51,131 nt of DNA. It comes from Actinomycetota bacterium. Its GTDB lineage: Bacteria > Actinomycetota > Thermoleophilia > Gaiellales > F1-60-MAGs149. Positions 1-51,131 of the stretch are shown in pieces (the stretch's first letter is position 1; every line of letters starts with the position of its first letter). The stretch is from contig SYIF01000089.1 in NCBI GenBank assembly GCA_005798855.1, positions 1 to 51,131 of the forward strand. Reading direction: 5' to 3'. Under the pieces are notes generated by a model. It saw only the letters and a program-made list of their open reading frames with translations. It was not told where the DNA came from and searched no databases. The translations under genes were made by a program, and so were the position numbers.

Positions 1-88
1 ACCGCAAATCGCCGCATAGCCCTTTCGGCAAAACACGTAGTGCGAGGGTGGGCCAAAACCGTCAGGCCTCCGATAGAATCAGTAACGC

Positions 89-544
89 ATGAGCGATGTA
101 ACGCCCGCAATTCCCGACGGTCCGAAGCCCGGCATTCGACACATCCGGCTCGTGATTGCGATGGCTATCGCATCGCTGCTCGGCACCTTCGCCGTCTACA
201 CGGCGTTTGCTGATTCCTCAATGCCTGTGCTCGGCGTTGCCCAAGCGTCGACAGGGTATGAGGGGCAGAAGGTCCGCCTCGAAGGCAAGGTCACGAAGAC
301 CACCGGCGATGCGGCTGATCCACGCGGTATGCGCTTCACCCTGCAAGACAACGTGCACTCCGCGACCATCCCCGTCGAGTACCGCGGCGCTGTTCCGGAT
401 GCGTACCGCGTTGGGCGCGCGATCGTGATCGATGGCACCTATGAGAACGGCGTTTTTACGGCCGTCCCCGACACGCTCGTGACCAAATGTCCGTCGAAGT
501 ATCAGGACAAGGCGACGCCATCGACGTCGTCGGATTCGTCCTGA
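89..544 (+). CDS. ccmE: cytochrome c maturation heme chaperone CcmE, Cys variant (KCPSKY in place of KHDENY)
   Basis: 151-aa ORF with an N-terminal TM anchor and an OB-fold-like core (VRLEGKV...RFTLQD...VEYRG..PD......IVIDG). It lies directly upstream of ccmF. The C-terminal motif is CPSKY, with the Cys codon at 488-490. Confidence 0.85.
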   Translation: MSDVTPAIPDGPKPGIRHIRLVIAMAIASLLGTFAVYTAFADSSMPVLGVAQASTGYEGQKVRLEGKVTKTTGDAADPRGMRFTLQDNVHSATIPVEYRGAVPDAYRVGRAIVIDGTYENGVFTAVPDTLVTKCPSKYQDKATPSTSSDSS

Positions 545-563
545 ATCGTCAGGGGTACGTGAC

Positions 564-2555
564 GTGGCACTGATCGGGCAAGGTGCACTAATCCTCGCGC
601 TGCTGCTCGCGATATACGCGGCATTTGCCGGATTATTCGCGGGCTTGGGGCGCGATCGGCGTTTTATGACCAGTGCTCGTAACGCGCTGTGGGCGATTTT
701 CGCGCTCGTGGTGATTGCCGATGCGATCTTCCTCTACGCGATCTTTACGCACGACTTCTCTTTCACTGTCGTCGCCGACACGACCTCGCGCTCGCTGCCG
801 ATCGGCTACATGTTTACCGCCTGGTGGGGCTCGCAGGCGGGCTCGCTGCTCTTGTGGGTGACGATCCTCGCGGGCTTCAGTCTGCTCGCACTCCGCGCGA
901 CGCATCGTGCACTAGGCGAGTTGCAGCCATGGCTGATCATGATCCTCGCGCTGATTGGCGCGTTCTTCCTCGTGCTGCTGGTCGTGCCGGCGAGTCCTTT
1001 CGTCACCCAACTCGCGCCAGTTGACGGAGTCGGGCTCAACCCGTCGCTGCAGAACCCGTACATGGCGATCCATCCGCCCGCGCTGTATCTCGGGTACGTG
1101 GGACTCGCAATTCCGTTTGCGCTCGCAATGGCCGCGATGATTGCTGGACGCACCGACGCGCGCTGGCTCGTCGCCTCGCGGCGTTGGACGCTGGCTGCCT
1201 GGGGCTTTCTTGGCATCGGCATGCTGCTCGGCTCGCACTGGGCCTACACCGAGGTTGGGTGGGGCGGCTTCTGGGCCTGGGATCCGGTCGAAAACGCAGC
1301 GTTGATGCCATGGCTCGTGGCGACCGCCTTCTTGCACTCGGTGATGGTGCAGGAGCGCAAGGGCATGCTCAAGGTTTGGAACATCTGTCTGATCTCCGGC
1401 GCCTTCGCACTGTCGATCTTCGGTACGTTCCTAACGCGCAGCGGCATCCTCTCGTCGATCCACGCCTTCGTCTCGACCAATATCGGTTGGTACTTTGTTG
1501 TCGCGTTCGTCGCCATCATTGGTGGATCCTTCGTGTTGATCCTCTGGCGCTTGCCGCTCTTGAAAGCCGACCAGCGCATCGAGTCGCTCGTCAGTCGAGA
1601 GGCCACGTTCCTGTTCAACAACCTCCTGCTCGTCGGGATCGCTTTCGCCGTGCTGTGGGGCGTCATCTTCCCACTGGTGACCGAGGCCTTTGGCTCGGTG
1701 CGCGAGACCGTGTCAACACCGTTTTACGAGTTCTTCGTGATTGTTTTCGGCCTTCCACTCCTGCTGCTGATGGGCCTTGGGCCGCTGATTGCGTGGCGCC
1801 GCGCGTCGCTCAAGCAGTTGCAGCGGTCGTTCCTTTACCCGCTCGCAGCGGGGCTGGTGGCCGGTGGCGTGATGATCGGGTTTGGTCTGGGATCCTCGTG
1901 GCCAGGGGTCGCGGCCGGCAGCGTCTGTGCGTTTGTGACCGTCACGGTCCTCAGCGAGTTTGTACGAGGTGCCGCAGCGCGTCGCAGCATCCATGGCGAG
2001 AATTGGCTGCTCGCCCTGTCGCGCTTGATTGGTCGTAATCGGCGGCGGTATGGCGGCTACATCGTCCATCTTGGCGTGATCCTGTTCGTGATCGGCGCGG
2101 TCGGTTCAAGTGCGTACGAGACGCAAGCCGAGGGTCTACTCAAGCCGGGCGATTCGCTCAAGGTCGGCAGCAATGTCCTGACCTTCGAGGGCGTCGAGAG
2201 GACGCGCGGGCCAAACTTTGTCGCGCGCGCAGCGGTCCTCGACGTGACGAGCGATGGGAGTAACCTCGGCACGCTCAAGCCCGCCAAGCGCTCCTATCTG
2301 CGCGAGCAGACGACGTCGAACGAGGTGGCGATTCGCACGACACTGACGGGCGGCGACCTCTTCATCATTCTTGACGGCATTCGTGGCGATGGCGCGGTCA
2401 AGATTAAGGCGTTCTACAAGCCAGTGGTCGCCCTGCTTTGGATCGCCGGCTTCTTCTTCGTCGGTGGCGTGCTGCTCTGCGTCTGGCCCGATCAGCGCGA
2501 GGCGCGTCGAATCTTACGTCGCTACGCCGAAGAGCCACTGCCAGGAGAGGCGTGA
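564..2555 (+). CDS. ccmF: cytochrome c-type biogenesis protein CcmF (heme lyase)
   Basis: 663-aa polytopic membrane ORF with a GTG start. It has the WWD motif (WGGFWAWDPVENAALMPW) and the typical CcmF length. Confidence 0.92.
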   Translation: MALIGQGALILALLLAIYAAFAGLFAGLGRDRRFMTSARNALWAIFALVVIADAIFLYAIFTHDFSFTVVADTTSRSLPIGYMFTAWWGSQAGSLLLWVTILAGFSLLALRATHRALGELQPWLIMILALIGAFFLVLLVVPASPFVTQLAPVDGVGLNPSLQNPYMAIHPPALYLGYVGLAIPFALAMAAMIAGRTDARWLVASRRWTLAAWGFLGIGMLLGSHWAYTEVGWGGFWAWDPVENAALMPWLVATAFLHSVMVQERKGMLKVWNICLISGAFALSIFGTFLTRSGILSSIHAFVSTNIGWYFVVAFVAIIGGSFVLILWRLPLLKADQRIESLVSREATFLFNNLLLVGIAFAVLWGVIFPLVTEAFGSVRETVSTPFYEFFVIVFGLPLLLLMGLGPLIAWRRASLKQLQRSFLYPLAAGLVAGGVMIGFGLGSSWPGVAAGSVCAFVTVTVLSEFVRGAAARRSIHGENWLLALSRLIGRNRRRYGGYIVHLGVILFVIGAVGSSAYETQAEGLLKPGDSLKVGSNVLTFEGVERTRGPNFVARAAVLDVTSDGSNLGTLKPAKRSYLREQTTSNEVAIRTTLTGGDLFIILDGIRGDGAVKIKAFYKPVVALLWIAGFFFVGGVLLCVWPDQREARRILRRYAEEPLPGEA

Positions 2556-2854
2556 TGATTGCCGCTCTCGTCCTTGGTCTGATTGCGCTCGCAGCCGTAG
2601 TTGGTGTGGCCTGGCCACTCGCGCGTCCCGCCTCGGCCGGCGACCAGCTCGATCCGTTTACGGAGAGTCAGCGCCGTCGACTCGCGCTCCGCGAAGAGCG
2701 CGATCTCGCACTCGCCGCACTCAAGGAACTCGAAGTCGACCACGCCACGCACCACATTGGCGACGAAGACTACGCCGAGCTGGTGGCGGACTATCGTGCC
2801 CGCGCTGCAGAAGCAATTCGGCAGTTGGATGCCGAACTGCCTCCTGTCAGCTAG
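2555..2854 (+). CDS. small membrane protein (one TM plus a charged helix), translationally coupled to ccmF
   Basis: The ATG overlaps the ccmF stop (TGATG). The N-terminus is a TM helix (MIAALVLGLIALAAVVGVAW). No CXXC/LRCxxC motif is present, so it is not called CcmH. Confidence 0.55.
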   Translation: MIAALVLGLIALAAVVGVAWPLARPASAGDQLDPFTESQRRRLALREERDLALAALKELEVDHATHHIGDEDYAELVADYRARAAEAIRQLDAELPPVS

Positions 2855-2881
2855 GTCGAGGCTTCCCGGTACTCTGCCGGC

Positions 2882-3589
2882 ATGACAGTTCCAGTCCGTT
2901 TTGAGATTCGTGATGCGCTTGCGGTCATCACCATCGACGATGCGACGACGCGCAATGCGTTGGGCCCAGAGGCGACAGCGTTGATTACGCGCTTCGCGCT
3001 CGAGGCTGCCGCGACCGAGTCGGTGCGCCTGTTGATGCTGACGGGGGCGGACGGTGTGTTCTGTTCCGGCGCCGCGATTCGCGAGTGGGAAGCGTTGGAC
3101 GAGACGGGGGAGACCCTGACCGATCGCGGCACCGAGCTCTGTGACCTGCTCGAAGAGCTGCCCCTGCTCGTTGTCGCCTGTCTGCCTGGACACGCGGTGG
3201 GTGGTGGCGCCGAGCTGGCACTCGCGGCTGACTGGCGAATTGCTGCGCCCGATGCCGAGCTGCGGTTCGTCCACGCGGGCTTTGGTCTGATGCCTGGCTT
3301 TGGTGGGCTGGTGCGTCTCGAATTGTTGGTGGGACGCCCGAAGACGCTCGAGTACCTAGCGACCCGCGCTCGGGTCGGTGCAGACGAAGCGCTCGCCGTT
3401 GGCTTGGTCGACGCGATAGTTACGGCCGATACGCAACTCGCCTGGGCAGAGCAGCGAGCCGCAGACATGGTCGGCTCGGACCGTGCAGCGCTCGCTGCAA
3501 TCAAGCTTGCCTCCGCGACGGGCGATGAGCGTGCGGCTTTCCTCGATATCTGGCCCGATCGACAATTGCCCGATCGCCTCGGCTCGTGA
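2882..3589 (+). CDS. enoyl-CoA hydratase/isomerase (crotonase) family protein
   Basis: Crotonase signatures are visible: ITIDD...RNAL, FCSGAAI, GHAVGGGAELALAADWRIA. Confidence 0.85.
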   Translation: MTVPVRFEIRDALAVITIDDATTRNALGPEATALITRFALEAAATESVRLLMLTGADGVFCSGAAIREWEALDETGETLTDRGTELCDLLEELPLLVVACLPGHAVGGGAELALAADWRIAAPDAELRFVHAGFGLMPGFGGLVRLELLVGRPKTLEYLATRARVGADEALAVGLVDAIVTADTQLAWAEQRAADMVGSDRAALAAIKLASATGDERAAFLDIWPDRQLPDRLGS

Positions 3590-3633
3590 CGGGCGCGTCG
3601 GCTACCCTATGAGTTCACGCGAAGGATGTAGGC

Positions 3634-3939
3634 ATGAGCGAAGTCACGAAGCAAATTGTGCTCGACGCACTCAACCAAGTTGAGGACCCCGAGCTGATGA
3701 TGGGTATCGTCGACATCGGTCTCGTTTACGAGGTCGAGATTGATGAGGCCAAGAATGTTCACGCGACCTACTCGCTGACGTCGATGGGGTGCCCTGCTGG
3801 TCCTCACATCGCGTCCGAGATTGATCGTGCGATTCGCGAGGTGCCTGGTGTCAACGAGGTCGAGGCCGAACTGGTCTGGTCGCCGCCGTGGACGCCCGAG
3901 CGCATGAGCGAAGACGCTAAGTTCGCACTCGGCTTCTAG
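3634..3939 (+). CDS. DUF59 / MIP18-family Fe-S cluster assembly protein (SufT/PaaD-like)
   Basis: 101 aa with VEDPEL..GIVDIGLVY...TSMGCPAG...V.W.PPW, which is typical of DUF59. An AAGGA RBS precedes the ATG. Confidence 0.85.
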   Translation: MSEVTKQIVLDALNQVEDPELMMGIVDIGLVYEVEIDEAKNVHATYSLTSMGCPAGPHIASEIDRAIREVPGVNEVEAELVWSPPWTPERMSEDAKFALGF

Positions 3940-3966
3940 TCGTACCGCGACACACGTGCGTACGAC

Positions 3967-4137
3967 CTAGCCGAGTTTGGCTTTGCGGCGCTCTTTCTCG
4001 TAGGTAGGATGCTGCACGATTTCGCCACTGACGTCGACTCCGCCGACACGGGCAGTGATCGCCTGTCCAACGACGATGCGATCGATATCCAGCTTGGCAA
4101 GGCCTAGCGTGTGACTTGACCCCACTTTCTGGTTCAC
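3967..4137 (-). CDS. hypothetical small protein (about 56 aa from GTG 4137). The 77-aa track ORF extends into the IS end.
   Basis: The first 16 codons of track ORF 3967..4200 lie inside the IS inverted repeat, so they cannot be native. An in-frame GTG at 4137 lies outside the IS. No family was recognised and third-position GC is lower than in neighbouring genes. Confidence 0.3.
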   Translation of the reverse strand: MNQKVGSSHTLGLAKLDIDRIVVGQAITARVGGVDVSGEIVQHPTYEKERRKAKLG

Positions 4138-4196
4138 GTGTTGAATAGCTCCTGGAGTTGCCCCGTTTTCGTGGACACGGGTTGTTGGTGGTTTGA

Positions 4197-5078
4197 TCAT
4201 GCCGGCACGGCTTCGGCTGGTCCAGTCTGTTCGTAGCTGACGGGGCTCTGATAGTCGAGGCGTGAGTGGCGGTGGTGCGGGTTGTACCAGGCTTCGATGT
4301 ATTCGAAGATCGCTTGGCCGAGCTGTTCGCGTGTGGTCCAGGATCGCGTGTCGAGGAGCTCGCGTTGGAGCGTGGCGAAGAAGCTCTCGCAGAGCGCGTT
4401 GTCGTAGGCGGAGCCGACGCGGCCCATGCTGCCGAGCGGTCCTGCTTGGCGGAGCCGGTGTCTAAACGCCCAGGACGTATATTGGGCGCCCCTGTCGGAG
4501 TGCAGGATTGTCTGGCCGGGCTCGGGTCGGCGGCGCCAGCGTGCGACCTCGAGCGCGTCGATGACGAGCTCGGTCTTGAGATGGTCGGCGATCGAGAGGC
4601 CGACGACTCTGCGCGAGTAGACATCGATCACGACGGCCGCGTAGACCCAGCCCTCCCGCGTTGGGTGCTGGGTGATATCGGTCACCCAGAGCCGATCAGG
4701 CTGGTCGACTCGGAAGACGCGTTTGACGTGATCATCGTGCGTCGCCGTCGACGCCTTCGACCGGCGAAAACGGCGCCGATACGAGCCCTCGAGGCGTTCT
4801 TCGCGCATCAACCGGGCGATCCGCTTGCGACTCACCCGAATACCGCGGCCGAGGCGCAGCTCGGCCGTTACGCGCGGCGCGCCGTACGTGCCACGCGAGA
4901 GGGCGTGGATCTCCTTGACGTGACGCAGCAAGTCCCGATCAGAAACGGCTCTTGCCGATTCGGGTCGCTCAACCCACGCGTAGTAGCCCGATCTCGAGAC
5001 ACCGAGTGTCCGGCAGGCCACCGCCACGGGAAACCCCGCGGCGGCTAGGTCCTGGACCAACCGGAAGCCTATTTTGGG
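4197..5078 (-). CDS. IS3-family transposase OrfB (DDE/rve domain), expected to be made as an OrfAB fusion
   Basis: The -1 frame is open from the slippery heptamer onward. Visible motifs are WVTDIT, HSDRGAQYTS and YDNALCESFF. Confidence 0.88.
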   Translation of the reverse strand, partial: PKIGFRLVQDLAAAGFPVAVACRTLGVSRSGYYAWVERPESARAVSDRDLLRHVKEIHALSRGTYGAPRVTAELRLGRGIRVSRKRIARLMREERLEGSYRRRFRRSKASTATHDDHVKRVFRVDQPDRLWVTDITQHPTREGWVYAAVVIDVYSRRVVGLSIADHLKTELVIDALEVARWRRRPEPGQTILHSDRGAQYTSWAFRHRLRQAGPLGSMGRVGSAYDNALCESFFATLQRELLDTRSWTTREQLGQAIFEYIEAWYNPHHRHSRLDYQSPVSYEQTGPAEAVPA

Positions 5079-5356
5079 AGGACATTCTCCTTGGCGAAGA
5101 ACGCACTCGCCCGCTTCAGGATCTCGACCTCCATCTCCAAAACGCGATTACGCCGACGCAACTCGACCAGCTCCTTACGCTCACTGCTGGTCAGGCCCTC
5201 GCGCGTGCCCTCCTCGACCTCGGCCTGCTGGATCCAGCGCCTGAGACACGAATCCGAGATCCCCAGATCCTTCGCGATCTGCGGGACGGTCGCGCCCTCC
5301 TGACGCGTCAGCCCAACCGCCCTACGACGGAACTCCTCCGGCATCGCCTTCGGCAT
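5069..5356 (-). CDS. IS3-family transposase OrfA (HTH)
   Basis: 95 aa starting at ATG 5356. It has an HTH (VPQIAKDLGISDSCLRRW) followed by a leucine-zipper-like segment. It ends immediately after the slippery site. Confidence 0.88.
   Translation of the reverse strand: MPKAMPEEFRRRAVGLTRQEGATVPQIAKDLGISDSCLRRWIQQAEVEEGTREGLTSSERKELVELRRRNRVLEMEVEILKRASAFFAKENVLPK
5072..5078 (-). promoter_or_regulatory. programmed -1 ribosomal frameshift heptamer C CCA AAA
   Basis: The minus strand reads CCCAAAA, which fits the X XXY YYZ pattern. It sits directly before the orfA TAG, and the orfB frame is open across it. Confidence 0.7.
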
Positions 5357-5475
5357 TGTTGACTCCTCTCCGAGCGCATCATCGCGCCCAAGTGAGATGT
5401 CCACCAAACCGGGGCAACTCCACGTCCGCCCGTCGGTTTCCGAAAGTAGTTCGGAGCCACGAACGGTGTACGGCC

Positions 5476-5501
5476 GGAGGGCCCGCTTCGGCGGGCCCTC
5501 C
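5476..5501 (-). terminator. GC-rich stem-loop (11-bp perfect stem, 4-nt loop), candidate terminator downstream of rpsR
   Basis: The sequence is GGAGGGCCCGC-TTCG-GCGGGCCCTCC. It lies 145 nt past the rpsR stop and 54 nt from the IS end. No clear U-tract follows on the minus strand. Confidence 0.5.
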
Positions 5502-5645
5502 GCTTGTTCGTGGCGACGTTCTGGTGGCGCGCGGGTAGGTGATGGCCAGGGCGCGGTCTGGTGTGTGGCTGAATGCGTTTTCCGTGCGCGTGTCTCTAGG
5601 CGCAGGCGAGCGCTGACAGGTCGAACCACTGACCGCGCCGGCGGT

Positions 5646-6062
5646 TTAGACCTCGTCGTCGAGAACGGCAGCGGGGATTTCGTCGATTTCGACGATCTCC
5701 ACGACTTCCTCGTAGCGCGGTGCTTCAGTGGCCTGGGAGGCCTCTGCGGATGCCATCGTCTGCTCGTCGCGATCCTCGCCACGACCACGATCGGAGCGAC
5801 CACCACGGGCGCGCTCCATCTTGGGCATCACGAAGGGGAGCAGACCCATCTCGCGGGCGCGCTTGATCTCGCGCGCTGCGAGTGTCTGCTGCCGACGGGA
5901 AAGACCCGTCATACGGCGCGAACGGATCTTGCCGCGGTCCGATAGGAAGCGCTTGAGGCCTTCGACGTTGGTGTAGCGGATTTGGTCGTCCGTGATCTGG
6001 ACGCGCTTGCGCTTCTTGAGCGGAAGTGCTGTTCGCTTACGTCGGGTCTGCTGTTGTGCCAC
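5646..6062 (-). CDS. rpsR: 30S ribosomal protein S18 with a long acidic C-terminal extension
   Basis: The S18 core is present: YTNVEGLKRFLSDRGKIRSRRMTGLSRRQQ..LAREIKRAREMGLLPF. The ORF is 138 aa with a GTG start and has no CxxC motif. Confidence 0.85.
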   Translation of the reverse strand: MAQQQTRRKRTALPLKKRKRVQITDDQIRYTNVEGLKRFLSDRGKIRSRRMTGLSRRQQTLAAREIKRAREMGLLPFVMPKMERARGGRSDRGRGEDRDEQTMASAEASQATEAPRYEEVVEIVEIDEIPAAVLDDEV

Positions 6063-6124
6063 GGGGTGAAAAACTCCCTATCGGGTTAGCCGGGGGATCA
6101 TACCCCAGCCTGAAAAAAAAGCGG

Positions 6125-6580
6125 TCAGGTACCCAGCATGCTGTCGCGCGCAGCGACGGCAAGCACGTCGGCTCGCTCGTTGAACTCGATGCCAGCGTGA
6201 CCTTTGACGCGTTCGAAGCGTACGTCGTGGGCCGCGGAGGCGTCGAGTAGGAGCTGCCAGAGGTCCTGGTTTTCGACGGGCTTCTTGGCGGCGGTTTTCC
6301 AGCCGTTTCGTTGCCAGTTCTTGAGCCAGCCTTGGGTGAACGCCTTTTCGACGTAGGCCGAGTCCGTCACGACGACGACTTTGGTGGGTCGGGTCAGCGT
6401 CTCGAGGCCTTTGAGGACGCCCATCAGCTCCATCCGGTTGTTGGTGGTGTGCTCGTCGGCGCCTGCAATCTCGTGCTCGTGGTCTCGCCAGCGCAAGATT
6501 GCCGCCCAGCCACCGGGGCCGGGATTGCCGGAGCAGGCGCCATCGGTCCAGATCTCAACTTCGTCTTCTTTAGCGGGCAT
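6125..6580 (-). CDS. rnhA: ribonuclease HI
   Basis: 151 aa from ATG 6580. Motifs: IWTDGACSGNPGPGGW, TNNRMEL, VTDSAYV, W.KNGWK, GHAG...NE.AD. Confidence 0.9.
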   Translation of the reverse strand: MPAKEDEVEIWTDGACSGNPGPGGWAAILRWRDHEHEIAGADEHTTNNRMELMGVLKGLETLTRPTKVVVVTDSAYVEKAFTQGWLKNWQRNGWKTAAKKPVENQDLWQLLLDASAAHDVRFERVKGHAGIEFNERADVLAVAARDSMLGT

Positions 6581-6664
6581 GCGGAGAACACTACTTTGGC
6601 GACAACGCGACATTCTGGGCCCGGGCCCAGACTGTCGCCACGACCGGCGGGGTACGCTCCCCGT

Positions 6665-7669
6665 ATGGGAATGCCGACAATGGACGACCTGGCAGCGCTC
6701 GTGCGGGAGGACGGAATCGTGTTGGGTGCTGCGCCCGCGTCGGCGTACACCGAGGTTGAGGCGGCACTCAAGGATCGGGTCGAGCGAGGGTTTTGGGCCG
6801 ACATGCGCTTCACCGCGGCCCGCCCCGAGGTGTCCTGCCATCCGGAGCAGGCGGTGCGCAACGCGCAGACGGTGATCAGCGCCGTGCTACCGATCTGGGA
6901 GCCGGGCACGCCGCGGCCGGAGGGGCCCGTCGGGCGGCTGCCGCGCTACGCGTGGGCGGATCCCTATACGACGCTGCGTGACGCCCTGGGGCGCGTACGT
7001 AACGCCCTCACGGCGGAGGGGTTCTGTAGCGTCGTGCACGTCGACGCAAACCACCACGTCGATCGCGAGGGTGCTCGCCGCGCAGGGCTGACCTTCGGCG
7101 GCAAGAACACGATGGCGATCGCGCCCGGGCTTGGCTCGTTCATCTCGATCGGCACGCTGATCACTGACGCGCCCATCGACTACGAGCCGCCCGCACCGGT
7201 GCGGCAGGGCTGCGGCTCCTGCACGCTCTGCATCGACGCCTGCCCGACGGGCGCGCTCGACGAGGAGTACGTCCTCAATGCCGAGCAGTGCATCTCGTAC
7301 TGGACGCAGAGCCGCCGCGAGGTGCCGGAGGAGATCGCCGAGGGCATGGGGGACCAGGTCTACGGCTGCGACATCTGCCAGGACGTGTGCCCGTACAACC
7401 AGGGTCCGATCGAGCGTCGCGCCGACCGCACGCCCTCCGCCGACGGCTGGGTGCGTCTCGATGCGTGGCTCGAGGCCTCCGAGGAGGACCTGCTCGAGCA
7501 CTATCGACGCCTCTACGTCCCCGACCTCGACGGGCGCTACCTCAAGCGCAACGCGTTGCTCGCGCTCGGCACCGGGCCCGAGCAGTACCGCGAGCTGGCG
7601 CAGCCGTTCGCGGTGGGGGAGGATCCGATCCTGACGCCGGCCGCCCGGCGGGCGCTCACTGGGCGGTGA
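6665..7669 (+). CDS. queG: epoxyqueuosine reductase QueG
   Basis: Two 4Fe-4S motifs are present (CGSCTLCIDACPTGAL and CDICQDVCPYN), plus CISYWTQ. The start was chosen at ATG 6665. The longer track ORF from 6311 is antisense to rnhA. Confidence 0.85.
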   Translation: MGMPTMDDLAALVREDGIVLGAAPASAYTEVEAALKDRVERGFWADMRFTAARPEVSCHPEQAVRNAQTVISAVLPIWEPGTPRPEGPVGRLPRYAWADPYTTLRDALGRVRNALTAEGFCSVVHVDANHHVDREGARRAGLTFGGKNTMAIAPGLGSFISIGTLITDAPIDYEPPAPVRQGCGSCTLCIDACPTGALDEEYVLNAEQCISYWTQSRREVPEEIAEGMGDQVYGCDICQDVCPYNQGPIERRADRTPSADGWVRLDAWLEASEEDLLEHYRRLYVPDLDGRYLKRNALLALGTGPEQYRELAQPFAVGEDPILTPAARRALTGR

Positions 7670-8303
7670 TCGTGAGGGACGCGACGTTATAGTGCACCGG
7701 CGTCGTGAGGGGAGCTGAGCCGTTGGAGCAGCCGGCCATCACGCGAGCCGTGTGGTTGCCGGCCAACTGCGCCACGTTCATCTTGCCGAATAGGACGAAC
7801 CCGTCCACCGTCATTCCGCTGTCCAAGAATTCGCGGGCGCTCTTGGCGAGCACGGTGCCATCGACCGAGAGGAAGAGCAGGGGAACGCTGTTCGTGCACA
7901 TGTTGGCTATCAGGGTGGTGTCGAAGCGGGCGAACATCGCGAACTTCCCCGCCTGGTCCAGGCAGACGGTTCCGGAGGCAATCGAGACGGCGTTGGATTC
8001 GATGGGGTTGGTCTGCGAATCGCCGGCCACGGATGAGTACTGCGCTCCCGCCGCACCCGTCTCGCCCTGCGCTCCCGCCGCACCCGTCGCACCCGTCGCA
8101 CCCGTCGCACCCGTCGCCCCGGTATCGCCCTTGAGCAGCGTCCCCGCCACGAAGTCAGCACTCGACAGCGAGCCATTCTTGACCTTGACGCCGGTGACAG
8201 CATTCTTCTTGAGTTGCTGCGTGCCGACGCTGTTCTTTGGCAGCGCGGTCACGGCGTAGGACGTGCCGCCGAGAGCGATAAACAGTGCGAGGAGCGCGAT
8301 CAC
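7656..8303 (-). CDS. membrane-anchored or secreted collagen-like triple-helix-repeat protein
   Basis: There is an N-terminal hydrophobic segment, then ten consecutive G-X-Y triplets (GDTGATGATGATGATGAAGAQGETGAAGAQ), then a Cys-containing C-terminal domain of about 125 aa. The 3' end overlaps queG convergently by 14 bp. Confidence 0.7.
   Translation of the reverse strand: MIALLALFIALGGTSYAVTALPKNSVGTQQLKKNAVTGVKVKNGSLSSADFVAGTLLKGDTGATGATGATGATGAAGAQGETGAAGAQYSSVAGDSQTNPIESNAVSIASGTVCLDQAGKFAMFARFDTTLIANMCTNSVPLLFLSVDGTVLAKSAREFLDSGMTVDGFVLFGKMNVAQLAGNHTARVMAGCSNGSAPLTTPVHYNVASLTITAQ
8041..8130 (-). repeat. tandem 9-bp (GCACCCGTC) and 27-bp repeats encoding the GXY tract
   Basis: The unit gcacccgtc is repeated back to back between about 8079 and 8114. 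The string tgcgctcccgccgcacccgtc occurs twice, 27 bp apart. Confidence 0.85.
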
Positions 8304-8407
8304 GTTGGAGAAGGTCAGGCGCTTCTGAAAGAAGTCAACGGGCGAATCAGAAACACGGAATTCCTACTCGAGTAGTGTGAGGGTTTCCACCCGTCTCGCG
8401 CGGCGGG

Positions 8408-10477
8408 CTACCGACGGCTCTTGGAAGCCAGGCGCTTGGCACCTCTGACCTCCTTGAGGATCTGCGTCGCGCGGCGCGCCACGCGGGCGCGGAGAGCAGC
8501 AGGCTCGATCAGAACAGCTTCGCCCCGGTACTTGATGACCTCGTCTTCGAGCCAGCGCTCGGAGTCGTAGGTGATCGTCGCGAGGATTGCACCGTCGGTG
8601 AGGTGCGACGCGTCCGAACGCTTCTCGGACTCGCGCAGGGCGACCGCGGGGGAGAACCAGACGCTGACGGAACCCTTGGTGCCGCCGACGCTACGACCCT
8701 CGGCGCGGTTCGAGAGACCATCGCGCGGTGTGAAGGTGTCCTTTAAGCGCTCGACGCTTTCGATGCGATCGATGCGGAAGGTGCGCTCGCCCTCGGCGGT
8801 GCAGTCGTACGCCTCGATGTACCAATCCGAGTTGACGCCGCGCAACAGGTACGGCTCGATTACGCGCTCTTCAACCTGATTGGTCGTGCGGGTCAGATAG
8901 TTGATGCGGACGAGACGGTTGCGCTCAATGGCCCACGAGATCTGGGAGATGACATCCTCGGGTGCACCGACGTCGGCCGTTGTGGAGGGCTGCCCACCCG
9001 GCACGCCGCCGCCACAGGCGACTTCGATCTTCTCGCGTACAGCGGCGAGCGTCGAGTTGGTGCCAGCGGCGATCTGCGGTCCAACGAGGTCGAGTGCCAT
9101 CAGGATCGCCTTCGCTTCGAGTGGCGAGAGACGGGCCGGGCGGCGGAAGTCTTCGCCGTACAGCTCCTTCTGAACGTTGATCATGTCCTCTTCGTCAAGC
9201 TCGGCGTAGACGGCGTAGCAGCCGCCACCGAAGTTGACGAGGTTGAGCAGATTGATTTGCTCAACCATCTCTTCGTCGTTGATCGCGTAGCGCGCCTGCA
9301 ATACGGAGGCCGCGATGCTGCCGCTCTGCTCCGTACCGCACGTCTCGAGCAGATCGGCCAGTAGCGCTTGGAGCACTGCGAAGCGCTCGGGGGCGACGGG
9401 GTTCGAGGGACGTGCCGTAGGTGCGTCCGGCTCGGTCACGATCTTCTTGGGCGAGCGGATCGACGGCGGATCGCCAGCGTGTGCATCGCGGACGCGCTCG
9501 AGTGCATCGGTGACGGCATCGATGACATCGCGCGGGCCGAGCGGCAAGACCTGACCGCCAAGACCAAGGATCCACTCGGCGAGGCGATTGACATCGCTAT
9601 ACGGCGTCTCAAAGGTGGCGGAACGGTCTTCGTGGGTCGTTACGTCGCCGTGCTTGTTGTAAAGACGATCGACCAACCATGCGGCGCTCGGCGCGACGTA
9701 GAGAATGGCCTCGCCAACCGGTGCGTCGTAGCCCCAGGGGGCGCGATCGCGGTAGGTTGCGGGATCGAAGTCGCCGGGGCGGCGGAAGTCGCGCTCCTTG
9801 CGGGTGTGGAAGCGCATGTCGCCACGGATACGCGAGACGCGGAAGTTGCGGATCTTTTCGCGGTCGTGGTCGTGGCCGACGAGGTACCAGTGCGACTCGG
9901 AGTAGTAGAGACCGTACGGGTCGACGGTGCGGGTCCGCTCTTCACCACGGCTGATTGCGAAGTACGAGAAGACGATGGTCTTCTGCTTCGAGATCGCGCC
10001 TTCGAGCTTGGCGAGCCGCGCGGCGATCTCCGGCGTGTGGCCACCACCTCGGAGGTCGAGTGTGACGCCGTCCGAGGGAGAGCGGTCGAGCACGCCAGGG
10101 CGGCCGAGTGCGAGGTTTTGCAGTGCCAGGCGCAACGGTGCGGCGTACGCGAACTGACCATCGAGCAGGAACAGGCTCGTCTGCAGGGCGGAGAGCTCTT
10201 GGTCGCTGAGGTGAAGCGGGGGGAGGAAGTAATTCTCGCGCGTCAGCGTGTACAGCTCTTCGCCGGTGAACTCGTCGCGATTCGACTTGATCGGCACGCC
10301 CAGCGCGAGCAGCTCGGCGCGGTCGGCATAGAAGCGGCGGGCGAAGGCCTCGTCGGACATGTCGTAGTAGCCTTCGACAGCGTTCTTGGCGTCTCGTGCA
10401 GTGATCGGCCGCTTCTCGGCCATGATGTAGGCCACGAGCGAGAGTTGGCGGATCAGCTTGTCCGCGTCATGACTCAT
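8408..10477 (-). CDS. pafBC: fused PafB-PafC-like transcriptional regulator (two HTH-WYL modules)
   Basis: 689 aa from ATG 10477 (MSHDADKLIRQLSLVAYI...). Two WYL-domain cores are visible: DPYGLYYSESHWYLVGHDHDREKIRNFRVSRI and EPYLLRGVNSDWYIEAYDCTAEGERTFRIDRI. The track ORF extension to 10840 overlaps dinB and is rejected. Confidence 0.8.
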   Translation of the reverse strand: MSHDADKLIRQLSLVAYIMAEKRPITARDAKNAVEGYYDMSDEAFARRFYADRAELLALGVPIKSNRDEFTGEELYTLTRENYFLPPLHLSDQELSALQTSLFLLDGQFAYAAPLRLALQNLALGRPGVLDRSPSDGVTLDLRGGGHTPEIAARLAKLEGAISKQKTIVFSYFAISRGEERTRTVDPYGLYYSESHWYLVGHDHDREKIRNFRVSRIRGDMRFHTRKERDFRRPGDFDPATYRDRAPWGYDAPVGEAILYVAPSAAWLVDRLYNKHGDVTTHEDRSATFETPYSDVNRLAEWILGLGGQVLPLGPRDVIDAVTDALERVRDAHAGDPPSIRSPKKIVTEPDAPTARPSNPVAPERFAVLQALLADLLETCGTEQSGSIAASVLQARYAINDEEMVEQINLLNLVNFGGGCYAVYAELDEEDMINVQKELYGEDFRRPARLSPLEAKAILMALDLVGPQIAAGTNSTLAAVREKIEVACGGGVPGGQPSTTADVGAPEDVISQISWAIERNRLVRINYLTRTTNQVEERVIEPYLLRGVNSDWYIEAYDCTAEGERTFRIDRIESVERLKDTFTPRDGLSNRAEGRSVGGTKGSVSVWFSPAVALRESEKRSDASHLTDGAILATITYDSERWLEDEVIKYRGEAVLIEPAALRARVARRATQILKEVRGAKRLASKSRR

Positions 10478-10609
10478 CGGGCCGCACCTGTCTGTCGAGC
10501 TTGGTTGCCGCACCAGTCCATATTGGAGCAGCATACGCAGTTCTGACAACGGGCGCGATGCAGTACGTGTCCTGCTACGGCGTGGGAACCGCTTGGTAGC
10601 CTCGGATTT

Positions 10610-11686
10610 GTGCCTCTTGTTGTTGCTCATTTGGATCTGGATGCTTTTTTTGCGGCGGTTGAGGTGCTCGAAAATCCCACCTTGGCAGGGCTCCCGGTGG
10701 TGGTCGGTGGGGATCCTCAGGGGCGTGGTGTGGTGGCGACGGCCTCGTACGAGGCGCGTGCCTTTGGGATTCGCTCGGCAATGAGTGCGGCGGAGGCGGT
10801 GCGTCGCTGTCCAAACGCGGTTTTTGTGAAGCCCGATCACTCACGCTATCGGCGGCATTCCGACGCTGTCTGGTCGCTCGTGCGTGCTGTCGTGCCCGTC
10901 GTGGAGCAGGTCGGAATCGATGAGGGGTACCTCGATTTATCGCCCGTTGCCTCGACAGCGGGGGAGGCTCGCGCATTCCTCGCGGAGCTCCAGGGGCGCA
11001 TCGAGTGCGAGACGGGGTTGCACGCCTCGTTCGGCTGTGGCGCGGGGAGGACGATTGCGAAGGTTGCCTCGGATGCGGATAAGCCCAAAGGACTCGTGAT
11101 CGTGCCAGCAGGCAAAGAGGAGGAATTCCTTGCACCCTTGCCGCTGCGGGCGCTGCCAGGAATTGGGCCGAAGGCCGACAAACGGATGCGAACTGCGGGG
11201 CTGAAGACGATTGGTAATCTGGCCGACCTGGACGATGCGGATCTGCGACTGGTGTTGCCGGGCGCTGTCGGGTTGGAGTTGCGGGAGCGCGCGCGTGGGA
11301 TTGATCTACGCCCGGTGCTGGCCGAGACGGGCCCTTCGGTCTCGATTGGGCACGAGGAGACGTTCGACCACGACATCACGGATCCGGCGATCCTGTCCGA
11401 GCACGCTGCTCGCATGGCCGCTTCTGTCACCAAGCGCTTGGTCGAGGAGGGGCGGGTTGCGCAGACGGTCACGATCAAGCTGCGGTATCCCGATTTTCGG
11501 ATCTTGACGCGAGCTCGCTCGGCGAGTGCGCCAACGGCTGATCCAATCGAGATTACGCGCCTTGCTGAGGTTGCGCTGGAGCGGGCACTGCGTGATCGCG
11601 AGCCGCCCGTGCGCCTACTCGGCGTGACGGTCTCGCGACTCATCGAAGGCGAACAGTTGCACCTACGACTCGACGAAGAGGCCTAG
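10610..11686 (+). CDS. dinB: DNA polymerase IV (Y-family)
   Basis: The N-terminus reads HLDLDAFFAAVE...P.VVGG....GVV.TASYEAR.FG..SAM. The 358-aa length is typical. The start is GTG. Confidence 0.92.
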   Translation: MPLVVAHLDLDAFFAAVEVLENPTLAGLPVVVGGDPQGRGVVATASYEARAFGIRSAMSAAEAVRRCPNAVFVKPDHSRYRRHSDAVWSLVRAVVPVVEQVGIDEGYLDLSPVASTAGEARAFLAELQGRIECETGLHASFGCGAGRTIAKVASDADKPKGLVIVPAGKEEEFLAPLPLRALPGIGPKADKRMRTAGLKTIGNLADLDDADLRLVLPGAVGLELRERARGIDLRPVLAETGPSVSIGHEETFDHDITDPAILSEHAARMAASVTKRLVEEGRVAQTVTIKLRYPDFRILTRARSASAPTADPIEITRLAEVALERALRDREPPVRLLGVTVSRLIEGEQLHLRLDEEA

Positions 11687-11707
11687 GAATCAGGACTAGA
11701 AACGACG

Positions 11708-11742
11708 AAAGGCTCGGAGACCGCTGGGGTCTCCGAGCCTTT
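11708..11742. terminator. bidirectional stem-loop between convergent dinB and the 137-aa gene
   Basis: AAAGGCTCGGAGACC-gctgg-GGTCTCCGAGCCTTT forms a 15-bp perfect stem. A-rich sequence lies to the left and T-containing sequence to the right. Confidence 0.75.
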
Positions 11743-11769
11743 CGCTCGATCCACGTTGTGCTTGAAGGG

Positions 11770-12183
11770 CTAAGCGCTGAGCGCGTGCTCTTCGAGATGC
11801 GAGTGCGACGGGCAGTACTCGCGGCTTGGCAGCGGCGTGCGCTGACACGGCTTGCCCTTGCGGGTGGTTGCGCGGCACGGGGCAATGACGCCTTCGCCGT
11901 GGCGCTCGATCTCGTCGCGAATGAAGTCTTGCGCGAGACCGATGTAGCGCTCGATCGTGTAGTAGACGCGAGCCTGCTCCGTGATCGGGAAGTAGTAGCG
12001 CACCTCCTGGAAGAGGCTGCGGGCCGGCTTCGGGAAGTAGCGGGAGTCGCGGGCGAGGCGCTCAATGGTGCTCTCGCAGGCGACGAGGATGCGGCGCCGA
12101 GCCTCAACGACCGACACGGTGTCGGGGGAGGGGTCGATGGCGTCCTTGATTTCGACGTAGATCTGTCGGCTGAAGCGATACAT
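11770..12183 (-). CDS. hypothetical protein with a C-terminal C-x9-C-x11-C-x2-H putative zinc-binding motif
   Basis: 137-aa ORF with a coding-like composition. The C-terminus is CRATTRKGKPCQRTPLPSREYCPSHSH. No family name can be assigned from memory. Confidence 0.6.
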   Translation of the reverse strand: MYRFSRQIYVEIKDAIDPSPDTVSVVEARRRILVACESTIERLARDSRYFPKPARSLFQEVRYYFPITEQARVYYTIERYIGLAQDFIRDEIERHGEGVIAPCRATTRKGKPCQRTPLPSREYCPSHSHLEEHALSA

Positions 12184-12395
12184 AGGAACTCTTTCTTCGA
12201 ACGTACGTGGCCAATCGCACCACGTGCCAAGTGCGAGGTGGGGAGAAGCGGTGCGCTCCGCAGGTAGACCTGCTAGGCGCTAGAGAGACACTATACCGGT
12301 GATACGTTCTCCGCACAAGGGATTGTGATAAAACGCACAACCGCTGTTGTTTGGCGGGTGCGAAACCGCCGAGTCAACAGGCAGTGACAGTGGCG

Positions 12396-13190
12396 CTACG
12401 GCTGAACTTCGCGCGCGTACGCGTCGGGGTAGCCCTGACCCTGAATGGTCGTGGCTGCCAAAGCCGCCTCGTCCTTCGTGGTGTACGGCCCCGAGAACAC
12501 AGCCCAGTAACCTGGGTTGAGCGATGGGAACAATGAGGAGTCAAGCACGCCGACCATCGGCACACCAGCGGCAGCTGCCTGATCCGCGATTGCTTGGGCA
12601 TCGGCCTCGGTAAAGCTGGCAGCGTCCTTCGAAGCGAGGATCACCGCGTAGCCACTCTGGTCGGCAGGCCAGCCACTCGCTGTGCCGCCGGTGTCCGTCA
12701 TGCCGGTGTCGGTGATGCCCGTGTCGGTAATGCCTGTATCCGTGATCCCGGTGTCGGTGATCCCGGTGTCGGTGATCCCGGTGTCGGTGATGCCGGTGTC
12801 GGTGATCCCGGTGTCGGTGATGCCGGTGTCGGTGATACCCGTATCGGTGGTTCCTGTAGCCGTCGTCGCCGATGTAGTGAGAGGATCGTCGCCATCGTTC
12901 GTGGCGCGCAAGGCGACCCAGGCAAGGCCAACACCCGCGATAATCAAGACCACCGCAATGATCGCCAAAATCGACGTGTTGCGGTTGGCGAACGCGGAGC
13001 CTCCACCCGGCGGCGGTGGAATTTCATCAACCGCGAGGCGCTCGCCACATTCGAGGCAGTAGCGCTGGTCCGATCGCATCGGCGAGAGGCAGGCCGGGCA
13101 GCGGGCCACATCGGCAGCCGGCAGTGGCGCTTCGAACTGTGGACCGCCCGAGAGTGGATCGTCGATCGTGGGCTGGTCGTCGCTGCTCAC
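12396..13190 (-). CDS. zinc-ribbon / TM / TDTGI-repeat / SPOR-domain protein (candidate septal peptidoglycan binder)
   Basis: The GTG at 13190 overlaps the upstream stop (GTGA). Domains in order: zinc ribbon CPAC...CLEC, a TM helix (ILAIIAVVLIIAGVGLAWV), 11 pentapeptide repeats, and a SPOR-like C-terminus (GYAVILASKD...NPGYWAVFSGPYTTKDEA). Confidence 0.75.
   Translation of the reverse strand: MSSDDQPTIDDPLSGGPQFEAPLPAADVARCPACLSPMRSDQRYCLECGERLAVDEIPPPPGGGSAFANRNTSILAIIAVVLIIAGVGLAWVALRATNDGDDPLTTSATTATGTTDTGITDTGITDTGITDTGITDTGITDTGITDTGITDTGITDTGITDTGMTDTGGTASGWPADQSGYAVILASKDAASFTEADAQAIADQAAAAGVPMVGVLDSSLFPSLNPGYWAVFSGPYTTKDEAALAATTIQGQGYPDAYAREVQP
12688..12852 (-). repeat. about 11 tandem copies of a 15-bp unit (ccggtgtcggtgatS) encoding (TDTGI)n
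   Basis: Near-identical 15-mers lie head to tail. They are in frame within the SPOR protein. Confidence 0.9.
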
Positions 13191-13660
13191 TGAGTGGGCG
13201 TCCCGCAGTAGGCGCAAAAGTTTCCGTCGAGGGGAATTGCTCCGGTGCAACTCGCACACTTTTTCGACGACATTGCAACGGTCCCCGGCGGCAGCGCGGT
13301 CCGCCCACTCGCCGCATGCAGCGTGAGGGCGCCATCAATCTCCTGCGCACGCTGCTCAACGGTGACGGCCTCAGCGGCACGCAGGCGCAAGAGATGGAAG
13401 TTGAACTGGTCGCGACGAGCCATCTCGATCAGCAGTCCGCCGAGATCCCCACGCAACTCTTGATAGCGGCGAGCGAGCCCGGCGCGTTCCTTACGCAGCT
13501 CGTTCGCGGCCTTCTTGGCCTCGCCAGGAGCGGAGGAAGCCTGCTGGATCTGCTTGCCCTTGGCGTCCCGAACTCCACTTGCGGCAACGGTCACGACAAC
13601 ATCGCCCGCAGAGTTGGGTCGTTGCGCAGGCAGTGGCGCTCGGTCGGAAAGGCCTCCCAT
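13187..13660 (-). CDS. coiled-coil protein with a C-terminal zinc ribbon
   Basis: The C-terminus is CASC...CAYCGTP and the centre is a charged helical region. The start is uncertain. ATG 13660 was chosen, but it lacks an obvious SD. Confidence 0.55.
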   Translation of the reverse strand: MGGLSDRAPLPAQRPNSAGDVVVTVAASGVRDAKGKQIQQASSAPGEAKKAANELRKERAGLARRYQELRGDLGGLLIEMARRDQFNFHLLRLRAAEAVTVEQRAQEIDGALTLHAASGRTALPPGTVAMSSKKCASCTGAIPLDGNFCAYCGTPTQ

Positions 13661-13790
13661 TGCGCTTGGAGTATACGGGGAATCGCACGTACATCTGGTT
13701 CCACATCGGTGAAGACACGCACGTAGCGCTGCTGGCGCAGGTTCCGGTGGTGCGTCAGGATGCACAGGTTAAGTTATTCACGGAGGCGAT

Positions 13791-14645
13791 ATGACGCAGA
13801 TTGTTGGGGTAGTTGGGCTTGGCACCATGGGCGCCGGGATCGTGCAGGTTTGTCTCGCCGCGGGTCACACCGTGATTGGTCTGGATGGGGTCGAGGCTGC
13901 CCGTGACAATCTTGGCAACCGAGTCGAAAAGGGTCTCCAGCGCGGCGTTGCCAAGGGCACGATGACGGCCGAGGATTGCGCCGCTGCGCTTGCGCGCCTC
14001 TCCACGACTGCCAGTGTCGACGGTTTCGCCGTCGCTGATCTGATCATCGAGGCGATTGCTGAGATACCACAGGTCAAGCACGACCTGTTTCGTGATCTGG
14101 CGGTGGCGACGAAGCCGGACGCGATTCTCGCAACAAACACATCGGCAATCAGCGTGACGGGTATCGCCGAGGCGAGCGGTCGTGCCGAGCGCGTCGTCGG
14201 CCTGCACTTCTTTAACCCCGCACCGGTGATGCCGCTCGTCGAGATTGTCCATACCCAGCATGTGGATCCTGCCGTGTATGCGGCTGCGATCGAGTTTGCT
14301 GAAGGACTCGGCAAAGAAGCGGTTCCGTGCCCTGATACCCCGGGATTCATTGTCAATCGCATTCTTGTGCCGATGCTCAACGACGCGGTGCGCACGTACG
14401 CCGAGACGGGCGCTGACCCGGCCGACATCGATCGCGCCCTGCAGGCGGGAGCAGGCTGGCCAATGGGGCCGCTCGCATTGATCGATCTGATTGGCGTTGA
14501 TGTCCAGGTCCACGCCTCGCTGGCAATCGCGGAGGGGCTGGGCGACGACCATTGCGCTCCTCATCCACTGCTTTTGCAGATGCTCGAGGAGGGCAAGTTG
14601 GGACGCAAAACCGGCGTTGGTTTTCACCGCTATGACGCGTCCTAA
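13791..14645 (+). CDS. hbd: 3-hydroxybutyryl/3-hydroxyacyl-CoA dehydrogenase
   Basis: It has a Rossmann N-terminus (VGVVGLGTMGAGIV), plus NTSAIS, HFFNPAPVMPLVE, PGFIVNR and a GWPMGPL..D.IG C-terminal domain. Confidence 0.9.
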   Translation: MTQIVGVVGLGTMGAGIVQVCLAAGHTVIGLDGVEAARDNLGNRVEKGLQRGVAKGTMTAEDCAAALARLSTTASVDGFAVADLIIEAIAEIPQVKHDLFRDLAVATKPDAILATNTSAISVTGIAEASGRAERVVGLHFFNPAPVMPLVEIVHTQHVDPAVYAAAIEFAEGLGKEAVPCPDTPGFIVNRILVPMLNDAVRTYAETGADPADIDRALQAGAGWPMGPLALIDLIGVDVQVHASLAIAEGLGDDHCAPHPLLLQMLEEGKLGRKTGVGFHRYDAS

Positions 14646-14690
14646 CGCAACCATCACACCTTGCTGTCGTTCGGAGAGCATAATGCGCGT

Positions 14691-15158
14691 GTGCTTCGCA
14701 TAGCTCTCGCTCTGGTGATCCTGCTCGTGGCTGTTCCCGTGGCCGCGGCCAAGTCGTTCGAGATGGAGACTGCGAGCGGCGAGTTCTCCTATCGCGGTGT
14801 CGCGCGCTTTGACTCGATGGTGGTGGTCGAATCGATCAGCGTGGGGTCGAAGTTGAGTGGGCCTCTCGAGCTGGCGGAGAGCATCAAGTGTGTCGACGGA
14901 CAGCCGTTACAGACCTGCATCAAGATCGTCAAGGGCAAGGCACCCGTCGAGTTGCGTGTGCTGACGCCGATCACGGTGAGTTTGCATCGGCCAGGCGTGT
15001 TCACGCTGATGATTCGTCGCGCCACCGCGTTGACCAACGTGTGGATCAGCGGCTGCGGTCAGGTTGGGTTGCGAGGCGCGGGCACGTATCGGGCGGATGG
15101 TGGTGTCGATGTCACCTACGTTGCGAAGGACAGACCGACCAATTTACGGTTGAAGTAG
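14691..15158 (+). CDS. hypothetical secreted protein
   Basis: It has a signal-peptide-like N-terminus (VLRIALALVILLVAVPVAAAKS). No domain was recognised. The start is GTG 14691 or TTG 14661. Confidence 0.5.
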   Translation: MLRIALALVILLVAVPVAAAKSFEMETASGEFSYRGVARFDSMVVVESISVGSKLSGPLELAESIKCVDGQPLQTCIKIVKGKAPVELRVLTPITVSLHRPGVFTLMIRRATALTNVWISGCGQVGLRGAGTYRADGGVDVTYVAKDRPTNLRLK

Positions 15159-15167
15159 CGAGGGACG

Positions 15168-15854
15168 ATGGCCGAGCGCATTCTGATTGTTGAAGACGAG
15201 ATCAACATTGCGACGCCGGTCAAGACGTACCTCGAGAAGGCGGGCTTCGACGTTGATCACGCGCTGACGGGTACCGATGCGTTGCGTCTGATGGAGGCGA
15301 CGCCGCCAAACCTGATTGTCCTGGACCTCAATCTGCCCGATATCGATGGTCTCGAGGTGTGTCGGCGGATTCGCGCTACCTCGCAGGTGCCGATCATCAT
15401 GGTGACGGCGCGCGACGATGATATCGACAAGATTGTTGGTCTCGAGGTTGGTGCAGACGATTATCTGACGAAGCCGTTCAACGTGCGCGAGTTGGTGGCG
15501 CGCGTCAAGGCGATCTTGCGGCGCGCACCGACGACGGCGCAACCGATTAGTGGGGTGTTGTCGCACGGCGGCGTCTCGATCGATCGCGGTCGTCACGAGG
15601 TCTTGCTCAATGGTGAGGTTGTTCAGCTTGCACCCAAGGAGTTCGATCTGCTCTGGACCTTGCTGGAGGAGCGCGGCCATGTGCTGACGCGCGATCAGCT
15701 GCTCGAGCGCGTATGGGGATATACATTTGCGGGCGACACGCGCACGGTGGATGTTCACGTCCGTCAGTTGCGCCGCAAACTTGGTGACGATTGTCCGGTC
15801 GTGACGGTGTGGGGCGTGGGGTACAAGGTCGGCGACGATGTTGCTGCTCCGTAG
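15168..15854 (+). CDS. OmpR-family response regulator
   Basis: The receiver domain reads ILIVEDE...LDLNLPDIDG...DDYLTKPF. A winged-helix output follows (VDVHVRQLRRKL...VWGVGY). Confidence 0.92.
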   Translation: MAERILIVEDEINIATPVKTYLEKAGFDVDHALTGTDALRLMEATPPNLIVLDLNLPDIDGLEVCRRIRATSQVPIIMVTARDDDIDKIVGLEVGADDYLTKPFNVRELVARVKAILRRAPTTAQPISGVLSHGGVSIDRGRHEVLLNGEVVQLAPKEFDLLWTLLEERGHVLTRDQLLERVWGYTFAGDTRTVDVHVRQLRRKLGDDCPVVTVWGVGYKVGDDVAAP

Positions 15855-17319
15855 CCTGCGCGCGCGGCTGCTGATCATCGGGATCGTGCCTGTGCTTGCG
15901 GCGTTGGTCGTCACTGCTGTGATGACGGTGCGGTCGGTCAATCAGTTTTCGGAGTCTCAGCGGTATGAGGCACGCACGCAGCAGGAACGCGATTTGAAGC
16001 GCTTGACGACGGGCCTGTCGCGCGAGTACGCGCCGCTGGTTGGTGGTTTGTTTATCGGCAAGAAAAATGATGTGCTCCAAAGCGTGCACCTCGAGGCCGC
16101 CTACGGCAGCTCGTTGTATTTCATCGCAACGATGAGGAGCGCCACGGTCAACGCCGAGGGGCTTGATTTGAAAAAACTGCAATGGGACCAACCACTGTCC
16201 ACCAAGATTGAAAAGCGGCTCAGTGACGGGCAAGCAGTTGTGATCCCGGCCCAGTACGTGCCCGCAACACTCCGTGGCGATGTCGTGGTGGCCCGCGGGT
16301 TGTTTCCCACCGAGCAGAGCGATTTTCTTGGTGCCAGCTCGGGCCTGTTGGTTGTGGCGCGCCCAGCCGTCCAGGTTTCCTCGCCTGCGGGGACGCTGCG
16401 GCGCGCGCTGATTCCAGCGTTTGCTGTTGGCTCGGCGGTGGCGATCATTCTCGCGCTCGTGCTTGGTCTTCGCCTCGTCCGGCCGTTGCGACGTCTGGCG
16501 GCGGCGGCGCGAGCGGTGGCGCGCGGCGACGATGATGTGCCGCTCGATACGTCGCGGGCCGATGAGATTGGAATGGTCAATCGCGCGTTCTTCGACATGA
16601 CCGTGAGGCTGACTGAGGCTCGCGATACTGAACGCCTCTTCCTGATGCGCGTCTCGCACGAATTACGCACGCCATTGACGGCGATTCGAGGCCAGGTCGA
16701 TGCCTTGGCCGATGGCATTTTCGATGATGAGGTTTCGCGGCAGACGGCGTACGAGGCGATCACGGCCGAGTCGTTGCGTCTCAATCGTCTCGTTGGAGAT
16801 TTGCTGTACCTCGCGCGGTTGCAGGCGAAGCGTTTTGGACTTGAGGCCGACGAGGTCGATCTCAACGTGTTGCTTGAGCAGGTTGTGACGGGCCAGGGTT
16901 CCGAGGCGCGCGAGCGGGAAATCGCCATCGGGCTGCAGTCTGGTGTCTTGCCCGTCGTGATTGGCGATGGCGATCGGATCTTGCAGATCGTGTCGAACCT
17001 CGTCCGCAATGCGGTTCGTTGGACGCCAGATGGCGGCACGATTACCGTCGCGGCGCTCGCCGATGCTGGCCGTGTGTGGATTACCGTTGACGACTCTGGG
17101 CCGGGCATTCCGCTCGAGAAGCGCGCCACCATTTTCCGGGCGTTCTACACGGAGGACGGCACGGGGACTGGGTTGGGTCTTGCAATTGCTCGCGAGCTGT
17201 CGTCGGCAATGGGTGGCAGCGTGGCGGTTGGGGATTCGCCGCATGGTGGTGCCCGTTTTGTGGTCGAACTCCCGTGCATTCGCGCGCGGTCCGAGAGTAT
17301 CTCTGCAACAGCTCAGTAA
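15838..17319 (+). CDS. sensor histidine kinase (2 TM, HAMP, HisKA, HATPase_c)
   Basis: The H-box is SHELRTPLTAI, the N-box is NLVRNAVRWTP, and the G-boxes are DDSGPGIP and GTGLGLAIA. It overlaps the response regulator gene by 17 nt. Confidence 0.9.
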   Translation: MLLLRSLRARLLIIGIVPVLAALVVTAVMTVRSVNQFSESQRYEARTQQERDLKRLTTGLSREYAPLVGGLFIGKKNDVLQSVHLEAAYGSSLYFIATMRSATVNAEGLDLKKLQWDQPLSTKIEKRLSDGQAVVIPAQYVPATLRGDVVVARGLFPTEQSDFLGASSGLLVVARPAVQVSSPAGTLRRALIPAFAVGSAVAIILALVLGLRLVRPLRRLAAAARAVARGDDDVPLDTSRADEIGMVNRAFFDMTVRLTEARDTERLFLMRVSHELRTPLTAIRGQVDALADGIFDDEVSRQTAYEAITAESLRLNRLVGDLLYLARLQAKRFGLEADEVDLNVLLEQVVTGQGSEAREREIAIGLQSGVLPVVIGDGDRILQIVSNLVRNAVRWTPDGGTITVAALADAGRVWITVDDSGPGIPLEKRATIFRAFYTEDGTGTGLGLAIARELSSAMGGSVAVGDSPHGGARFVVELPCIRARSESISATAQ

Positions 17320-17403
17320 GGATGCTCGCGGAGTGGGGGTTGAAGTGACTCACGACCTTGCGAGTGTGTCCGCTCGGCGTTAGGTGAGATCACGCATGGT
17401 CAG

Positions 17404-17428
17404 TCTGCGCGATCGGTGGTCGCGCAGA
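17404..17428 (+). promoter_or_regulatory. inverted repeat TCTGCGCGA-N7-TCGCGCAGA just upstream of flp
   Basis: The perfect 9-bp arms end 17 nt before the flp ATG. It could be an operator or a leader hairpin. Confidence 0.35.
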
Positions 17429-17445
17429 ACCTCGCGAGGTGCCTG

Positions 17446-17655
17446 ATGGAAACACTGTGGACGACGATGGTGCGGTTTATGCATCGGCTGACGGATCGGC
17501 GCGGGCAGGGCACGGTTGAGTATCTCGGCCTCGTGCTCGCCGTGGGCGCGCTGCTCCTGGCTGTCTCCGTGCAGGTCAAGGGTGGCGGGGCCGGGATCGG
17601 TGGTCAGATCTCGAAATCGATGGAGAAGGCAATCTCCTCGATCACGCAGCCCTAG
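17446..17655 (+). CDS. flp: Flp-family type IVb prepilin
   Basis: A small ORF with a GAGGT RBS 5 nt upstream. The leader ends ...DRRG, followed by QGTVEYLGLVLAVGALLLAV, which fits the Flp G/xxxxEY processing motif plus a hydrophobic helix. ATG 17467 is an alternative start. Confidence 0.8.
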   Translation: METLWTTMVRFMHRLTDRRGQGTVEYLGLVLAVGALLLAVSVQVKGGGAGIGGQISKSMEKAISSITQP

Positions 17656-18473
17656 TCTCGGCTCGGCTCGGCTGGCCGTTCGTGGCCGGCCGAGTCGACG
17701 CACGGGCTGTCGGTCGAAGAAATCGTGTCGAGGATCAGTTGATCGTTGCGCAGCACGCCGATGCGCCAGGCCTGGCTGCGTGGTAGCGGCGAGTACGTGA
17801 TGTGGTTAGCCGTCAGGAGGACGACGGGGCGGCAGAGGACGATGTCGTCTGCGCGCGTTGCTGGTGGCTGGGGATCAGCACCAGCGGACAGGCCAGCCAG
17901 CAGGTGGATGGCGCTGAGCGCCAGACCGAGTGGTCGTGCGATGCGGCGCGCCACGATACCGGCTCCGCCCCAGCCCAATGCGGTTGCAGCAGCGACGGTG
18001 CGATCTGTCCCAGTCGTTTGACCGGCGGCGTAGAGCGCCTCATCGCTCGCCGTAATGACCCGCAGCGAGATCTCGCCGGCGCCGCGTGCAACGATGCGGC
18101 GCGTGCCAGAGCGGCTCGGCAGAGATCGGATCGTGAGATCGGCCAACCACGACGGGTGGCGCACGGGAAGCAGCGTGACGATCGCGGTACGCAGCTGCTG
18201 ATCCGCTGCGTCTGTGCCGATCGACTCAGCGAGCCAGGCGCGTGCGCCACCCAGAGAAATTGCCCCCGCCCGACCAGACAGTGCTTGGTCGAGCGCGAGC
18301 GTGGCTGCTGGCGGTGGTGTTGCAGTCGTACCGAGTCGATCGGTGATCGTCTGGACGAGATTGGTGTGGACGACGGTTGAGGTAGTCGCCGTCAGGAGCG
18401 CGGCAACGACCAGCAGGATCGTCAGCCATTCCACGCTCGCCTGGCCGCGGCGTGGGTCAGCAGGAGACTGCAT
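17652..18473 (-). CDS. large pilin-like protein with a Flp/TadE-type leader (paralog 2)
   Basis: A GGAG RBS precedes the start. The N-terminus reads MQSPADPRRGQASVEWLTILLVVAALL. It is 273 aa, Ala-rich, and alignable by eye with the upstream paralog. Confidence 0.65.
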   Translation of the reverse strand: MQSPADPRRGQASVEWLTILLVVAALLTATTSTVVHTNLVQTITDRLGTTATPPPAATLALDQALSGRAGAISLGGARAWLAESIGTDAADQQLRTAIVTLLPVRHPSWLADLTIRSLPSRSGTRRIVARGAGEISLRVITASDEALYAAGQTTGTDRTVAAATALGWGGAGIVARRIARPLGLALSAIHLLAGLSAGADPQPPATRADDIVLCRPVVLLTANHITYSPLPRSQAWRIGVLRNDQLILDTISSTDSPCVDSAGHERPAEPSRD

Positions 18474-19287
18474 GGCTCCAGACCAGCTCGTGCTCAATCA
18501 GGTGTCCGGCACGAACGATAGCGATGTCGACTGCGGCGATCGGTGTGCCGAGCCGTAGACGGGTCGCCTCGAGTGGGTGGTGATCGACCCACGTCGCGGT
18601 TGCTTGGTTTGTGCGCCAGACAAAGCGACAGACGATGAAGTCGCCTTCGCGGCTCCCTGCCGGCGTGCCGCGCGTTACGGTCTCGGCGGCGGCGGCTCCA
18701 GCACCAATCACGATCGCAGCCGCGGCCGTCGCAGGATTGATCGAGCTAATCAGACTGACAACGCCAGACGTGCCGAGTTCGATGGCTTTGCTGGTTCCTG
18801 TGGCTGACTGCGAGGCAAGCCAGCGCCGCTCATCGTCCGCGGAGACGAGCCGTAGAGTCCGGGTCGCGCGGGGTGCCTCGTGCGACCACACCCCGCTGGT
18901 GACGCTTAGCCCGACGCCGTTGAACTCTGCTCGGGCGAGCGCCCAGGCCGGGTCGGTGAGAGGGCGCAAGCGACCCGTGGCGGCAGGTGGCGTCGCCGCT
19001 CGCAAGGCGTGCGAGAGAACGAGGGCGCGAGCCTCGGTTGGGCCGATCTCCTGGCCTAATCGTTCGATCGCATCGTTGATCGTTGGGCCCGAACCAGATA
19101 GTGCCGCGTCGACAAAGGCCAGAGCGGCCGGGCTGGCTGTCGGTGGCTCCGAGCGATCGAACACGGACTGGACAGCGGCAACGATGCCACTGGCAGGAAG
19201 CGTTGTCGCACCGATTGCAAGCAGTGCGGCAACACAGCCGACCAGCGCGACGTATTCGACAGTGCTCTGGCCGCGTTGCGATCGCAT
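18457..19287 (-). CDS. large pilin-like protein with a Flp/TadE-type leader (paralog 1)
   Basis: The N-terminus reads MRSQRGQSTVEYVALVGCVAALLAI. It is 276 aa. Its 3' end overlaps the start of paralog 2 by 17 nt. Confidence 0.65.
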   Translation of the reverse strand: MRSQRGQSTVEYVALVGCVAALLAIGATTLPASGIVAAVQSVFDRSEPPTASPAALAFVDAALSGSGPTINDAIERLGQEIGPTEARALVLSHALRAATPPAATGRLRPLTDPAWALARAEFNGVGLSVTSGVWSHEAPRATRTLRLVSADDERRWLASQSATGTSKAIELGTSGVVSLISSINPATAAAAIVIGAGAAAAETVTRGTPAGSREGDFIVCRFVWRTNQATATWVDHHPLEATRLRLGTPIAAVDIAIVRAGHLIEHELVWSHAVSC

Positions 19288-19503
19288 AGGAGCAGCATGC
19301 GTGCGGGGCACCGCCAGCGGCCGCGCACAGTCGCCCTCGTTCAACGCGCTCTGTAGCGGGGAGCGCACCATTCGACACGAGTGGCACACGACAGTACATG
19401 GATGGCGAGCGGACTCACACGCGTTCTGAGCGCCACGACGTCTCGGCTGCGGGCCTTTTTTGCGGCGGCGCAGCGTCGGAGCGCGAGCGAGCGCCAGAAC
19501 TAT

Positions 19504-19947
19504 CTACACGCTTGGCGGTTGCGTCGACGCGTCAGCGTCGGCGATCCGCTCGAGCTGCGAGCCGACCCGATCGAGTGCCCAGGTAATGCGCTCGAGTTCT
19601 CTTTCGATGCGCTGCGAGCGCGCTTCGAGTCGTGCGACGTCGCCGCGCACGGCACCAAGCCCGTCGACCAGTACATCAACAACAACTTCAAGATCTTCGA
19701 CGCGACCGACGCGCTCGGCGCGAACGTCCGCGGCCAGCGCGCGCGTACGTTGCGCCGTATCGATCGCCAGAGCGTGCAACTCGGCGACACGATGATCAAC
19801 GCCCGTACCTTCGTGCGCATCGAGTGCGCGAGCAACTGCAGCCTCGATCCGCGTTGGCAAGACCGCTCGTAGATCCGCGGCGATCTCCTTGACCTCATCG
19901 ATCTCGGCGGTTAGGTCGGGCTCGTGCTGTGGGGTGTCGTCGGTCAT
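19504..19947 (-). CDS. hypothetical acidic coiled-coil protein
   Basis: 147 aa and helical with a heptad-like pattern. The ATG overlaps the upstream stop (ATGA). Confidence 0.55.
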   Translation of the reverse strand: MTDDTPQHEPDLTAEIDEVKEIAADLRAVLPTRIEAAVARALDAHEGTGVDHRVAELHALAIDTAQRTRALAADVRAERVGRVEDLEVVVDVLVDGLGAVRGDVARLEARSQRIERELERITWALDRVGSQLERIADADASTQPPSV

Positions 19948-20351
19948 GCGCGATCCTCTGGAACGGTGAGTGCGGCGAACGAAGGATGGCCCGCTCCTGG
20001 TAGAGGGTAGCGCCCCGGCTCGATCCGGAAGGCGCCCACGGACTCATCGAATTCGATCTCGACGAGTCCGTGTTTGATGCGATGGTCGAGCCAGGCGGAG
20101 CGGAAGACGAGCTTCCGGAGCCAGTAGATCGGGTCTTCGCCGTCGCGCCCGCAGAGATCGACGAGGAGTTCACCAGTCGGGGAACGGGGCACAGTCAACT
20201 CGCCGTCGATTGCTGCCGCTACGAGATCGGCCTGCGCTGAGCGTGAGAGCGGACGAGTCGCCAACTCGAGTTCGACTGCGGCTCGCAACACGCGTTGCTC
20301 GAAGTCGGCGCGAGCAAACGCATAGGTGCAGCCCAAGAAGGCCAGCGTCAT
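19944..20351 (-). CDS. hypothetical protein (about 135 aa)
   Basis: This is the C-terminal part of the 403-aa track ORF. The upstream part is antisense to the DUF192 gene and is rejected. The start may instead be GTG 20384. Confidence 0.45.
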   Translation of the reverse strand: MTLAFLGCTYAFARADFEQRVLRAAVELELATRPLSRSAQADLVAAAIDGELTVPRSPTGELLVDLCGRDGEDPIYWLRKLVFRSAWLDHRIKHGLVEIEFDESVGAFRIEPGRYPLPGAGHPSFAALTVPEDRA

Positions 20352-20419
20352 GTCGTCACCCGAGTGAAAGTCTGCACAGTCCACGACTGGAGCGTAGCGA
20401 AGCGGTGGTTGCCGAATCG

Positions 20420-20433
20420 AGTGCGCGCGCACT
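20420..20433. promoter_or_regulatory. 14-bp perfect palindrome AGTGCGCGCGCACT in a divergent intergenic region
   Basis: It lies between the divergently oriented 135-aa gene and the DUF192 operon. It is a candidate operator. Confidence 0.3.
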
Positions 20434-20516
20434 GTCGGGCGACTGGTGTGCAACCCGCCGTGATCTCTGCGTCGCCTGCGCGTCCGTGGCGGCGGTGGTT
20501 GAGCAACGGTGCCGAC

Positions 20517-21071
20517 ATGGTTCAACTCTGCGACTACGACTCTGGCGCGGTCCTCGTCCCGACCGTCGAGACGGCTGGCAGTTTCAGTCTCGGCGCTATG
20601 CGAGGACTGATTGGTCGCACCTCGATCGAGCCCGGCGAGGGTCTTTTGCTGCGCGATCCGCTTGGCTGCATCCACACCTTCGGCATGCGCTGCGACATCG
20701 ACATTGTCTTTCTGTCGCGAACACTGCGTGTGCTCGAAGTGGCAGCAAACGTGCCACCTCGACGCCTGCGATGGGCTCGCGGCGGTGTCGTACAACTCGA
20801 GCTTGCTGGTGGGCAGGCAGCCTCCAACGGGCTGGTTCCCGGTCGGCGTCTGATGGTCGTAGAAAGACCGATCGATCAGAGCAGGGGACGGGTTGGGCGT
20901 CGATCTCCACACGCGGAAACCGATGCTGGCAGTCCGTCTCACATTCGCCGAAACGCCGCTTGCGGCAGCGCTGACAACGTGCCTACTGTGCCGTTCTGGC
21001 CTCGTTGGGAGGCACTCCACAACCCCGACGCTCTGCCGTTGGCAGTCGGTGGATCTATACAAAGGAGTTAG
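20517..21071 (+). CDS. DUF192 (COG1430) family protein
   Basis: The core reads GAMRGLIGRTSIEPGEGLLL.....IHTFGMRCDIDIVFLS....L.V, which is typical of DUF192. The C-terminal 60 aa are low-complexity and run into the RBS of the next gene. Confidence 0.7.
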   Translation: MVQLCDYDSGAVLVPTVETAGSFSLGAMRGLIGRTSIEPGEGLLLRDPLGCIHTFGMRCDIDIVFLSRTLRVLEVAANVPPRRLRWARGGVVQLELAGGQAASNGLVPGRRLMVVERPIDQSRGRVGRRSPHAETDAGSPSHIRRNAACGSADNVPTVPFWPRWEALHNPDALPLAVGGSIQRS

Positions 21072-21074
21072 AAG

Positions 21075-21764
21075 ATGTGCGCAAGCCTGCTCGTAGTTGA
21101 GGACGACGAGATGATCTCGGAGTTCCTGGTCGACAATCTGCGACAAGACGGTCACGCAGTGACCGTCGTCGAAACCGTCACGGACGCTCTCGTCGCGTTA
21201 CGTCGCACCCGCACCGAGATCGCGCTGATCGATGTCTCCCTGCCAGACGGTTCGGGTCTCGACGTCGTTCGCATGATTCGCTCTGGCGAGGCCGGGGCAT
21301 CCGACATTGGTGTGGTCGTTGTCAGTGGACGCTGCACCGAGCAAGATCGAATCCGCGCGTTCGAGCGCGGAGTGGATGACTACATCGTGAAGCCCTTCAG
21401 CTATCCAGAGTTGCTGCTTCGAACGGCATCGTTGGAATCACGACTTAGTGGACGCGTGGCTTCGGTCCTGACGGTTGGCTCGCTGACGATGGATCTTGCG
21501 GCCCGCGCCGTCACCCTCGATGGCGTGCTCATCCATCTGCCCGGCAAGGAGTACGAGCTGCTCACCGTCCTCGCGCGCGATCCCAACAAGGTCAACATGA
21601 AAGAAGATCTGATGGAGCGCATCTGGGGATATCGAAACTGCGGGACGCGGACCCTCGATTCGCACGCCTCGCGGCTACGGCGACGACTGACCGCTGTTGC
21701 TGACGGTCCCTGGGTAATCAACAACTGGAGCGTTGGGTACTCGCTGCGAACCGTGCTGCAATGA
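21075..21764 (+). CDS. OmpR-family response regulator
   Basis: An AAAGGAG RBS precedes the start. Receiver motifs are LLVVEDDE, ALIDVSLPDGSG and DDYIVKPF. A winged-helix output follows (LDSHASRLRRRL...VGY). Confidence 0.9.
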   Translation: MCASLLVVEDDEMISEFLVDNLRQDGHAVTVVETVTDALVALRRTRTEIALIDVSLPDGSGLDVVRMIRSGEAGASDIGVVVVSGRCTEQDRIRAFERGVDDYIVKPFSYPELLLRTASLESRLSGRVASVLTVGSLTMDLAARAVTLDGVLIHLPGKEYELLTVLARDPNKVNMKEDLMERIWGYRNCGTRTLDSHASRLRRRLTAVADGPWVINNWSVGYSLRTVLQ

Positions 21765-22948
21765 CTCGTCTCTGGCTCCGCATCACGATCGCAACCGTCG
21801 CGATCGTGGCAACTTTGGTGGTTGCGGTCGATACCTTCGTGATCGGGCCGGCTGCAGACCAGTCCGCGCGTGCCGCTGCGACTGCGGCCTCGACCGAGGC
21901 GACCTTGGTGGCTCAACTCGTGCGTCGAGGAGGAGCGCCGCCGAGCGACGCGGTCGTGCACACGGGACGCACGCGCGCGGAGGCTGCGGTCGGGAGCGCT
22001 CCGATCGGTGACGGGCGCTTCGTGCAGGTGCCACTCCGAGATCAGGGTGCACTCGTCGAGGCGCTCTGGCGAGGCCTTCTGTTCGTAATCGGAACAGGAG
22101 CCCTGGCCGGGGCAGGATGGGCGCTGTGGATTGGAGTAGTGCGTGCACGTGACCTCGAGAACGTCTGTCGAGCGTTGCGAGAAATGGGCGGAGCTGAGTC
22201 TGCTGCGGTCATGCCGGGAGAAACTGCGTCGATCGAGCATCTTGCTCGCGTCGTCGACGAACTCCGAGTAACACTGGCTCAGCAGATGCTTTCGCAGGCC
22301 GAACTCGTCGGCATCATGGCGCACGATTTACGCAGCCCACTGACGGGAATCTGTCTGGCGGGCGATTGGTTGGAACGATCGCAGAGCAGTGCGGAGCGTG
22401 CGCGAGCGCGGGGCCAGATCCAGCGAGAGTGCGATCGGCTGGCAGCAATTGCCGACGACGTGTTGCAACTGTGCAGAGACGCGCACTCCAACACCACCAA
22501 TACGCAGCACGGGGTGGCAGCCGATCAACTGTTGCTCGATGTCGTCGATCGACTTCGCAGCGGCGGCTCTGGGTCCCAACAGGTCCACGTTGCGTCTGTC
22601 CTCTCCACCGCAGCGTGTGTCGACTCGAGCATCGCTCGTGCAGTCGCAAACCTCGCCGAGAATGCCGCCCGCTATGCACCCGCAGGTACGCAGGTATCGC
22701 TCGCTGTGAGGCAGACCGAAGCGGGCACAGTTGAGTTTGTCATTGAGGATGAAGGTCCCGGATTTGCGCCGGAGTTGCTGGAGCGTGCGTTTGCACAGGG
22801 TCGCACGTCACCGGGCCGTGCGGGACTCGGACTCTCGAGCGTGCGACGAGTCGTCGCAGCAGCGGGCGGAGCATCGCAGCTAGAGCGTCACCACGGCCGT
22901 GGAACGCGCGTCGTGCTTCAGGTGCCCCAACTGGACCGGAGCCTGTGA
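21761..22948 (+). CDS. sensor histidine kinase
   Basis: It has an ATGA overlap with the response regulator gene. It has two TM segments, an H-box AHDLRSPLTGI, an N-box NLAENAARYAP, and G-boxes EDEGPGF and GLGLS. Confidence 0.88.
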   Translation: MTRLWLRITIATVAIVATLVVAVDTFVIGPAADQSARAAATAASTEATLVAQLVRRGGAPPSDAVVHTGRTRAEAAVGSAPIGDGRFVQVPLRDQGALVEALWRGLLFVIGTGALAGAGWALWIGVVRARDLENVCRALREMGGAESAAVMPGETASIEHLARVVDELRVTLAQQMLSQAELVGIMAHDLRSPLTGICLAGDWLERSQSSAERARARGQIQRECDRLAAIADDVLQLCRDAHSNTTNTQHGVAADQLLLDVVDRLRSGGSGSQQVHVASVLSTAACVDSSIARAVANLAENAARYAPAGTQVSLAVRQTEAGTVEFVIEDEGPGFAPELLERAFAQGRTSPGRAGLGLSSVRRVVAAAGGASQLERHHGRGTRVVLQVPQLDRSL

Positions 22949-23652
22949 TGGCGGTTGCCGAAGCCGACTACGAAACGCGGTCGCTGCCAGCAGCGCTCGA
23001 ACGCAGCCATTCTTCCGGACGCTCGGTGGTGCTCGTCGGTGCGCACGGTGGAGCGGGAACGTCCACAGCCGCGCTGGCCATCGCGAGCGATGCGGATCGG
23101 GGCGTATGCCTGATCGACGCGGATCTGGCGGGCGGAACGCTCGGGATGATCCTCGGTATCGGCAATCGGATTGGGGATGCCGGCCTTGCCGCGGTACGTG
23201 AGGGCGAGGGCAACGCCTTTTCGACACTCGCGCAACGGGTGCCGTTTGGTTGGTTCGTTGAAATCGGTCCGCGTCCCGAGCTCGTCTGGTTGATTCGAGA
23301 TGGCGCGTTACGAGAGCTGACGAGGCAGGCGATGCGTCAGGTCGCCCTGATCGTGGTCGACGTAGCTCGCCCAGTTGGACCATCCTGCGAGCCGGTCGTT
23401 GACGCGGACGTGATTGTCATCGTCGGACATGCCAATCGTTTCGACGCCATCGAGCGGACGCAGCAGCGACTCGTACGGCTGGGTGTCGATGCCGCCCGGA
23501 TCGTGTTGTGCCCAACCGCGCCCACCATTGTCGAGCGCACAGTTGGGCGGCTTCGAGGGAGCCAGACTTGCATCGACGTGCGCCACGGCGACGAGCTACT
23601 GCTCCTCGTCGAGGGGCGGCTCGCCGCACTCGGCCCAAGGGAGCGCGGATGA
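22945..23652 (+). CDS. tadZ: TadZ/CpaE/Ssd-like ParA-MinD family protein with a degenerate Walker A
   Basis: VVLVGAHGGAGTSTAALA sits in place of KGGxGK[ST], followed by CLIDADL. The start (GTG 22945 or ATG 22948) overlaps the histidine kinase stop. Confidence 0.7.
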   Translation: MMAVAEADYETRSLPAALERSHSSGRSVVLVGAHGGAGTSTAALAIASDADRGVCLIDADLAGGTLGMILGIGNRIGDAGLAAVREGEGNAFSTLAQRVPFGWFVEIGPRPELVWLIRDGALRELTRQAMRQVALIVVDVARPVGPSCEPVVDADVIVIVGHANRFDAIERTQQRLVRLGVDAARIVLCPTAPTIVERTVGRLRGSQTCIDVRHGDELLLLVEGRLAALGPRERG

Positions 23653-24590
23653 CCTCGCTGCTGTCGTTGGCCGGCCCCTTGGCACCGCTCCTGATGAACC
23701 CCCAGGTGGGTGAGGTTGTCGTCAACGGCCCGTTCGATGTCTGGGTCGAGCTGGATGGCCAGTTGCGCCGTGTCGACACACGCTTTCGCGATTCGCTCGA
23801 GTTGCGGCAGACGGCAGTCAGATTGGTGGCTGCCTGTGGGCGACGAATTGACGACGCAACGCCGATGGTCGATGCTCGCCTGCCGGACGGTTCGCGCGTC
23901 AACGTCGTCTTGCCACCACTCGCGGTTGACGGGCCACTGATCACAATCCGTCGCTTCGGCACGGCACCGCTGCGATTCAGCGACCTCGTCGAGCGTGGCT
24001 CGATCTCAGCCGAGCAGGCGATCGATCTGACCATGCTTGTGGAGAGTCGCCGCAACACGCTCATCAGCGGAGGGACGGGTACCGGTAAGACGACGTTGCT
24101 TGCTGCGCTGACCGGTTTGGTGCCAACAAATGAACGCCTCGTAACGGTCGAAGATGCCGCCGAGTTATCAGTCCAAGCGGAACACGTGGCGCGATTGGAG
24201 GCGCGGCCAGCCAACGTGGAGGGGAAGGGCGCGATCGAGCTACGTCAGCTGATCCGGAACGCACTGCGGATGCGACCAGATCGGCTGATCGTCGGAGAAA
24301 TTCGTGGGGGCGAGGCAATCGACCTGTTGCTTGCGATGAACACGGGCCATAATGGCTCGCTCGCCACGATCCATGCCAATGGCCCAGAGGACGCATTACG
24401 TCGACTCGAGACGATGGCGCTGATGGGTGGCGTCGATATTCCGCACACCGCAATCCGTGAGCAGATTGCCTCGGCGGTGCACGCGGTGGTTCACGTCGTG
24501 CGATCCCCCGACGGAACCCGCTACATTGCATCCGTCGACCGCGTTGAGCGCGCGGGCGTCGGCTGGCACCTCCAGGCGGTCGAGCGATGA
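23649..24590 (+). CDS. tadA: TadA/CpaF secretion ATPase
   Basis: Motifs: Walker A GGTGTGKTT, VTVEDAAEL, RMRPDRLIVGEIRG.EA, and His box NTGH.GSLATIHAN. It has an ATGA overlap with tadZ. Confidence 0.92.
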   Translation: MTSLLSLAGPLAPLLMNPQVGEVVVNGPFDVWVELDGQLRRVDTRFRDSLELRQTAVRLVAACGRRIDDATPMVDARLPDGSRVNVVLPPLAVDGPLITIRRFGTAPLRFSDLVERGSISAEQAIDLTMLVESRRNTLISGGTGTGKTTLLAALTGLVPTNERLVTVEDAAELSVQAEHVARLEARPANVEGKGAIELRQLIRNALRMRPDRLIVGEIRGGEAIDLLLAMNTGHNGSLATIHANGPEDALRRLETMALMGGVDIPHTAIREQIASAVHAVVHVVRSPDGTRYIASVDRVERAGVGWHLQAVER

Positions 24591-25150
24591 GGCGCCTCCG
24601 ACGGAGCGACCCAACGGTGAGCCTACTTGCCCGGTCGCTGCCGGAGATAGCACGGGCGCTAGCTCGCTGCTGTGCTGCGGGGCTCCCAATCGCGGACGCC
24701 TTTGATCGCGCAGCCGACGCAGTGGACGAGGTCGCCGTGGACCTGCTCCGTGCCTGTGCGGCCGGTCTCCGTTCGGGTGCTGCAACACGTAGCGCCCTCG
24801 CGCCACTGCTACCTGTCCCCGGCGGCAGCGTGTTGGTGGGAACGATCGAACTGCATCAGGAACTCGGCGGCGACCTCGTGGCATCGCTCGCGGCCGTCGC
24901 CGAGGGGCTTGCCGATCGCGAGCGTCTCCGCCTCGAAGCCGAGGTCGCCACTGCGCAGGCCAGACTGGCGGCGCGGATCGTGCCACTCGCGCCCGTGGTC
25001 TCACTCGGATTTCTCGGCGTGCTGGCGCCATCCGCGCTCGCTGCGCTGTTTACGACCGCTCCGGGACTTGGAATACTCGGAGTCTCCACAGGTCTGACCT
25101 GCGTGGCACTGTTTTTGCTTCGCCGCATCGCACGGGCGGTGGGGTTATGA
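24587..25150 (+). CDS. tadB: TadB-like platform protein (single T2SSF domain)
   Basis: 187 aa with a T2SSF-like pattern (P..L..L...L.AG..........G.......ELGG.L...L) and C-terminal TM helices. It has an ATGA overlap with the upstream gene. Confidence 0.75.
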   Translation: MRRLRRSDPTVSLLARSLPEIARALARCCAAGLPIADAFDRAADAVDEVAVDLLRACAAGLRSGAATRSALAPLLPVPGGSVLVGTIELHQELGGDLVASLAAVAEGLADRERLRLEAEVATAQARLAARIVPLAPVVSLGFLGVLAPSALAALFTTAPGLGILGVSTGLTCVALFLLRRIARAVGL

Positions 25151-25773
25151 CGACACCCCCACGACGGGCCGCTTCGATCGCGTGGCTGGCTGGCTGGGGT
25201 AGCGTCGGTCTCTGGCTGTGTTGGCTCGTGACTGGCAGTCTGGTCATGGCGGTAATCGGCGGCCTCGGCGGCTGTGGTGCAGCGGTCGTTTTGACTCGCC
25301 GCCGGCGCCGCGCTCTGCGGAGGCTGCAGGCCGAAAAAATCACGGCGGCCCTGCCCGACGTGTTCGAGTTGCTCGCAGCCACGGTCGATGGTGGTGCCGC
25401 TCCCGACCTGGCCGTCAAGCGGGTCGCGGCGTTCGCGACAGAACCGCTCCGTAGCATGCTCGTCGGGGCCATCCAGGCGGCAGCCGGGATTGGTCTCGGC
25501 GCGGCGTTTCGTGCGTCTCACCCTGCATTGCGACCACTGGGATCCTTGTTCCAGCAGAGCGAAGAACTGGGCGTCCCGATTGCCGGCGCACTGCGCCTAC
25601 TGGCCGCCGATGCGCGACTTCAGGCCCGGGCGGCGGCGCGAGAGCGTGCAGCCGCGGCCGCACCAAAGATGCTGCTCGTGATCGGTGGGTTGCTGGCACC
25701 GGCAGCACTGCTGATCGTGATTGGCGGCCAGGCGCTGGTGCTTCGAACCCTGATCGGTCCGGTGGTTGGCTGA
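25147..25773 (+). CDS. tadC: TadC-like platform protein (single T2SSF domain)
   Basis: 208 aa with N-terminal TM helices. It has LPDVFELLAATVDGG, SEELGVPIAGALR and a terminal TM helix. It has an ATGA overlap with the upstream gene. Confidence 0.75.
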   Translation: MTTPPRRAASIAWLAGWGSVGLWLCWLVTGSLVMAVIGGLGGCGAAVVLTRRRRRALRRLQAEKITAALPDVFELLAATVDGGAAPDLAVKRVAAFATEPLRSMLVGAIQAAAGIGLGAAFRASHPALRPLGSLFQQSEELGVPIAGALRLLAADARLQARAAARERAAAAAPKMLLVIGGLLAPAALLIVIGGQALVLRTLIGPVVG

Positions 25774-26468
25774 TGCTCGCGGGACGGAGAGGGCAGGCAA
25801 CCACCGAGTGGATCGCGATGCTGATGGCATGTACCGTGCTCGCCACGGTGGGCTTGAAGTTCGCGAATGCCCGTCTCGTGACCATGCCGCCGCTCTCGCC
25901 GATGATGGCAGAGATCGGTCAGCAGTCCACGCGGCAGAGCGACGCTCTGGGAGCGGCGCAATTTTTCGGTTTCTTTCCGGTCGCATCCCTACCACACATC
26001 GAGGGGAACTCGATCGTCGCAATCGCCGAGCGCCTAGAGCGGCTACGCATCGTGGAGGTGCCATTCGGCTCGAATACCGGCCCGGGGATCATCGACTTTA
26101 CCGACGGCAATGTCGAGGCGTGGTGTGCCGATTTCGTCTCCTGGGTGTTGCGAGCTGCAGGACGACCATTCACCGGTGGTGCGTCTGGTGGCTGGCGGTT
26201 GGCATGGACGCTCGATGTGCGGAGCTGGTTCGCCGAGCGGGGTGCATTTCGCGACCGGCTCGTCGCCGACCCACAGCCAGGCGACGTTGTCTGGTTCACG
26301 TTCGGCCACGTTGGCATCGTGCGACGAGCTACGCCAACAACGATCGACACGATTGAAGGCAACTCGGCCAACGCTGTCAGTGCACACACCTATGAGAACT
26401 GGCGGCTCAATTCGAACATCGGCGGATTTGGGCGTCCTATCGGCGACAACACGTCCGCGGGGTACTGA
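25773..26468 (+). CDS. CHAP-domain peptidoglycan hydrolase with an Flp/TadE-type N-terminal leader
   Basis: The N-terminus is MLAGRRGQATTEWIAMLMACTVLA. The CHAP catalytic pattern is WCADFVSWVL ... GDVVWF.FGHVGIV ... TIEGNS. The start overlaps the tadC stop (TGATG). Confidence 0.75.
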   Translation: MLAGRRGQATTEWIAMLMACTVLATVGLKFANARLVTMPPLSPMMAEIGQQSTRQSDALGAAQFFGFFPVASLPHIEGNSIVAIAERLERLRIVEVPFGSNTGPGIIDFTDGNVEAWCADFVSWVLRAAGRPFTGGASGGWRLAWTLDVRSWFAERGAFRDRLVADPQPGDVVWFTFGHVGIVRRATPTTIDTIEGNSANAVSAHTYENWRLNSNIGGFGRPIGDNTSAGY

Positions 26469-26526
26469 GAGATTTGCCCGCTGCGAGGCTCGCTACACTC
26501 AGCAAATCCGATATGGGATTTGCCAC

Positions 26527-27675
26527 GTGCGCCGTCGTCTTGTGACCCTATGTGCGGTCGTTGCCATCGCAGCGATTGCCGTCCCAGTTGCTGCTGCGCG
26601 CAGTATGGCTCCGCGCGCCGACACGCTGACGCTCGCCTTTGAAGGCCCCTTGACGGGTGGCCAGGCCGCTAATGGGCAAGACATGTTGCGGGGCACCAAG
26701 CTCGCCATTGCCGAGATCAACAAGGCTGGCGGCGTGCTTGGGATGCAGATCAAGCTGATCACCGGCAACGACAAGGCAACGGCGTCGATTGGGGTAACCG
26801 TCGCCGAGAACCTCGTCAAGCAGAAGCCATTTGGACTGATTGGACCTTACAACTCGTCCGTCGGCCTCGCCAACCTGCCGATCTACATCGCTGGTGGCGT
26901 GTTTCCCGTCCAGCTCACCTCGACCGATGACACTAAGAACTTGGGCATCACAGTGCAGCCGAAGAACTCTCAGATCTCGCCCGTCGAGGTCCAGTGGATG
27001 ACCGAGCAAAAAGCCGGCAAAGTCTCGATCCTGTTCGATCCTGACACCTACACCAAGGGCATGGCGGACCGCATGTTCGCGGCGCTCAACAAAAAGGGTG
27101 TGCTGGTGACGAAAATCGCCATCGATCCCAAGAGCAAGGACTACAGCGCGCAAGTCGCGCAGGCCGTGACAAACAATCCTGATGTCGTCTACGTCAGCAC
27201 CTACTACCCCGAGGGCGCCATCATCGCCAAGAACCTACTCGCATCGCAGGCCGGCCATCCGACCAAGTGCTTCATGGGCCTCGCCAACCAAGACGCGGTG
27301 TTCGTAGAGCAAGCCGGTATTCCGGCAGCATCGGCCTGCACGTTTAGTGGCGTGCCGACGCCAAGCCAGTTTGGCAATTCCAAGTCGACGGCGTACGTCT
27401 CAAACTACGCCAAAAAGTTCAACACCAACCCAGGCCCGTGGGGGATCTTCACGTACGACTCGGTCTACACGATGGTCAGCGCGATTCGACGTGCGCGTGG
27501 CCTCAGTTACCGCGCCGTTTCAAAGCAGGCCTTTCACACCACGAATCTCTCCGGCGCAACGGGTAGAATCACGATCGATCCGAAGACTGGATACCGCTCG
27601 AACGTCCCCGTCGCGATCCTGAACGTAGACGCGACGACCGGCAAGTTCGTACTCAGCAAGCTCTACACGAAGTAG
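26527..27675 (+). CDS. ABC transporter substrate-binding protein, Leu/Ile/Val-binding (LivJ-like) family
   Basis: The GTG start is followed by a signal peptide (VRRRLVTLCAVVAIAAIAVPVAAA). Family motifs follow: G.LTG..A..G.....G..LAI.EIN.AGGVLG....L...D. No permease or ATPase genes are adjacent. Confidence 0.8.
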   Translation: MRRRLVTLCAVVAIAAIAVPVAAARSMAPRADTLTLAFEGPLTGGQAANGQDMLRGTKLAIAEINKAGGVLGMQIKLITGNDKATASIGVTVAENLVKQKPFGLIGPYNSSVGLANLPIYIAGGVFPVQLTSTDDTKNLGITVQPKNSQISPVEVQWMTEQKAGKVSILFDPDTYTKGMADRMFAALNKKGVLVTKIAIDPKSKDYSAQVAQAVTNNPDVVYVSTYYPEGAIIAKNLLASQAGHPTKCFMGLANQDAVFVEQAGIPAASACTFSGVPTPSQFGNSKSTAYVSNYAKKFNTNPGPWGIFTYDSVYTMVSAIRRARGLSYRAVSKQAFHTTNLSGATGRITIDPKTGYRSNVPVAILNVDATTGKFVLSKLYTK

Positions 27676-27773
27676 TGGGAATGCCAGCGGCGCATCGTTC
27701 GTCTATGAGATAGACGGGCGACGCGCCCGGCATACTCTTCACTATCACAGCTTTGCCCCAGAAGGAGCACCAC

Positions 27774-28106
27774 ATGTCCGATGCACTCGAGATCAACAGC
27801 GCCAACTTCCAGGGCGAAGTCATCGAATCTGACATCCCCGTCCTGATCGACTTCTGGGCCGAGTGGTGTGGGCCGTGCAAGGCGTTGTCGCCGATCATCG
27901 ACGAGCTCGCTGGCGAGTACGCAGGCAAGATCAAGATCGCCAAGCTCGACGTTGATGCCGAGCCCGGCCTAGCCGGCCAGTACGGCGTCCTCTCGATTCC
28001 GATGGTTGCGCTGTTCAAGGACGGCGAGGTCGTCGAGCGATCCGTCGGTCTGAAGCCCAAGGATCGGCTCGTTGCCGATCTCAACCTCAGCACGCATTCC
28101 GCCTAG
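27774..28106 (+). CDS. trxA: thioredoxin
   Basis: The WCGPC active site is present, with a GAAGGAG RBS. The ORF is 110 aa. Confidence 0.93.
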   Translation: MSDALEINSANFQGEVIESDIPVLIDFWAEWCGPCKALSPIIDELAGEYAGKIKIAKLDVDAEPGLAGQYGVLSIPMVALFKDGEVVERSVGLKPKDRLVADLNLSTHSA

Positions 28107-28117
28107 ACTCTCCCTCT

Positions 28118-29944
28118 GTGGAGAGGGGGAAACGCGTGGAATACGCGGCGATTGAAGATCATGGGATCATCGGCGACCTCCATTCGGTAGCGCTCGTCAC
28201 CGAGCAAGGCGCGATCGACTGGTACTGCTGTCCACGCTTCGACTCGCCCAGCGTCTTCGGTGGGATTCTCGACCAAGAAAAGGGCGGGTCGTTCCGCATC
28301 GGCCCGCAGGATCGCGATGTACGGGCGAAACAGCTCTACCTCCCTGACACGAATGTTCTGATCACGCGTTTTCTCTCGAGTACGGGCGTCGGCGAACTGG
28401 TCGATTTTATGCCCGTTGGCTCGGTTGAGGAAGATCGCCACCGCATCGTGCGCACCGTGCAGTGCGTGCGGGGACACATGCATTTTCAGCTCGACTGCTC
28501 GCCGCGCTTCAACTACGGTCGCACCGAGCACGCCATCCAGGTTGATGAGCACGGAGTGGTGTTCGAGACTGACGACCTCACGCTCGCCCTCGATTCGCCG
28601 GTGGCTTTGACAATAGACGGTGGAGATGTTCATGCCTTCTTTACGCTCGAAGCGGGCCAGCGCGTGACGTTCGTCCTCGAGCGCGTTCCCGCTGACGGCC
28701 ACTCAGCGCGACCATTTCCGCCCGAAGTCTGTGAGCACCTCTTCTCCGAGACCGTAAAGTTTTGGCGTGACTGGCTGCATCAGTGCACGTACCGCGGACG
28801 CTGGCGCGAGACGGTGCGCCGTTCTGCCCTGGTCTTAAAGCTGCTGTGTTACCGGCCGACCGGCGCAATCGTCGCGTCGCCAACCATGTCGCTGCCAGAA
28901 ACGATCGGCGGTTCTCGCAACTGGGACTATCGCTACACCTGGATTCGCGACTCGTCGTTTACACTCTTCGCCTTCCTCAAGCTCGGCTTTAAGGAAGAGG
29001 CCAGCCAGTTCATGGCGTTCCTCAAGGAGCGCGCCCTCGAGCAGCACTCGTCAAATGCTAGACCACTCCAGATCATGTACGGCATTGACGGGCGACACGA
29101 ACTCGAAGAGTTCGAGCTCGACCACCTCTCGGGGTATCGCAACTCCCAGCCCGTCCGGGTCGGCAACGGTGCTGCTGGCCAGTTACAGCTCGACATCTAC
29201 GGCGAGCTGATCAACAGCATCTACCTGTACAACAAGTCGGGTGCCCCAATTGACTATGAGCTCTGGACGGTTCTCGTGGAGCTATTGGATTGGCTCTCCG
29301 AGAATTGGGATTCCAAAGACGAGGGGATCTGGGAGGTGCGCGGCGGACCGCAGCACTTCACCTATTCACGCGTGATGAGTTGGATCGCCTTCGACCGCGC
29401 ACTGCGTATCGCCGAAGCGCGCGGCTTTCCCTGCCCACGCATTCGTTGGCGCGAGACGCGTGACGCAATCTACGAACAGGTCATGCAACGCGGCTATTCG
29501 AAGAAGCGCCAGGCCTTTGTTCAGGTGCTCGATGGTGACGTGCTCGACGCGTCGACACTGATGATGGTGATGGGCCATTTCATCGCACCCAACGACCCAA
29601 TGATGCTCTCGACGATCGCCGCGATTCGCGACGAACTTGTGACGGATTCGCTCGTCTACCGCTACAACCCCGAGCTCGCTGCTGACGATGGTCTGGGGGG
29701 AGAAGAGGGGACCTTCTCGATCTGCACGTTCTGGTGGGTCGAGGCTCTGGCGCGGTCCGGTAACATCGACGAGGCTCGCCTGGCCTTCGAGAAGATGCAG
29801 ACTTATGCCAACCATCTCGGGTTGTACTCCGAGGAGATTGGCGCATCGGGCGAGGCGCTCGGGAACTTTCCACAGGCGTTTACGCACCTCTCGCTGATCT
29901 CGGCTGCTCTGTTCCTCGATCGCGCGATCGACAACGTCGGCTGA
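28118..29944 (+). CDS. glycoside hydrolase family 15 (glucoamylase/trehalase-like)
   Basis: The N-terminus reads IEDHG.IGD..S.ALV...G.IDW.C.PRFDSPSVF. Further motifs are NWDYRY.WIRD, LQLDIYGE and IWE.RG. The start is uncertain (28118 or GTG 28136). Confidence 0.85.
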   Translation: MERGKRVEYAAIEDHGIIGDLHSVALVTEQGAIDWYCCPRFDSPSVFGGILDQEKGGSFRIGPQDRDVRAKQLYLPDTNVLITRFLSSTGVGELVDFMPVGSVEEDRHRIVRTVQCVRGHMHFQLDCSPRFNYGRTEHAIQVDEHGVVFETDDLTLALDSPVALTIDGGDVHAFFTLEAGQRVTFVLERVPADGHSARPFPPEVCEHLFSETVKFWRDWLHQCTYRGRWRETVRRSALVLKLLCYRPTGAIVASPTMSLPETIGGSRNWDYRYTWIRDSSFTLFAFLKLGFKEEASQFMAFLKERALEQHSSNARPLQIMYGIDGRHELEEFELDHLSGYRNSQPVRVGNGAAGQLQLDIYGELINSIYLYNKSGAPIDYELWTVLVELLDWLSENWDSKDEGIWEVRGGPQHFTYSRVMSWIAFDRALRIAEARGFPCPRIRWRETRDAIYEQVMQRGYSKKRQAFVQVLDGDVLDASTLMMVMGHFIAPNDPMMLSTIAAIRDELVTDSLVYRYNPELAADDGLGGEEGTFSICTFWWVEALARSGNIDEARLAFEKMQTYANHLGLYSEEIGASGEALGNFPQAFTHLSLISAALFLDRAIDNVG

Positions 29945-29975
29945 TCGACAATCGCTTCCTGTAGGGTTCCTCCCT

Positions 29976-30308
29976 GTGAACATCGCCAACGACGCCAACG
30001 CCCTCAAGGCTCGCGCCCGTCACTTCGGTTTCCAAGTCTTTCTTCAGCCTGCGCGCCCCGAGGGGTGGTACGCCACGATCCGACCGGCCGGCAATTCCCT
30101 GACGGAGCCCATGCAGATTCTCGCGTCAACCCGTGAGGAGGCGATCGCTTCGGCGTCGAAGTTGTTCGAAGACAAGCTGGCCGATCAGCTTGTTGCCACG
30201 CTGCGGAACGCGGGTGTGGCTGTACCTAACTGGACGCCCGGCCAGGACTGGGACGAGCACATCGAGGCGATGGCAACCGCTGTGCGCGAGCACGGTCTTC
30301 TCGTCTAG
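29976..30308 (+). CDS. hypothetical protein
   Basis: 110-aa ORF with coding-like composition. No domain was recognised. Confidence 0.45.
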   Translation: MNIANDANALKARARHFGFQVFLQPARPEGWYATIRPAGNSLTEPMQILASTREEAIASASKLFEDKLADQLVATLRNAGVAVPNWTPGQDWDEHIEAMATAVREHGLLV

Positions 30309-30317
30309 CCGATCAGC

Positions 30318-31145
30318 ATGAGCCCGACCCGCCCGAAGATCGCGGTCGTGGGGCATGTGGAATGGGTGCTGTTTGGGCGGGCGGCAGCGCCACCGACTTC
30401 GGGTGAGATCGTGCATCTCGCCGAGCCATTCGAAGAACCCGCTGGAGGTGGCGCGGTCGCTGCCATTGCCCTGGCTCGCGCTGGTGCTGAGGTTGTCTTC
30501 GTGACCGCGTTGGCCAACGATGCCGAGGGCGCGGCGACACGCGAGCGAATGCTGGCTGAAGGAATTGACCTGCGGGTGTCTGAGCGGGCTGGGCGTCAGG
30601 CGCGCGCTGTCACGATCCTCGATGACGCCGGTGATCGCACGATCATCGTGTCGCAACCGAACGAGTACCCGCGTGGCGACGATCCGCTCGGCTGGGAGAG
30701 TCTCGCTGACTGTTCGGCGGTGTACGCGACCTGTGGCGAGCCCTCAGGTATCGCGGCGGCTCGTGCTGCCGGGGCGCTGGTCTGCTCGGCGCGCCAACTT
30801 GAGGCCTTGATTGAAAGTGGCGTGAAGGCAGATGTAGTCGTGAGTTCGCTGACGGATCGTGGCGAAGAGGTCGATTTTCGCGTACTCGGCAAGCACACGA
30901 ACGCGATTGTCCTGACCGACGGCGACCGCGGTGGGCGATGGATGTCCACGGATGATTCGGGCCTTTGGGATGCCGTCTCGCTCCCGAGTGACCCCGTCGA
31001 TACGTATGGCGCCGGTGACTGTTTTGCGGCTGGACTGACCTACGGCCTCGGTTTGGGCTTGCCGCTCGGGGCAGCGGTCCAGACCGGTGCAGCCTGGGGA
31101 GCAGAGACCGTCTGTCGCCGCGGCCCGTACGGCATCGCGCTGTAG
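30318..31145 (+). CDS. PfkB-family carbohydrate/nucleoside kinase
   Basis: It has a ribokinase-like fold pattern and the C-terminal DTYGAGDCFAAG motif. Confidence 0.8.
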   Translation: MSPTRPKIAVVGHVEWVLFGRAAAPPTSGEIVHLAEPFEEPAGGGAVAAIALARAGAEVVFVTALANDAEGAATRERMLAEGIDLRVSERAGRQARAVTILDDAGDRTIIVSQPNEYPRGDDPLGWESLADCSAVYATCGEPSGIAAARAAGALVCSARQLEALIESGVKADVVVSSLTDRGEEVDFRVLGKHTNAIVLTDGDRGGRWMSTDDSGLWDAVSLPSDPVDTYGAGDCFAAGLTYGLGLGLPLGAAVQTGAAWGAETVCRRGPYGIAL

Positions 31146-31206
31146 CTCATCGCTCGTTCGGAGTTGTCGCTTGGGTTCGTGGCCACGATCCAGAGTCACG
31201 CGTGGT

Positions 31207-31250
31207 GCAGGGAGGACATGACAAGTGCGCACTTGTCATGTCCTCCCTGC
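31207..31250. repeat. 44-bp perfect palindrome (22-bp arms, no spacer)
   Basis: GCAGGGAGGACATGACAAGTGC is followed immediately by its reverse complement, GCACTTGTCATGTCCTCCCTGC. It lies 61 nt downstream of the PfkB stop. Confidence 0.9.
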
Positions 31251-31411
31251 ATTGAGGGGACTGAGTTGATGGTGCTGTGGCCGGTTTTGTGATCGGTTCA
31301 AGGGTGGCGCTGGCGGTGGGGCACGGTGGGGGATTGGCTTTGGCGTGCTGTCACAAAGTTTGGATGGCACGATCGGGTCTGGGGTCCCTTTTCGGCTCAA
31401 CCATGCTAATA

Positions 31412-31425
31412 CGAACATATGTTCG
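31412..31425. promoter_or_regulatory. perfect SOS (Cheo) box CGAACATATGTTCG, putative LexA site
   Basis: This is an exact palindromic match to CGAAC-N4-GTTCG. It lies 16 bp upstream of the predicted -35 element of the mraZ promoter. Confidence 0.6.
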
Positions 31426-31440
31426 ACTCGAACGAAATAG

Positions 31441-31472
31441 TTGCAAGGTGGGAGCTAGTGGGGTATAGTGGG
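31441..31472 (+). promoter_or_regulatory. dcw (Pmra) promoter overlapped by three phased MraZ boxes
   Basis: The -35 is TTGCAA (31441-46), followed by a 17-bp spacer and the -10 TATAGT (31464-69). GTGGG occurs at 31448, 31458 and 31468, which is exactly 10-bp phasing. Confidence 0.7.
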
Positions 31473-31533
31473 GCAAATTGGTACGGAAGGGGAACCCGTG
31501 TGGGGACTCCGGACACCAGAGAAATGACCCGAA

Positions 31534-31968
31534 ATGCTGCTTGGTGAATACGCTCAGAAGCTCGATGAGAAGAACCGCGTGACGGTTCCTGCTCGTCTGC
31601 GTGAGCCATTCGCCGACGGCCTGTTCGTCACGCGAGGCCTTGATCACTGCGTCGCGATCTACGCCCGTGACGGCTGGGAAAGCTTTGTTGAAGCGCAGAC
31701 CTCGCGACTCGATCCGTTTACCCGCGAAGGCCGCCAGCTCGAGCGTTTCCTCTTCGGTGGCGCTGTCGAAGCCGAGCTCGACCGGCAGGGACGCGTCGCA
31801 CTACCCGCTCCACTCATGCAGCACGCCGTGCTCCAGCGCGAGATCGTCGTCGTTGGTGTTCGTGATCGACTCGAAATTTGGGATCGCGTGGCCTGGGAAC
31901 GTGGCCTCGCCGACTTGGAAGGCAGTGCCGAAAATGTCGCCGAGCGCCTGGTCCGTGATGCCCGCTAA
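31534..31968 (+). CDS. mraZ: transcriptional regulator MraZ
   Basis: The N-terminus reads G......LD.KNRV.VPA..R. There are two SpoVT/AbrB-like halves, and it is the first gene of the dcw cluster. Confidence 0.93.
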   Translation: MLLGEYAQKLDEKNRVTVPARLREPFADGLFVTRGLDHCVAIYARDGWESFVEAQTSRLDPFTREGRQLERFLFGGAVEAELDRQGRVALPAPLMQHAVLQREIVVVGVRDRLEIWDRVAWERGLADLEGSAENVAERLVRDAR

Positions 31969-32929
31969 CGCCGCAATCCATGATCCCGTGCTCGCGCACG
32001 AAGTCGTGGCTCTGCTCGACGTGCAGCCCGGCATGACCGTCGTCGACGGCACCTTTGGTGCTGGTGGACACGCCACAATGCTGGCTGAATTGATGCAGGG
32101 GCGTGGGGCCTACGTCGCGATCGATCGCGACCCCTCGGTCGAGAACCGGGCCCGCTCGTTTCGCGCCTCGCATCCCGATATGGCGGTGCGGCTCCTCAAG
32201 CGCGATTTCGTCGAGGCCTTCCGCTCGCTCGCCGTTGAGAACGTCGAAGCCGATGCGATCCTGCTCGACCTTGGCGTCTCCTCGATGCAAATCGACCAGC
32301 CTGAGCGCGGCTTCTCCTACGCCGTCGATGCGCCGCTCGACATGCGTATGGATCCCCGTGGGGGCGCCACCGCCGCCGACCTGCTGGCCAACCTCTCGGA
32401 GCGCGAGCTCGCCGACATGTTCTCGCGCTACGGCGAAGAGCGCTATTCGCGACAGATTGCTCGCGCCATCTGCCGTCGCCGCATGTCGCAGCCCTACGAG
32501 CGCAGCGCCGACCTCGTCGATACGATCCGCCACGCGATTCCGACGCCCGCACAGTTTGGCTCGGGGCACCCCGCCAAGCGCGTCTTTCAGGCACTTCGCA
32601 TCGCCGTTAACGACGAGCTTGCGATGGTCGAAGACGGTCTCGATGCGGCCATGCAGATCCTCAAGCCTGGCGGCCGCATCGCTGTCATTTCGTTCCATTC
32701 GCTCGAGGATCGGATCGCCAAAGAGCGGTTCCGTGATGCCTCTGCACCGTGCACGTGCGCGCCTGATCTTCCGATCTGCGGGTGCAATCGTGAGGCCACG
32801 CTGCGTGTCTTGACGCCTCGGGTGATTCGTCCGGGCTCGTTCGAAACTGACCGTAATCCTCGCGCCGCTTCGGCGCGCCTACGCGTCGCAGAACGAACCG
32901 CTGCCGCCCTACCGAAGGACGCTGCCTGA
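31958..32929 (+). CDS. rsmH: 16S rRNA (cytosine1402-N4)-methyltransferase RsmH
   Basis: Motifs: H.PVL..E........G...VD.TFGAGGH, LLDLGVSS.Q.D...RGFS, SFHSLEDR.K. Confidence 0.92.
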   Translation: MPANAAIHDPVLAHEVVALLDVQPGMTVVDGTFGAGGHATMLAELMQGRGAYVAIDRDPSVENRARSFRASHPDMAVRLLKRDFVEAFRSLAVENVEADAILLDLGVSSMQIDQPERGFSYAVDAPLDMRMDPRGGATAADLLANLSERELADMFSRYGEERYSRQIARAICRRRMSQPYERSADLVDTIRHAIPTPAQFGSGHPAKRVFQALRIAVNDELAMVEDGLDAAMQILKPGGRIAVISFHSLEDRIAKERFRDASAPCTCAPDLPICGCNREATLRVLTPRVIRPGSFETDRNPRAASARLRVAERTAAALPKDAA

Positions 32930-33354
32930 TGGCCGTTGCCGTTCCGCGCCCAACCACTGCGCCACCGCGGCCACGCCGCAAGCCCGCCCCACGCCCCATC
33001 GACGCTGCCAAAGCAGCACCGCGACGTCGAGCAGCGACGCGTCGCACACGCGCCACGCGAGCCTCCGTCAACGGACGGCTCGCGCCTTTTAAGATCGCAA
33101 CGATGATCGCGCTTATTGGTGTTGTGCTCTCCCTCGTGGTCTATCTCCATGCCTCGTCCCTCCGCGGCACGATGCAGGCTGGTGAGTTGCGCACCCAGAT
33201 TGAAGCCACCCAGAACGACGCCGTAAGCATCCAGGCTGAAACTGAACAGCGGCTTGCAGATGGTCGCGTCGAGCGGGCCGCTGCGGCCTTCGGCATGGTG
33301 CTCGTGCCGTCGCAGGCCATGCGAACGCTACCGATTAGAATTCCGAAGGATTAG
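32929..33354 (+). CDS. ftsL: cell division protein FtsL-like (basic N-terminus, one TM, coiled coil)
   Basis: Its position is between rsmH and ftsI. It has a single TM helix followed by a helical region. It has a TGATG overlap with rsmH. Confidence 0.7.
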   Translation: MAVAVPRPTTAPPRPRRKPAPRPIDAAKAAPRRRAATRRTRATRASVNGRLAPFKIATMIALIGVVLSLVVYLHASSLRGTMQAGELRTQIEATQNDAVSIQAETEQRLADGRVERAAAAFGMVLVPSQAMRTLPIRIPKD

Positions 33355-33367
33355 CAGACTCACTCAC

Positions 33368-35119
33368 GTGTCCACGCGCTCTGCTCCCCCTCGGACGCCG
33401 CGTCGCTCGACACGTCAGCGTCCGATTCCCCCGCCGGAGCGACGAATCCGCTGGTTGTTGGTAGCAGCCGTGCTGTTGCTCGTGATCTGCCTTGGACGTG
33501 CCGTGCAGATGCAGGTGGTCGACGGTAGCTGGTACTCCACGCGGGCAACTGGTCAGCACCGCGTTGAGATCGTCACCACCGCGCCTCGTGGCGCGATCCT
33601 CGACCGAGACGGGTATCGCCTTGCACTCACGGAACAGGCCAGCACAATCGGCGCCACGACGGCGATGATTACCGACCCTGCCCGGGTGGTGGCAGCGGTC
33701 GCTGAAGCCAGCGGCGAATCGCCCGACACGATCATGCAGCGGCTCCAAGCGGACGGTTCTGCGCACGTTGACCTTGCGCGCCAGGTACCAGCAGCCGCCG
33801 CCAAGCGCGTACAGGCGATGGGTATCGAGGGTCTCGATTTCACACCGGAAGACCGACGCGTCTACCCCAGTGCTATCGCTGCTCCCGTGATTGGCGTGAC
33901 TGATCTCGAAGGCAAGGGACTCGCCGGGCTCGAGCTGCAGTACGACAAGATCTTGCGCGGCACCAGCGGCCTCGAAGTACGGACTGAAGATCCGGCCGGT
34001 AACGCCATCAACGTGATTAGCCAGCAGGCGATGCGCCCGGGGCACACGATTAGCACTGGGATCGACCGTCAGGTCCAGATCGAAGCCGAGAGTGTGACGG
34101 CGCAGACGCGTACGGCATACCGCGCGAAGGCCGTGACTGCCATCGTGATGGATCCGACGACCGGCGAAATCCTCGCGATGGCATCCGGACCTGCACCCGC
34201 GGAAGGTGACTTCCGACAGGCGACGGCGGATCAGGTTCGCCTCCGTGCCATCACCGACGTCTACGAGCCGGGTTCGACCTTTAAGGCGGTCACGCTTGGT
34301 GCCGGGCTCGCAACGGGGCGCATCTCGCCAGCGACTACCGTCGATGTCGGCTCCGAATGGCAGCTGTACGACGGGATTTTGCGGGATTCGCACCCAGATC
34401 CGGGTGTCAAGACAGCGGCCGAGGCACTGCGAATGTCGTCCAACATTGGCGTTGCCAAACTTGCCTACGAGCACCTGTCGACGTCGGGAGCGCACGACAG
34501 CGTCTTGGCAAAGTGGATCGACCGATTCGGCTTTGGCGCGCCAACCGGTATCGACCTACCGGGCGAAGTGGCAGGCATCGTGCCGGCCTACAAGGATTGG
34601 TCAGGCACGTCGCCATTGAACATTCCGATTGGGCACGGCATCGCCACAACACCAATTCAGATTGCTCAGCTCTACGCCACGATCGCCAACGGTGGCCTGC
34701 AAACGACGCCTCATCTTGTGACACGCATTCACGGGCAAGGCCCGGTTGGGCTCCAGCAGCAGCGAGTCATGCCGGCTCGAGCGGCAAAAACGCTTGCGAG
34801 GATGCTCGAGGGTGTTGTCTCGGATCAAGGAACGGGCACGGCGGCACAGATCCCGGGCTACTCCGTGGCGGGCAAGACCGGTACCACGAAGAAGATCGAC
34901 AAAGACGGCACGTACTCCGACAACCGCTACCTCGCCTGGTTCGTCGGTTTCGCGCCGGTTAAGAATCCACGAGTATTGACGCTGATCATGGTCGACCAAC
35001 CGCGCGGTGGGCAGTACTACGGTGGCGAAGTTGCCGGACCGGCGTTCGCGAAACTGACCGAGCGAGCCCTGATCGCGCTTGGCGTACAGCAGGATCGCCC
35101 CGACACCGCAGCGGAGTAG
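33368..35119 (+). CDS. ftsI: penicillin-binding protein, class B transpeptidase (FtsI)
   Basis: A TM helix is followed by a PBP dimerisation region, then the STFK, SSN and KTGT motifs. The start is GTG 33368. Confidence 0.9.
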   Translation: MSTRSAPPRTPRRSTRQRPIPPPERRIRWLLVAAVLLLVICLGRAVQMQVVDGSWYSTRATGQHRVEIVTTAPRGAILDRDGYRLALTEQASTIGATTAMITDPARVVAAVAEASGESPDTIMQRLQADGSAHVDLARQVPAAAAKRVQAMGIEGLDFTPEDRRVYPSAIAAPVIGVTDLEGKGLAGLELQYDKILRGTSGLEVRTEDPAGNAINVISQQAMRPGHTISTGIDRQVQIEAESVTAQTRTAYRAKAVTAIVMDPTTGEILAMASGPAPAEGDFRQATADQVRLRAITDVYEPGSTFKAVTLGAGLATGRISPATTVDVGSEWQLYDGILRDSHPDPGVKTAAEALRMSSNIGVAKLAYEHLSTSGAHDSVLAKWIDRFGFGAPTGIDLPGEVAGIVPAYKDWSGTSPLNIPIGHGIATTPIQIAQLYATIANGGLQTTPHLVTRIHGQGPVGLQQQRVMPARAAKTLARMLEGVVSDQGTGTAAQIPGYSVAGKTGTTKKIDKDGTYSDNRYLAWFVGFAPVKNPRVLTLIMVDQPRGGQYYGGEVAGPAFAKLTERALIALGVQQDRPDTAAE

Positions 35120-35204
35120 GCGTGCCCGCCGCCAATGGTGCCGAACTGCTCCGGACGCCAGAACTGGGAATCCGCAGGGCAGGCGGACTAGGATTTGGTT
35201 CATA

Positions 35205-36620
35205 GTGCTGCTCACGGACCTCCTCGGTCCCGTTCTAGCGCGGGGCATGACGCTCCCAATTGCTGGAGTTGACGTCGTCGACCTCGCGTACGACTCGCGA
35301 CGAGTCGCAGACGGGACATTGTTCTTCTGCGCTCCCGGCGCCAGCACAGACGGGCACGACCACGCTGAGGCTGCCGTCGCGGCTGGTGCCGTTGCTCTCG
35401 TCGTTGAGCGCGAGTTGCCGATCGCCGTTCCCCAGGTGGTCGTCACTTCGACTCGGTCGCAAATGGGACCACTCGCCGACACGTTTTTTGGGCACCCATC
35501 GCGCCAACTTCGTGTGCTCGCCGTAACGGGCACGAACGGGAAGACAACCACTGCCTATCTGCAACACGCGATTCTAACTGCAGCAGGGCAGCAAGCAGGC
35601 CTGCTGGGGACGATCGAACGACGGATTGGTGGTCTGAGCGAGGCCGCCGTGCGCACGACCACTGAGGCGATCGATCTCCACCGAGATTTTCGCCGCATGG
35701 TTGATGCAGGTGACACTGCGTGCGCGATGGAAGTCTCGTCGCATGCGCTCGAGCAGGAGCGAGTTGGGGGTGTCACATTCGCCGCAGCGGCCTTTACGAA
35801 CCTGACGCGCGATCACCTCGATTATCACTCGAGCATGGAGTCCTATTTCGCCGCCAAGGCACGGCTCTTCGACGGCCGCTGCCCGAGTGCCTCCAACGCC
35901 GACGACGAGTACGGGTGCCAACTCTCGTCTGATCTTCGTTATGGCATCGATGCAGCCGCTGCAGAGGTACGCGCCGAGCAGATCGTGCTCGGTCCCAGCA
36001 GCACCCAGTTTCGTCTCTGCAGCCCGTGGGGATCTGCCGATGTGCAGACAGAGCTCGTTGGGATGTTTAACGTCGAAAATGCGCTTGCGGCCGCCAGTAG
36101 CGCCGAACTCGCCGGCATTGAGATTGAGGCTATCGTGGCTGGGCTTGCCGGGGTTTCGGGTGTACCTGGTCGTCTCGAGGTTGTCAGCGACGACCAGCCA
36201 TTTGCGGTGATCGTCGACTACGCACACACGGCAGATGCACTTGGCAATGTCTTGCGCGCCGTGCGCGGTCTTACGACGGGCCGCGTGATTGTCGTGTTTG
36301 GTTGCGGCGGCGATCGTGATCGCGGCAAGCGACCCGAGATGGCGCGGGTCGCCTGCTCGTTGGCCGACCACGTGATCATTACGTCAGACAACCCTCGCTC
36401 AGAGGATCCACAGGCGATTGTCGACGAGGCGCTCGCGGGTGTCGACGGAGGCATCGAGGTCGAGTTGGACCGTCGCACGGCGATCGCCAGAGCGATCGAG
36501 TTGGCAGGCCGAGGCGACGTTGTGCTGATCGCCGGCAAGGGGCATGAACAAGGGCAAGACAGCGGTGGCGTGATCACTCCATTCGACGATCGGGTGGTTG
36601 CGCGAGAGGTGCTGGCGTGA
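35205..36620 (+). CDS. murE: UDP-N-acetylmuramoyl-L-alanyl-D-glutamate--2,6-diaminopimelate ligase
   Basis: Motifs: DSRRV..G.LFF, GTNGKTTT, DYAHTADAL and DNPRSEDP. The DNPR motif suggests DAP specificity. The start was chosen at GTG 35205. Confidence 0.9.
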   Translation: MLLTDLLGPVLARGMTLPIAGVDVVDLAYDSRRVADGTLFFCAPGASTDGHDHAEAAVAAGAVALVVERELPIAVPQVVVTSTRSQMGPLADTFFGHPSRQLRVLAVTGTNGKTTTAYLQHAILTAAGQQAGLLGTIERRIGGLSEAAVRTTTEAIDLHRDFRRMVDAGDTACAMEVSSHALEQERVGGVTFAAAAFTNLTRDHLDYHSSMESYFAAKARLFDGRCPSASNADDEYGCQLSSDLRYGIDAAAAEVRAEQIVLGPSSTQFRLCSPWGSADVQTELVGMFNVENALAAASSAELAGIEIEAIVAGLAGVSGVPGRLEVVSDDQPFAVIVDYAHTADALGNVLRAVRGLTTGRVIVVFGCGGDRDRGKRPEMARVACSLADHVIITSDNPRSEDPQAIVDEALAGVDGGIEVELDRRTAIARAIELAGRGDVVLIAGKGHEQGQDSGGVITPFDDRVVAREVLA

Positions 36621-37987
36621 TTCCGCTCAAGCTCGTGGATGTGCCGGCATCGCTCGTGATGCGCGGGGATCCACAGGTCCGTGCCACCGGCATCGCGATC
36701 GATTCGCGGCTGGTTGAGGCCGGCGATCTCTTCATCGCAATTCGAGGTGGTATCGACCACATCGAGGCAGCCACGGCTGCCGGCGCGATCGCGGTTGTCG
36801 TGGAAGAAGACCATGTCGAAACGGCACGTGAGTCGACGATTCCGACGATTCTGGCGACGTTCTCCAGTATTCGCTGTCTGCAGTGCATCGGCGACGTCAA
36901 CGCGGCAGCCACGCTGGCGCAGCGCGTCGGCATTACCGGCAGCACAGGCAAAACGTCAACGAAGGACGCACTCGCCCACCTGATCGCGGATCAGCGGCGC
37001 GTCGTAGCGGCACTCGAAGGCCACAACAACGAGATCGGCTATCCGCTAACCCTCACGCGGATCAATGCAGACACCGAGGTTGCGGTCTGCGAGCTGGCAA
37101 TGCGAGGCAAAGGGCAGATCGCAGAACTCTGTGCCATTGCCGCTCCGGACATCGGTGTGATTACGAACATCGGTGTTGCGCACATGGAGCTGCTCGGATC
37201 GCTCGAGGCGATTGCCGCTGCCAAGGCAGAGATCGCCGAGGGGCTCCGCGAGGGTGGCCAGCTCGTGCTGCCCTTTGCCGAGCCACTGCTCGATCCATAC
37301 CTGCCGGCCGACGCGCAGATCACGACCTTTGGCGATGAGGCGGGCTCGGACATTCAGCTCGTCGACCGAATCGTTCGCGACGATGGACAGGACTTGACGT
37401 ACCTCGTACATGGCGAACTCCTGACACTCAACACCAATCTCGTCGGTCGTCACCATGCCCGCAACGTAGCCGCTGCTATCGCAGTCTGTCAGATTCTCGG
37501 CCTCGATCTCGAACGTGTTGCGGCGCGTGCAGGTGCGATTCCACTGCCGCGTTGGCGGGGCGAAACGCAGCGTCTCGCGGGCGGTATTGATGTCGTCAAC
37601 GATGCCTACAACGCCAACCCGGCCTCGATGGAGACGGCACTACGGCTGCTGGCTGAGACACCAACAGAAGGGCGCCGCATCGCTGTCCTGGGACTGATGG
37701 CCGAGCTCGGACCCGAGGCGGAGCGGTATCACCGAGAGGTCGGAGCGCTGGCGGCGAGGGTCGGGGTCGATATGGTGGTCGCCGTGGGGGATCTCGCACG
37801 TGCCTATCTCGACGGAGCTGGTGATGGAGTGTCGGGCGTTGCTGTTGCCGATGCGACTGCTGCCGTTGAGCAGGTGCTCGCCACCGTGCAGCTAGGTGAT
37901 CGTGTGCTGGTCAAAGGCTCGCGCGCAGCAGGCCTAGAGGTCGTGCCGACACTCCTCGCAGAACGCCTCGAAGGCTCCGCCACATGA
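36617..37987 (+). CDS. murF: UDP-N-acetylmuramoyl-tripeptide--D-alanyl-D-alanine ligase
   Basis: Motifs are GSTGKTSTKD and NDAYNANP. Its position in the cluster fits, and it has a 4-nt overlap with murE. Confidence 0.9.
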   Translation: MIPLKLVDVPASLVMRGDPQVRATGIAIDSRLVEAGDLFIAIRGGIDHIEAATAAGAIAVVVEEDHVETARESTIPTILATFSSIRCLQCIGDVNAAATLAQRVGITGSTGKTSTKDALAHLIADQRRVVAALEGHNNEIGYPLTLTRINADTEVAVCELAMRGKGQIAELCAIAAPDIGVITNIGVAHMELLGSLEAIAAAKAEIAEGLREGGQLVLPFAEPLLDPYLPADAQITTFGDEAGSDIQLVDRIVRDDGQDLTYLVHGELLTLNTNLVGRHHARNVAAAIAVCQILGLDLERVAARAGAIPLPRWRGETQRLAGGIDVVNDAYNANPASMETALRLLAETPTEGRRIAVLGLMAELGPEAERYHREVGALAARVGVDMVVAVGDLARAYLDGAGDGVSGVAVADATAAVEQVLATVQLGDRVLVKGSRAAGLEVVPTLLAERLEGSAT

Positions 37988-39045
37988 CCAGCGTGCTCGC
38001 CTCTGGCGTCGTGGCGATCCTGATTTCGATCTTGGCTGGACCACGCTTTATTATCCTGCTCCGCCGCTACAAGGTTGGTCAGCGCATCCGTGACGAGGGC
38101 CCCGTTGGGCATCAGACAAAGTCCGGTACACCCACGATGGGTGGCCTCCTGATCATCCTCGCAACGCTCGTTCCGTACGCCATTTTCTCGTCCTACGGAG
38201 CGCGCAGCCTCGCGATTATCGGGGCGATGGTCGGCTGTGGCCTGATTGGCTTCCTCGACGACTATCTCAGCGTGATCCGGCGTCGCTCGCTTGGGCTCCA
38301 GGGACGGTGGAAGTTACTGGGGCAGGTGCTGATCTCGGCCGGCATCTGCTTTGTCGCCGTTCGTGAGGGCATCTCAACGAGCGTCTTTCTCCCAATCGTG
38401 GATACCCACCTCGACCTTGGCCCCGCGTGGTACGTGCTCGTCTTCTTGATCGTGGTGGGAGCATCGAACGCCGTCAACCTGACGGACGGTCTCGATGGCC
38501 TCGCCGCTGGCACCTCCGTGATAGCGATGCTTGCCTTTACGGCGATGTGCGTAATTGGCTTCCAAGTCGGGCAGCGAGCACTATCAGCTCCAGGCATGGA
38601 CAATGCCGTGATCGGTCCAGGGCTGTTTGACTTGCAGTCACAGACGTCAGCGACGCTCGACCTCGCGATCCTTGCCGCGGCACTCCTCGGTGCCTGTGTG
38701 GGCTTTCTCTGGTTTAACAGCTATCCGGCTGAGGTCTTCATGGGCGACACGGGATCGCTTGCGCTCGGGGGAGCGCTCGCAGGCTTTGCGATCTTTACGA
38801 AGACAGAGCTCTTGCTGCCCTTGATCGGTGGAATCTTCGTCGCCGAGGCAGGCAGCGTAATCATCCAAGTGATTAGCTTCCGACGCTTTGGTCGGCGTGT
38901 CTTCTTGATGGCACCGGTGCATCACCACTTCGAGATGAAGGCCTGGAGCGAAACGAAAATCATGTTCCGTTTCTTGATCGTGGCGTCGATCTTCGCCTCG
39001 ATTGCCTTCGTCCTCTACTACGTGCGCTTTGACCAGTACGTATGA
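37984..39045 (+). CDS. mraY: phospho-N-acetylmuramoyl-pentapeptide transferase
   Basis: Motifs: K.GTPTMGG, DDY, NAVNLTDGLDGLA, MGDTGSLALGG, PVHHHFE. Confidence 0.93.
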   Translation: MTSVLASGVVAILISILAGPRFIILLRRYKVGQRIRDEGPVGHQTKSGTPTMGGLLIILATLVPYAIFSSYGARSLAIIGAMVGCGLIGFLDDYLSVIRRRSLGLQGRWKLLGQVLISAGICFVAVREGISTSVFLPIVDTHLDLGPAWYVLVFLIVVGASNAVNLTDGLDGLAAGTSVIAMLAFTAMCVIGFQVGQRALSAPGMDNAVIGPGLFDLQSQTSATLDLAILAAALLGACVGFLWFNSYPAEVFMGDTGSLALGGALAGFAIFTKTELLLPLIGGIFVAEAGSVIIQVISFRRFGRRVFLMAPVHHHFEMKAWSETKIMFRFLIVASIFASIAFVLYYVRFDQYV

Positions 39046-40328
39046 GCAGCGACCTCGAGTTACCGCGACACCCGCTCGTTCTGGGTGCGGCTCGTTCTGG
39101 GCGAGCAGCAGCACGAGCGTTGCTCGAGGCTGGGATGGAGGTGACGCTTGTCGATGATGCGCCCGTCGAGAGTGTTGACGCGCCCTGTGCAATCGTCGTG
39201 CCAGCCGCTGTCGATGTGGGCGAGTTTGATGTCATCGTCAAAAGCCCCGGCGTACCCAGTGATCACCCGCTGCTGGTTGCTGCGCGAGCGCTCGACCGAC
39301 CGATTTGGGCAGAGGTCGAGCTCGGCTATCGACTCTTGCCACCCGGCGCACGCGTGATCGGGGTGACGGGCACGAACGGCAAGACCACGACGATCGAACT
39401 GGTCGGAGCGATGCTCTACGCAGCAGCGCTACCACACGTCGTCTGTGGCAATGTCGGCACAGCTCTCTGCGAGGTTGCTGTCCACCTTCCACAGGGCGGC
39501 ATCGTGGTCTGCGAACTGTCGAGTTTTCAGCTGGAAGACATCGTGAGTTTTCACTGCGATGCAGCGGCCGTCACCAACATCACGCCAGATCACCTGGATC
39601 GACACGGCTCACTGGAAGACTACGAGCGCGCAAAACTGCGGATCTTTGAGACGCAAGACGACAAGGACATTGCGGTCCTCAACGATGACGATCCACGCTG
39701 TGCTGACCTCTCACGGCTACCGGGTGACGGCGAGATTGTGCGCGTCCACGGAGCCGATGCCGAGGCGTACGGGTTTGCCGACGGACTGTTGCTGGGAGAC
39801 CACAATCGTGAGAACGTGGCTGTAGCGGCTGCGCTCGTGCAGGCTGTCGGCGTCCCGCTCGAGTGTATTGCTGTGGCCGTGCACGACTTTGTGCCCGTCC
39901 CGCACCGACTTGAGGACTGCGGCAGCATCGCTGGAGTCCAGTTCTGGAACGACTCCAAGGCGACGAATGTCGATGCCACAATCAAGGCGCTGACCGCGTT
40001 CCCCGACGGTGCCGTACGATTGATTCTCGGCGGAAGCGATAAGGGTGCCGATTTTGCTCCACTCGCCGCCGCGCTTCCGGGCCGCATTCGACGCGCCTAT
40101 CTGACGGGGCCGGCAGGGGCTCGCATGGTCGAAACGCTGGCCGCGGCCAGCGTCGATGCGGTGCTGTGCGAGGGGCTGTCTGCTGCCGTCCAGACAGCCG
40201 CAGGTGACGCCGAACGCGGGGAGCACGTCTTGCTCGCACCGGCCTGTGCAAGTTTCGACGAATTTGCCGACTACGTCGCTCGGGGAGAGCACTTTCGTGC
40301 GTTGGTTTTAGCGCTCGGCGCTGCGTAG
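39042..40328 (+). CDS. murD: UDP-N-acetylmuramoylalanine--D-glutamate ligase
   Basis: Motifs are GVTGTNGKTTT, NITPDHLDRH and NDSKATN. Its position in the cluster fits. Confidence 0.9.
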   Translation: MSSDLELPRHPLVLGAARSGRAAARALLEAGMEVTLVDDAPVESVDAPCAIVVPAAVDVGEFDVIVKSPGVPSDHPLLVAARALDRPIWAEVELGYRLLPPGARVIGVTGTNGKTTTIELVGAMLYAAALPHVVCGNVGTALCEVAVHLPQGGIVVCELSSFQLEDIVSFHCDAAAVTNITPDHLDRHGSLEDYERAKLRIFETQDDKDIAVLNDDDPRCADLSRLPGDGEIVRVHGADAEAYGFADGLLLGDHNRENVAVAAALVQAVGVPLECIAVAVHDFVPVPHRLEDCGSIAGVQFWNDSKATNVDATIKALTAFPDGAVRLILGGSDKGADFAPLAAALPGRIRRAYLTGPAGARMVETLAAASVDAVLCEGLSAAVQTAAGDAERGEHVLLAPACASFDEFADYVARGEHFRALVLALGAA

Positions 40329-40371
40329 TCACTGGCAGAGGGGATGCCAGTCGGGTGGCGAAATCAGCCGT

Positions 40372-41631
40372 ATGCAACGCGCTAACCCTCTCCGACTGTT
40401 TCGTTCCGACGCAGCGAGTCCCACCTTGCTGCGTCGCGAATTGCCACTCGAGGGGCAGGTGTTGGGAATCGTCACGATCATCCTCACCGTCGTTGGACAG
40501 CTGATGATCTACTCGGCCTCAAGCGCGTACGCGATGACGCGCTCTGAGTTCAATTTCGATTCGCTCTATTTCATCAAGACAGGCCTCGTCTACACGATTT
40601 TTGGTGTTGCCTTGATGCTGGGACTGGTTTTTGTGCCGGCCGGTTGGCTCCGACGGTTTGCGCCAATCATTTTTATTGCGTCACTGATCGGTCTGATTGC
40701 CGTCAAGGTTCCAGGCATTGGCGTCACGGTCAATGGGGCTGCCCGCTGGCTCGCGCTCGGACCCATCACGATCCAGCCCTCCGAGTTTGCGAAGGTCGGG
40801 ACGCTCTTGATTGTCGCAGCGATGCTCGCGACCAGGAAACGGCCACCGAATACCGTCAAAGAACTGTTGATGCCAATTGGCTTGGTCGTCGGTGTGGTCT
40901 GCGCGCTGATTATGGTGCAGCCTGACCTCGGTACGACGATTGCGGTCTGTCTGATGGTCTTCGCACTGCTCGTCGTGGCGGGCACCAAAAAGTCGTTGCT
41001 CGCCTTCGTGCTTGGTGCCGGCTTTGTGATCGGATCCTTGCTGATTTATGCCGCGCCCTACCGTCGCGATCGGTTCCTCGCGTTCCTCGACCCGTGGGCG
41101 CAGAGTGCCGATGGCGCGTACCAAGTGGTCCAGTCGATGATCGCGATCGGCTCGGGAGGCATTTTCGGAGTTGGCTTGGGAGGCAGCGTGCAGAAGGTCA
41201 ACTTCCTGCCTGAGGCGCACACCGACATGATCTTTGCCGTGATTGGCGAAGAGCTAGGCCTGTTCGGCTCGGTCGTAATCGTGGCACTGTTTGTGGTCTT
41301 CGCCTGGGCTGGCTATACGATCGCGATGCGCACGGTCGATCCGTTTCAGCGTTTCTTGGCTGCCGGCGCGACAGCTCTGATCGTGGGACAGGCAATCGTT
41401 AACCTTGGTGCCGTGATGGGTATCTTGCCGCTGACGGGCATTCCGCTGCCACTGATCTCACACGGATCGTCGTCGCGGATTGTGATCTTGGCGCTGGTTG
41501 GCATGCTGATCGCCATCAGCCGCGAGCCGCAGATTGCGCTGCCAACTGCTCGGAAACGCGCGCCAGAACCCGAGCCCGATGCTTCAGTTGCGCGTCCGGC
41601 TCGGCGGCGGACCACCGCGAAAGCGCGCTAG
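40372..41631 (+). CDS. ftsW: SEDS-family peptidoglycan glycosyltransferase FtsW
   Basis: It is a polytopic protein with IQPSEFAK, PDLGT, LPEAHTDMIFAVIGEELG and PLTG.PLP..S.G.SS. Confidence 0.9.
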   Translation: MQRANPLRLFRSDAASPTLLRRELPLEGQVLGIVTIILTVVGQLMIYSASSAYAMTRSEFNFDSLYFIKTGLVYTIFGVALMLGLVFVPAGWLRRFAPIIFIASLIGLIAVKVPGIGVTVNGAARWLALGPITIQPSEFAKVGTLLIVAAMLATRKRPPNTVKELLMPIGLVVGVVCALIMVQPDLGTTIAVCLMVFALLVVAGTKKSLLAFVLGAGFVIGSLLIYAAPYRRDRFLAFLDPWAQSADGAYQVVQSMIAIGSGGIFGVGLGGSVQKVNFLPEAHTDMIFAVIGEELGLFGSVVIVALFVVFAWAGYTIAMRTVDPFQRFLAAGATALIVGQAIVNLGAVMGILPLTGIPLPLISHGSSSRIVILALVGMLIAISREPQIALPTARKRAPEPEPDASVARPARRRTTAKAR

Positions 41632-41660
41632 GCGCCGCGGCGTCCTCTAGCCTTGAAGGT

Positions 41661-42734
41661 ATGCCAGTGCGGATCCTGATTGCTGCTGGGGGAACCGTTG
41701 GCCACGTTGCACCAGCCCTCGCTGTCGCCGACGCCTTGCGCGAGCGTGGAGCAGACGTCACGTTTGCTGGTACGCCGGCGCGGATTGAAGCCGAGCTCGT
41801 GCCTGCTCGGGGCTACCCGTTCGTACCGTTTGCTGTGGACGGTTTTCCTCGCCGCCCGAGCCTCAAGCTCGTCAAGGCGCTGGGTCGGGCAGCCGTCGCC
41901 CCGGTCGCCTGCTCGAAGATCATCAAGGACGTGCGGCCCGACGTGGTCTTTGGGGGCGGAGGCTATGTCGCTGGACCAATGCTGGTCGCGGCTCGCCGAC
42001 ACTCCATTCCGTCTGCGCTGAGCGAGGCCGATGCTCGACTTGGTCTCGCCAACCGGCTGGCGGCACCGCTCGTCAATCGCGTCTTTCTCGCCTTCCCGAT
42101 GGCGGGACGCAGCGGCGGAAAGTACCTCGTCACAGGACGCCCCGTCGATCGTGCCTTTATCGAGACGACGCGCGCCGAGGCCCGCAGCCAGCTGGGGCTA
42201 GCGCCGGAGCAGCGCGTGATTGTGGCCTTCGGTGGCTCGCTCGGCGCGGGGCCCATCAATAGTGCCTTGCGCGCTGCCTACGACGATGGGGTACCCGCGG
42301 GACAACGCATCTACCTGATCGCCGGTCGTGGCAAGGCTCAAACAACGAGCGGTCCAGAGCTCTTTGAAGAGCAGGAGTTCACCACTGCCATGCCCATGCT
42401 CCTCGCAGCCGCCGATGTGGTGGTGGCCCGTGCGGGTGGGTCGGTAGCCGAAATTGCCGCCGCTGGGCGCGCCGCGGTTCTGATTCCTTGGGCTGGTGCA
42501 GCAGATGATCATCAGACGCTCAATGCCGCTTCGTTTGCAGCCGCCGGTGCAGCCACCGTGATCTCCGACGCTCAACTGACGGTGCCCGCGCTGCGGAAGG
42601 CAATCGACGCGATCATCGGCGACGCCGCGTACCAGTCCGAGATGGAGCAGGCGATGCGCTCGCTCGCTCGACCCAACGCGGCACAGGAGATGGCCGACGA
42701 ACTGCTGCGCCTCGCCGAGGAGTCCAAGCGATGA
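41661..42734 (+). CDS. murG: undecaprenyldiphospho-muramoylpentapeptide beta-N-acetylglucosaminyltransferase
   Basis: Motifs are GGT.GH..PALAVA, GGY and RAG.....E......P..L.P......DHQ..NA. Confidence 0.9.
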   Translation: MPVRILIAAGGTVGHVAPALAVADALRERGADVTFAGTPARIEAELVPARGYPFVPFAVDGFPRRPSLKLVKALGRAAVAPVACSKIIKDVRPDVVFGGGGYVAGPMLVAARRHSIPSALSEADARLGLANRLAAPLVNRVFLAFPMAGRSGGKYLVTGRPVDRAFIETTRAEARSQLGLAPEQRVIVAFGGSLGAGPINSALRAAYDDGVPAGQRIYLIAGRGKAQTTSGPELFEEQEFTTAMPMLLAAADVVVARAGGSVAEIAAAGRAAVLIPWAGAADDHQTLNAASFAAAGAATVISDAQLTVPALRKAIDAIIGDAAYQSEMEQAMRSLARPNAAQEMADELLRLAEESKR

Positions 42735-44038
42735 GCATCCACCTCGTCGGCGTGGGGGGAGCGGGCATGAGCGGTATCGCGCGCGTGCTGGCTCAACGCG
42801 GGCAGGCGGTGACGGGCTGCGATCGTGAGGCGACTCGGTTGACGAAGGCGCTGATGACCGAAGGAATTGCCTGCGCGGTCGGCCATAGCGCCGAGCACGC
42901 AGAGACCGCCGAACGCCTGATCGTCTCTGGTGCCATTGCCGACGACGCTCCCGAACTGGTTCGAGCGCGCGCGCTCGGACTGCCGATCCAACACCGAGCA
43001 GAGGCGCTCGCCGACATTCTTCGCGAGCACGCTGCCCGCGTCGTCGTGACCGGCGCGCATGGCAAGACAACGACAAGCGCCATGTTGGCCGCTGCCGCAG
43101 TCGAGCTCGGTCTCGACCCAACGTTTGTCGTTGGGGGCGACGTCCGTCAGCTCGGTACCAACGGGCGGGGTGGATCGGACCAGATCGCGATCGTCGAGGG
43201 CGACGAATCTGATCGTTCAGTTCGGCAACTCCCGGCAACGATCGGCGTGATTCTGAACGTCGACTTCGATCACCTTGACCACTACGACTCTGTTGAGGAT
43301 GTTGTCGCGTTGCTTGGTGAGTGGGCTGCCACAGTACCGACGGACGGCCTGATGGTACTCGGCGACGGTGTTGCGATTGCACCGGCGGCAGAGGTGGCTC
43401 GGTTCGGCGTCGGTCCGGGTGAGGGACTCCGCGCGCTCGATGCCGTTGCGGATGGTGATGGCATTGCGTTTCGTCCGTCGCGTGGGCCCGAGCGGGTGCG
43501 ACTCACCGTGCCTGGCGTCCACAACGCCGGGAATGCCTGCGCCGCAGCACTCGTGCTCGAACGATTTGGTGTGTCGCTCGAGGAGGCCTTCGCAGCCCTT
43601 GAACGTTTCGAGGGTGCCGGACGACGGTTCGAGGTCGTCGGTCGCGCCTTTGGCTACACCGTCGTCGACGATTATGCCCATCATCCGACCGAGCTCGCAG
43701 CCGCCATCGCGGCAGCGCGTGGGCGGGAGCCAAAGCGCCTGATTGTGCTCTTTCAGCCGCACATGCCGTGGCGCACGATCGCCTTTGGTGAGCAGTTTGC
43801 CGAGGCGTTGAAGGCAGCTGACCGGGTCATTGTAGTCGAGACGTACGTGGCGCGTGGGGCACCCGATCCGGGAGCAAGCGCACGTCGGATTGCCCAGCTG
43901 GTCGGCTCGAAGGCCGTCTTCATTGCCACCGGCGGTGCCGCCGCGCGGGAAATTCAAGGAATTGCCCGCAGCGGCGATCTGATTCTTTGCTGCGGCGCTG
44001 GGCCTGTTGATCAGATCGCGCGGGCGGTGCTCAATTGA
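42731..44038 (+). CDS. murC: UDP-N-acetylmuramate--L-alanine ligase
   Basis: Motifs are H.VG.GG.GMSGIA, GAHGKTTT.S and DDYAHHPTE. Confidence 0.92.
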   Translation: MSIHLVGVGGAGMSGIARVLAQRGQAVTGCDREATRLTKALMTEGIACAVGHSAEHAETAERLIVSGAIADDAPELVRARALGLPIQHRAEALADILREHAARVVVTGAHGKTTTSAMLAAAAVELGLDPTFVVGGDVRQLGTNGRGGSDQIAIVEGDESDRSVRQLPATIGVILNVDFDHLDHYDSVEDVVALLGEWAATVPTDGLMVLGDGVAIAPAAEVARFGVGPGEGLRALDAVADGDGIAFRPSRGPERVRLTVPGVHNAGNACAAALVLERFGVSLEEAFAALERFEGAGRRFEVVGRAFGYTVVDDYAHHPTELAAAIAAARGREPKRLIVLFQPHMPWRTIAFGEQFAEALKAADRVIVVETYVARGAPDPGASARRIAQLVGSKAVFIATGGAAAREIQGIARSGDLILCCGAGPVDQIARAVLN

Positions 44039-44928
44039 GCACGCTGCCTGCAGGAGTGATGGCGGATGTGCCGCTCACTCGCTATACGACAATCGGCACG
44101 GGCGGTCTGGCGCAGTACTTGGCAGAGCCGACAGAAGAATCGGCCCTCTTGGCGATGCTGCGATGGGCAGAGGAGCGAGACCTCACAATTGCAGTGATCG
44201 GTCTCGGTTCGAACCTGCTGCCTGCGGATGCGGGGTTTGCCGGACTCGTGCTGCGTCTCGACGGGGCGCTCGCTGCGATCGACGTGACCGACGCTGGCGC
44301 CACCGTGGGTGGTGGTGCAGCGCTCGCTGCAGTCGTGCGCAAGGTCGGTGATGCTGGTCTGGCGGGCTTCGAGTTCGCCTGCGCCATTCCCGGCACCATC
44401 GGTGGCGCAGTGAGGATGAACGCTGGGGCCTACGGGCGGGAGCTCAAGGACACGCTGGTGAGCGTGACGATCTGCAGTGCCACAGGCAGCCGTCGAGCAC
44501 GCGTGGACGAGCTCGAGCTGACCTATCGCCACTCGAACCTCCGCCCGGAAGAGATCGTCACACAGGCAGAGTTGGCCCTAACGCCCAGTGACCCCGCGGC
44601 GATCAAAGCACTCGTACGGGGCTACCAGGATCGTCGCTCGGCCGCCCAGCCGCGCAAAGCGCGGACGTTTGGCAGCGTCTTCAAAAACCCACCAGGCGAG
44701 CGGACGAGTGGCCAGATCTTGGAGGCGTGTGGGCTCAAGGGCTACACCGTCGGTGGCGCAAGGATCTCCGAAAAGCATGCGAACTTCATCGAGAACTTTG
44801 CAGATGCGACGTCCGCCGATGTGGTGGCGTTGATGGTCGAGGCGCGTCGACGGGCGCGCGAGCAGTGCGGCGTCGAACTCGAACACGAGGTCCAGACGCT
44901 CGGCGACATCGTAATCCCGCCCACGTAA
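44035..44928 (+). CDS. murB: UDP-N-acetylenolpyruvoylglucosamine reductase
   Basis: Motifs are G.GSNLL, IPG..GGA..MNAGAYG and SVFKNP, followed by the C-terminal domain. Confidence 0.9.
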   Translation: MSTLPAGVMADVPLTRYTTIGTGGLAQYLAEPTEESALLAMLRWAEERDLTIAVIGLGSNLLPADAGFAGLVLRLDGALAAIDVTDAGATVGGGAALAAVVRKVGDAGLAGFEFACAIPGTIGGAVRMNAGAYGRELKDTLVSVTICSATGSRRARVDELELTYRHSNLRPEEIVTQAELALTPSDPAAIKALVRGYQDRRSAAQPRKARTFGSVFKNPPGERTSGQILEACGLKGYTVGGARISEKHANFIENFADATSADVVALMVEARRRAREQCGVELEHEVQTLGDIVIPPT

Positions 44929-44990
44929 GCCCTCTCACCGGATGGCGAGGCAGCGCGCTTGGCGTGACTAGGTTCTGAGTTTGTCACTTC

Positions 44991-46100
44991 ATGGCAGCCA
45001 CGATGACCCCCGATCTAAGGCCGCACCTCTCGGCCAGTGCCATTCGTGATGTCTGCTCGCGGCCGGCCGTCCTGCTCGCGCTTGCCGAGGCAATCCCTGC
45101 GGCTGCCGCTCAGAGCACGCAGCAGCGTCAACAGGCTGTCGCCGACGGAGTTGCGCGAGCACTCCAACTCGCGCTCGCCCTCGGTCGGTCGGAGGACGTC
45201 GCGCGCACGAACCACGTATTGCTGGAGGAGGCCGCGGCGCGCCTGTGGGAGCCGATTGGTCTGGAGTCCACGCGGGTGCTGCAACGGACGGGACCCAACG
45301 GGCTCTTTGCCTACCTCGTAGTCGATGGTGCGGTGCGTCGTGAGGCGTGGCGCGCAGATACTCAGCGGCGTCGCGAAGAGCACATCGACGAGCTCCCAGC
45401 CGATGCGACCGCAGAGTTCGATCGTGACCCTGTCGATCTGACGCGCTTTCGGATCGACGTCGAGCGGACCGCTGCCTGGACAGCCGAACGGATGGGAATT
45501 CCCAACGACATCGCACTCGGACTCGTCAGCAGCGAGCTCTCCTACGTCGAGGCAGGGCGTCGCACGGGACGCTCATCGAACAGTCTTTGGATGGCGATCT
45601 CCCGGCTGCGTCCCGAATGGCAGGGCGTCGCGGCGCGGGGTAGAGCGGCAGGCCTGGGCGGTGGCGTGCTCGTGCGCGTCACCGATCACGTCGACAGTGC
45701 CGTGCGGCGTGCCGTGCGCTGGCGATTGATCGGAGGCGTTGCTGCGGCGCTGCTGTTGGCCGGCACGCTCGGTGCATTGACGACAGCAAGCCTGCTCGAC
45801 GGTCAGGCGCCGCCACCGCGGGCATTTAGTGAGCCACCCCCCGAACTTGCCGCGAGTCCCGGTGAGGAACCGTATGGCCCCGCTGGTCGCCTGCTCGCGC
45901 TCGAGGCGGCTCGCCGGTTGCTGGCGAACACGAAGCCCACACCGACAGCAAAAGCGAATGCTGATCGCCCGGCAGCGGCGAATGGCAATCAAGCGAACAG
46001 CGAGGGTGTCACGCCCTCGTCGCCACGCACTCCACCTACTACGACTCCGACAGCGACGCTGTCGTGCGGACTTGGCTCGGCCGCGTTGGCCTGTCGATGA
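44991..46100 (+). CDS. membrane protein with a sigma-70 region-4-like HTH, one TM and a Pro/Ala/Thr-rich extracytoplasmic tail
   Basis: The HTH-like segment is LSYVEAGRRTGRSSNSLWMAISRLR. The TM helix is WRLIGGVAAALLLAGTLGALTTA. The tail is low-complexity. It occupies the slot where ftsQ is usually found. Confidence 0.55.
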   Translation: MAATMTPDLRPHLSASAIRDVCSRPAVLLALAEAIPAAAAQSTQQRQQAVADGVARALQLALALGRSEDVARTNHVLLEEAAARLWEPIGLESTRVLQRTGPNGLFAYLVVDGAVRREAWRADTQRRREEHIDELPADATAEFDRDPVDLTRFRIDVERTAAWTAERMGIPNDIALGLVSSELSYVEAGRRTGRSSNSLWMAISRLRPEWQGVAARGRAAGLGGGVLVRVTDHVDSAVRRAVRWRLIGGVAAALLLAGTLGALTTASLLDGQAPPPRAFSEPPPELAASPGEEPYGPAGRLLALEAARRLLANTKPTPTAKANADRPAAANGNQANSEGVTPSSPRTPPTTTPTATLSCGLGSAALACR

Positions 46101-47182
46101 GGTTGCTGCTCCTCACGCTGTTTTTCGGGTTGGCTCTGGCGGGGACCTGTCAGGCCGCGCCCGTCATCACGAGCCCGCCAATTATCGGCGGCGAGGCACT
46201 CGTCGGACTGCGTCTTGAGGCTGCAGACACGCAGGTCGAAGAGGCGATGGACGTCGATCTGACGCTCAGCTGGGAGCGTTCAGTGGACGCTGGTAGCTTT
46301 GTGGAAATTCCTGGAGCGCACGACACGACCTACCTCGTGGTCACTGCGGATGCGGGCAGCCGGTTGCGCGTTCACGCGGTGGTGGAGACCGCCGAGGGCA
46401 GAGATGAGTCCTGGTCTGCTGCAACTGCACCCGTGGCGCGCGCCTCGGACGCCGACCAGTCTGGCGTTCGGCTCCGCCTTGGACCGGCTCGCAACGCTCC
46501 GGTCGCACTCGCACAGTGGGTTGTCACCGCAGGGTCCGAGGTAGCGGTTTCCGGACAGCTGCCAGTCGATCAGCTCGAGGTAACGGCGATGATCGTGCTG
46601 GAGCCGACCGTGGCTGGGTATCGGTTAGTTCGCGCCACGTTGGCTGGCGACGAGCGTGGACGACTCAATGGCACGATCGTTCCACTCGTCAATGCGGTCG
46701 CCTGGCTCGAGCTTGACCATGGCCTGGCCGCGCCCCAACGCATCCGACTCGGCGCGGTCGGCGTTCGCCCACAGATTCGACTCCGCCTCGCAGCAAGCCA
46801 CGATGGCTTTGATGGTCAAGGTCGAACGCTGATCCGCGATCTTGCCGTGCTGCCCGGGAGCGTCGTTGCGCCGGGAGTGGAGGGGCTCCGCCTCAGCTGG
46901 GAGGGTATCCTGCCGGGCGAACGTCGAGGCACTGCCGTCTGTCGCCGGAGCGAGCGGGTGCTGTCTGCGGACGCGGGAGTACTCCACGGTAACTGTGCCA
47001 CGCGGGGTGCGTGGAGCCGTGCCCGTTGGCGCCTCGTCTACGACCCCGGTACGAACGACCCGGGCAGTTCGCCGTACCTCTCGGCCGCAAGCGTTTGGGT
47101 TCGGCCGCAGCTTCGTGCGCGACTGCTTTCGAAGGTGCCGAACCTCCCGCGCGCCTACGCTACCCTTCGATTGTGGAACTGA
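46097..47182 (+). CDS. secreted protein (signal peptide, Ig-like N-terminal repeat domain)
   Basis: It has an ATGA overlap with the upstream gene. The signal peptide is MRLLLLTLFFGLALAGTCQA. The N-terminal domain resembles the G..VG..L.A...W...........IPGA...TY.V...D.G..L.V.V repeat type. Confidence 0.6.
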   Translation: MRLLLLTLFFGLALAGTCQAAPVITSPPIIGGEALVGLRLEAADTQVEEAMDVDLTLSWERSVDAGSFVEIPGAHDTTYLVVTADAGSRLRVHAVVETAEGRDESWSAATAPVARASDADQSGVRLRLGPARNAPVALAQWVVTAGSEVAVSGQLPVDQLEVTAMIVLEPTVAGYRLVRATLAGDERGRLNGTIVPLVNAVAWLELDHGLAAPQRIRLGAVGVRPQIRLRLAASHDGFDGQGRTLIRDLAVLPGSVVAPGVEGLRLSWEGILPGERRGTAVCRRSERVLSADAGVLHGNCATRGAWSRARWRLVYDPGTNDPGSSPYLSAASVWVRPQLRARLLSKVPNLPRAYATLRLWN

Positions 47183-47421
47183 ACATCGTCCAAGAATTGA
47201 TCGAATCGCACTTGCCGGGAAGCCGTGCCAGCGTCGACGACTTCATGGGCGCGGGTGGGGATCATCTCGCTGTACGCGTCGAGGCCGAACAGTTCGTCGG
47301 CAAGAGCCTGATCGAGCAGCACAAGATGATCTACGCGGCTGTCCAAGAGCACCTCGATTCGGGCGCGATCCACGCGCTTTCCATTACCACCGTCCCTATT
47401 GCACCGGGAGCATCAACATGA
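47173..47421 (+). CDS. bolA: BolA-family protein
   Basis: 82 aa from a GTG start. The pattern is I...L...LPGS...V.D...GGDH..V.V....F.G...I.QH.MIY..V......G.IHAL.I.T. Confidence 0.8.
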   Translation: MELNIVQELIESHLPGSRASVDDFMGAGGDHLAVRVEAEQFVGKSLIEQHKMIYAAVQEHLDSGAIHALSITTVPIAPGAST

Positions 47422-47750
47422 GCGTCATGAGCGACGAGGACATCCTCAACGAGATCACCGCGATCATCACGGGCAACCGGGTCGCACTGTTCATGAAGGG
47501 CACGCCAGAGGAGCCGCGCTGCGGTTTTTCGGCACGCGTGTCTGAGCGTATTCTTGAGAGCGGCGCGGAGTTCATCGCGATCGACATCCTGCCGGATCCA
47601 CGTATCCGTCAGCAGCTCTCGGCCTACTCGGGTTGGCCCACCACGCCACAGCTGTTTGTGGATGGCGAACTGATTGGTGGCTGCGACATCGTTGAGGAAC
47701 TGCACACGCAGGGCGAGCTCGCCAAGATCCTCACTCCCGACGCCGTCTAA
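47418..47750 (+). CDS. grxD: monothiol glutaredoxin (Grx4 family, CGFS)
   Basis: Motifs are V.LFMKGTPEEPRCGFS and WPT.PQLFV.GELIGG.DI. It has an ATGA overlap with bolA. Confidence 0.92.
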   Translation: MSVMSDEDILNEITAIITGNRVALFMKGTPEEPRCGFSARVSERILESGAEFIAIDILPDPRIRQQLSAYSGWPTTPQLFVDGELIGGCDIVEELHTQGELAKILTPDAV

Positions 47751-47896
47751 ACGCCTTCTTAACACTGAGCGCAGAGCCTTTACAAAGGTTCGCTGAGGCG
47801 CCACTCGGGCTCAATAGCAACGCAACATCAGCCGCTCATGATGAATTTGGGCTCCGGCTTACCGTCGGATCCCAGATCACCATTTGGAGGTTGATC

Positions 47897-48628
47897 ATGA
47901 ATCCGCAGTTGCTTTCCACGATCAAAGAGACGCCGTTCTTCGACCAGCTCGAAGGCGATCGACTCACCCGTGCTATCAGCGCCTTTCATCCCGTTCGTTT
48001 CGAACGCGGTGAGATCATCTCGGGCGTAGCCGACGTCGATGCTCGCACGTACGTCATCGTCGATGGCGTCGCGCGTGCCGTACGGGTCAACGAAGACGGT
48101 CGTTGTCTGACGAGTGGCCTGCTCGATGCTGGCATGGTCTTCGGTCGCCTGCCCTTCGTCGATGACATGCGCACCGAGCAGGTTGAGGCGCTCGTGGATT
48201 GCGATGTTCTCGTTGCCACCACGAATGATCTGCAGACACTCGCAGCCGTCGACCCGATCGTGGCTCGCAACCTTGCACGCTCCAACGCACTGCGTCTCCG
48301 AGCCTCCGAGGCGCGCCTCGCCGGACTTGCCTTCCAGCCGGTTCCTGCTCGGCTTGCAACCGTGCTAATCGAGTTGGCCGACCACGTCGGCAAGGTTACG
48401 CCCGAGGGCGTGCGCATCGATGTTCGTCTGACCCACGGCTCGCTCGCGGAGATGACAGGCACGACGCGGGAAACCCTGACCAAAGTCTCGGGCTGGTTGC
48501 GCTCCGAAGAGATCGCGTCGATCGAACGCCGCATAATCTGGGTTCAGGACTGGAACGCCCTGCTGGCCGTCGAAGAGGGCACGCGCACGATGCCAGGACG
48601 GACCAGCAAGGTGGTCGTGGAGCTGTAG
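47897..48628 (+). CDS. Crp/Fnr-family transcriptional regulator
   Basis: It has a cNMP-binding-like N-terminal domain (F..L........I......F.RGE.I) and a C-terminal HTH (SLAEMTGTTRETLTKVSGWL). The start is ATG 47897 or TTG 47891. Confidence 0.82.
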   Translation: MNPQLLSTIKETPFFDQLEGDRLTRAISAFHPVRFERGEIISGVADVDARTYVIVDGVARAVRVNEDGRCLTSGLLDAGMVFGRLPFVDDMRTEQVEALVDCDVLVATTNDLQTLAAVDPIVARNLARSNALRLRASEARLAGLAFQPVPARLATVLIELADHVGKVTPEGVRIDVRLTHGSLAEMTGTTRETLTKVSGWLRSEEIASIERRIIWVQDWNALLAVEEGTRTMPGRTSKVVVEL

Positions 48629-48651
48629 CGCTCGCTGCTACCGTCTGCCTC

Positions 48652-49563
48652 GTGAATCGCCTTACTGCAGTTGGATCGATTGCCTACGACAGCCTCGAGA
48701 CGCCTTTTGGTCGACGCGACCGGGCGCTCGGCGGCTCCGCCGTCCACTTCGCACTCGCTGCGAATCTGTTTACGGACGTCGGGGTCGTCGGGGTCGTCGG
48801 CGACGACTTCGATGGTGAGTCGGTGCTCACAGAACGGGGGATCGATACCGCGGGTATTCAGCGGATCGCAGGCGGCACGACGTTTGCCTGGGACGGCCGC
48901 TATGGGTTCGACCTCAACGTCGCCGAAACGCTCGACACTCGGCTCGGTGTCTTCGCAGATTTCGACCCCCAGTTGTCCGAGGCCGAGGCTGCATCGCCGG
49001 TCTTGTTTCTTGGCAACATCCAGCCCGACGTGCAACGGTCGGTTCGCCGCCAATCCAAGGCTGGTCTGGTGGCACTCGATTCGATGAATCTCTGGATTGA
49101 GATCGCTAAGGAATCGTTGCTGGAGGCAATCAGCGAGGTCGATTGCGTGATCCTCAACGATGGCGAGGCGCGCCAGTTGACGGGTGAGGCCACGCTCGTC
49201 AAGGCGGCTCGCGCGATTTCGCAGCATGGTCCACGCATCGTGGTGATCAAGCGTGGCGAGTATGGCGCTGCGCTGTTTACCGACGAGGGCTTCTTTGGTG
49301 TCCCCGGCTATCCGCTGGAAGAGGTCTTCGATCCGACGGGTGCAGGCGACTCGTTCGCGGGCGGCTTCGTGGGCTACCTGGCAGCCACGGGCCAGACAGA
49401 GCCGGATCTCGAGCAGCTTCGTCGCGCTGTCGCCTACGGGTCGGTCGTCGCCTCCTTTAACGTCGAGGAGTTCGGCACCGAGCGCGTGCAGCGTCTGACG
49501 CGCGACGAGGTCGAACGCCGTGTCGCCCAGCTCCACGCGATGACATCGTTTTCTCTGATCTGA
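48652..49563 (+). CDS. PfkB-family sugar/nucleoside kinase
   Basis: It has a ribokinase-like pattern, with NDGEA in the middle and DPTGAGDSFAGGF near the C-terminus. The start is GTG. Confidence 0.82.
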   Translation: MNRLTAVGSIAYDSLETPFGRRDRALGGSAVHFALAANLFTDVGVVGVVGDDFDGESVLTERGIDTAGIQRIAGGTTFAWDGRYGFDLNVAETLDTRLGVFADFDPQLSEAEAASPVLFLGNIQPDVQRSVRRQSKAGLVALDSMNLWIEIAKESLLEAISEVDCVILNDGEARQLTGEATLVKAARAISQHGPRIVVIKRGEYGAALFTDEGFFGVPGYPLEEVFDPTGAGDSFAGGFVGYLAATGQTEPDLEQLRRAVAYGSVVASFNVEEFGTERVQRLTRDEVERRVAQLHAMTSFSLI

Positions 49564-49567
49564 TCAA

Positions 49568-49665
49568 CTTCCTATTGGGGTCAGACCTTTTGAGGAAGTC
49601 GGATCACCCGACCAAGCAATCGAGCGGCCTCTAACTTCCTCAAAGGGTCTGACCCCAATAGGAAG
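49568..49665. repeat. long inverted repeat (32-bp arms, 34-nt spacer) between the PfkB kinase gene and thrS
   Basis: The left arm is CTTCCTATTGGGGTCAGACCTTTTGAGGAAGT (49568-49599). The right arm is ACTTCCTCAAAGGGTCTGACCCCAATAGGAAG (49634-49665). They match at 31/32 positions, and the one mismatch would be a G-U pair in RNA. Each arm is also internally self-complementary (CTTCCT...AGGAAG). Confidence 0.85.
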
Positions 49666-49716
49666 CCGATCCCAAGCCGCCACACCCCCGAGCCGCCGAT
49701 TGGTAGCCTGCTTCTT

Positions 49717-51131
49717 GTGAAGGTTCATCTCCCCGACGGCACGGAACTCGAACTCGAGGACGGCGCGACTGGTCTGGACTGCGCCCGTGCGATCGGTGAG
49801 CGTCTCGCGAAGGTCACGGCTGCCATCGAGGTCGACGGCACGGTCCAAGATCTACGCCTGCCACTGGCGGACGGGGTTACCGTCACGATCCTGCGCGTTG
49901 GCGACGAAGAGGCGCTGCCGATCTTGCGGCACTCCACAGCCCACGTCTTGGCCGAGGCTGCCCGCCATGTCTTTCCGGGCGTCAAGATCTCGATCGGTCC
50001 GCCGATCGACAACGGCTTCTATTACGACTTCGATTTCCCCGAGCCGATCGGTGAGGCCGACCTCGAGCGGCTCGAGAACGAGATGCGGCGCATCCTCAAG
50101 CAGAAGCATGCGTTCGAGCGCGCGATGATCGACCGCGAGACGGTGCGTCAGCGCTTCGTCGATGAGGGCGAGCAGTACAAGGTCGAGCTGATCGACGACC
50201 TTCCTATCGACGAGCCGCTGACGACGTACACGCAAGACGATTTCTCCGACCTCTGCCGCGGACCTCATCTGCAGGACACGGGCCCGATCAAGGCTTTCAA
50301 GTTGACGCATCTCGCAGGTGCCTATTGGCGTGGCGACTCGACTCGCCCGATGCTGACGCGGGTCTACGGCACCGCCTTCTTCACGCAGGACGATCTCGAG
50401 TTGCACCTCCACAATATTGAGGAGGCCCAGAAGCGTGATCATCGCCGGCTCGGTCGCGAGCTCGATCTCTTCTCGTTTAACGACGCCTCACCGGGCGGGC
50501 CGTTCTGGCACCCCAAAGGCATGGTCGTCTGGAACACACTGGTGGACATGTGGCGCGGCGAAAACAATGCGCGTGGCTACCAAGAGGTAAAGACGCCAAT
50601 TCTCTATGCGTCGGATCTCTGGAAGACCTCCGGTCATTGGGAGAAGTTCCGCGAGAACATGTACCTGCTCGAGATCGAAGAGCGCGCCTTTGGTATGAAG
50701 CCGATGAACTGCCCGGCCCACTGCCTGATCTTCAAGAGCCAGCGCCGCTCGTATCGCGAGCTGCCGTTGCGGATGAACGAGGTTGGTCTCGTCCACCGGC
50801 ACGAGCCGTCCGGCACGCTGCACGGCCTGATGCGCGTCCGGCATATCACCCAAGACGATGCGCACCTGTTCGTGACCTCGGATCAGATCGAGGAGGAGGT
50901 CCAGAACGTACTCGGCTTCGCGCTCGACCTCTACGAGCTGTTCGCGATGAACTTCAAGATCGAGTTGTCGACGCGACCCGAGGTGCGGGTGGGGGACGAC
51001 GCGATCTGGGACAAGGCGGAGGAGTCGCTGCATCGCGTCTTACAGGCGCGCGGCATCGACTATCGCGTCAACGAGGGCGACGGCGCCTTCTACGGACCGA
51101 AGATCGACATTCACCTGACCGACTCGCTGGG
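49717..51131 (+). CDS. thrS: threonine--tRNA ligase (5' partial, runs off the window)
   Basis: The frame is open from GTG 49717 to the window end, so it is not in the ORF track. It has a TGS domain (VKVHLPDG...), then RHSTAHVLA, GPPIDNGFYYDF, GPH, and class II motifs (RRSYRELPLR, VRHITQDDAH). Confidence 0.92.
   Translation, partial: MKVHLPDGTELELEDGATGLDCARAIGERLAKVTAAIEVDGTVQDLRLPLADGVTVTILRVGDEEALPILRHSTAHVLAEAARHVFPGVKISIGPPIDNGFYYDFDFPEPIGEADLERLENEMRRILKQKHAFERAMIDRETVRQRFVDEGEQYKVELIDDLPIDEPLTTYTQDDFSDLCRGPHLQDTGPIKAFKLTHLAGAYWRGDSTRPMLTRVYGTAFFTQDDLELHLHNIEEAQKRDHRRLGRELDLFSFNDASPGGPFWHPKGMVVWNTLVDMWRGENNARGYQEVKTPILYASDLWKTSGHWEKFRENMYLLEIEERAFGMKPMNCPAHCLIFKSQRRSYRELPLRMNEVGLVHRHEPSGTLHGLMRVRHITQDDAHLFVTSDQIEEEVQNVLGFALDLYELFAMNFKIELSTRPEVRVGDDAIWDKAEESLHRVLQARGIDYRVNEGDGAFYGPKIDIHLTDSL

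Follow-up and report, generated by a model that had tools for sequence, protein, structure and literature searches.

A putative Tad/Flp pilus locus of Gaiellales-like actinobacteria in which pilin-like proteins and a CHAP-domain enzyme share one leader

Can a single Tad machine handle, besides a short pilin, large proteins and an enzyme? This question is raised by a pilus locus in a 51,131-nucleotide stretch of actinobacterial DNA (henceforth termed the window), in which a first-pass annotation saw four very different proteins with one common N-terminus and suspected an undescribed pilus-linked secretion or wall-remodeling module. With about as much confidence as doubt, we read the locus as a Tad/Flp (type IVc) pilus cluster of a monoderm, Gaiellales/Thermoleophilia-like actinobacterium from soil or fresh water that comprises shared-leader subunits and its own wall-cutting CHAP protein.

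A leader common to four proteins

A six-frame scan of the whole window yielded exactly four ORFs with an N-terminal [GA]-Q-x3-E-aromatic motif followed by a hydrophobic helix. The scan pattern was [GA]Q-x3-[ED]-x and then 15 residues among which a single charged or polar-breaking one was tolerated, with a start codon no more than 40 codons upstream; 200 dinucleotide-preserving shuffles returned on average 0.08 such ORFs and never more than 1. The four proteins of the first-pass annotation were all present as described, and no others were recovered (slashes mark the cleavage-type site):

17446..17655, plus strand: Flp-like prepilin, 69 aa, 20-aa variable leader, site RRG/QGTVEY, junction ...DRRG/QGTVEYLGLVLAVGALLLAV
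17652..18473, minus strand: ParA, 273 aa, leader MQSPADPRRG/QASVEW, junction MQSPADPRRG/QASVEWLTILLVVAALL; Flp-like N-terminal module and C-terminal domain of an uncharacterized family, putative minor pilin
18457..19287, minus strand: ParB, 276 aa, leader MRSQRG/QSTVEY, junction MRSQRG/QSTVEYVALVGCVAALL; ParA paralog, putative minor pilin
25773..26468, plus strand: CHAP peptidoglycan hydrolase (Pfam CHAP), 231 aa, Flp-type leader MLAGRRG/QATTEW, junction MLAGRRG/QATTEWIAMLMACTVLA

Glutamine occupies position +1 in all four, and alignment of the Flp, ParA/B, and CHAP leader profiles is confined to the N-terminal 26–48 columns (hhalign probability 89–97%, E 2e-6 to 2e-11). Some orthologs carry Ala at −1 or Asp at +5. 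Profile-HMM searches bore out the machine and enzyme assignments of the annotation, with matches to the T2SSE, T2SSF, and CHAP models, but Flp_Fap and TadE, like DUF4244 and Class_IIIsignal (Pfam/NCBIfam), gave nothing above threshold on any of the four leader-bearing proteins.

The Flp-like prepilin is the probable major pilin, with a predicted mature length of ~49 aa. Its homologues are 68–99% identical across much of the clade, G-Q-G-T-V-E-Y being invariant, and its top Pfam match, Class_IIIsignal, lies below threshold (E = 0.09). ParA and ParB (31% identity over 183 aa, E = 2e-8) belong to a small family without a Pfam model. The ParA start codon agrees with ortholog P0145, and most ParB orthologs have 276 aa and begin at the same Met. 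Over its first ~48 columns the ParA/B family aligns with the entire Flp profile (hhalign probability 97%), and since these residues correspond to a whole Flp pilin, both proteins can be read as an Flp module with an added domain. The AF2 model of ParB (pLDDT 84.9) comprises an N-terminal helix (residues 5–29), a helical domain, and two β-sheets, with neither a fold nor a sequence match in the PDB. In a 39-sequence alignment of the family Q(+1) is invariant and E(+5) at least 90% conserved; all 30 representatives of the orthologous large proteins that we inspected carry the motif.

A conserved Tad core and its neighbors

The first-pass annotation had placed TadZ-like, TadA/CpaF, TadB, and TadC genes between those of the leader-bearing proteins. 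A T2SSE protein, two T2SSF proteins, and a TadZ/Ssd-like ATPase are indeed encoded there, but the list was incomplete because five more conserved genes (cc147, p135, DUF192, and a response regulator/histidine kinase pair) lie in the same interval. The remaining genes of the locus are:

15168..15854, plus strand: RR1, OmpR-type response regulator (Pfam Response_reg and Trans_reg_C), with HK1 directly upstream of flp
15838..17319, plus strand: HK1, histidine kinase (gene calls; Pfam HAMP-HisKA-HATPase_c)
19504..19947, minus strand: cc147, 147-aa putative cytoplasmic coiled-coil protein, conserved in the locus
19944..20351, minus strand: p135, conserved protein of ~135 aa with the motif YWLRKLVFRSAW
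20517..21071 (start approximate), plus strand: DUF192 protein (Pfam PF02643), first gene of the plus-strand operon
21075..21764, plus strand: RR2, OmpR-type response regulator in the tad operon (gene calls with Pfam; 47–98% identity in relatives)
21761..22948, plus strand: HK2, conserved histidine kinase (Pfam HisKA and HATPase_c) with two predicted TM segments and a short outer loop
22945..23652, plus strand: TadZ/Ssd-like P-loop ATPase, short form of 234–235 aa (NCBIfam TIGR03815 below cutoff; weak ParA/MinD matches)
23649..24590, plus strand: TadA/CpaF-type secretion ATPase, 313 aa (Pfam T2SSE, E = 1.5e-58; 61–97% identity in relatives)
24587..25150, plus strand: TadB-like platform protein, one T2SSF domain (Pfam PF00482, E = 2e-12)
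25147..25773, plus strand: TadC-like platform protein, one T2SSF domain (Pfam PF00482, E = 5.4e-9)

Successive genes from tadZ to tadC overlap by 4 nt. The RR-HK-flp order recurs in three related loci (L011, L012, L013). tblastn matches to cc147 (36–98% identity) occupy the same position in those tad-CHAP loci whose sequence extends that far; neither Pfam nor NCBIfam matched this protein, nor did Pfam match p135. The p135 and DUF192 genes are divergent with starts 165 bp apart, and a public 358-aa call on the p135 strand, which overlaps the DUF192 gene, is probably too long. DUF192 itself (E = 7e-12, 45.7 bits vs GA 27) lies in the same place in L007 and L008, is present in L005, and has tblastn matches in tad loci whose sequence reaches this position.

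The leader-bearing genes keep company with tadZABC in other genomes: the block p135–cc147 / DUF192–RR–HK–TadZ–TadA–TadB–TadC–CHAP is syntenic in 26 species-level Thermoleophilia/Gaiellales-type genomes, as the proposal of a common machine would have it, and a distant relative (L034) again has all four, with Flp, two large proteins, and CHAP. The genomes that carry the locus are without exception uncultured MAGs. Tad and Epd are sister systems defined by two single-T2SSF platform genes plus TadZ (PMC6668835), and by these genes the locus fits the Tad/Epd definition.

Within the same phylum, the Rv3654c–Rv3660c-type Tad-like locus has the same order of TadZ-like, TadA, TadB, and TadC genes. However, the NCBIfam scores stay below cutoff here (TadA, 350 vs 373 bits for TIGR03819; TadZ-like, 40.5 vs 154 bits, E = 1.8e-10, for TIGR03815, CpaE_hom_Actino/Ssd), Flp lacks a DUF4244 match, and the leader-bearing partners are proteins of 273–276 aa and the CHAP enzyme instead of small TadE-like proteins, which measure ~80–125 aa in M. 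tuberculosis. TadA and the TadZ-like protein are nonetheless nearest to these actinobacterial families of the Rv3659c/Rv3660c locus, and the TadE-like Rv3654c and Rv3655c were reported as secreted (PMC2864267), which would suit a T2SS- or Rv3654c–Rv3660c-like machine that frees ParA, ParB, and CHAP as soluble exoproteins. Such release seems improbable: the hydrophobic helix would stay on the protein after G/Q cleavage, so that ParA/B and CHAP would be kept in the membrane or filament, and a highly conserved Flp pilin is present. T2SS substrates are also not known to have class III leaders. The secretion module suggested earlier is not favored over pilin-like membrane or filament subunits.

A role in division or wall remodeling, in which a dcw-linked, Ssd-type system would place CHAP for septal or lateral remodeling without an external pilus, is highly improbable. 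In the window, L005, L007, and L008 the locus does lie upstream of the dcw cluster, at a distance of ~5 kb, and the best named relative of the TadZ-like protein is a "septum site-determining protein Ssd", but this match falls far short of its cutoff, neighborhood alone is weak evidence, and the conserved Flp pilin and TadA/B/C set imply filament assembly.

The CHAP enzyme and its N-terminus

The CHAP domain scores above the Pfam threshold (PF05257, 44 bits vs GA 26, E = 3.2e-11), and the start codon of its gene overlaps the tadC stop (TGATG). In the AF2 model (pLDDT 87.2), helices at 6–36 and 42–58 precede a disordered linker (59–78) and the CHAP domain (79–222); the pilin-like part is a helix only, without a globular pilin module. 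Fold and dyad are intact, with Cys118 and His179 as predicted catalytic residues. Across the family G7, Q8, C118, and H179 never vary and E12 reaches at least 90% conservation, in contrast to the linker and to the helix that follows the leader, both of which are variable. Among Tad-linked CHAP genes with a readable N-terminus, 26 of 26 carry the leader (one via a frameshift), and G/A(−1), Q(+1), and E/D(+5) are kept in every one. The motif is absent from ~55 CHAP homologues without tad neighbors (Nocardia, Mycobacterium, Saccharibacteria, Acidimicrobiia), whose N-termini are of the Sec or plain TM kind.

For TadG, a role as an unprocessed machine-associated anchor has been suggested, and the conserved N-terminus might likewise dock CHAP and ParA/B to TadB/C with neither peptidase cleavage nor polymerization. 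A crude motif and TM scan of the window and of ±10 kb around 28 related loci detected no A24 prepilin peptidase (TadV/CpaA), the CHAP model has no pilin head domain, and Ala at −1 in some orthologs would make a poor cleavage site. We nevertheless consider uncleaved docking rather doubtful, as the buried Glu/Asp(+5) and the G/A-Q junction are invariant across three unrelated families, the site is identical to that of Flp, a pilin that requires cleavage, and the CHAP family keeps the leader residues while the rest of helix and linker vary. Moreover, the plain anchors of the non-tad CHAP homologues lack these residues.

A second alternative concerns the target of the enzyme, since the gene data would fit CHAP action on the cell's own wall and on other cells alike. 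ParA, ParB, and CHAP could form a pilus tip from which CHAP faces outward and cuts neighbors' walls, for contact-dependent killing or DNA release, comparable to Myxococcus Kil Tad tips or to CbpD, a pneumococcal CHAP fratricin that acts alongside the competence pilus. The best Foldseek matches of the CHAP model are phage endolysin CHAP and NlpC/P60 enzymes (5d74, 4f88, 7cfl, MepS; probability ~1.0), and endolysins lyse cells from outside. Prey killing is mediated by Tad tips whose outward-facing domains vary (PMC12075869), and another report describes Tad pili serving DNA uptake in another actinobacterium (PMC4322843). We regard such a tip weapon as possible yet unlikely: the conserved block shows no evident toxin partner, immunity gene, or com genes, a protein so tightly coupled to tadC in translation and strictly conserved as one copy better suits a structural assembly role, and a tip effector would be expected to have a linker longer than ~40 residues.

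Proposed assembly and known systems

In our preferred reading, a pilus cluster with its own wall-cutting subunit, the locus is chromosomal and encodes a TadZ-like ATPase, a TadA motor, and a platform split into TadB and TadC, besides two two-component systems and another three proteins that are conserved. The four leader-bearing products, with a common Flp-type class III signal (basic leader, G/A at −1, Q at +1, E/D at +5, hydrophobic helix), would insert into the membrane, be processed by a single TadV-type prepilin peptidase whose gene lies elsewhere, and engage the TadABC platform through their alpha-1N helices. The 49-aa mature Flp would be the filament subunit. TadE/F/G are minor pilins whose tip complexes include a large modular subunit (PMC12075869); ParA and ParB, as Flp modules with a new ~220-aa domain, may correspondingly prime and cap the filament. 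CHAP (pilin helix, ~40-residue linker, putative Cys-His hydrolase) would be the wall-cutting subunit, kept at the assembly site or in a priming/tip complex, and would open peptidoglycan for the filament to cross the wall. Counted against this reading were the peptidase scan, the lack of a curated pilin model at threshold, the missing pilin head of CHAP, and the Ala(−1) and Asp(+5) variants.

The closest known relatives are the Tad/Flp systems of Aggregatibacter, Caulobacter, Pseudomonas, and Myxococcus (Kil) with TadE/TadF/TadG or KilL/M/N tips. Shared features are the TadZ-TadA-TadB-TadC core, in which each of the two platform proteins has a single T2SSF domain, an Flp pilin that is short and bears a G/xxxxEY site, and several further proteins with a prepilin-type N-terminus, two of them paralogous and one with a variable C-terminal module. 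Unlike these systems, the locus lacks a secretin, RcpB/C, and TadD, as would suit a monoderm host, and also a peptidase; all substrates have Q at +1; the putative minor pilins, which the TadE Pfam model does not match, form a new family; where those systems have a vWA- or adhesin-type TadG, the third protein with the leader is here an enzyme (CHAP); and two two-component pairs, DUF192, p135, and cc147 sit within the locus.

How new, then, is the substrate set? Large modular Tad minor pilins that form tip complexes (TadG, KilN) are on record (PMC12075869), as are modular pilins in general, including one with a peptidase module (PMC8179133), so the large proteins lie within current knowledge and only the enzyme-bearing subunit of the supposedly undescribed machine appears new. 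According to a 2025 paper, reports of a peptidoglycan hydrolase with Tad pili were lacking (PMC12307814). A CHAP enzyme with an Flp-type leader in a Tad system appears undescribed, and if its putative cleavage and assembly hold true, this would be the first Tad system with an integral wall hydrolase.

Three further groups offer partial parallels. Modular type IV pilins such as Streptococcus sanguinis PilB/PilC place a functional module, with a peptidase among the listed architectures, behind a class III signal and pilin helix (PMC8179133), but they are T4a/Com-type (IPR012902, N-methyl) with a globular pilin module, in contrast to the bare Flp-type helix, Tad system, and CHAP wall hydrolase module here. 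The specialized wall enzymes of envelope-spanning machines are thought to open the wall locally (PMC12307814). The machine-associated hydrolases VirB1, TraG/PrgK, FlgJ, and EtgA are likewise wall-cutting enzymes encoded in their machine's operon and N-terminally membrane-tethered, but by Sec signals or ordinary TM anchors instead of a prepilin-type leader. TraG/PrgK, from Gram-positive T4SS conjugation, also contain CHAP domains. Archaeal class III proteins share the [KR]-G/Q...E-type junction: Epd pilins are EppA-dependent with Q at +1, and the sugar-binding proteins of the Sulfolobus bindosome are functional non-pilins with a class III signal that depend on a dedicated T4P-like ATPase and platform. 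The present system, unlike these non-pilins, is bacterial, with a hydrolase as cargo in place of a binding protein; the best Pfam match of two of its N-termini is the archaeal PF04021, at a sub-threshold 13–14 bits vs GA 23.7.

Four proteins under a common leader

Four proteins of the locus begin with the same class III, Flp-type leader, as the first-pass annotation had proposed: a Flp-like pilin, two paralogs of unknown family that we term ParA and ParB (putative minor pilins here, not to be confused with the ParA/MinD ATPases), and a CHAP-domain enzyme. Each leader was recognized in the ORF listing and in a six-frame motif scan.

Leader-bearing proteins
17446-17655, plus strand: Flp-like ORF, 69 aa
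17652-18473, minus strand: ParA, 273 aa
18457-19287, minus strand: ParB, 276 aa
25773-26468, plus strand: CHAP protein, 231 aa

In all four, basic-[G]-Q-x-x-x-E-[Y/W] leads into a helix free of charged residues. The scan recovered these four and no fifth leader-bearing ORF in any frame of the 51-kb window (G+C ~63%), against a chance expectation of 0.08 matches per window (maximum 1 in 200 dinucleotide shuffles). By sequence, the window matches MAG contigs placed in Gaiellales/Thermoleophilia. Profile-profile comparison aligned the three leader families at their N-termini only, over 26 N-terminal columns between Flp and CHAP (probability 89%), 33 between CHAP and ParA/B (95%) and 48 columns between Flp and ParA/B (97%). 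The last alignment covers nearly the entire mature Flp, so that ParA and ParB look like a Flp module with an added domain. Curated pilin models from Pfam and NCBIfam gave no match above threshold to any locus protein or isolated N-terminus. The Gln at +1 is invariant across all four substrate families, and the best Pfam match for two of the N-termini was PF04021 (archaeal Class_IIIsignal), at a sub-threshold E = 0.004-0.09. Both observations recall EppA-type sites, which have a G|Q junction, and are consistent with the proposed sisterhood of Epd and Tad systems. The mature N-terminus of the leader-bearing proteins could be a pyroglutamate.

Of the four, the Flp-like protein shows the strongest conservation: homologues across much of the clade are 68-99% identical, as one would expect if it forms the bulk of the filament. 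Among 14 homologues G-Q-G-T-V-E-Y is invariant, behind a variable leader of ~20 aa and at the start of a predicted mature part of ~49 aa. The ORF has the properties by which Flp pilins are recognized, i.e., short length, the G/xxxxEY motif and a hydrophobic helix; neither Flp_Fap (PF04964) nor DUF4244 (PF14029) matched it in Pfam.

The tad operon and its distribution

The operational definition of Tad/Epd systems calls for a TadA ATPase, a TadZ-like protein and two platform genes with a single T2SSF domain each (PMC6668835). Judged by sequence matches, the gene content of the locus fits this definition, with the TadZ-like member tentative, its match lying far below cutoff. TadA matches T2SSE (PF00437) at E = 1.5e-58 and TIGR03819 at 350 bits, just under the equivalog cutoff of 373, and the adjacent tadB (24587-25150) and tadC (25147-25773) each contain PF00482 once. 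The TadZ/Ssd-like P-loop protein matches TIGR03815 at E = 1.8e-10 (40.5 bits vs a cutoff of 154); it is short (235 aa), has no N-terminal receiver-like domain and shows weak ParA and MinD matches. Of the profiles that the first-pass annotation had named, T2SSE, T2SSF and CHAP found their proteins, and Flp_Fap and TadE matched nothing above threshold. No secretin is encoded in the locus, as expected for a monoderm. Each of the tadZ-A-B-C genes overlaps the next by 4 nt, and the start codon (ATG) of CHAP overlaps the tadC stop (TGA), making the CHAP gene the last of the tad operon. An OmpR-type response regulator and a histidine kinase also lie between the leader-bearing genes, and a second such pair is located directly upstream of flp.

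Other conserved genes between the leader-bearing genes
19504-20351, minus strand: p135 and the coiled-coil protein cc147, both conserved, no family match
20517-21071, plus strand: DUF192 protein, E = 7e-12 (above the Pfam threshold), no signal peptide

These three genes keep their position in those tad-CHAP loci that reach it, p135 and DUF192 diverging from a 165-bp intergenic region, and could serve this Tad variant as accessory or regulatory components not recognized before; the literature searched held nothing relevant on DUF192 and pili. The public annotation instead calls a 358-aa minus-strand gene at 19944-21071, over the DUF192 ORF. Only the last ~135 codons of that ORF (p135) are conserved, and relatives carry a 114-125-aa plus-strand DUF192 gene at this place; the public call is probably wrong, a misannotation from long overlapping ORFs in high-GC DNA. 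Neither the 51-kb window nor the ±10-kb surroundings of 28 related loci yielded a prepilin peptidase (TadV/CpaA, peptidase A24) when a hydropathy/TM scan was combined with a search for the GxGD[..][KR] motif and with Pfam searches of candidates, including a 3-TM ORF at 12652-13059. Tad peptidases can lie elsewhere in the genome.

Starting from the CHAP alignment, a survey of one genome per GTDB species returned 80 loci, which tblastn with the window proteins split cleanly into tad-linked and non-tad loci. In 26 species-level loci, hosted only by Thermoleophilia, Gaiellales or unclassified Actinomycetota MAGs, the order is cc147-p135 / DUF192-response regulator-histidine kinase-TadZ-TadA-TadB-TadC-CHAP-thioredoxin; a further locus (L029), cut by a contig end, was left unscored. 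The ~55 other CHAP loci (Nocardia, Mycobacterium and relatives, Saccharibacteria, Acidimicrobiia and others) have no tad gene nearby. Every tad-linked CHAP protein with a readable N-terminus carries a [GA]Q-x3-[ED] leader (26/26 genomes, one of them, L036, via a frameshift), whereas none of the ~55 non-tad homologues does, bearing Sec signal peptides or plain TM anchors instead. That the leader is itself an unprocessed membrane anchor appears quite unlikely beside this uniform retention of the motif. Both large leader-bearing proteins recur where the flank is long enough (L007, L008, L011, L013, L014, L031, L034, numbered related loci in other genomes), and a 48-49-aa mature Flp is also present in L011, L013 and L034. 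All 30 ParA/B sequences inspected start with [GA]-Q-[AS]-x-x-[ED]. Retention of the motif in orthologs of the large proteins and synteny of the leader genes with tad genes in relatives (26 genomes), on both of which the original proposal had been staked, are therefore confirmed, and the system is conserved over an order-level clade of uncultured Actinomycetota.

In L036 (9730-10414) the frameshift splits the CHAP gene, placing the leader ORF, which ends ...ARGQAAVDAVGVALALAV and has Asp at +5, in a different frame from the CHAP domain; the split reflects a long-read assembly error or else a pseudogene. Three of the 26 records, L013 (CAMAWJ010000004.1), L016 (CAMDVX010000079.1) and L021 (CAZPQP010000077.1), are titled 'Bifidobacterium breve' or 'Bifidobacterium sp.'; they contain the Thermoleophilia-type locus, with 52-88% CHAP identity and full synteny where the contig permits, and appear to be mislabelled.

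Two putative substrate families, ParA/B and CHAP

At 31% identity over 183 aa (E = 2e-8), ParA and ParB are paralogous members of a small family: among 1.84 billion representatives searched exhaustively by HMM, no more than 51 clusters reached E <= 1e-3. In an alignment of 39 sequences, Q7 and D216 are the sole invariant positions, with E11, E153, R213, C220, R259 and C276 near-invariant; D216 sits within the motif PPGxRxGDxVxCRPV. From this conservation pattern, C220/C276 and the D216 region could represent a disulfide, or an unrecognized active or binding site in the C-terminal domain. The predicted ParB structure (39 sequences, pLDDT 84.9) consists of an N-terminal helix (5-29), a helical region and two beta-sheets. 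Foldseek found no PDB match to this model at E <= 1e-3, faint VirB8-/NTF2-like matches (probability <= 0.12) being disregarded, and the ParA/B profile found no PDB sequence and no Pfam family. TadE (PF07811) and Tad (PF13400) did not match ParA, ParB or CHAP at E <= 0.1. Within the ParA/B family scores, all below threshold, were E = 0.67 for TadE and E = 0.02 for DUF4244, each in 1/39 members, and E = 0.03 (14.5 bits vs GA 32.2) for Flp_Fap on the ParB N-terminus. ParA/B is an uncharacterized family, probably with a new fold arrangement; as modelled, it would constitute a newly defined minor-pilin family that has no known relatives and whose fold is predicted with confidence.

The CHAP protein contains PF05257 (44 bits vs GA 26), and its Cys-His dyad, C118 and H179, is invariant in 40 sequences. 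R-x-G-Q-A-x-x-E-W is retained in orthologs down to 38% identity. An alignment of 18 sequences shows G7 and Q8 invariant and E12 at least 90% conserved (one Asp), followed by a variable helix and a variable linker of ~50 residues. The predicted structure (40 sequences, pLDDT 87.2) has helices at 6-36 and 42-58, followed by a linker modelled at low confidence (59-78) and, at pLDDT > 95, a compact domain (79-222). A profile search of PDB sequences found nothing; with Foldseek the model best matched the phage endolysin CHAP domains Ly7917, PlyC and PlyGRCS, and also the NlpC/P60 autolysins Acd24020 and MepS (probability ~1.0). By domain, dyad and model, the protein fits the CHAP/NlpC-P60 papain-like peptidoglycan hydrolases, with predicted activity. 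The model contains no globular pilin head, its architecture being pilin helix, linker and enzyme.

A candidate wall-crossing system and its surroundings

Flp pilins must be processed. The constrained G/A(-1)-Q(+1)-E/D(+5) junction in Flp and the three other proteins makes one peptidase and one platform the simplest explanation, and we propose that a single prepilin peptidase and a single assembly platform would act on all four. True secretion of the leader-bearing proteins is in our estimate very unlikely. TadE/F/G and the Myxococcus Kil minor pilins KilL/M/N form Tad tip complexes (PMC12075869). By analogy, ParA and ParB may act as priming or tip minor pilins, with CHAP in place of the large modular third tip subunit. 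In the reading we favour, CHAP would act on the wall of its own cell, opening it where the filament is assembled or in front of the filament as it grows. We tentatively suggest that CHAP belongs, with ParA and ParB, to a Tad priming or tip complex as a true subunit; the resulting Flp filament, bearing the enzyme at its tip or primed by it, would cut its way through the thick monoderm wall. This is possible, though short of an even chance. Leader cleavage, filament incorporation and CHAP activity are what we infer here.

Wall hydrolases dedicated to one machine have precedents, among them the CHAP enzymes of Gram-positive conjugation systems. This precedent, together with operon coupling and one-copy conservation, leads us to favour a self-directed role for CHAP; outward-directed lysis of neighbouring cells is unlikely.

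ParA, ParB and CHAP resemble the TadE/TadF/TadG pseudopilins in sharing the prepilin-type leader of the Flp pilin and in being encoded at the tad locus (26 genomes), but differ in lacking the Pfam TadE/Tad N-terminal domain. Modular type IV pilins combine an IPR012902 N-methylation-type signal with a globular pilin module and an extra domain (PMC8179133). They use an N-methyl-Phe-type leader, whereas that of CHAP is Flp-type (G|Q...E-Y/W) and its architecture is helix-linker-CHAP only; the modular-pilin concept therefore applies to CHAP and the defined membership does not. Large modular Tad minor pilins (PMC12075869) and modular type IV pilins, including one peptidase architecture (PMC8179133), have already been described, so the first-pass view that large substrates go beyond the textbook was only partly right. 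An enzyme among the putative substrates does appear new: the literature searched held no report of a Flp-type-leadered enzyme inside a tad operon. On sequence grounds, we read the locus as the Tad system of a monoderm that combines a CHAP hydrolase under a pilin leader with a new family of minor pilins.

How type IV-like filaments traverse peptidoglycan is an unsolved question, chiefly for thick monoderm walls, and according to a 2025 structural paper no wall hydrolase has so far been tied to Tad pili (PMC12307814). A hydrolase translationally coupled to tadC in this locus, and pilin-leadered in all 26 species-level genomes with a readable N-terminus, is a concrete, testable wall-crossing candidate. 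If cleavage and assembly proceed as inferred, the locus extends the modular-pilin idea to Flp-type pilins and enzymatic cargo. A tip or priming CHAP would give Tad systems their first dedicated peptidoglycan hydrolase and Flp-type modular pilins their first enzyme-bearing member. It would also be a bacterial parallel to those archaeal proteins that have class III signals without being pilins. The locus is carried by uncultured bacteria of Thermoleophilia/Gaiellales type.

Genes flanking the locus
8408-11686: PafBC-like double WYL-WCX regulator (810 aa, minus strand) and DinB-type polymerase (IMS family)
26527-27675, plus strand: Peripla_BP_6 solute-binding protein, between CHAP and thioredoxin in the window's lineage
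27774-28106, plus strand: thioredoxin, 66-97% identity, after CHAP in nearly every locus reaching that far

The tad-CHAP-thioredoxin block lies ~5 kb upstream of a dcw cluster (rsmH, PBP, murE/F, mraY, murD and others; window ~31600-44000), also in the distant relatives L005, L007 and L008, and the nearest named family of the TadZ-like protein is 'septum site-determining protein Ssd'. Both could be coincidence or reflect a functional tie to wall growth; a division-linked role for the cluster as a whole strikes us as highly improbable. A mobile or conjugative origin, hinted at by the name of TIGR03819, was rejected, the locus being chromosomal and syntenic beside housekeeping and dcw genes in many species. 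The idea that the Peripla_BP_6 protein is a class III substrate of the bindosome kind was likewise rejected: its signal peptide is an ordinary one, and its absence from L005, L007 and L008 marks it as a lineage-specific insertion outside the system. Thioredoxin represents either housekeeping synteny or a tie to the Cys-dependent CHAP and the ParA/B Cys pair; a conserved 110-aa protein without a family follows next. The upstream regulator/DinB pair is a DNA-damage module unrelated to the locus, also retained in L011; a look-up of the 810-aa protein found no record. In one lineage (L005 3-587, minus strand; L011 2-754, plus strand) the interval between cc147 and ParB holds an inserted gene for a secreted protein, possibly a beta-propeller, built from ~38-aa 'WTSQTSAADNxWxSVTYGNGLFVAVA' repeats.

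Follow-up and report, generated by a model that had tools for sequence, protein, structure and literature searches.

A predicted CHAP cell-wall hydrolase with a pilin-type leader is a conserved member of a Tad pilus operon in Thermoleophilia

Peptidoglycan hydrolases dedicated to envelope-crossing machines include VirB1, TraG/PrgK, EssH, FlgJ and similar enzymes. The wall hydrolases of Gram-positive conjugative T4SS are represented by TraG of pIP501, PrgK of pCF10, CwlT of ICEBs1 and TcpG of pCW3, and EssH carries an ordinary secretion signal and no pilin-type leader. In Tad systems, the TadE, TadF and TadG proteins bear an Flp-type G/XXXXE[YF] leader that is processed by TadV, and TadG has a vWA-like domain. 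We know of no wall-hydrolase enzyme domain in TadE, TadF or TadG. In Sulfolobus, the sugar-binding proteins of the bindosome are non-pilin proteins with archaeal class III signals, for which the PF04021 motif is QXSXEXXXL.

In Staphylococcus aureus, the T7SSb has EssH as its documented CHAP peptidoglycan hydrolase (PMC13059805), and a VirB1-89K-type hydrolase is described for Streptococcus suis (PMC3974602). Modular type IV pilins are exemplified by PilB (vWA) and PilC (lectin) of Streptococcus sanguinis, and fusions of pilins to peptidases of families S74 and M26 have been predicted (PMC8179133). In three supplementary files of that paper, no CHAP or NlpC architecture was found. The passage of type IV pili through the thick monoderm wall was described as open in a 2019 review, which speculated on an extra PilO domain for wall passage (PMC6916266). 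The minimal monoderm Tad system given there comprises one pilin together with two minor pilins, a peptidase, two platform proteins, an ATPase and TadZ/TadG, with no wall enzyme (PMC6916266).

The locus described here belongs to an uncultured freshwater actinobacterium, and the window, by which we mean the whole stretch of DNA analysed, comprises 51,131 nt of contig SYIF01000089.1 (assembly GCA_005798855.1). An operon on the forward strand is headed by an OmpR-type response regulator (21075-21764) and a histidine kinase (21761-22948), both assigned from their open reading frames, the Pfam families of their orthologues and conserved gene order, and the end of each overlaps the next gene. These are followed by a CpaE/TadZ/Ssd-like P-loop protein (22945..23652, forward strand), tentatively assigned from its conserved position and a match to TIGR03815 (Ssd/CpaE homologue; E 1.8e-10) that at 40.5 bits lies below the cut-off of 154. 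A TadA-type secretion ATPase (23643..24590, forward strand) matched T2SSE with 198.7 bits and TIGR03819 with 350 bits, the cut-off of the latter being 373. The TadA start was placed at about 23643 by alignment with relatives, which align from their residue 1; the listed open reading frame starts at 23508. Two tandem T2SSF paralogues then encode the platform proteins, the first TadB-like (24587..25150, forward strand; PF00482, E 2e-12) and the second TadC-like (25147..25773, forward strand; PF00482, E 5.4e-9). The combination of a TadA/CpaF-type ATPase with two tandem PF00482 platform genes identified the cluster as a Tad system.

The last conserved gene of the operon (25773..26468, forward strand) encodes a CHAP protein of 231 aa with a pilin-type leader, recognised by PF05257 and by synteny, for which 154 homologues were found. 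A preliminary description of this DNA had placed its start codon in the tadC stop, and the ATG (25773-25775) does overlap the TGA of the upstream gene (25771-25773) by one base. From the overlap of stop and start we expect the CHAP protein to be produced along with the platform proteins, probably by co-translation. The same description had called the gene the last of the tad operon. This was borne out by the gene 3' of it, which differs between loci: in the window it (26527..27675) codes for an ABC substrate-binding protein, in relatives for a hypothetical protein (locus L001) or a thioredoxin (locus L004). A scan for promoters and terminators returned counts at background level. Across the class, the synteny comprises the tad operon, a thioredoxin, a glycoside hydrolase, mraZ/rsmH, a PBP and Mur ligases, and the locus lies near the dcw cluster.

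The C-terminal part of the protein had been assigned a CHAP Cys/His pattern in the preliminary description, and a search with the corresponding Pfam model bore this out. PF05257 matched residues 112-197 (profile positions 3-81 of 81; E 3.2e-11) with 44 bits, above the curated cut-off of 26, and the motifs were found where they had been placed, with Cys118 in WCADFVSW (26124-26126), His179 in GHVGIV (26307-26309), and Glu195 (26355-26357) and Asn197 (26361-26363) in TIEGNS, all on the forward strand. In an alignment of 33 homologues with 41-85% identity (alignment A1), C118, H179, E195, G196 and N197 were invariant. The spacing of these residues is C-61-H-16-E-x-N, with 60-63 from Cys to His across the family, and is close to that of CHAPk, whose catalytic residues Cys54, His117, Glu134 and Asn136 were defined by experiment (PMC4126393).

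The catalytic domain was delimited to residues 79-225 (26007..26447, forward strand) from the Pfam match, the invariant columns, an AF2 model with pLDDT >90 across these residues, and Foldseek. The best PDB matches in Foldseek were the CHAP lysins Ly7917, PlyGRCS, the phi812 hub and PlyC, and the NlpC/P60 enzymes Spr/MepS and Acd24020; probabilities were 0.9-1.0 against both the CHAP lysin structures (5d74, 8xyf, 9eum and 4f88) and the NlpC/P60 structures (2k1g, 7cfl and 8xup). The profile score, the positions of Cys/His and Glu/Asn, and the papain-like alpha+beta fold of the model agree in placing the domain among CHAP and NlpC/P60 domains. Judged by its residues, the CHAP domain is catalytically intact and is a predicted wall hydrolase. 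A search of all PDB chains with the family sequence profile returned a single spurious match (E 0.97), and membership in TIGR02594 was rejected at 29 bits against a cut-off of 70.55, the protein being related to that family and not a member of it. The nearest sequence relatives of the domain are fused to PF18013, PF01832 and PF01471 (lysozyme-like, glucosaminidase and PG-binding), and the nearest ones outside the family are about 400 aa long with an extra lysozyme-like or phage-lysozyme2 module. The Pfam scan of the CHAP protein itself detected no wall-binding module (SH3b, LysM or PG_binding).

The N-terminus reads MLAGRRG/QATTEWIAMLMACTVLATVGL, where the slash marks the predicted cleavage site, and has the basic leader, Gly, Glu at +5 and about 20 hydrophobic residues of a class III signal. 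According to alignments A1 and A4, the leader M1-G7 (25773..25793) would be cut by a prepilin peptidase after Gly7. Residues 8-36 (25794..25880) comprise QATTEW and a hydrophobic helix like the alpha-1N of pilins, Glu12 being expected at +5 once the leader is removed, and residues 37-78 (25881..26006; all forward strand) form a poorly conserved linker rich in Pro, Ala, Gly, Ser and Thr with a short low-confidence helix at 42-55. The AF2 model had a helix at residues 6-36 with pLDDT about 92 and values of 54-72 in the linker. Across the family the leader has a median length of 7 residues, and the linker has 21-45 residues (median 41), with a median of 56% P/A/G/S/T. The family shows no variation at G7 and Q8 and keeps E12 in at least 90% of its members, whereas the remainder of the helix, like the linker, is variable. 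The leader residues G, Q, A/S, T and E were kept in 15 loci whose third codon positions vary, the synonymous codons being GGG/GGA/GGC/GGT, CAG/CAA and GAG/GAA; this pattern indicates that the leader is translated and under selection. We rejected a Tat signal in the leader, since the RR pair varies, homologues having RQ, RS, RH or SR. Residues 1-63 matched none of PF04964, PF07811, PF13400, PF04021 and PF14029 up to E=10, the Pfam TadE and Tad models did not match the CHAP protein, and no globular pilin head was present.

Upstream of the operon lie further proteins with N-termini of this kind. The Flp-type major pilin candidate (17467..17655, forward strand), which begins MVRFMHRLTDRRG/QGTVEY and has a predicted mature length of 50 aa, was identified by motif scans and a weak PF04021 match, and has near-identical orthologues of 55-79 aa and relatives named Flp. 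Two large pilin-like proteins on the reverse strand, about 28% identical to each other, are putative minor pilins: one (17652..18473) begins MQSPADPRRG/QASVEW, has about 264 aa when mature, and gave a weak PF04021 match and no Pfam domain, and its paralogue (18457..19287) begins MRSQRG/QSTVEY, has about 271 aa when mature, and gave a weak Flp_Fap match. The matches of the pilin-like proteins to curated models are sub-threshold (PF04021, E 0.09; PF04964, E 0.046), and the small Flp pilin and the pseudopilins with the same leader were recognised by motif alone and not by a curated model.

According to the preliminary description, the CHAP protein and the Flp pilin begin with the same GQATTEW string. 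The motif class R-G-Q-x-x-x-E-[YW] is indeed common to both, but the string is not, the pilin reading RRG/QGTVEY. A BLASTP comparison of the CHAP N-terminus with a neighbouring pilin-like protein aligned RRGQA[ST].EW (E 3e-5). A composite motif, defined as R or K within 6 residues, G-x4-[ED], a 16-residue hydrophobic run and an open frame, occurred four times in the six frames of the window, each time in the tad locus (4/4), its carriers being the CHAP protein, the Flp pilin and both large pilin-like proteins. The mean expected by chance was 0.09 in 100 first-order Markov simulations, and 0 when Gln+1 was required. The R-G-Q-x-x-x-E motif was also present on the Flp pilin and pilin-like proteins of seven relatives. 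In a clade that has lost the +6 aromatic residue from both large pilin-like proteins, it was lost from the CHAP protein too, and the Flp pilin of that clade retained Tyr.

A leader profile, built mostly from CHAP N-termini, was scored against the best 8000 candidates by shared words. The profile pulled out Flp-type pilins of 55-79 aa with E down to 1e-7, some of which were named Flp in their source or carried PF04021 or PF14029; PF04021 was found on one Flp relative. Among these best 8000 candidates it retrieved small Flp pilins only, not even the CHAP family, and no other fusions. The result supports, at the level of sequence, an Flp type of leader, and a list of other cargo fusions is beyond its reach. 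An A24 prepilin peptidase was sought by its GxGD[VAI]K motif, among small polytopic open reading frames, and by Pfam in 39 window proteins and N-terminal fragments; neither the window nor the relatives' 20-kb loci yielded one, and leader cleavage is therefore unsupported by gene context.

The order of response regulator, histidine kinase, CpaE, TadA, TadB, TadC and CHAP was kept in every Thermoleophilia/Gaiellales-type locus whose contig extends upstream of the CHAP gene (26/26); one of these loci, representing one clade, has an opposite-strand gene between TadC and CHAP. The leader-CHAP architecture and the gene order were retained down to about 40% identity. The CHAP gene thus lies inside the Tad cluster and is inherited with it, the arrangement looked for in a machine-dedicated hydrolase. 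Conservation next to tadC, on which the preliminary description had made its reading depend, was found in relatives at 39-88% identity, with the CHAP gene directly 3' of tadC. Neither this condition nor the other one set there, a CHAP match with the catalytic Cys/His kept in alignment, went against that reading. All leader-bearing members with enough contig adjoin tadC; the most distant members lie on contigs of at most 1.1 kb, and in one of the distant members the 246 nt upstream of the CHAP gene encode no TadC. Within the class, loci were found through CHAP itself only, and co-occurrence there carries this ascertainment bias. The hosts are uncultured MAGs of freshwater and soil Thermoleophilia.

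Specificity was apparent from both sides of the gene pair. Among 13,231 CHAP relatives, the alignment extended from the leader in only about 10 clusters (50% identity). Relatives without the leader had ordinary signal or transmembrane N-termini, and tad genes were near none of them (0/56 loci). Control Tad loci, retrieved with the TadA of the window, came mostly from Acidobacteriota and other phyla among the matches listed, and no CHAP homologue was near the Tad loci of other phyla (0/76 among the matches listed). In the literature searched, nothing links Tad or pilins with CHAP or a cell-wall hydrolase, and no published precedent was found. Both results accord with the earlier statement that such a protein is not part of the standard Tad description.

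We consider it somewhat probable (roughly 0.55) that the CHAP protein reaches the Tad platform or the pilus tip in the way a minor pilin does and serves as a dedicated wall hydrolase that opens the peptidoglycan for the pilus. The machine to which it would be dedicated is a Tad (type IVc, Flp) pilus of the monoderm type. The protein would insert N-in/C-out in the manner of a prepilin, its leader would be removed by an Flp prepilin peptidase encoded elsewhere in the genome, and its pilin-type helix would bring it into the pilin pool at the TadB/TadC platform. There it may either be tethered in the membrane beside the machine or join the minor pilins in a tip priming complex, and the tethered CHAP domain would cut peptidoglycan stems or cross-links only at sites of pilus building, which would let the filament pass. 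The preliminary description had likewise proposed an enzyme that is anchored next to the Tad machinery or delivered by it and opens the peptidoglycan for the pilus, and what we infer here in agreement with it is consistent with everything seen. Against the dedicated-hydrolase reading stand the lack of a prepilin peptidase gene in the window and in the relatives' 20-kb loci, an N-terminus that matches no curated pilin model (Pfam to E=10), the lack of both a globular pilin head and a wall-binding module, the distant member without TadC in the 246 nt upstream, and the clade with the inserted gene. In addition, the conserved synteny near the dcw cell-division cluster leaves room for a general role in wall growth or division, and CHAP domains can be amidases, endopeptidases or enzymes that act on non-wall substrates.

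In a possible but doubtful variant, the protein would itself be a bimodular Flp-type pilin that, once its leader is cleaved, is polymerised with the two large pilin-like proteins into a tip priming complex. The growing pilus would then bear a peptidoglycan-cutting head with which to bore outward through the wall, and this tip enzyme might afterwards attack other cells' walls. It is unlikely that the enzyme is an outward weapon or tool only, in which a CHAP minor pilin in the filament lyses neighbours or prey for DNA or nutrients, or anchors to foreign peptidoglycan, and leaves its own wall untouched. Consistent with such a role, at least 90% of the family keep Glu at +5, through which pilin subunits contact one another in filaments. 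A helix, a turn and a short helix make up the first 55 residues, which are also comparable in size to a whole Flp pilin, but conservation and model confidence are both low in the helix at 42-55 and in the linker. Modular pilins with functional modules, predicted peptidases included, are documented (PMC8179133), and lysis coupled to DNA uptake would fit the natural transformation via Tad pili that is described for the actinobacterium Micrococcus luteus (PMC6916266). However, lytic weapons usually have SH3b, LysM or PG_binding modules, of which this protein has none, and no immunity gene is adjacent, the downstream genes being variable and housekeeping.

The N-terminus bears equally on the suggestion that the protein is just a membrane-anchored autolysin of the ordinary kind, serving growth or division, placed between tad and dcw by chance and held by a signal anchor. 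A plain anchor would have no need of an R-G-Q-x-x-x-E motif that is (nearly) invariant beside a variable transmembrane core and is common only to the pilin-type proteins of the locus. Moreover, the CHAP start overlaps the tadC stop, and leader-bearing members with enough contig adjoin tadC whereas 0/56 leaderless relatives are near tad. We regard such an autolysin as decidedly unlikely, even though the whole region is syntenic across the class, which could account for the adjacency by inheritance, simple wall hydrolases with an N-terminal anchor are numerous among CHAP relatives, and the N-terminus matches no curated pilin model. It is very improbable that pilus proteins are the substrate, with the CHAP domain working as a cysteine peptidase or transpeptidase in pilin trimming or wall linking, or that the domain acts on another amide substrate. 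The CHAP and NlpC/P60 folds are known to include non-wall amidases and acyltransferases, and no prepilin peptidase was found at the locus, but the nearest sequence relatives are fused to PF18013, PF01832 and PF01471 and the structural relatives are wall hydrolases. By prediction the domain is also on the outer side of the membrane, opposite the cytoplasmic face where prepilin leaders are cut; this topology ruled out CHAP as a substitute prepilin peptidase.

The leader-CHAP gene is a conserved candidate for the factor that allows pilus passage through the wall of single-membrane bacteria. If the dedicated-hydrolase reading is correct, the protein would represent a new class of component for Tad systems, would carry the idea of modular pilins over to enzymes and to the Flp type, and would provide a compact design of leader and helix, linker and cargo for delivery to a type IV filament machine. 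Were it instead a bimodular pilin, type IVc pilins would gain their first enzyme-bearing member, and with it would come a direct wall-crossing mechanism for type IV filaments. The finding also hints at surface biology in Thermoleophilia, a poorly known class of actinobacteria.

Among the systems to which the locus can be compared, the archaeal class III proteins are similar in being functional non-filament proteins with a Gln+1 signal that are served by a small TadA/TadC-like assembly system. They belong to another domain of life and carry binding-protein cargo, and matches to PF04021 here are below threshold. The TadE/TadF pseudopilins and TadG are, like the CHAP protein, non-Flp proteins of Tad systems, and are needed for pilus biogenesis (PMC6916266). 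Modular type IV pilins resemble the CHAP protein in having a functional module behind a class III signal peptide and alpha-1N, with enzyme modules among those predicted. They are, however, type IVa pilins with the IPR012902 motif and a globular pilin module, whereas the CHAP protein combines an Flp/type IVc-style leader (Gln+1) with wall-hydrolase cargo and lacks a globular pilin head.

EssH is similar in being a CHAP wall hydrolase that is encoded with, and dedicated to, a machine that crosses the monoderm envelope, a role like that proposed here; the machine is a T7SS and not a type IV filament, and the likeness is taken at the level of the CHAP fold. The hydrolases of conjugative T4SS are likewise encoded with their machine, are often membrane-anchored and often have CHAP, and the architecture of about 400 aa with CHAP and a lysozyme module seen in the nearest relatives of our protein is typical of them. 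These enzymes are anchored by a plain transmembrane segment or carry a signal peptide, and they usually add a second glycosidase domain; the protein described here, by contrast, has a single CHAP domain behind an Flp-type leader and is a member of a Tad operon.

The gene at 25773..26468 (+) encodes a protein of 231 residues, here termed the CHAP protein, and lies at the end of a tight series of genes that overlap for the most part. The series encodes an OmpR-type response regulator (21075-21764, +) and a histidine kinase (21761-22948, +), both identified from ORF calls and orthologues in the loci of relatives, followed by a CpaE/Ssd-like P-loop protein (22945-23652, +; TIGR03815, E 1.8e-10, under the cut-off), a TadA-type ATPase (about 23643-24590, +; T2SSE, 198.7 bits; TIGR03819, 350 bits with a cut-off of 373) and two paralogous T2SSF platform proteins that match PF00482 (24587-25150, +, E 2e-12; 25147-25773, +, E 5.4e-9). 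The preliminary description had placed the CHAP gene last in the tad operon, with its start overlapping the tadC stop, and both points were correct. The ATG has one base in common with the upstream TGA (...GGC TGATG CTC...), an overlap that suggests translational coupling. The next gene encodes an ABC substrate-binding protein (26527-27675, +), with thioredoxin after it, and the gene in this 3' position is not constant among relatives.

The C-terminal half of the protein matched the Pfam CHAP model (PF05257) at 44 bits (gathering score 26) over nearly the entire model. An AlphaFold2 model built from the alignment had pLDDT >90 at residues 79-225, and its best PDB fold matches were the CHAP lysins Ly7917, PlyGRCS, phi812 hub and PlyC, together with the NlpC/P60 enzymes Spr/MepS and Acd24020 (probability 0.9-1.0). 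The sequence profile of the family found no match in the PDB, and the protein scored only under the cut-off of NCBIfam TIGR02594. Residues C118, H179, E195, G196 and N197 were invariant in an alignment of 33 homologues (41-85% identity), which bears out the Cys/His pattern given in the preliminary description. The catalytic spacing, Cys-61-His-16-Glu-x-Asn, with a Cys-to-His distance of 60-63 throughout the family, mirrors that of phage K CHAPk (Cys54/His117/Glu134/Asn136), in which the roles of these residues are backed by mutagenesis (PMC4126393). Every testable feature of CHAP family membership was present, and these data identify the C-terminal half as a CHAP hydrolase whose active site is intact.

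The N-terminus, MLAGRRG/QATTEWIAMLMACTVLATVGL (the slash marks predicted cleavage after Gly7), carries a composite leader motif found at exactly four N-termini in the six frames of the 51-kb window. The others are those of the small Flp-like pilin (17467-17655, +; RRG/QGTVEY, 50 residues mature) and of two paralogous large pilin-like proteins encoded within 17652-19389 (-), with RRG/QASVEW (about 264 aa mature) and QRG/QSTVEY (about 271 aa mature). In simulated sequences of equal dinucleotide content the motif occurred on average 0.09 times, and never when Gln+1 was required. The N-terminus had been described as the same as that of the Flp pilin; the signal type is common to both, but the string differs. 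G7 and Q8 do not vary across the family, at least 90% of its sequences retain E12, and the remaining helix and linker drift. The leader residues are conserved while third codon positions vary, which shows that the leader is translated and under selection. It is common to the CHAP protein and its pilin-like neighbours in seven other loci besides the window. In one clade the residue at +6 is non-aromatic both in the large pilin-like proteins and in the CHAP protein, and the Flp pilin keeps Tyr; the CHAP leader therefore tracks the minor-pilin-like proteins.

A leader profile, made mostly of CHAP N-termini, found Flp-type pilins of 55-79 residues with E down to 1e-7 (RRGQGTVEY, RRGQATVEY), two named Flp by their source, one with PF04021 and one with PF14029, a retrieval with some circularity, given that the profile itself included two Flp sequences. 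The curated Pfam models did not recognise the CHAP N-terminus, and the pilin-like neighbours gave only sub-threshold matches to PF04021 and PF04964. The AlphaFold2 model comprises a helix at 6-36, a weak helix at 42-55, a disordered stretch and the CHAP domain last; the family linker is 21-45 residues long and rich in Pro/Ala/Gly/Ser/Thr. The protein is without a globular pilin head, as Flp pilins also are. Judged by sequence, the protein starts with a Flp-type (class III) signal common to the pilin-type proteins of the locus. We call the protein pilin-like rather than a pilin, as it has the sequence features of a Flp-type prepilin, curated models fail and leader processing is only predicted.

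The two large pilin-like proteins have the same leader and about 28% mutual identity, matched no Pfam domain, and are unlike the far smaller classical TadE/TadF pseudopilins; equivalents with this leader occur in five relatives' loci (L003, L004, L022, L025 and L027). The Flp-like pilin, whose gene shares 4 nt at its stop with the end of the convergent pilin-like gene, is extremely conserved (98.7% identity in the relative L006), and its mature sequence is near-identical in many metagenomic proteins (P0256, P0262, P0271, P0276); divergence is much faster in TadC and the CHAP protein. Directly upstream of the pilin gene lies a second pair of OmpR-type response regulator and HAMP/HisKA kinase (15168-17319, +), which gives the locus two flanking two-component systems. 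An acidic, probably coiled-coil protein of 147 aa with no Pfam match is encoded at 19504-19947 (-), in the interval that separates the pilin-like genes from the operon. It is 80-98% identical in closer relatives and detectable in nearly all loci, and may be a component or regulator of the system that has gone unrecognised. A DUF192 (PF02643) gene directly upstream of the operon-heading response regulator (about 20550-21071, +) is in the same place in distant relatives (L003, 3195-3572; L004, 1944-2288) and may belong to the conserved locus. Long antisense ORFs (403 aa, 19944-21155, -; 307 aa, 21401-22324) overlap the confirmed DUF192, response regulator and kinase genes and were taken as high-G+C artefacts.

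On the 3' side, the thioredoxin gene (27753-28106, +) is found in almost every relative at 66-97% identity, directly after CHAP in some (L004) and with the substrate-binding protein gene between in the window's clade. This is probably housekeeping synteny, worth noting given that CHAP activity relies on a cysteine in reduced form. A few kb downstream of the tad operon is the dcw cell-division and wall cluster (31601-41631, +), an arrangement conserved across the class (L001, L003, L004), with genes for RsmH/MraW (31601-32929, +), a PBP (33254-35119, +) and polytopic membrane proteins (37984-39045 and 40372-41631, +). An IS3-like transposase pair at 4197-5806 (-), HTH_Tnp_1 and then an rve integrase core, places an insertion sequence in the window.

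A protein search returned 154 relatives of the CHAP protein, about 70 of them full-length (200-240 residues); only a few bear a name, and those are called Gaiellales. The order RR-HK-CpaE-TadA-TadB-TadC-CHAP was found in 26/26 loci whose contig extends 5' of CHAP (three being duplicate or near-duplicate contigs), a count that describes CHAP-bearing Thermoleophilia operons and not a rate among all, the within-class loci having all been retrieved via CHAP itself. The gene is thus kept beside tadC in relatives, with a lumazine synthase gene inserted between them on the opposite strand in one lineage. CHAP identity falls from 88% to 39% in step with TadA identity (97% to 61%). The source MAGs carry the labels Thermoleophilia, Gaiellales, Actinomycetota or the like, and most derive from lakes and soils. 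The closest relative, a lake MAG (L006/L087, CAMAWJ010000004.1; TadA 97%, CHAP 88% identity), is recorded publicly as 'Bifidobacterium breve', and L012 (CAZPQP010000077.1) as 'uncultured Bifidobacterium sp.'; both labels look wrong, since gene content and similarity place them with Thermoleophilia/Gaiellales MAGs. The homologue P0172 is a single frame-fused ORF with a TadC-like C-terminus (…LLAPAALLVIVGGEALAF…), a RGQASVEAV leader, the CHAP domain and an Arg-rich tail; the fusion most likely reflects a frameshift or an error in assembly, and offers another instance of tadC-CHAP adjacency.

When 1.84 billion representatives were searched exhaustively with a profile, 13,231 CHAP relatives emerged, among which about ten clusters (50% identity) alone align from the leader, all with RGQ..[VT]E and one of them a frame-fused TadC-CHAP ORF. 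The others are either C-terminal CHAP domains of proteins of about 400 residues that also have lysozyme-like, glucosaminidase or PG-binding modules, or small proteins whose signal anchors are ordinary. In 56 CHAP loci that lack the leader (from Nocardia, Mycobacterium, Saccharibacteria and others), no tadA, tadB or tadC lay within 10 kb, and in 76 Tad loci from other phyla no CHAP homologue lay within 8 kb; both controls support the specificity of the pairing. The leader-CHAP is co-inherited with the tad operon and, as far as seen, confined to uncultured Thermoleophilia/Gaiellales-type actinobacteria. A generic autolysin held by inherited synteny near the dcw cluster is an improbable reading, and a peptidase or transpeptidase role away from the wall is very unlikely. 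Somewhat less doubtful, though still unlikely, is a lytic tool displayed on the pilus and directed at other cells.

We favour, at a probability of roughly 0.55, a dedicated wall hydrolase at the Tad platform or pilus tip that opens the wall for the pilus, the interpretation of the preliminary description, which computation supports as far as it goes. The protein would insert in the manner of a prepilin, and a TadV-type peptidase with its gene elsewhere would cut it after Gly7. The main gap for this mechanism is that no prepilin peptidase gene was found in the window or the relatives' loci; in monoderm Tad systems such as that of Bifidobacterium breve it is likewise at a separate locus (PMC6916266). 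The alpha-1N-type helix would recruit the protein to the TadB/TadC platform, the site at which pilins leave the membrane, and the conservation of Glu+5 tilts the balance towards genuine pilin-like interactions. A linker of about 40 residues would give the CHAP domain reach to the wall, where it would cut peptide stems or cross-links only where the pilus emerges, the protein either remaining membrane-tethered or joining the two large pilin-like proteins in a complex at the tip.

In its proposed working the CHAP protein resembles the wall hydrolases that single-membrane bacteria dedicate to a machine, among them EssH of the T7SSb (PMC13059805) and the TraG/PrgK/CwlT-type enzymes of conjugative T4SS, of which Streptococcus suis provides one example (PMC3974602). 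In build it is similar to the modular pilins (PMC8179133), its kind being Flp/type IVc and its cargo an enzyme; the supplementary tables of that survey that were searched showed no CHAP or NlpC architecture. Its Gln+1 leader is reminiscent of archaeal class III signals. In the literature searched, Tad, Flp or prepilin was nowhere joined with CHAP or cell-wall hydrolase; the single paper with all of the terms uses them in separate places. The CHAP protein is a variant of both the machine-dedicated wall hydrolase and the modular pilin, each a known kind, and makes the crossing of the monoderm wall by type IV filaments directly testable.
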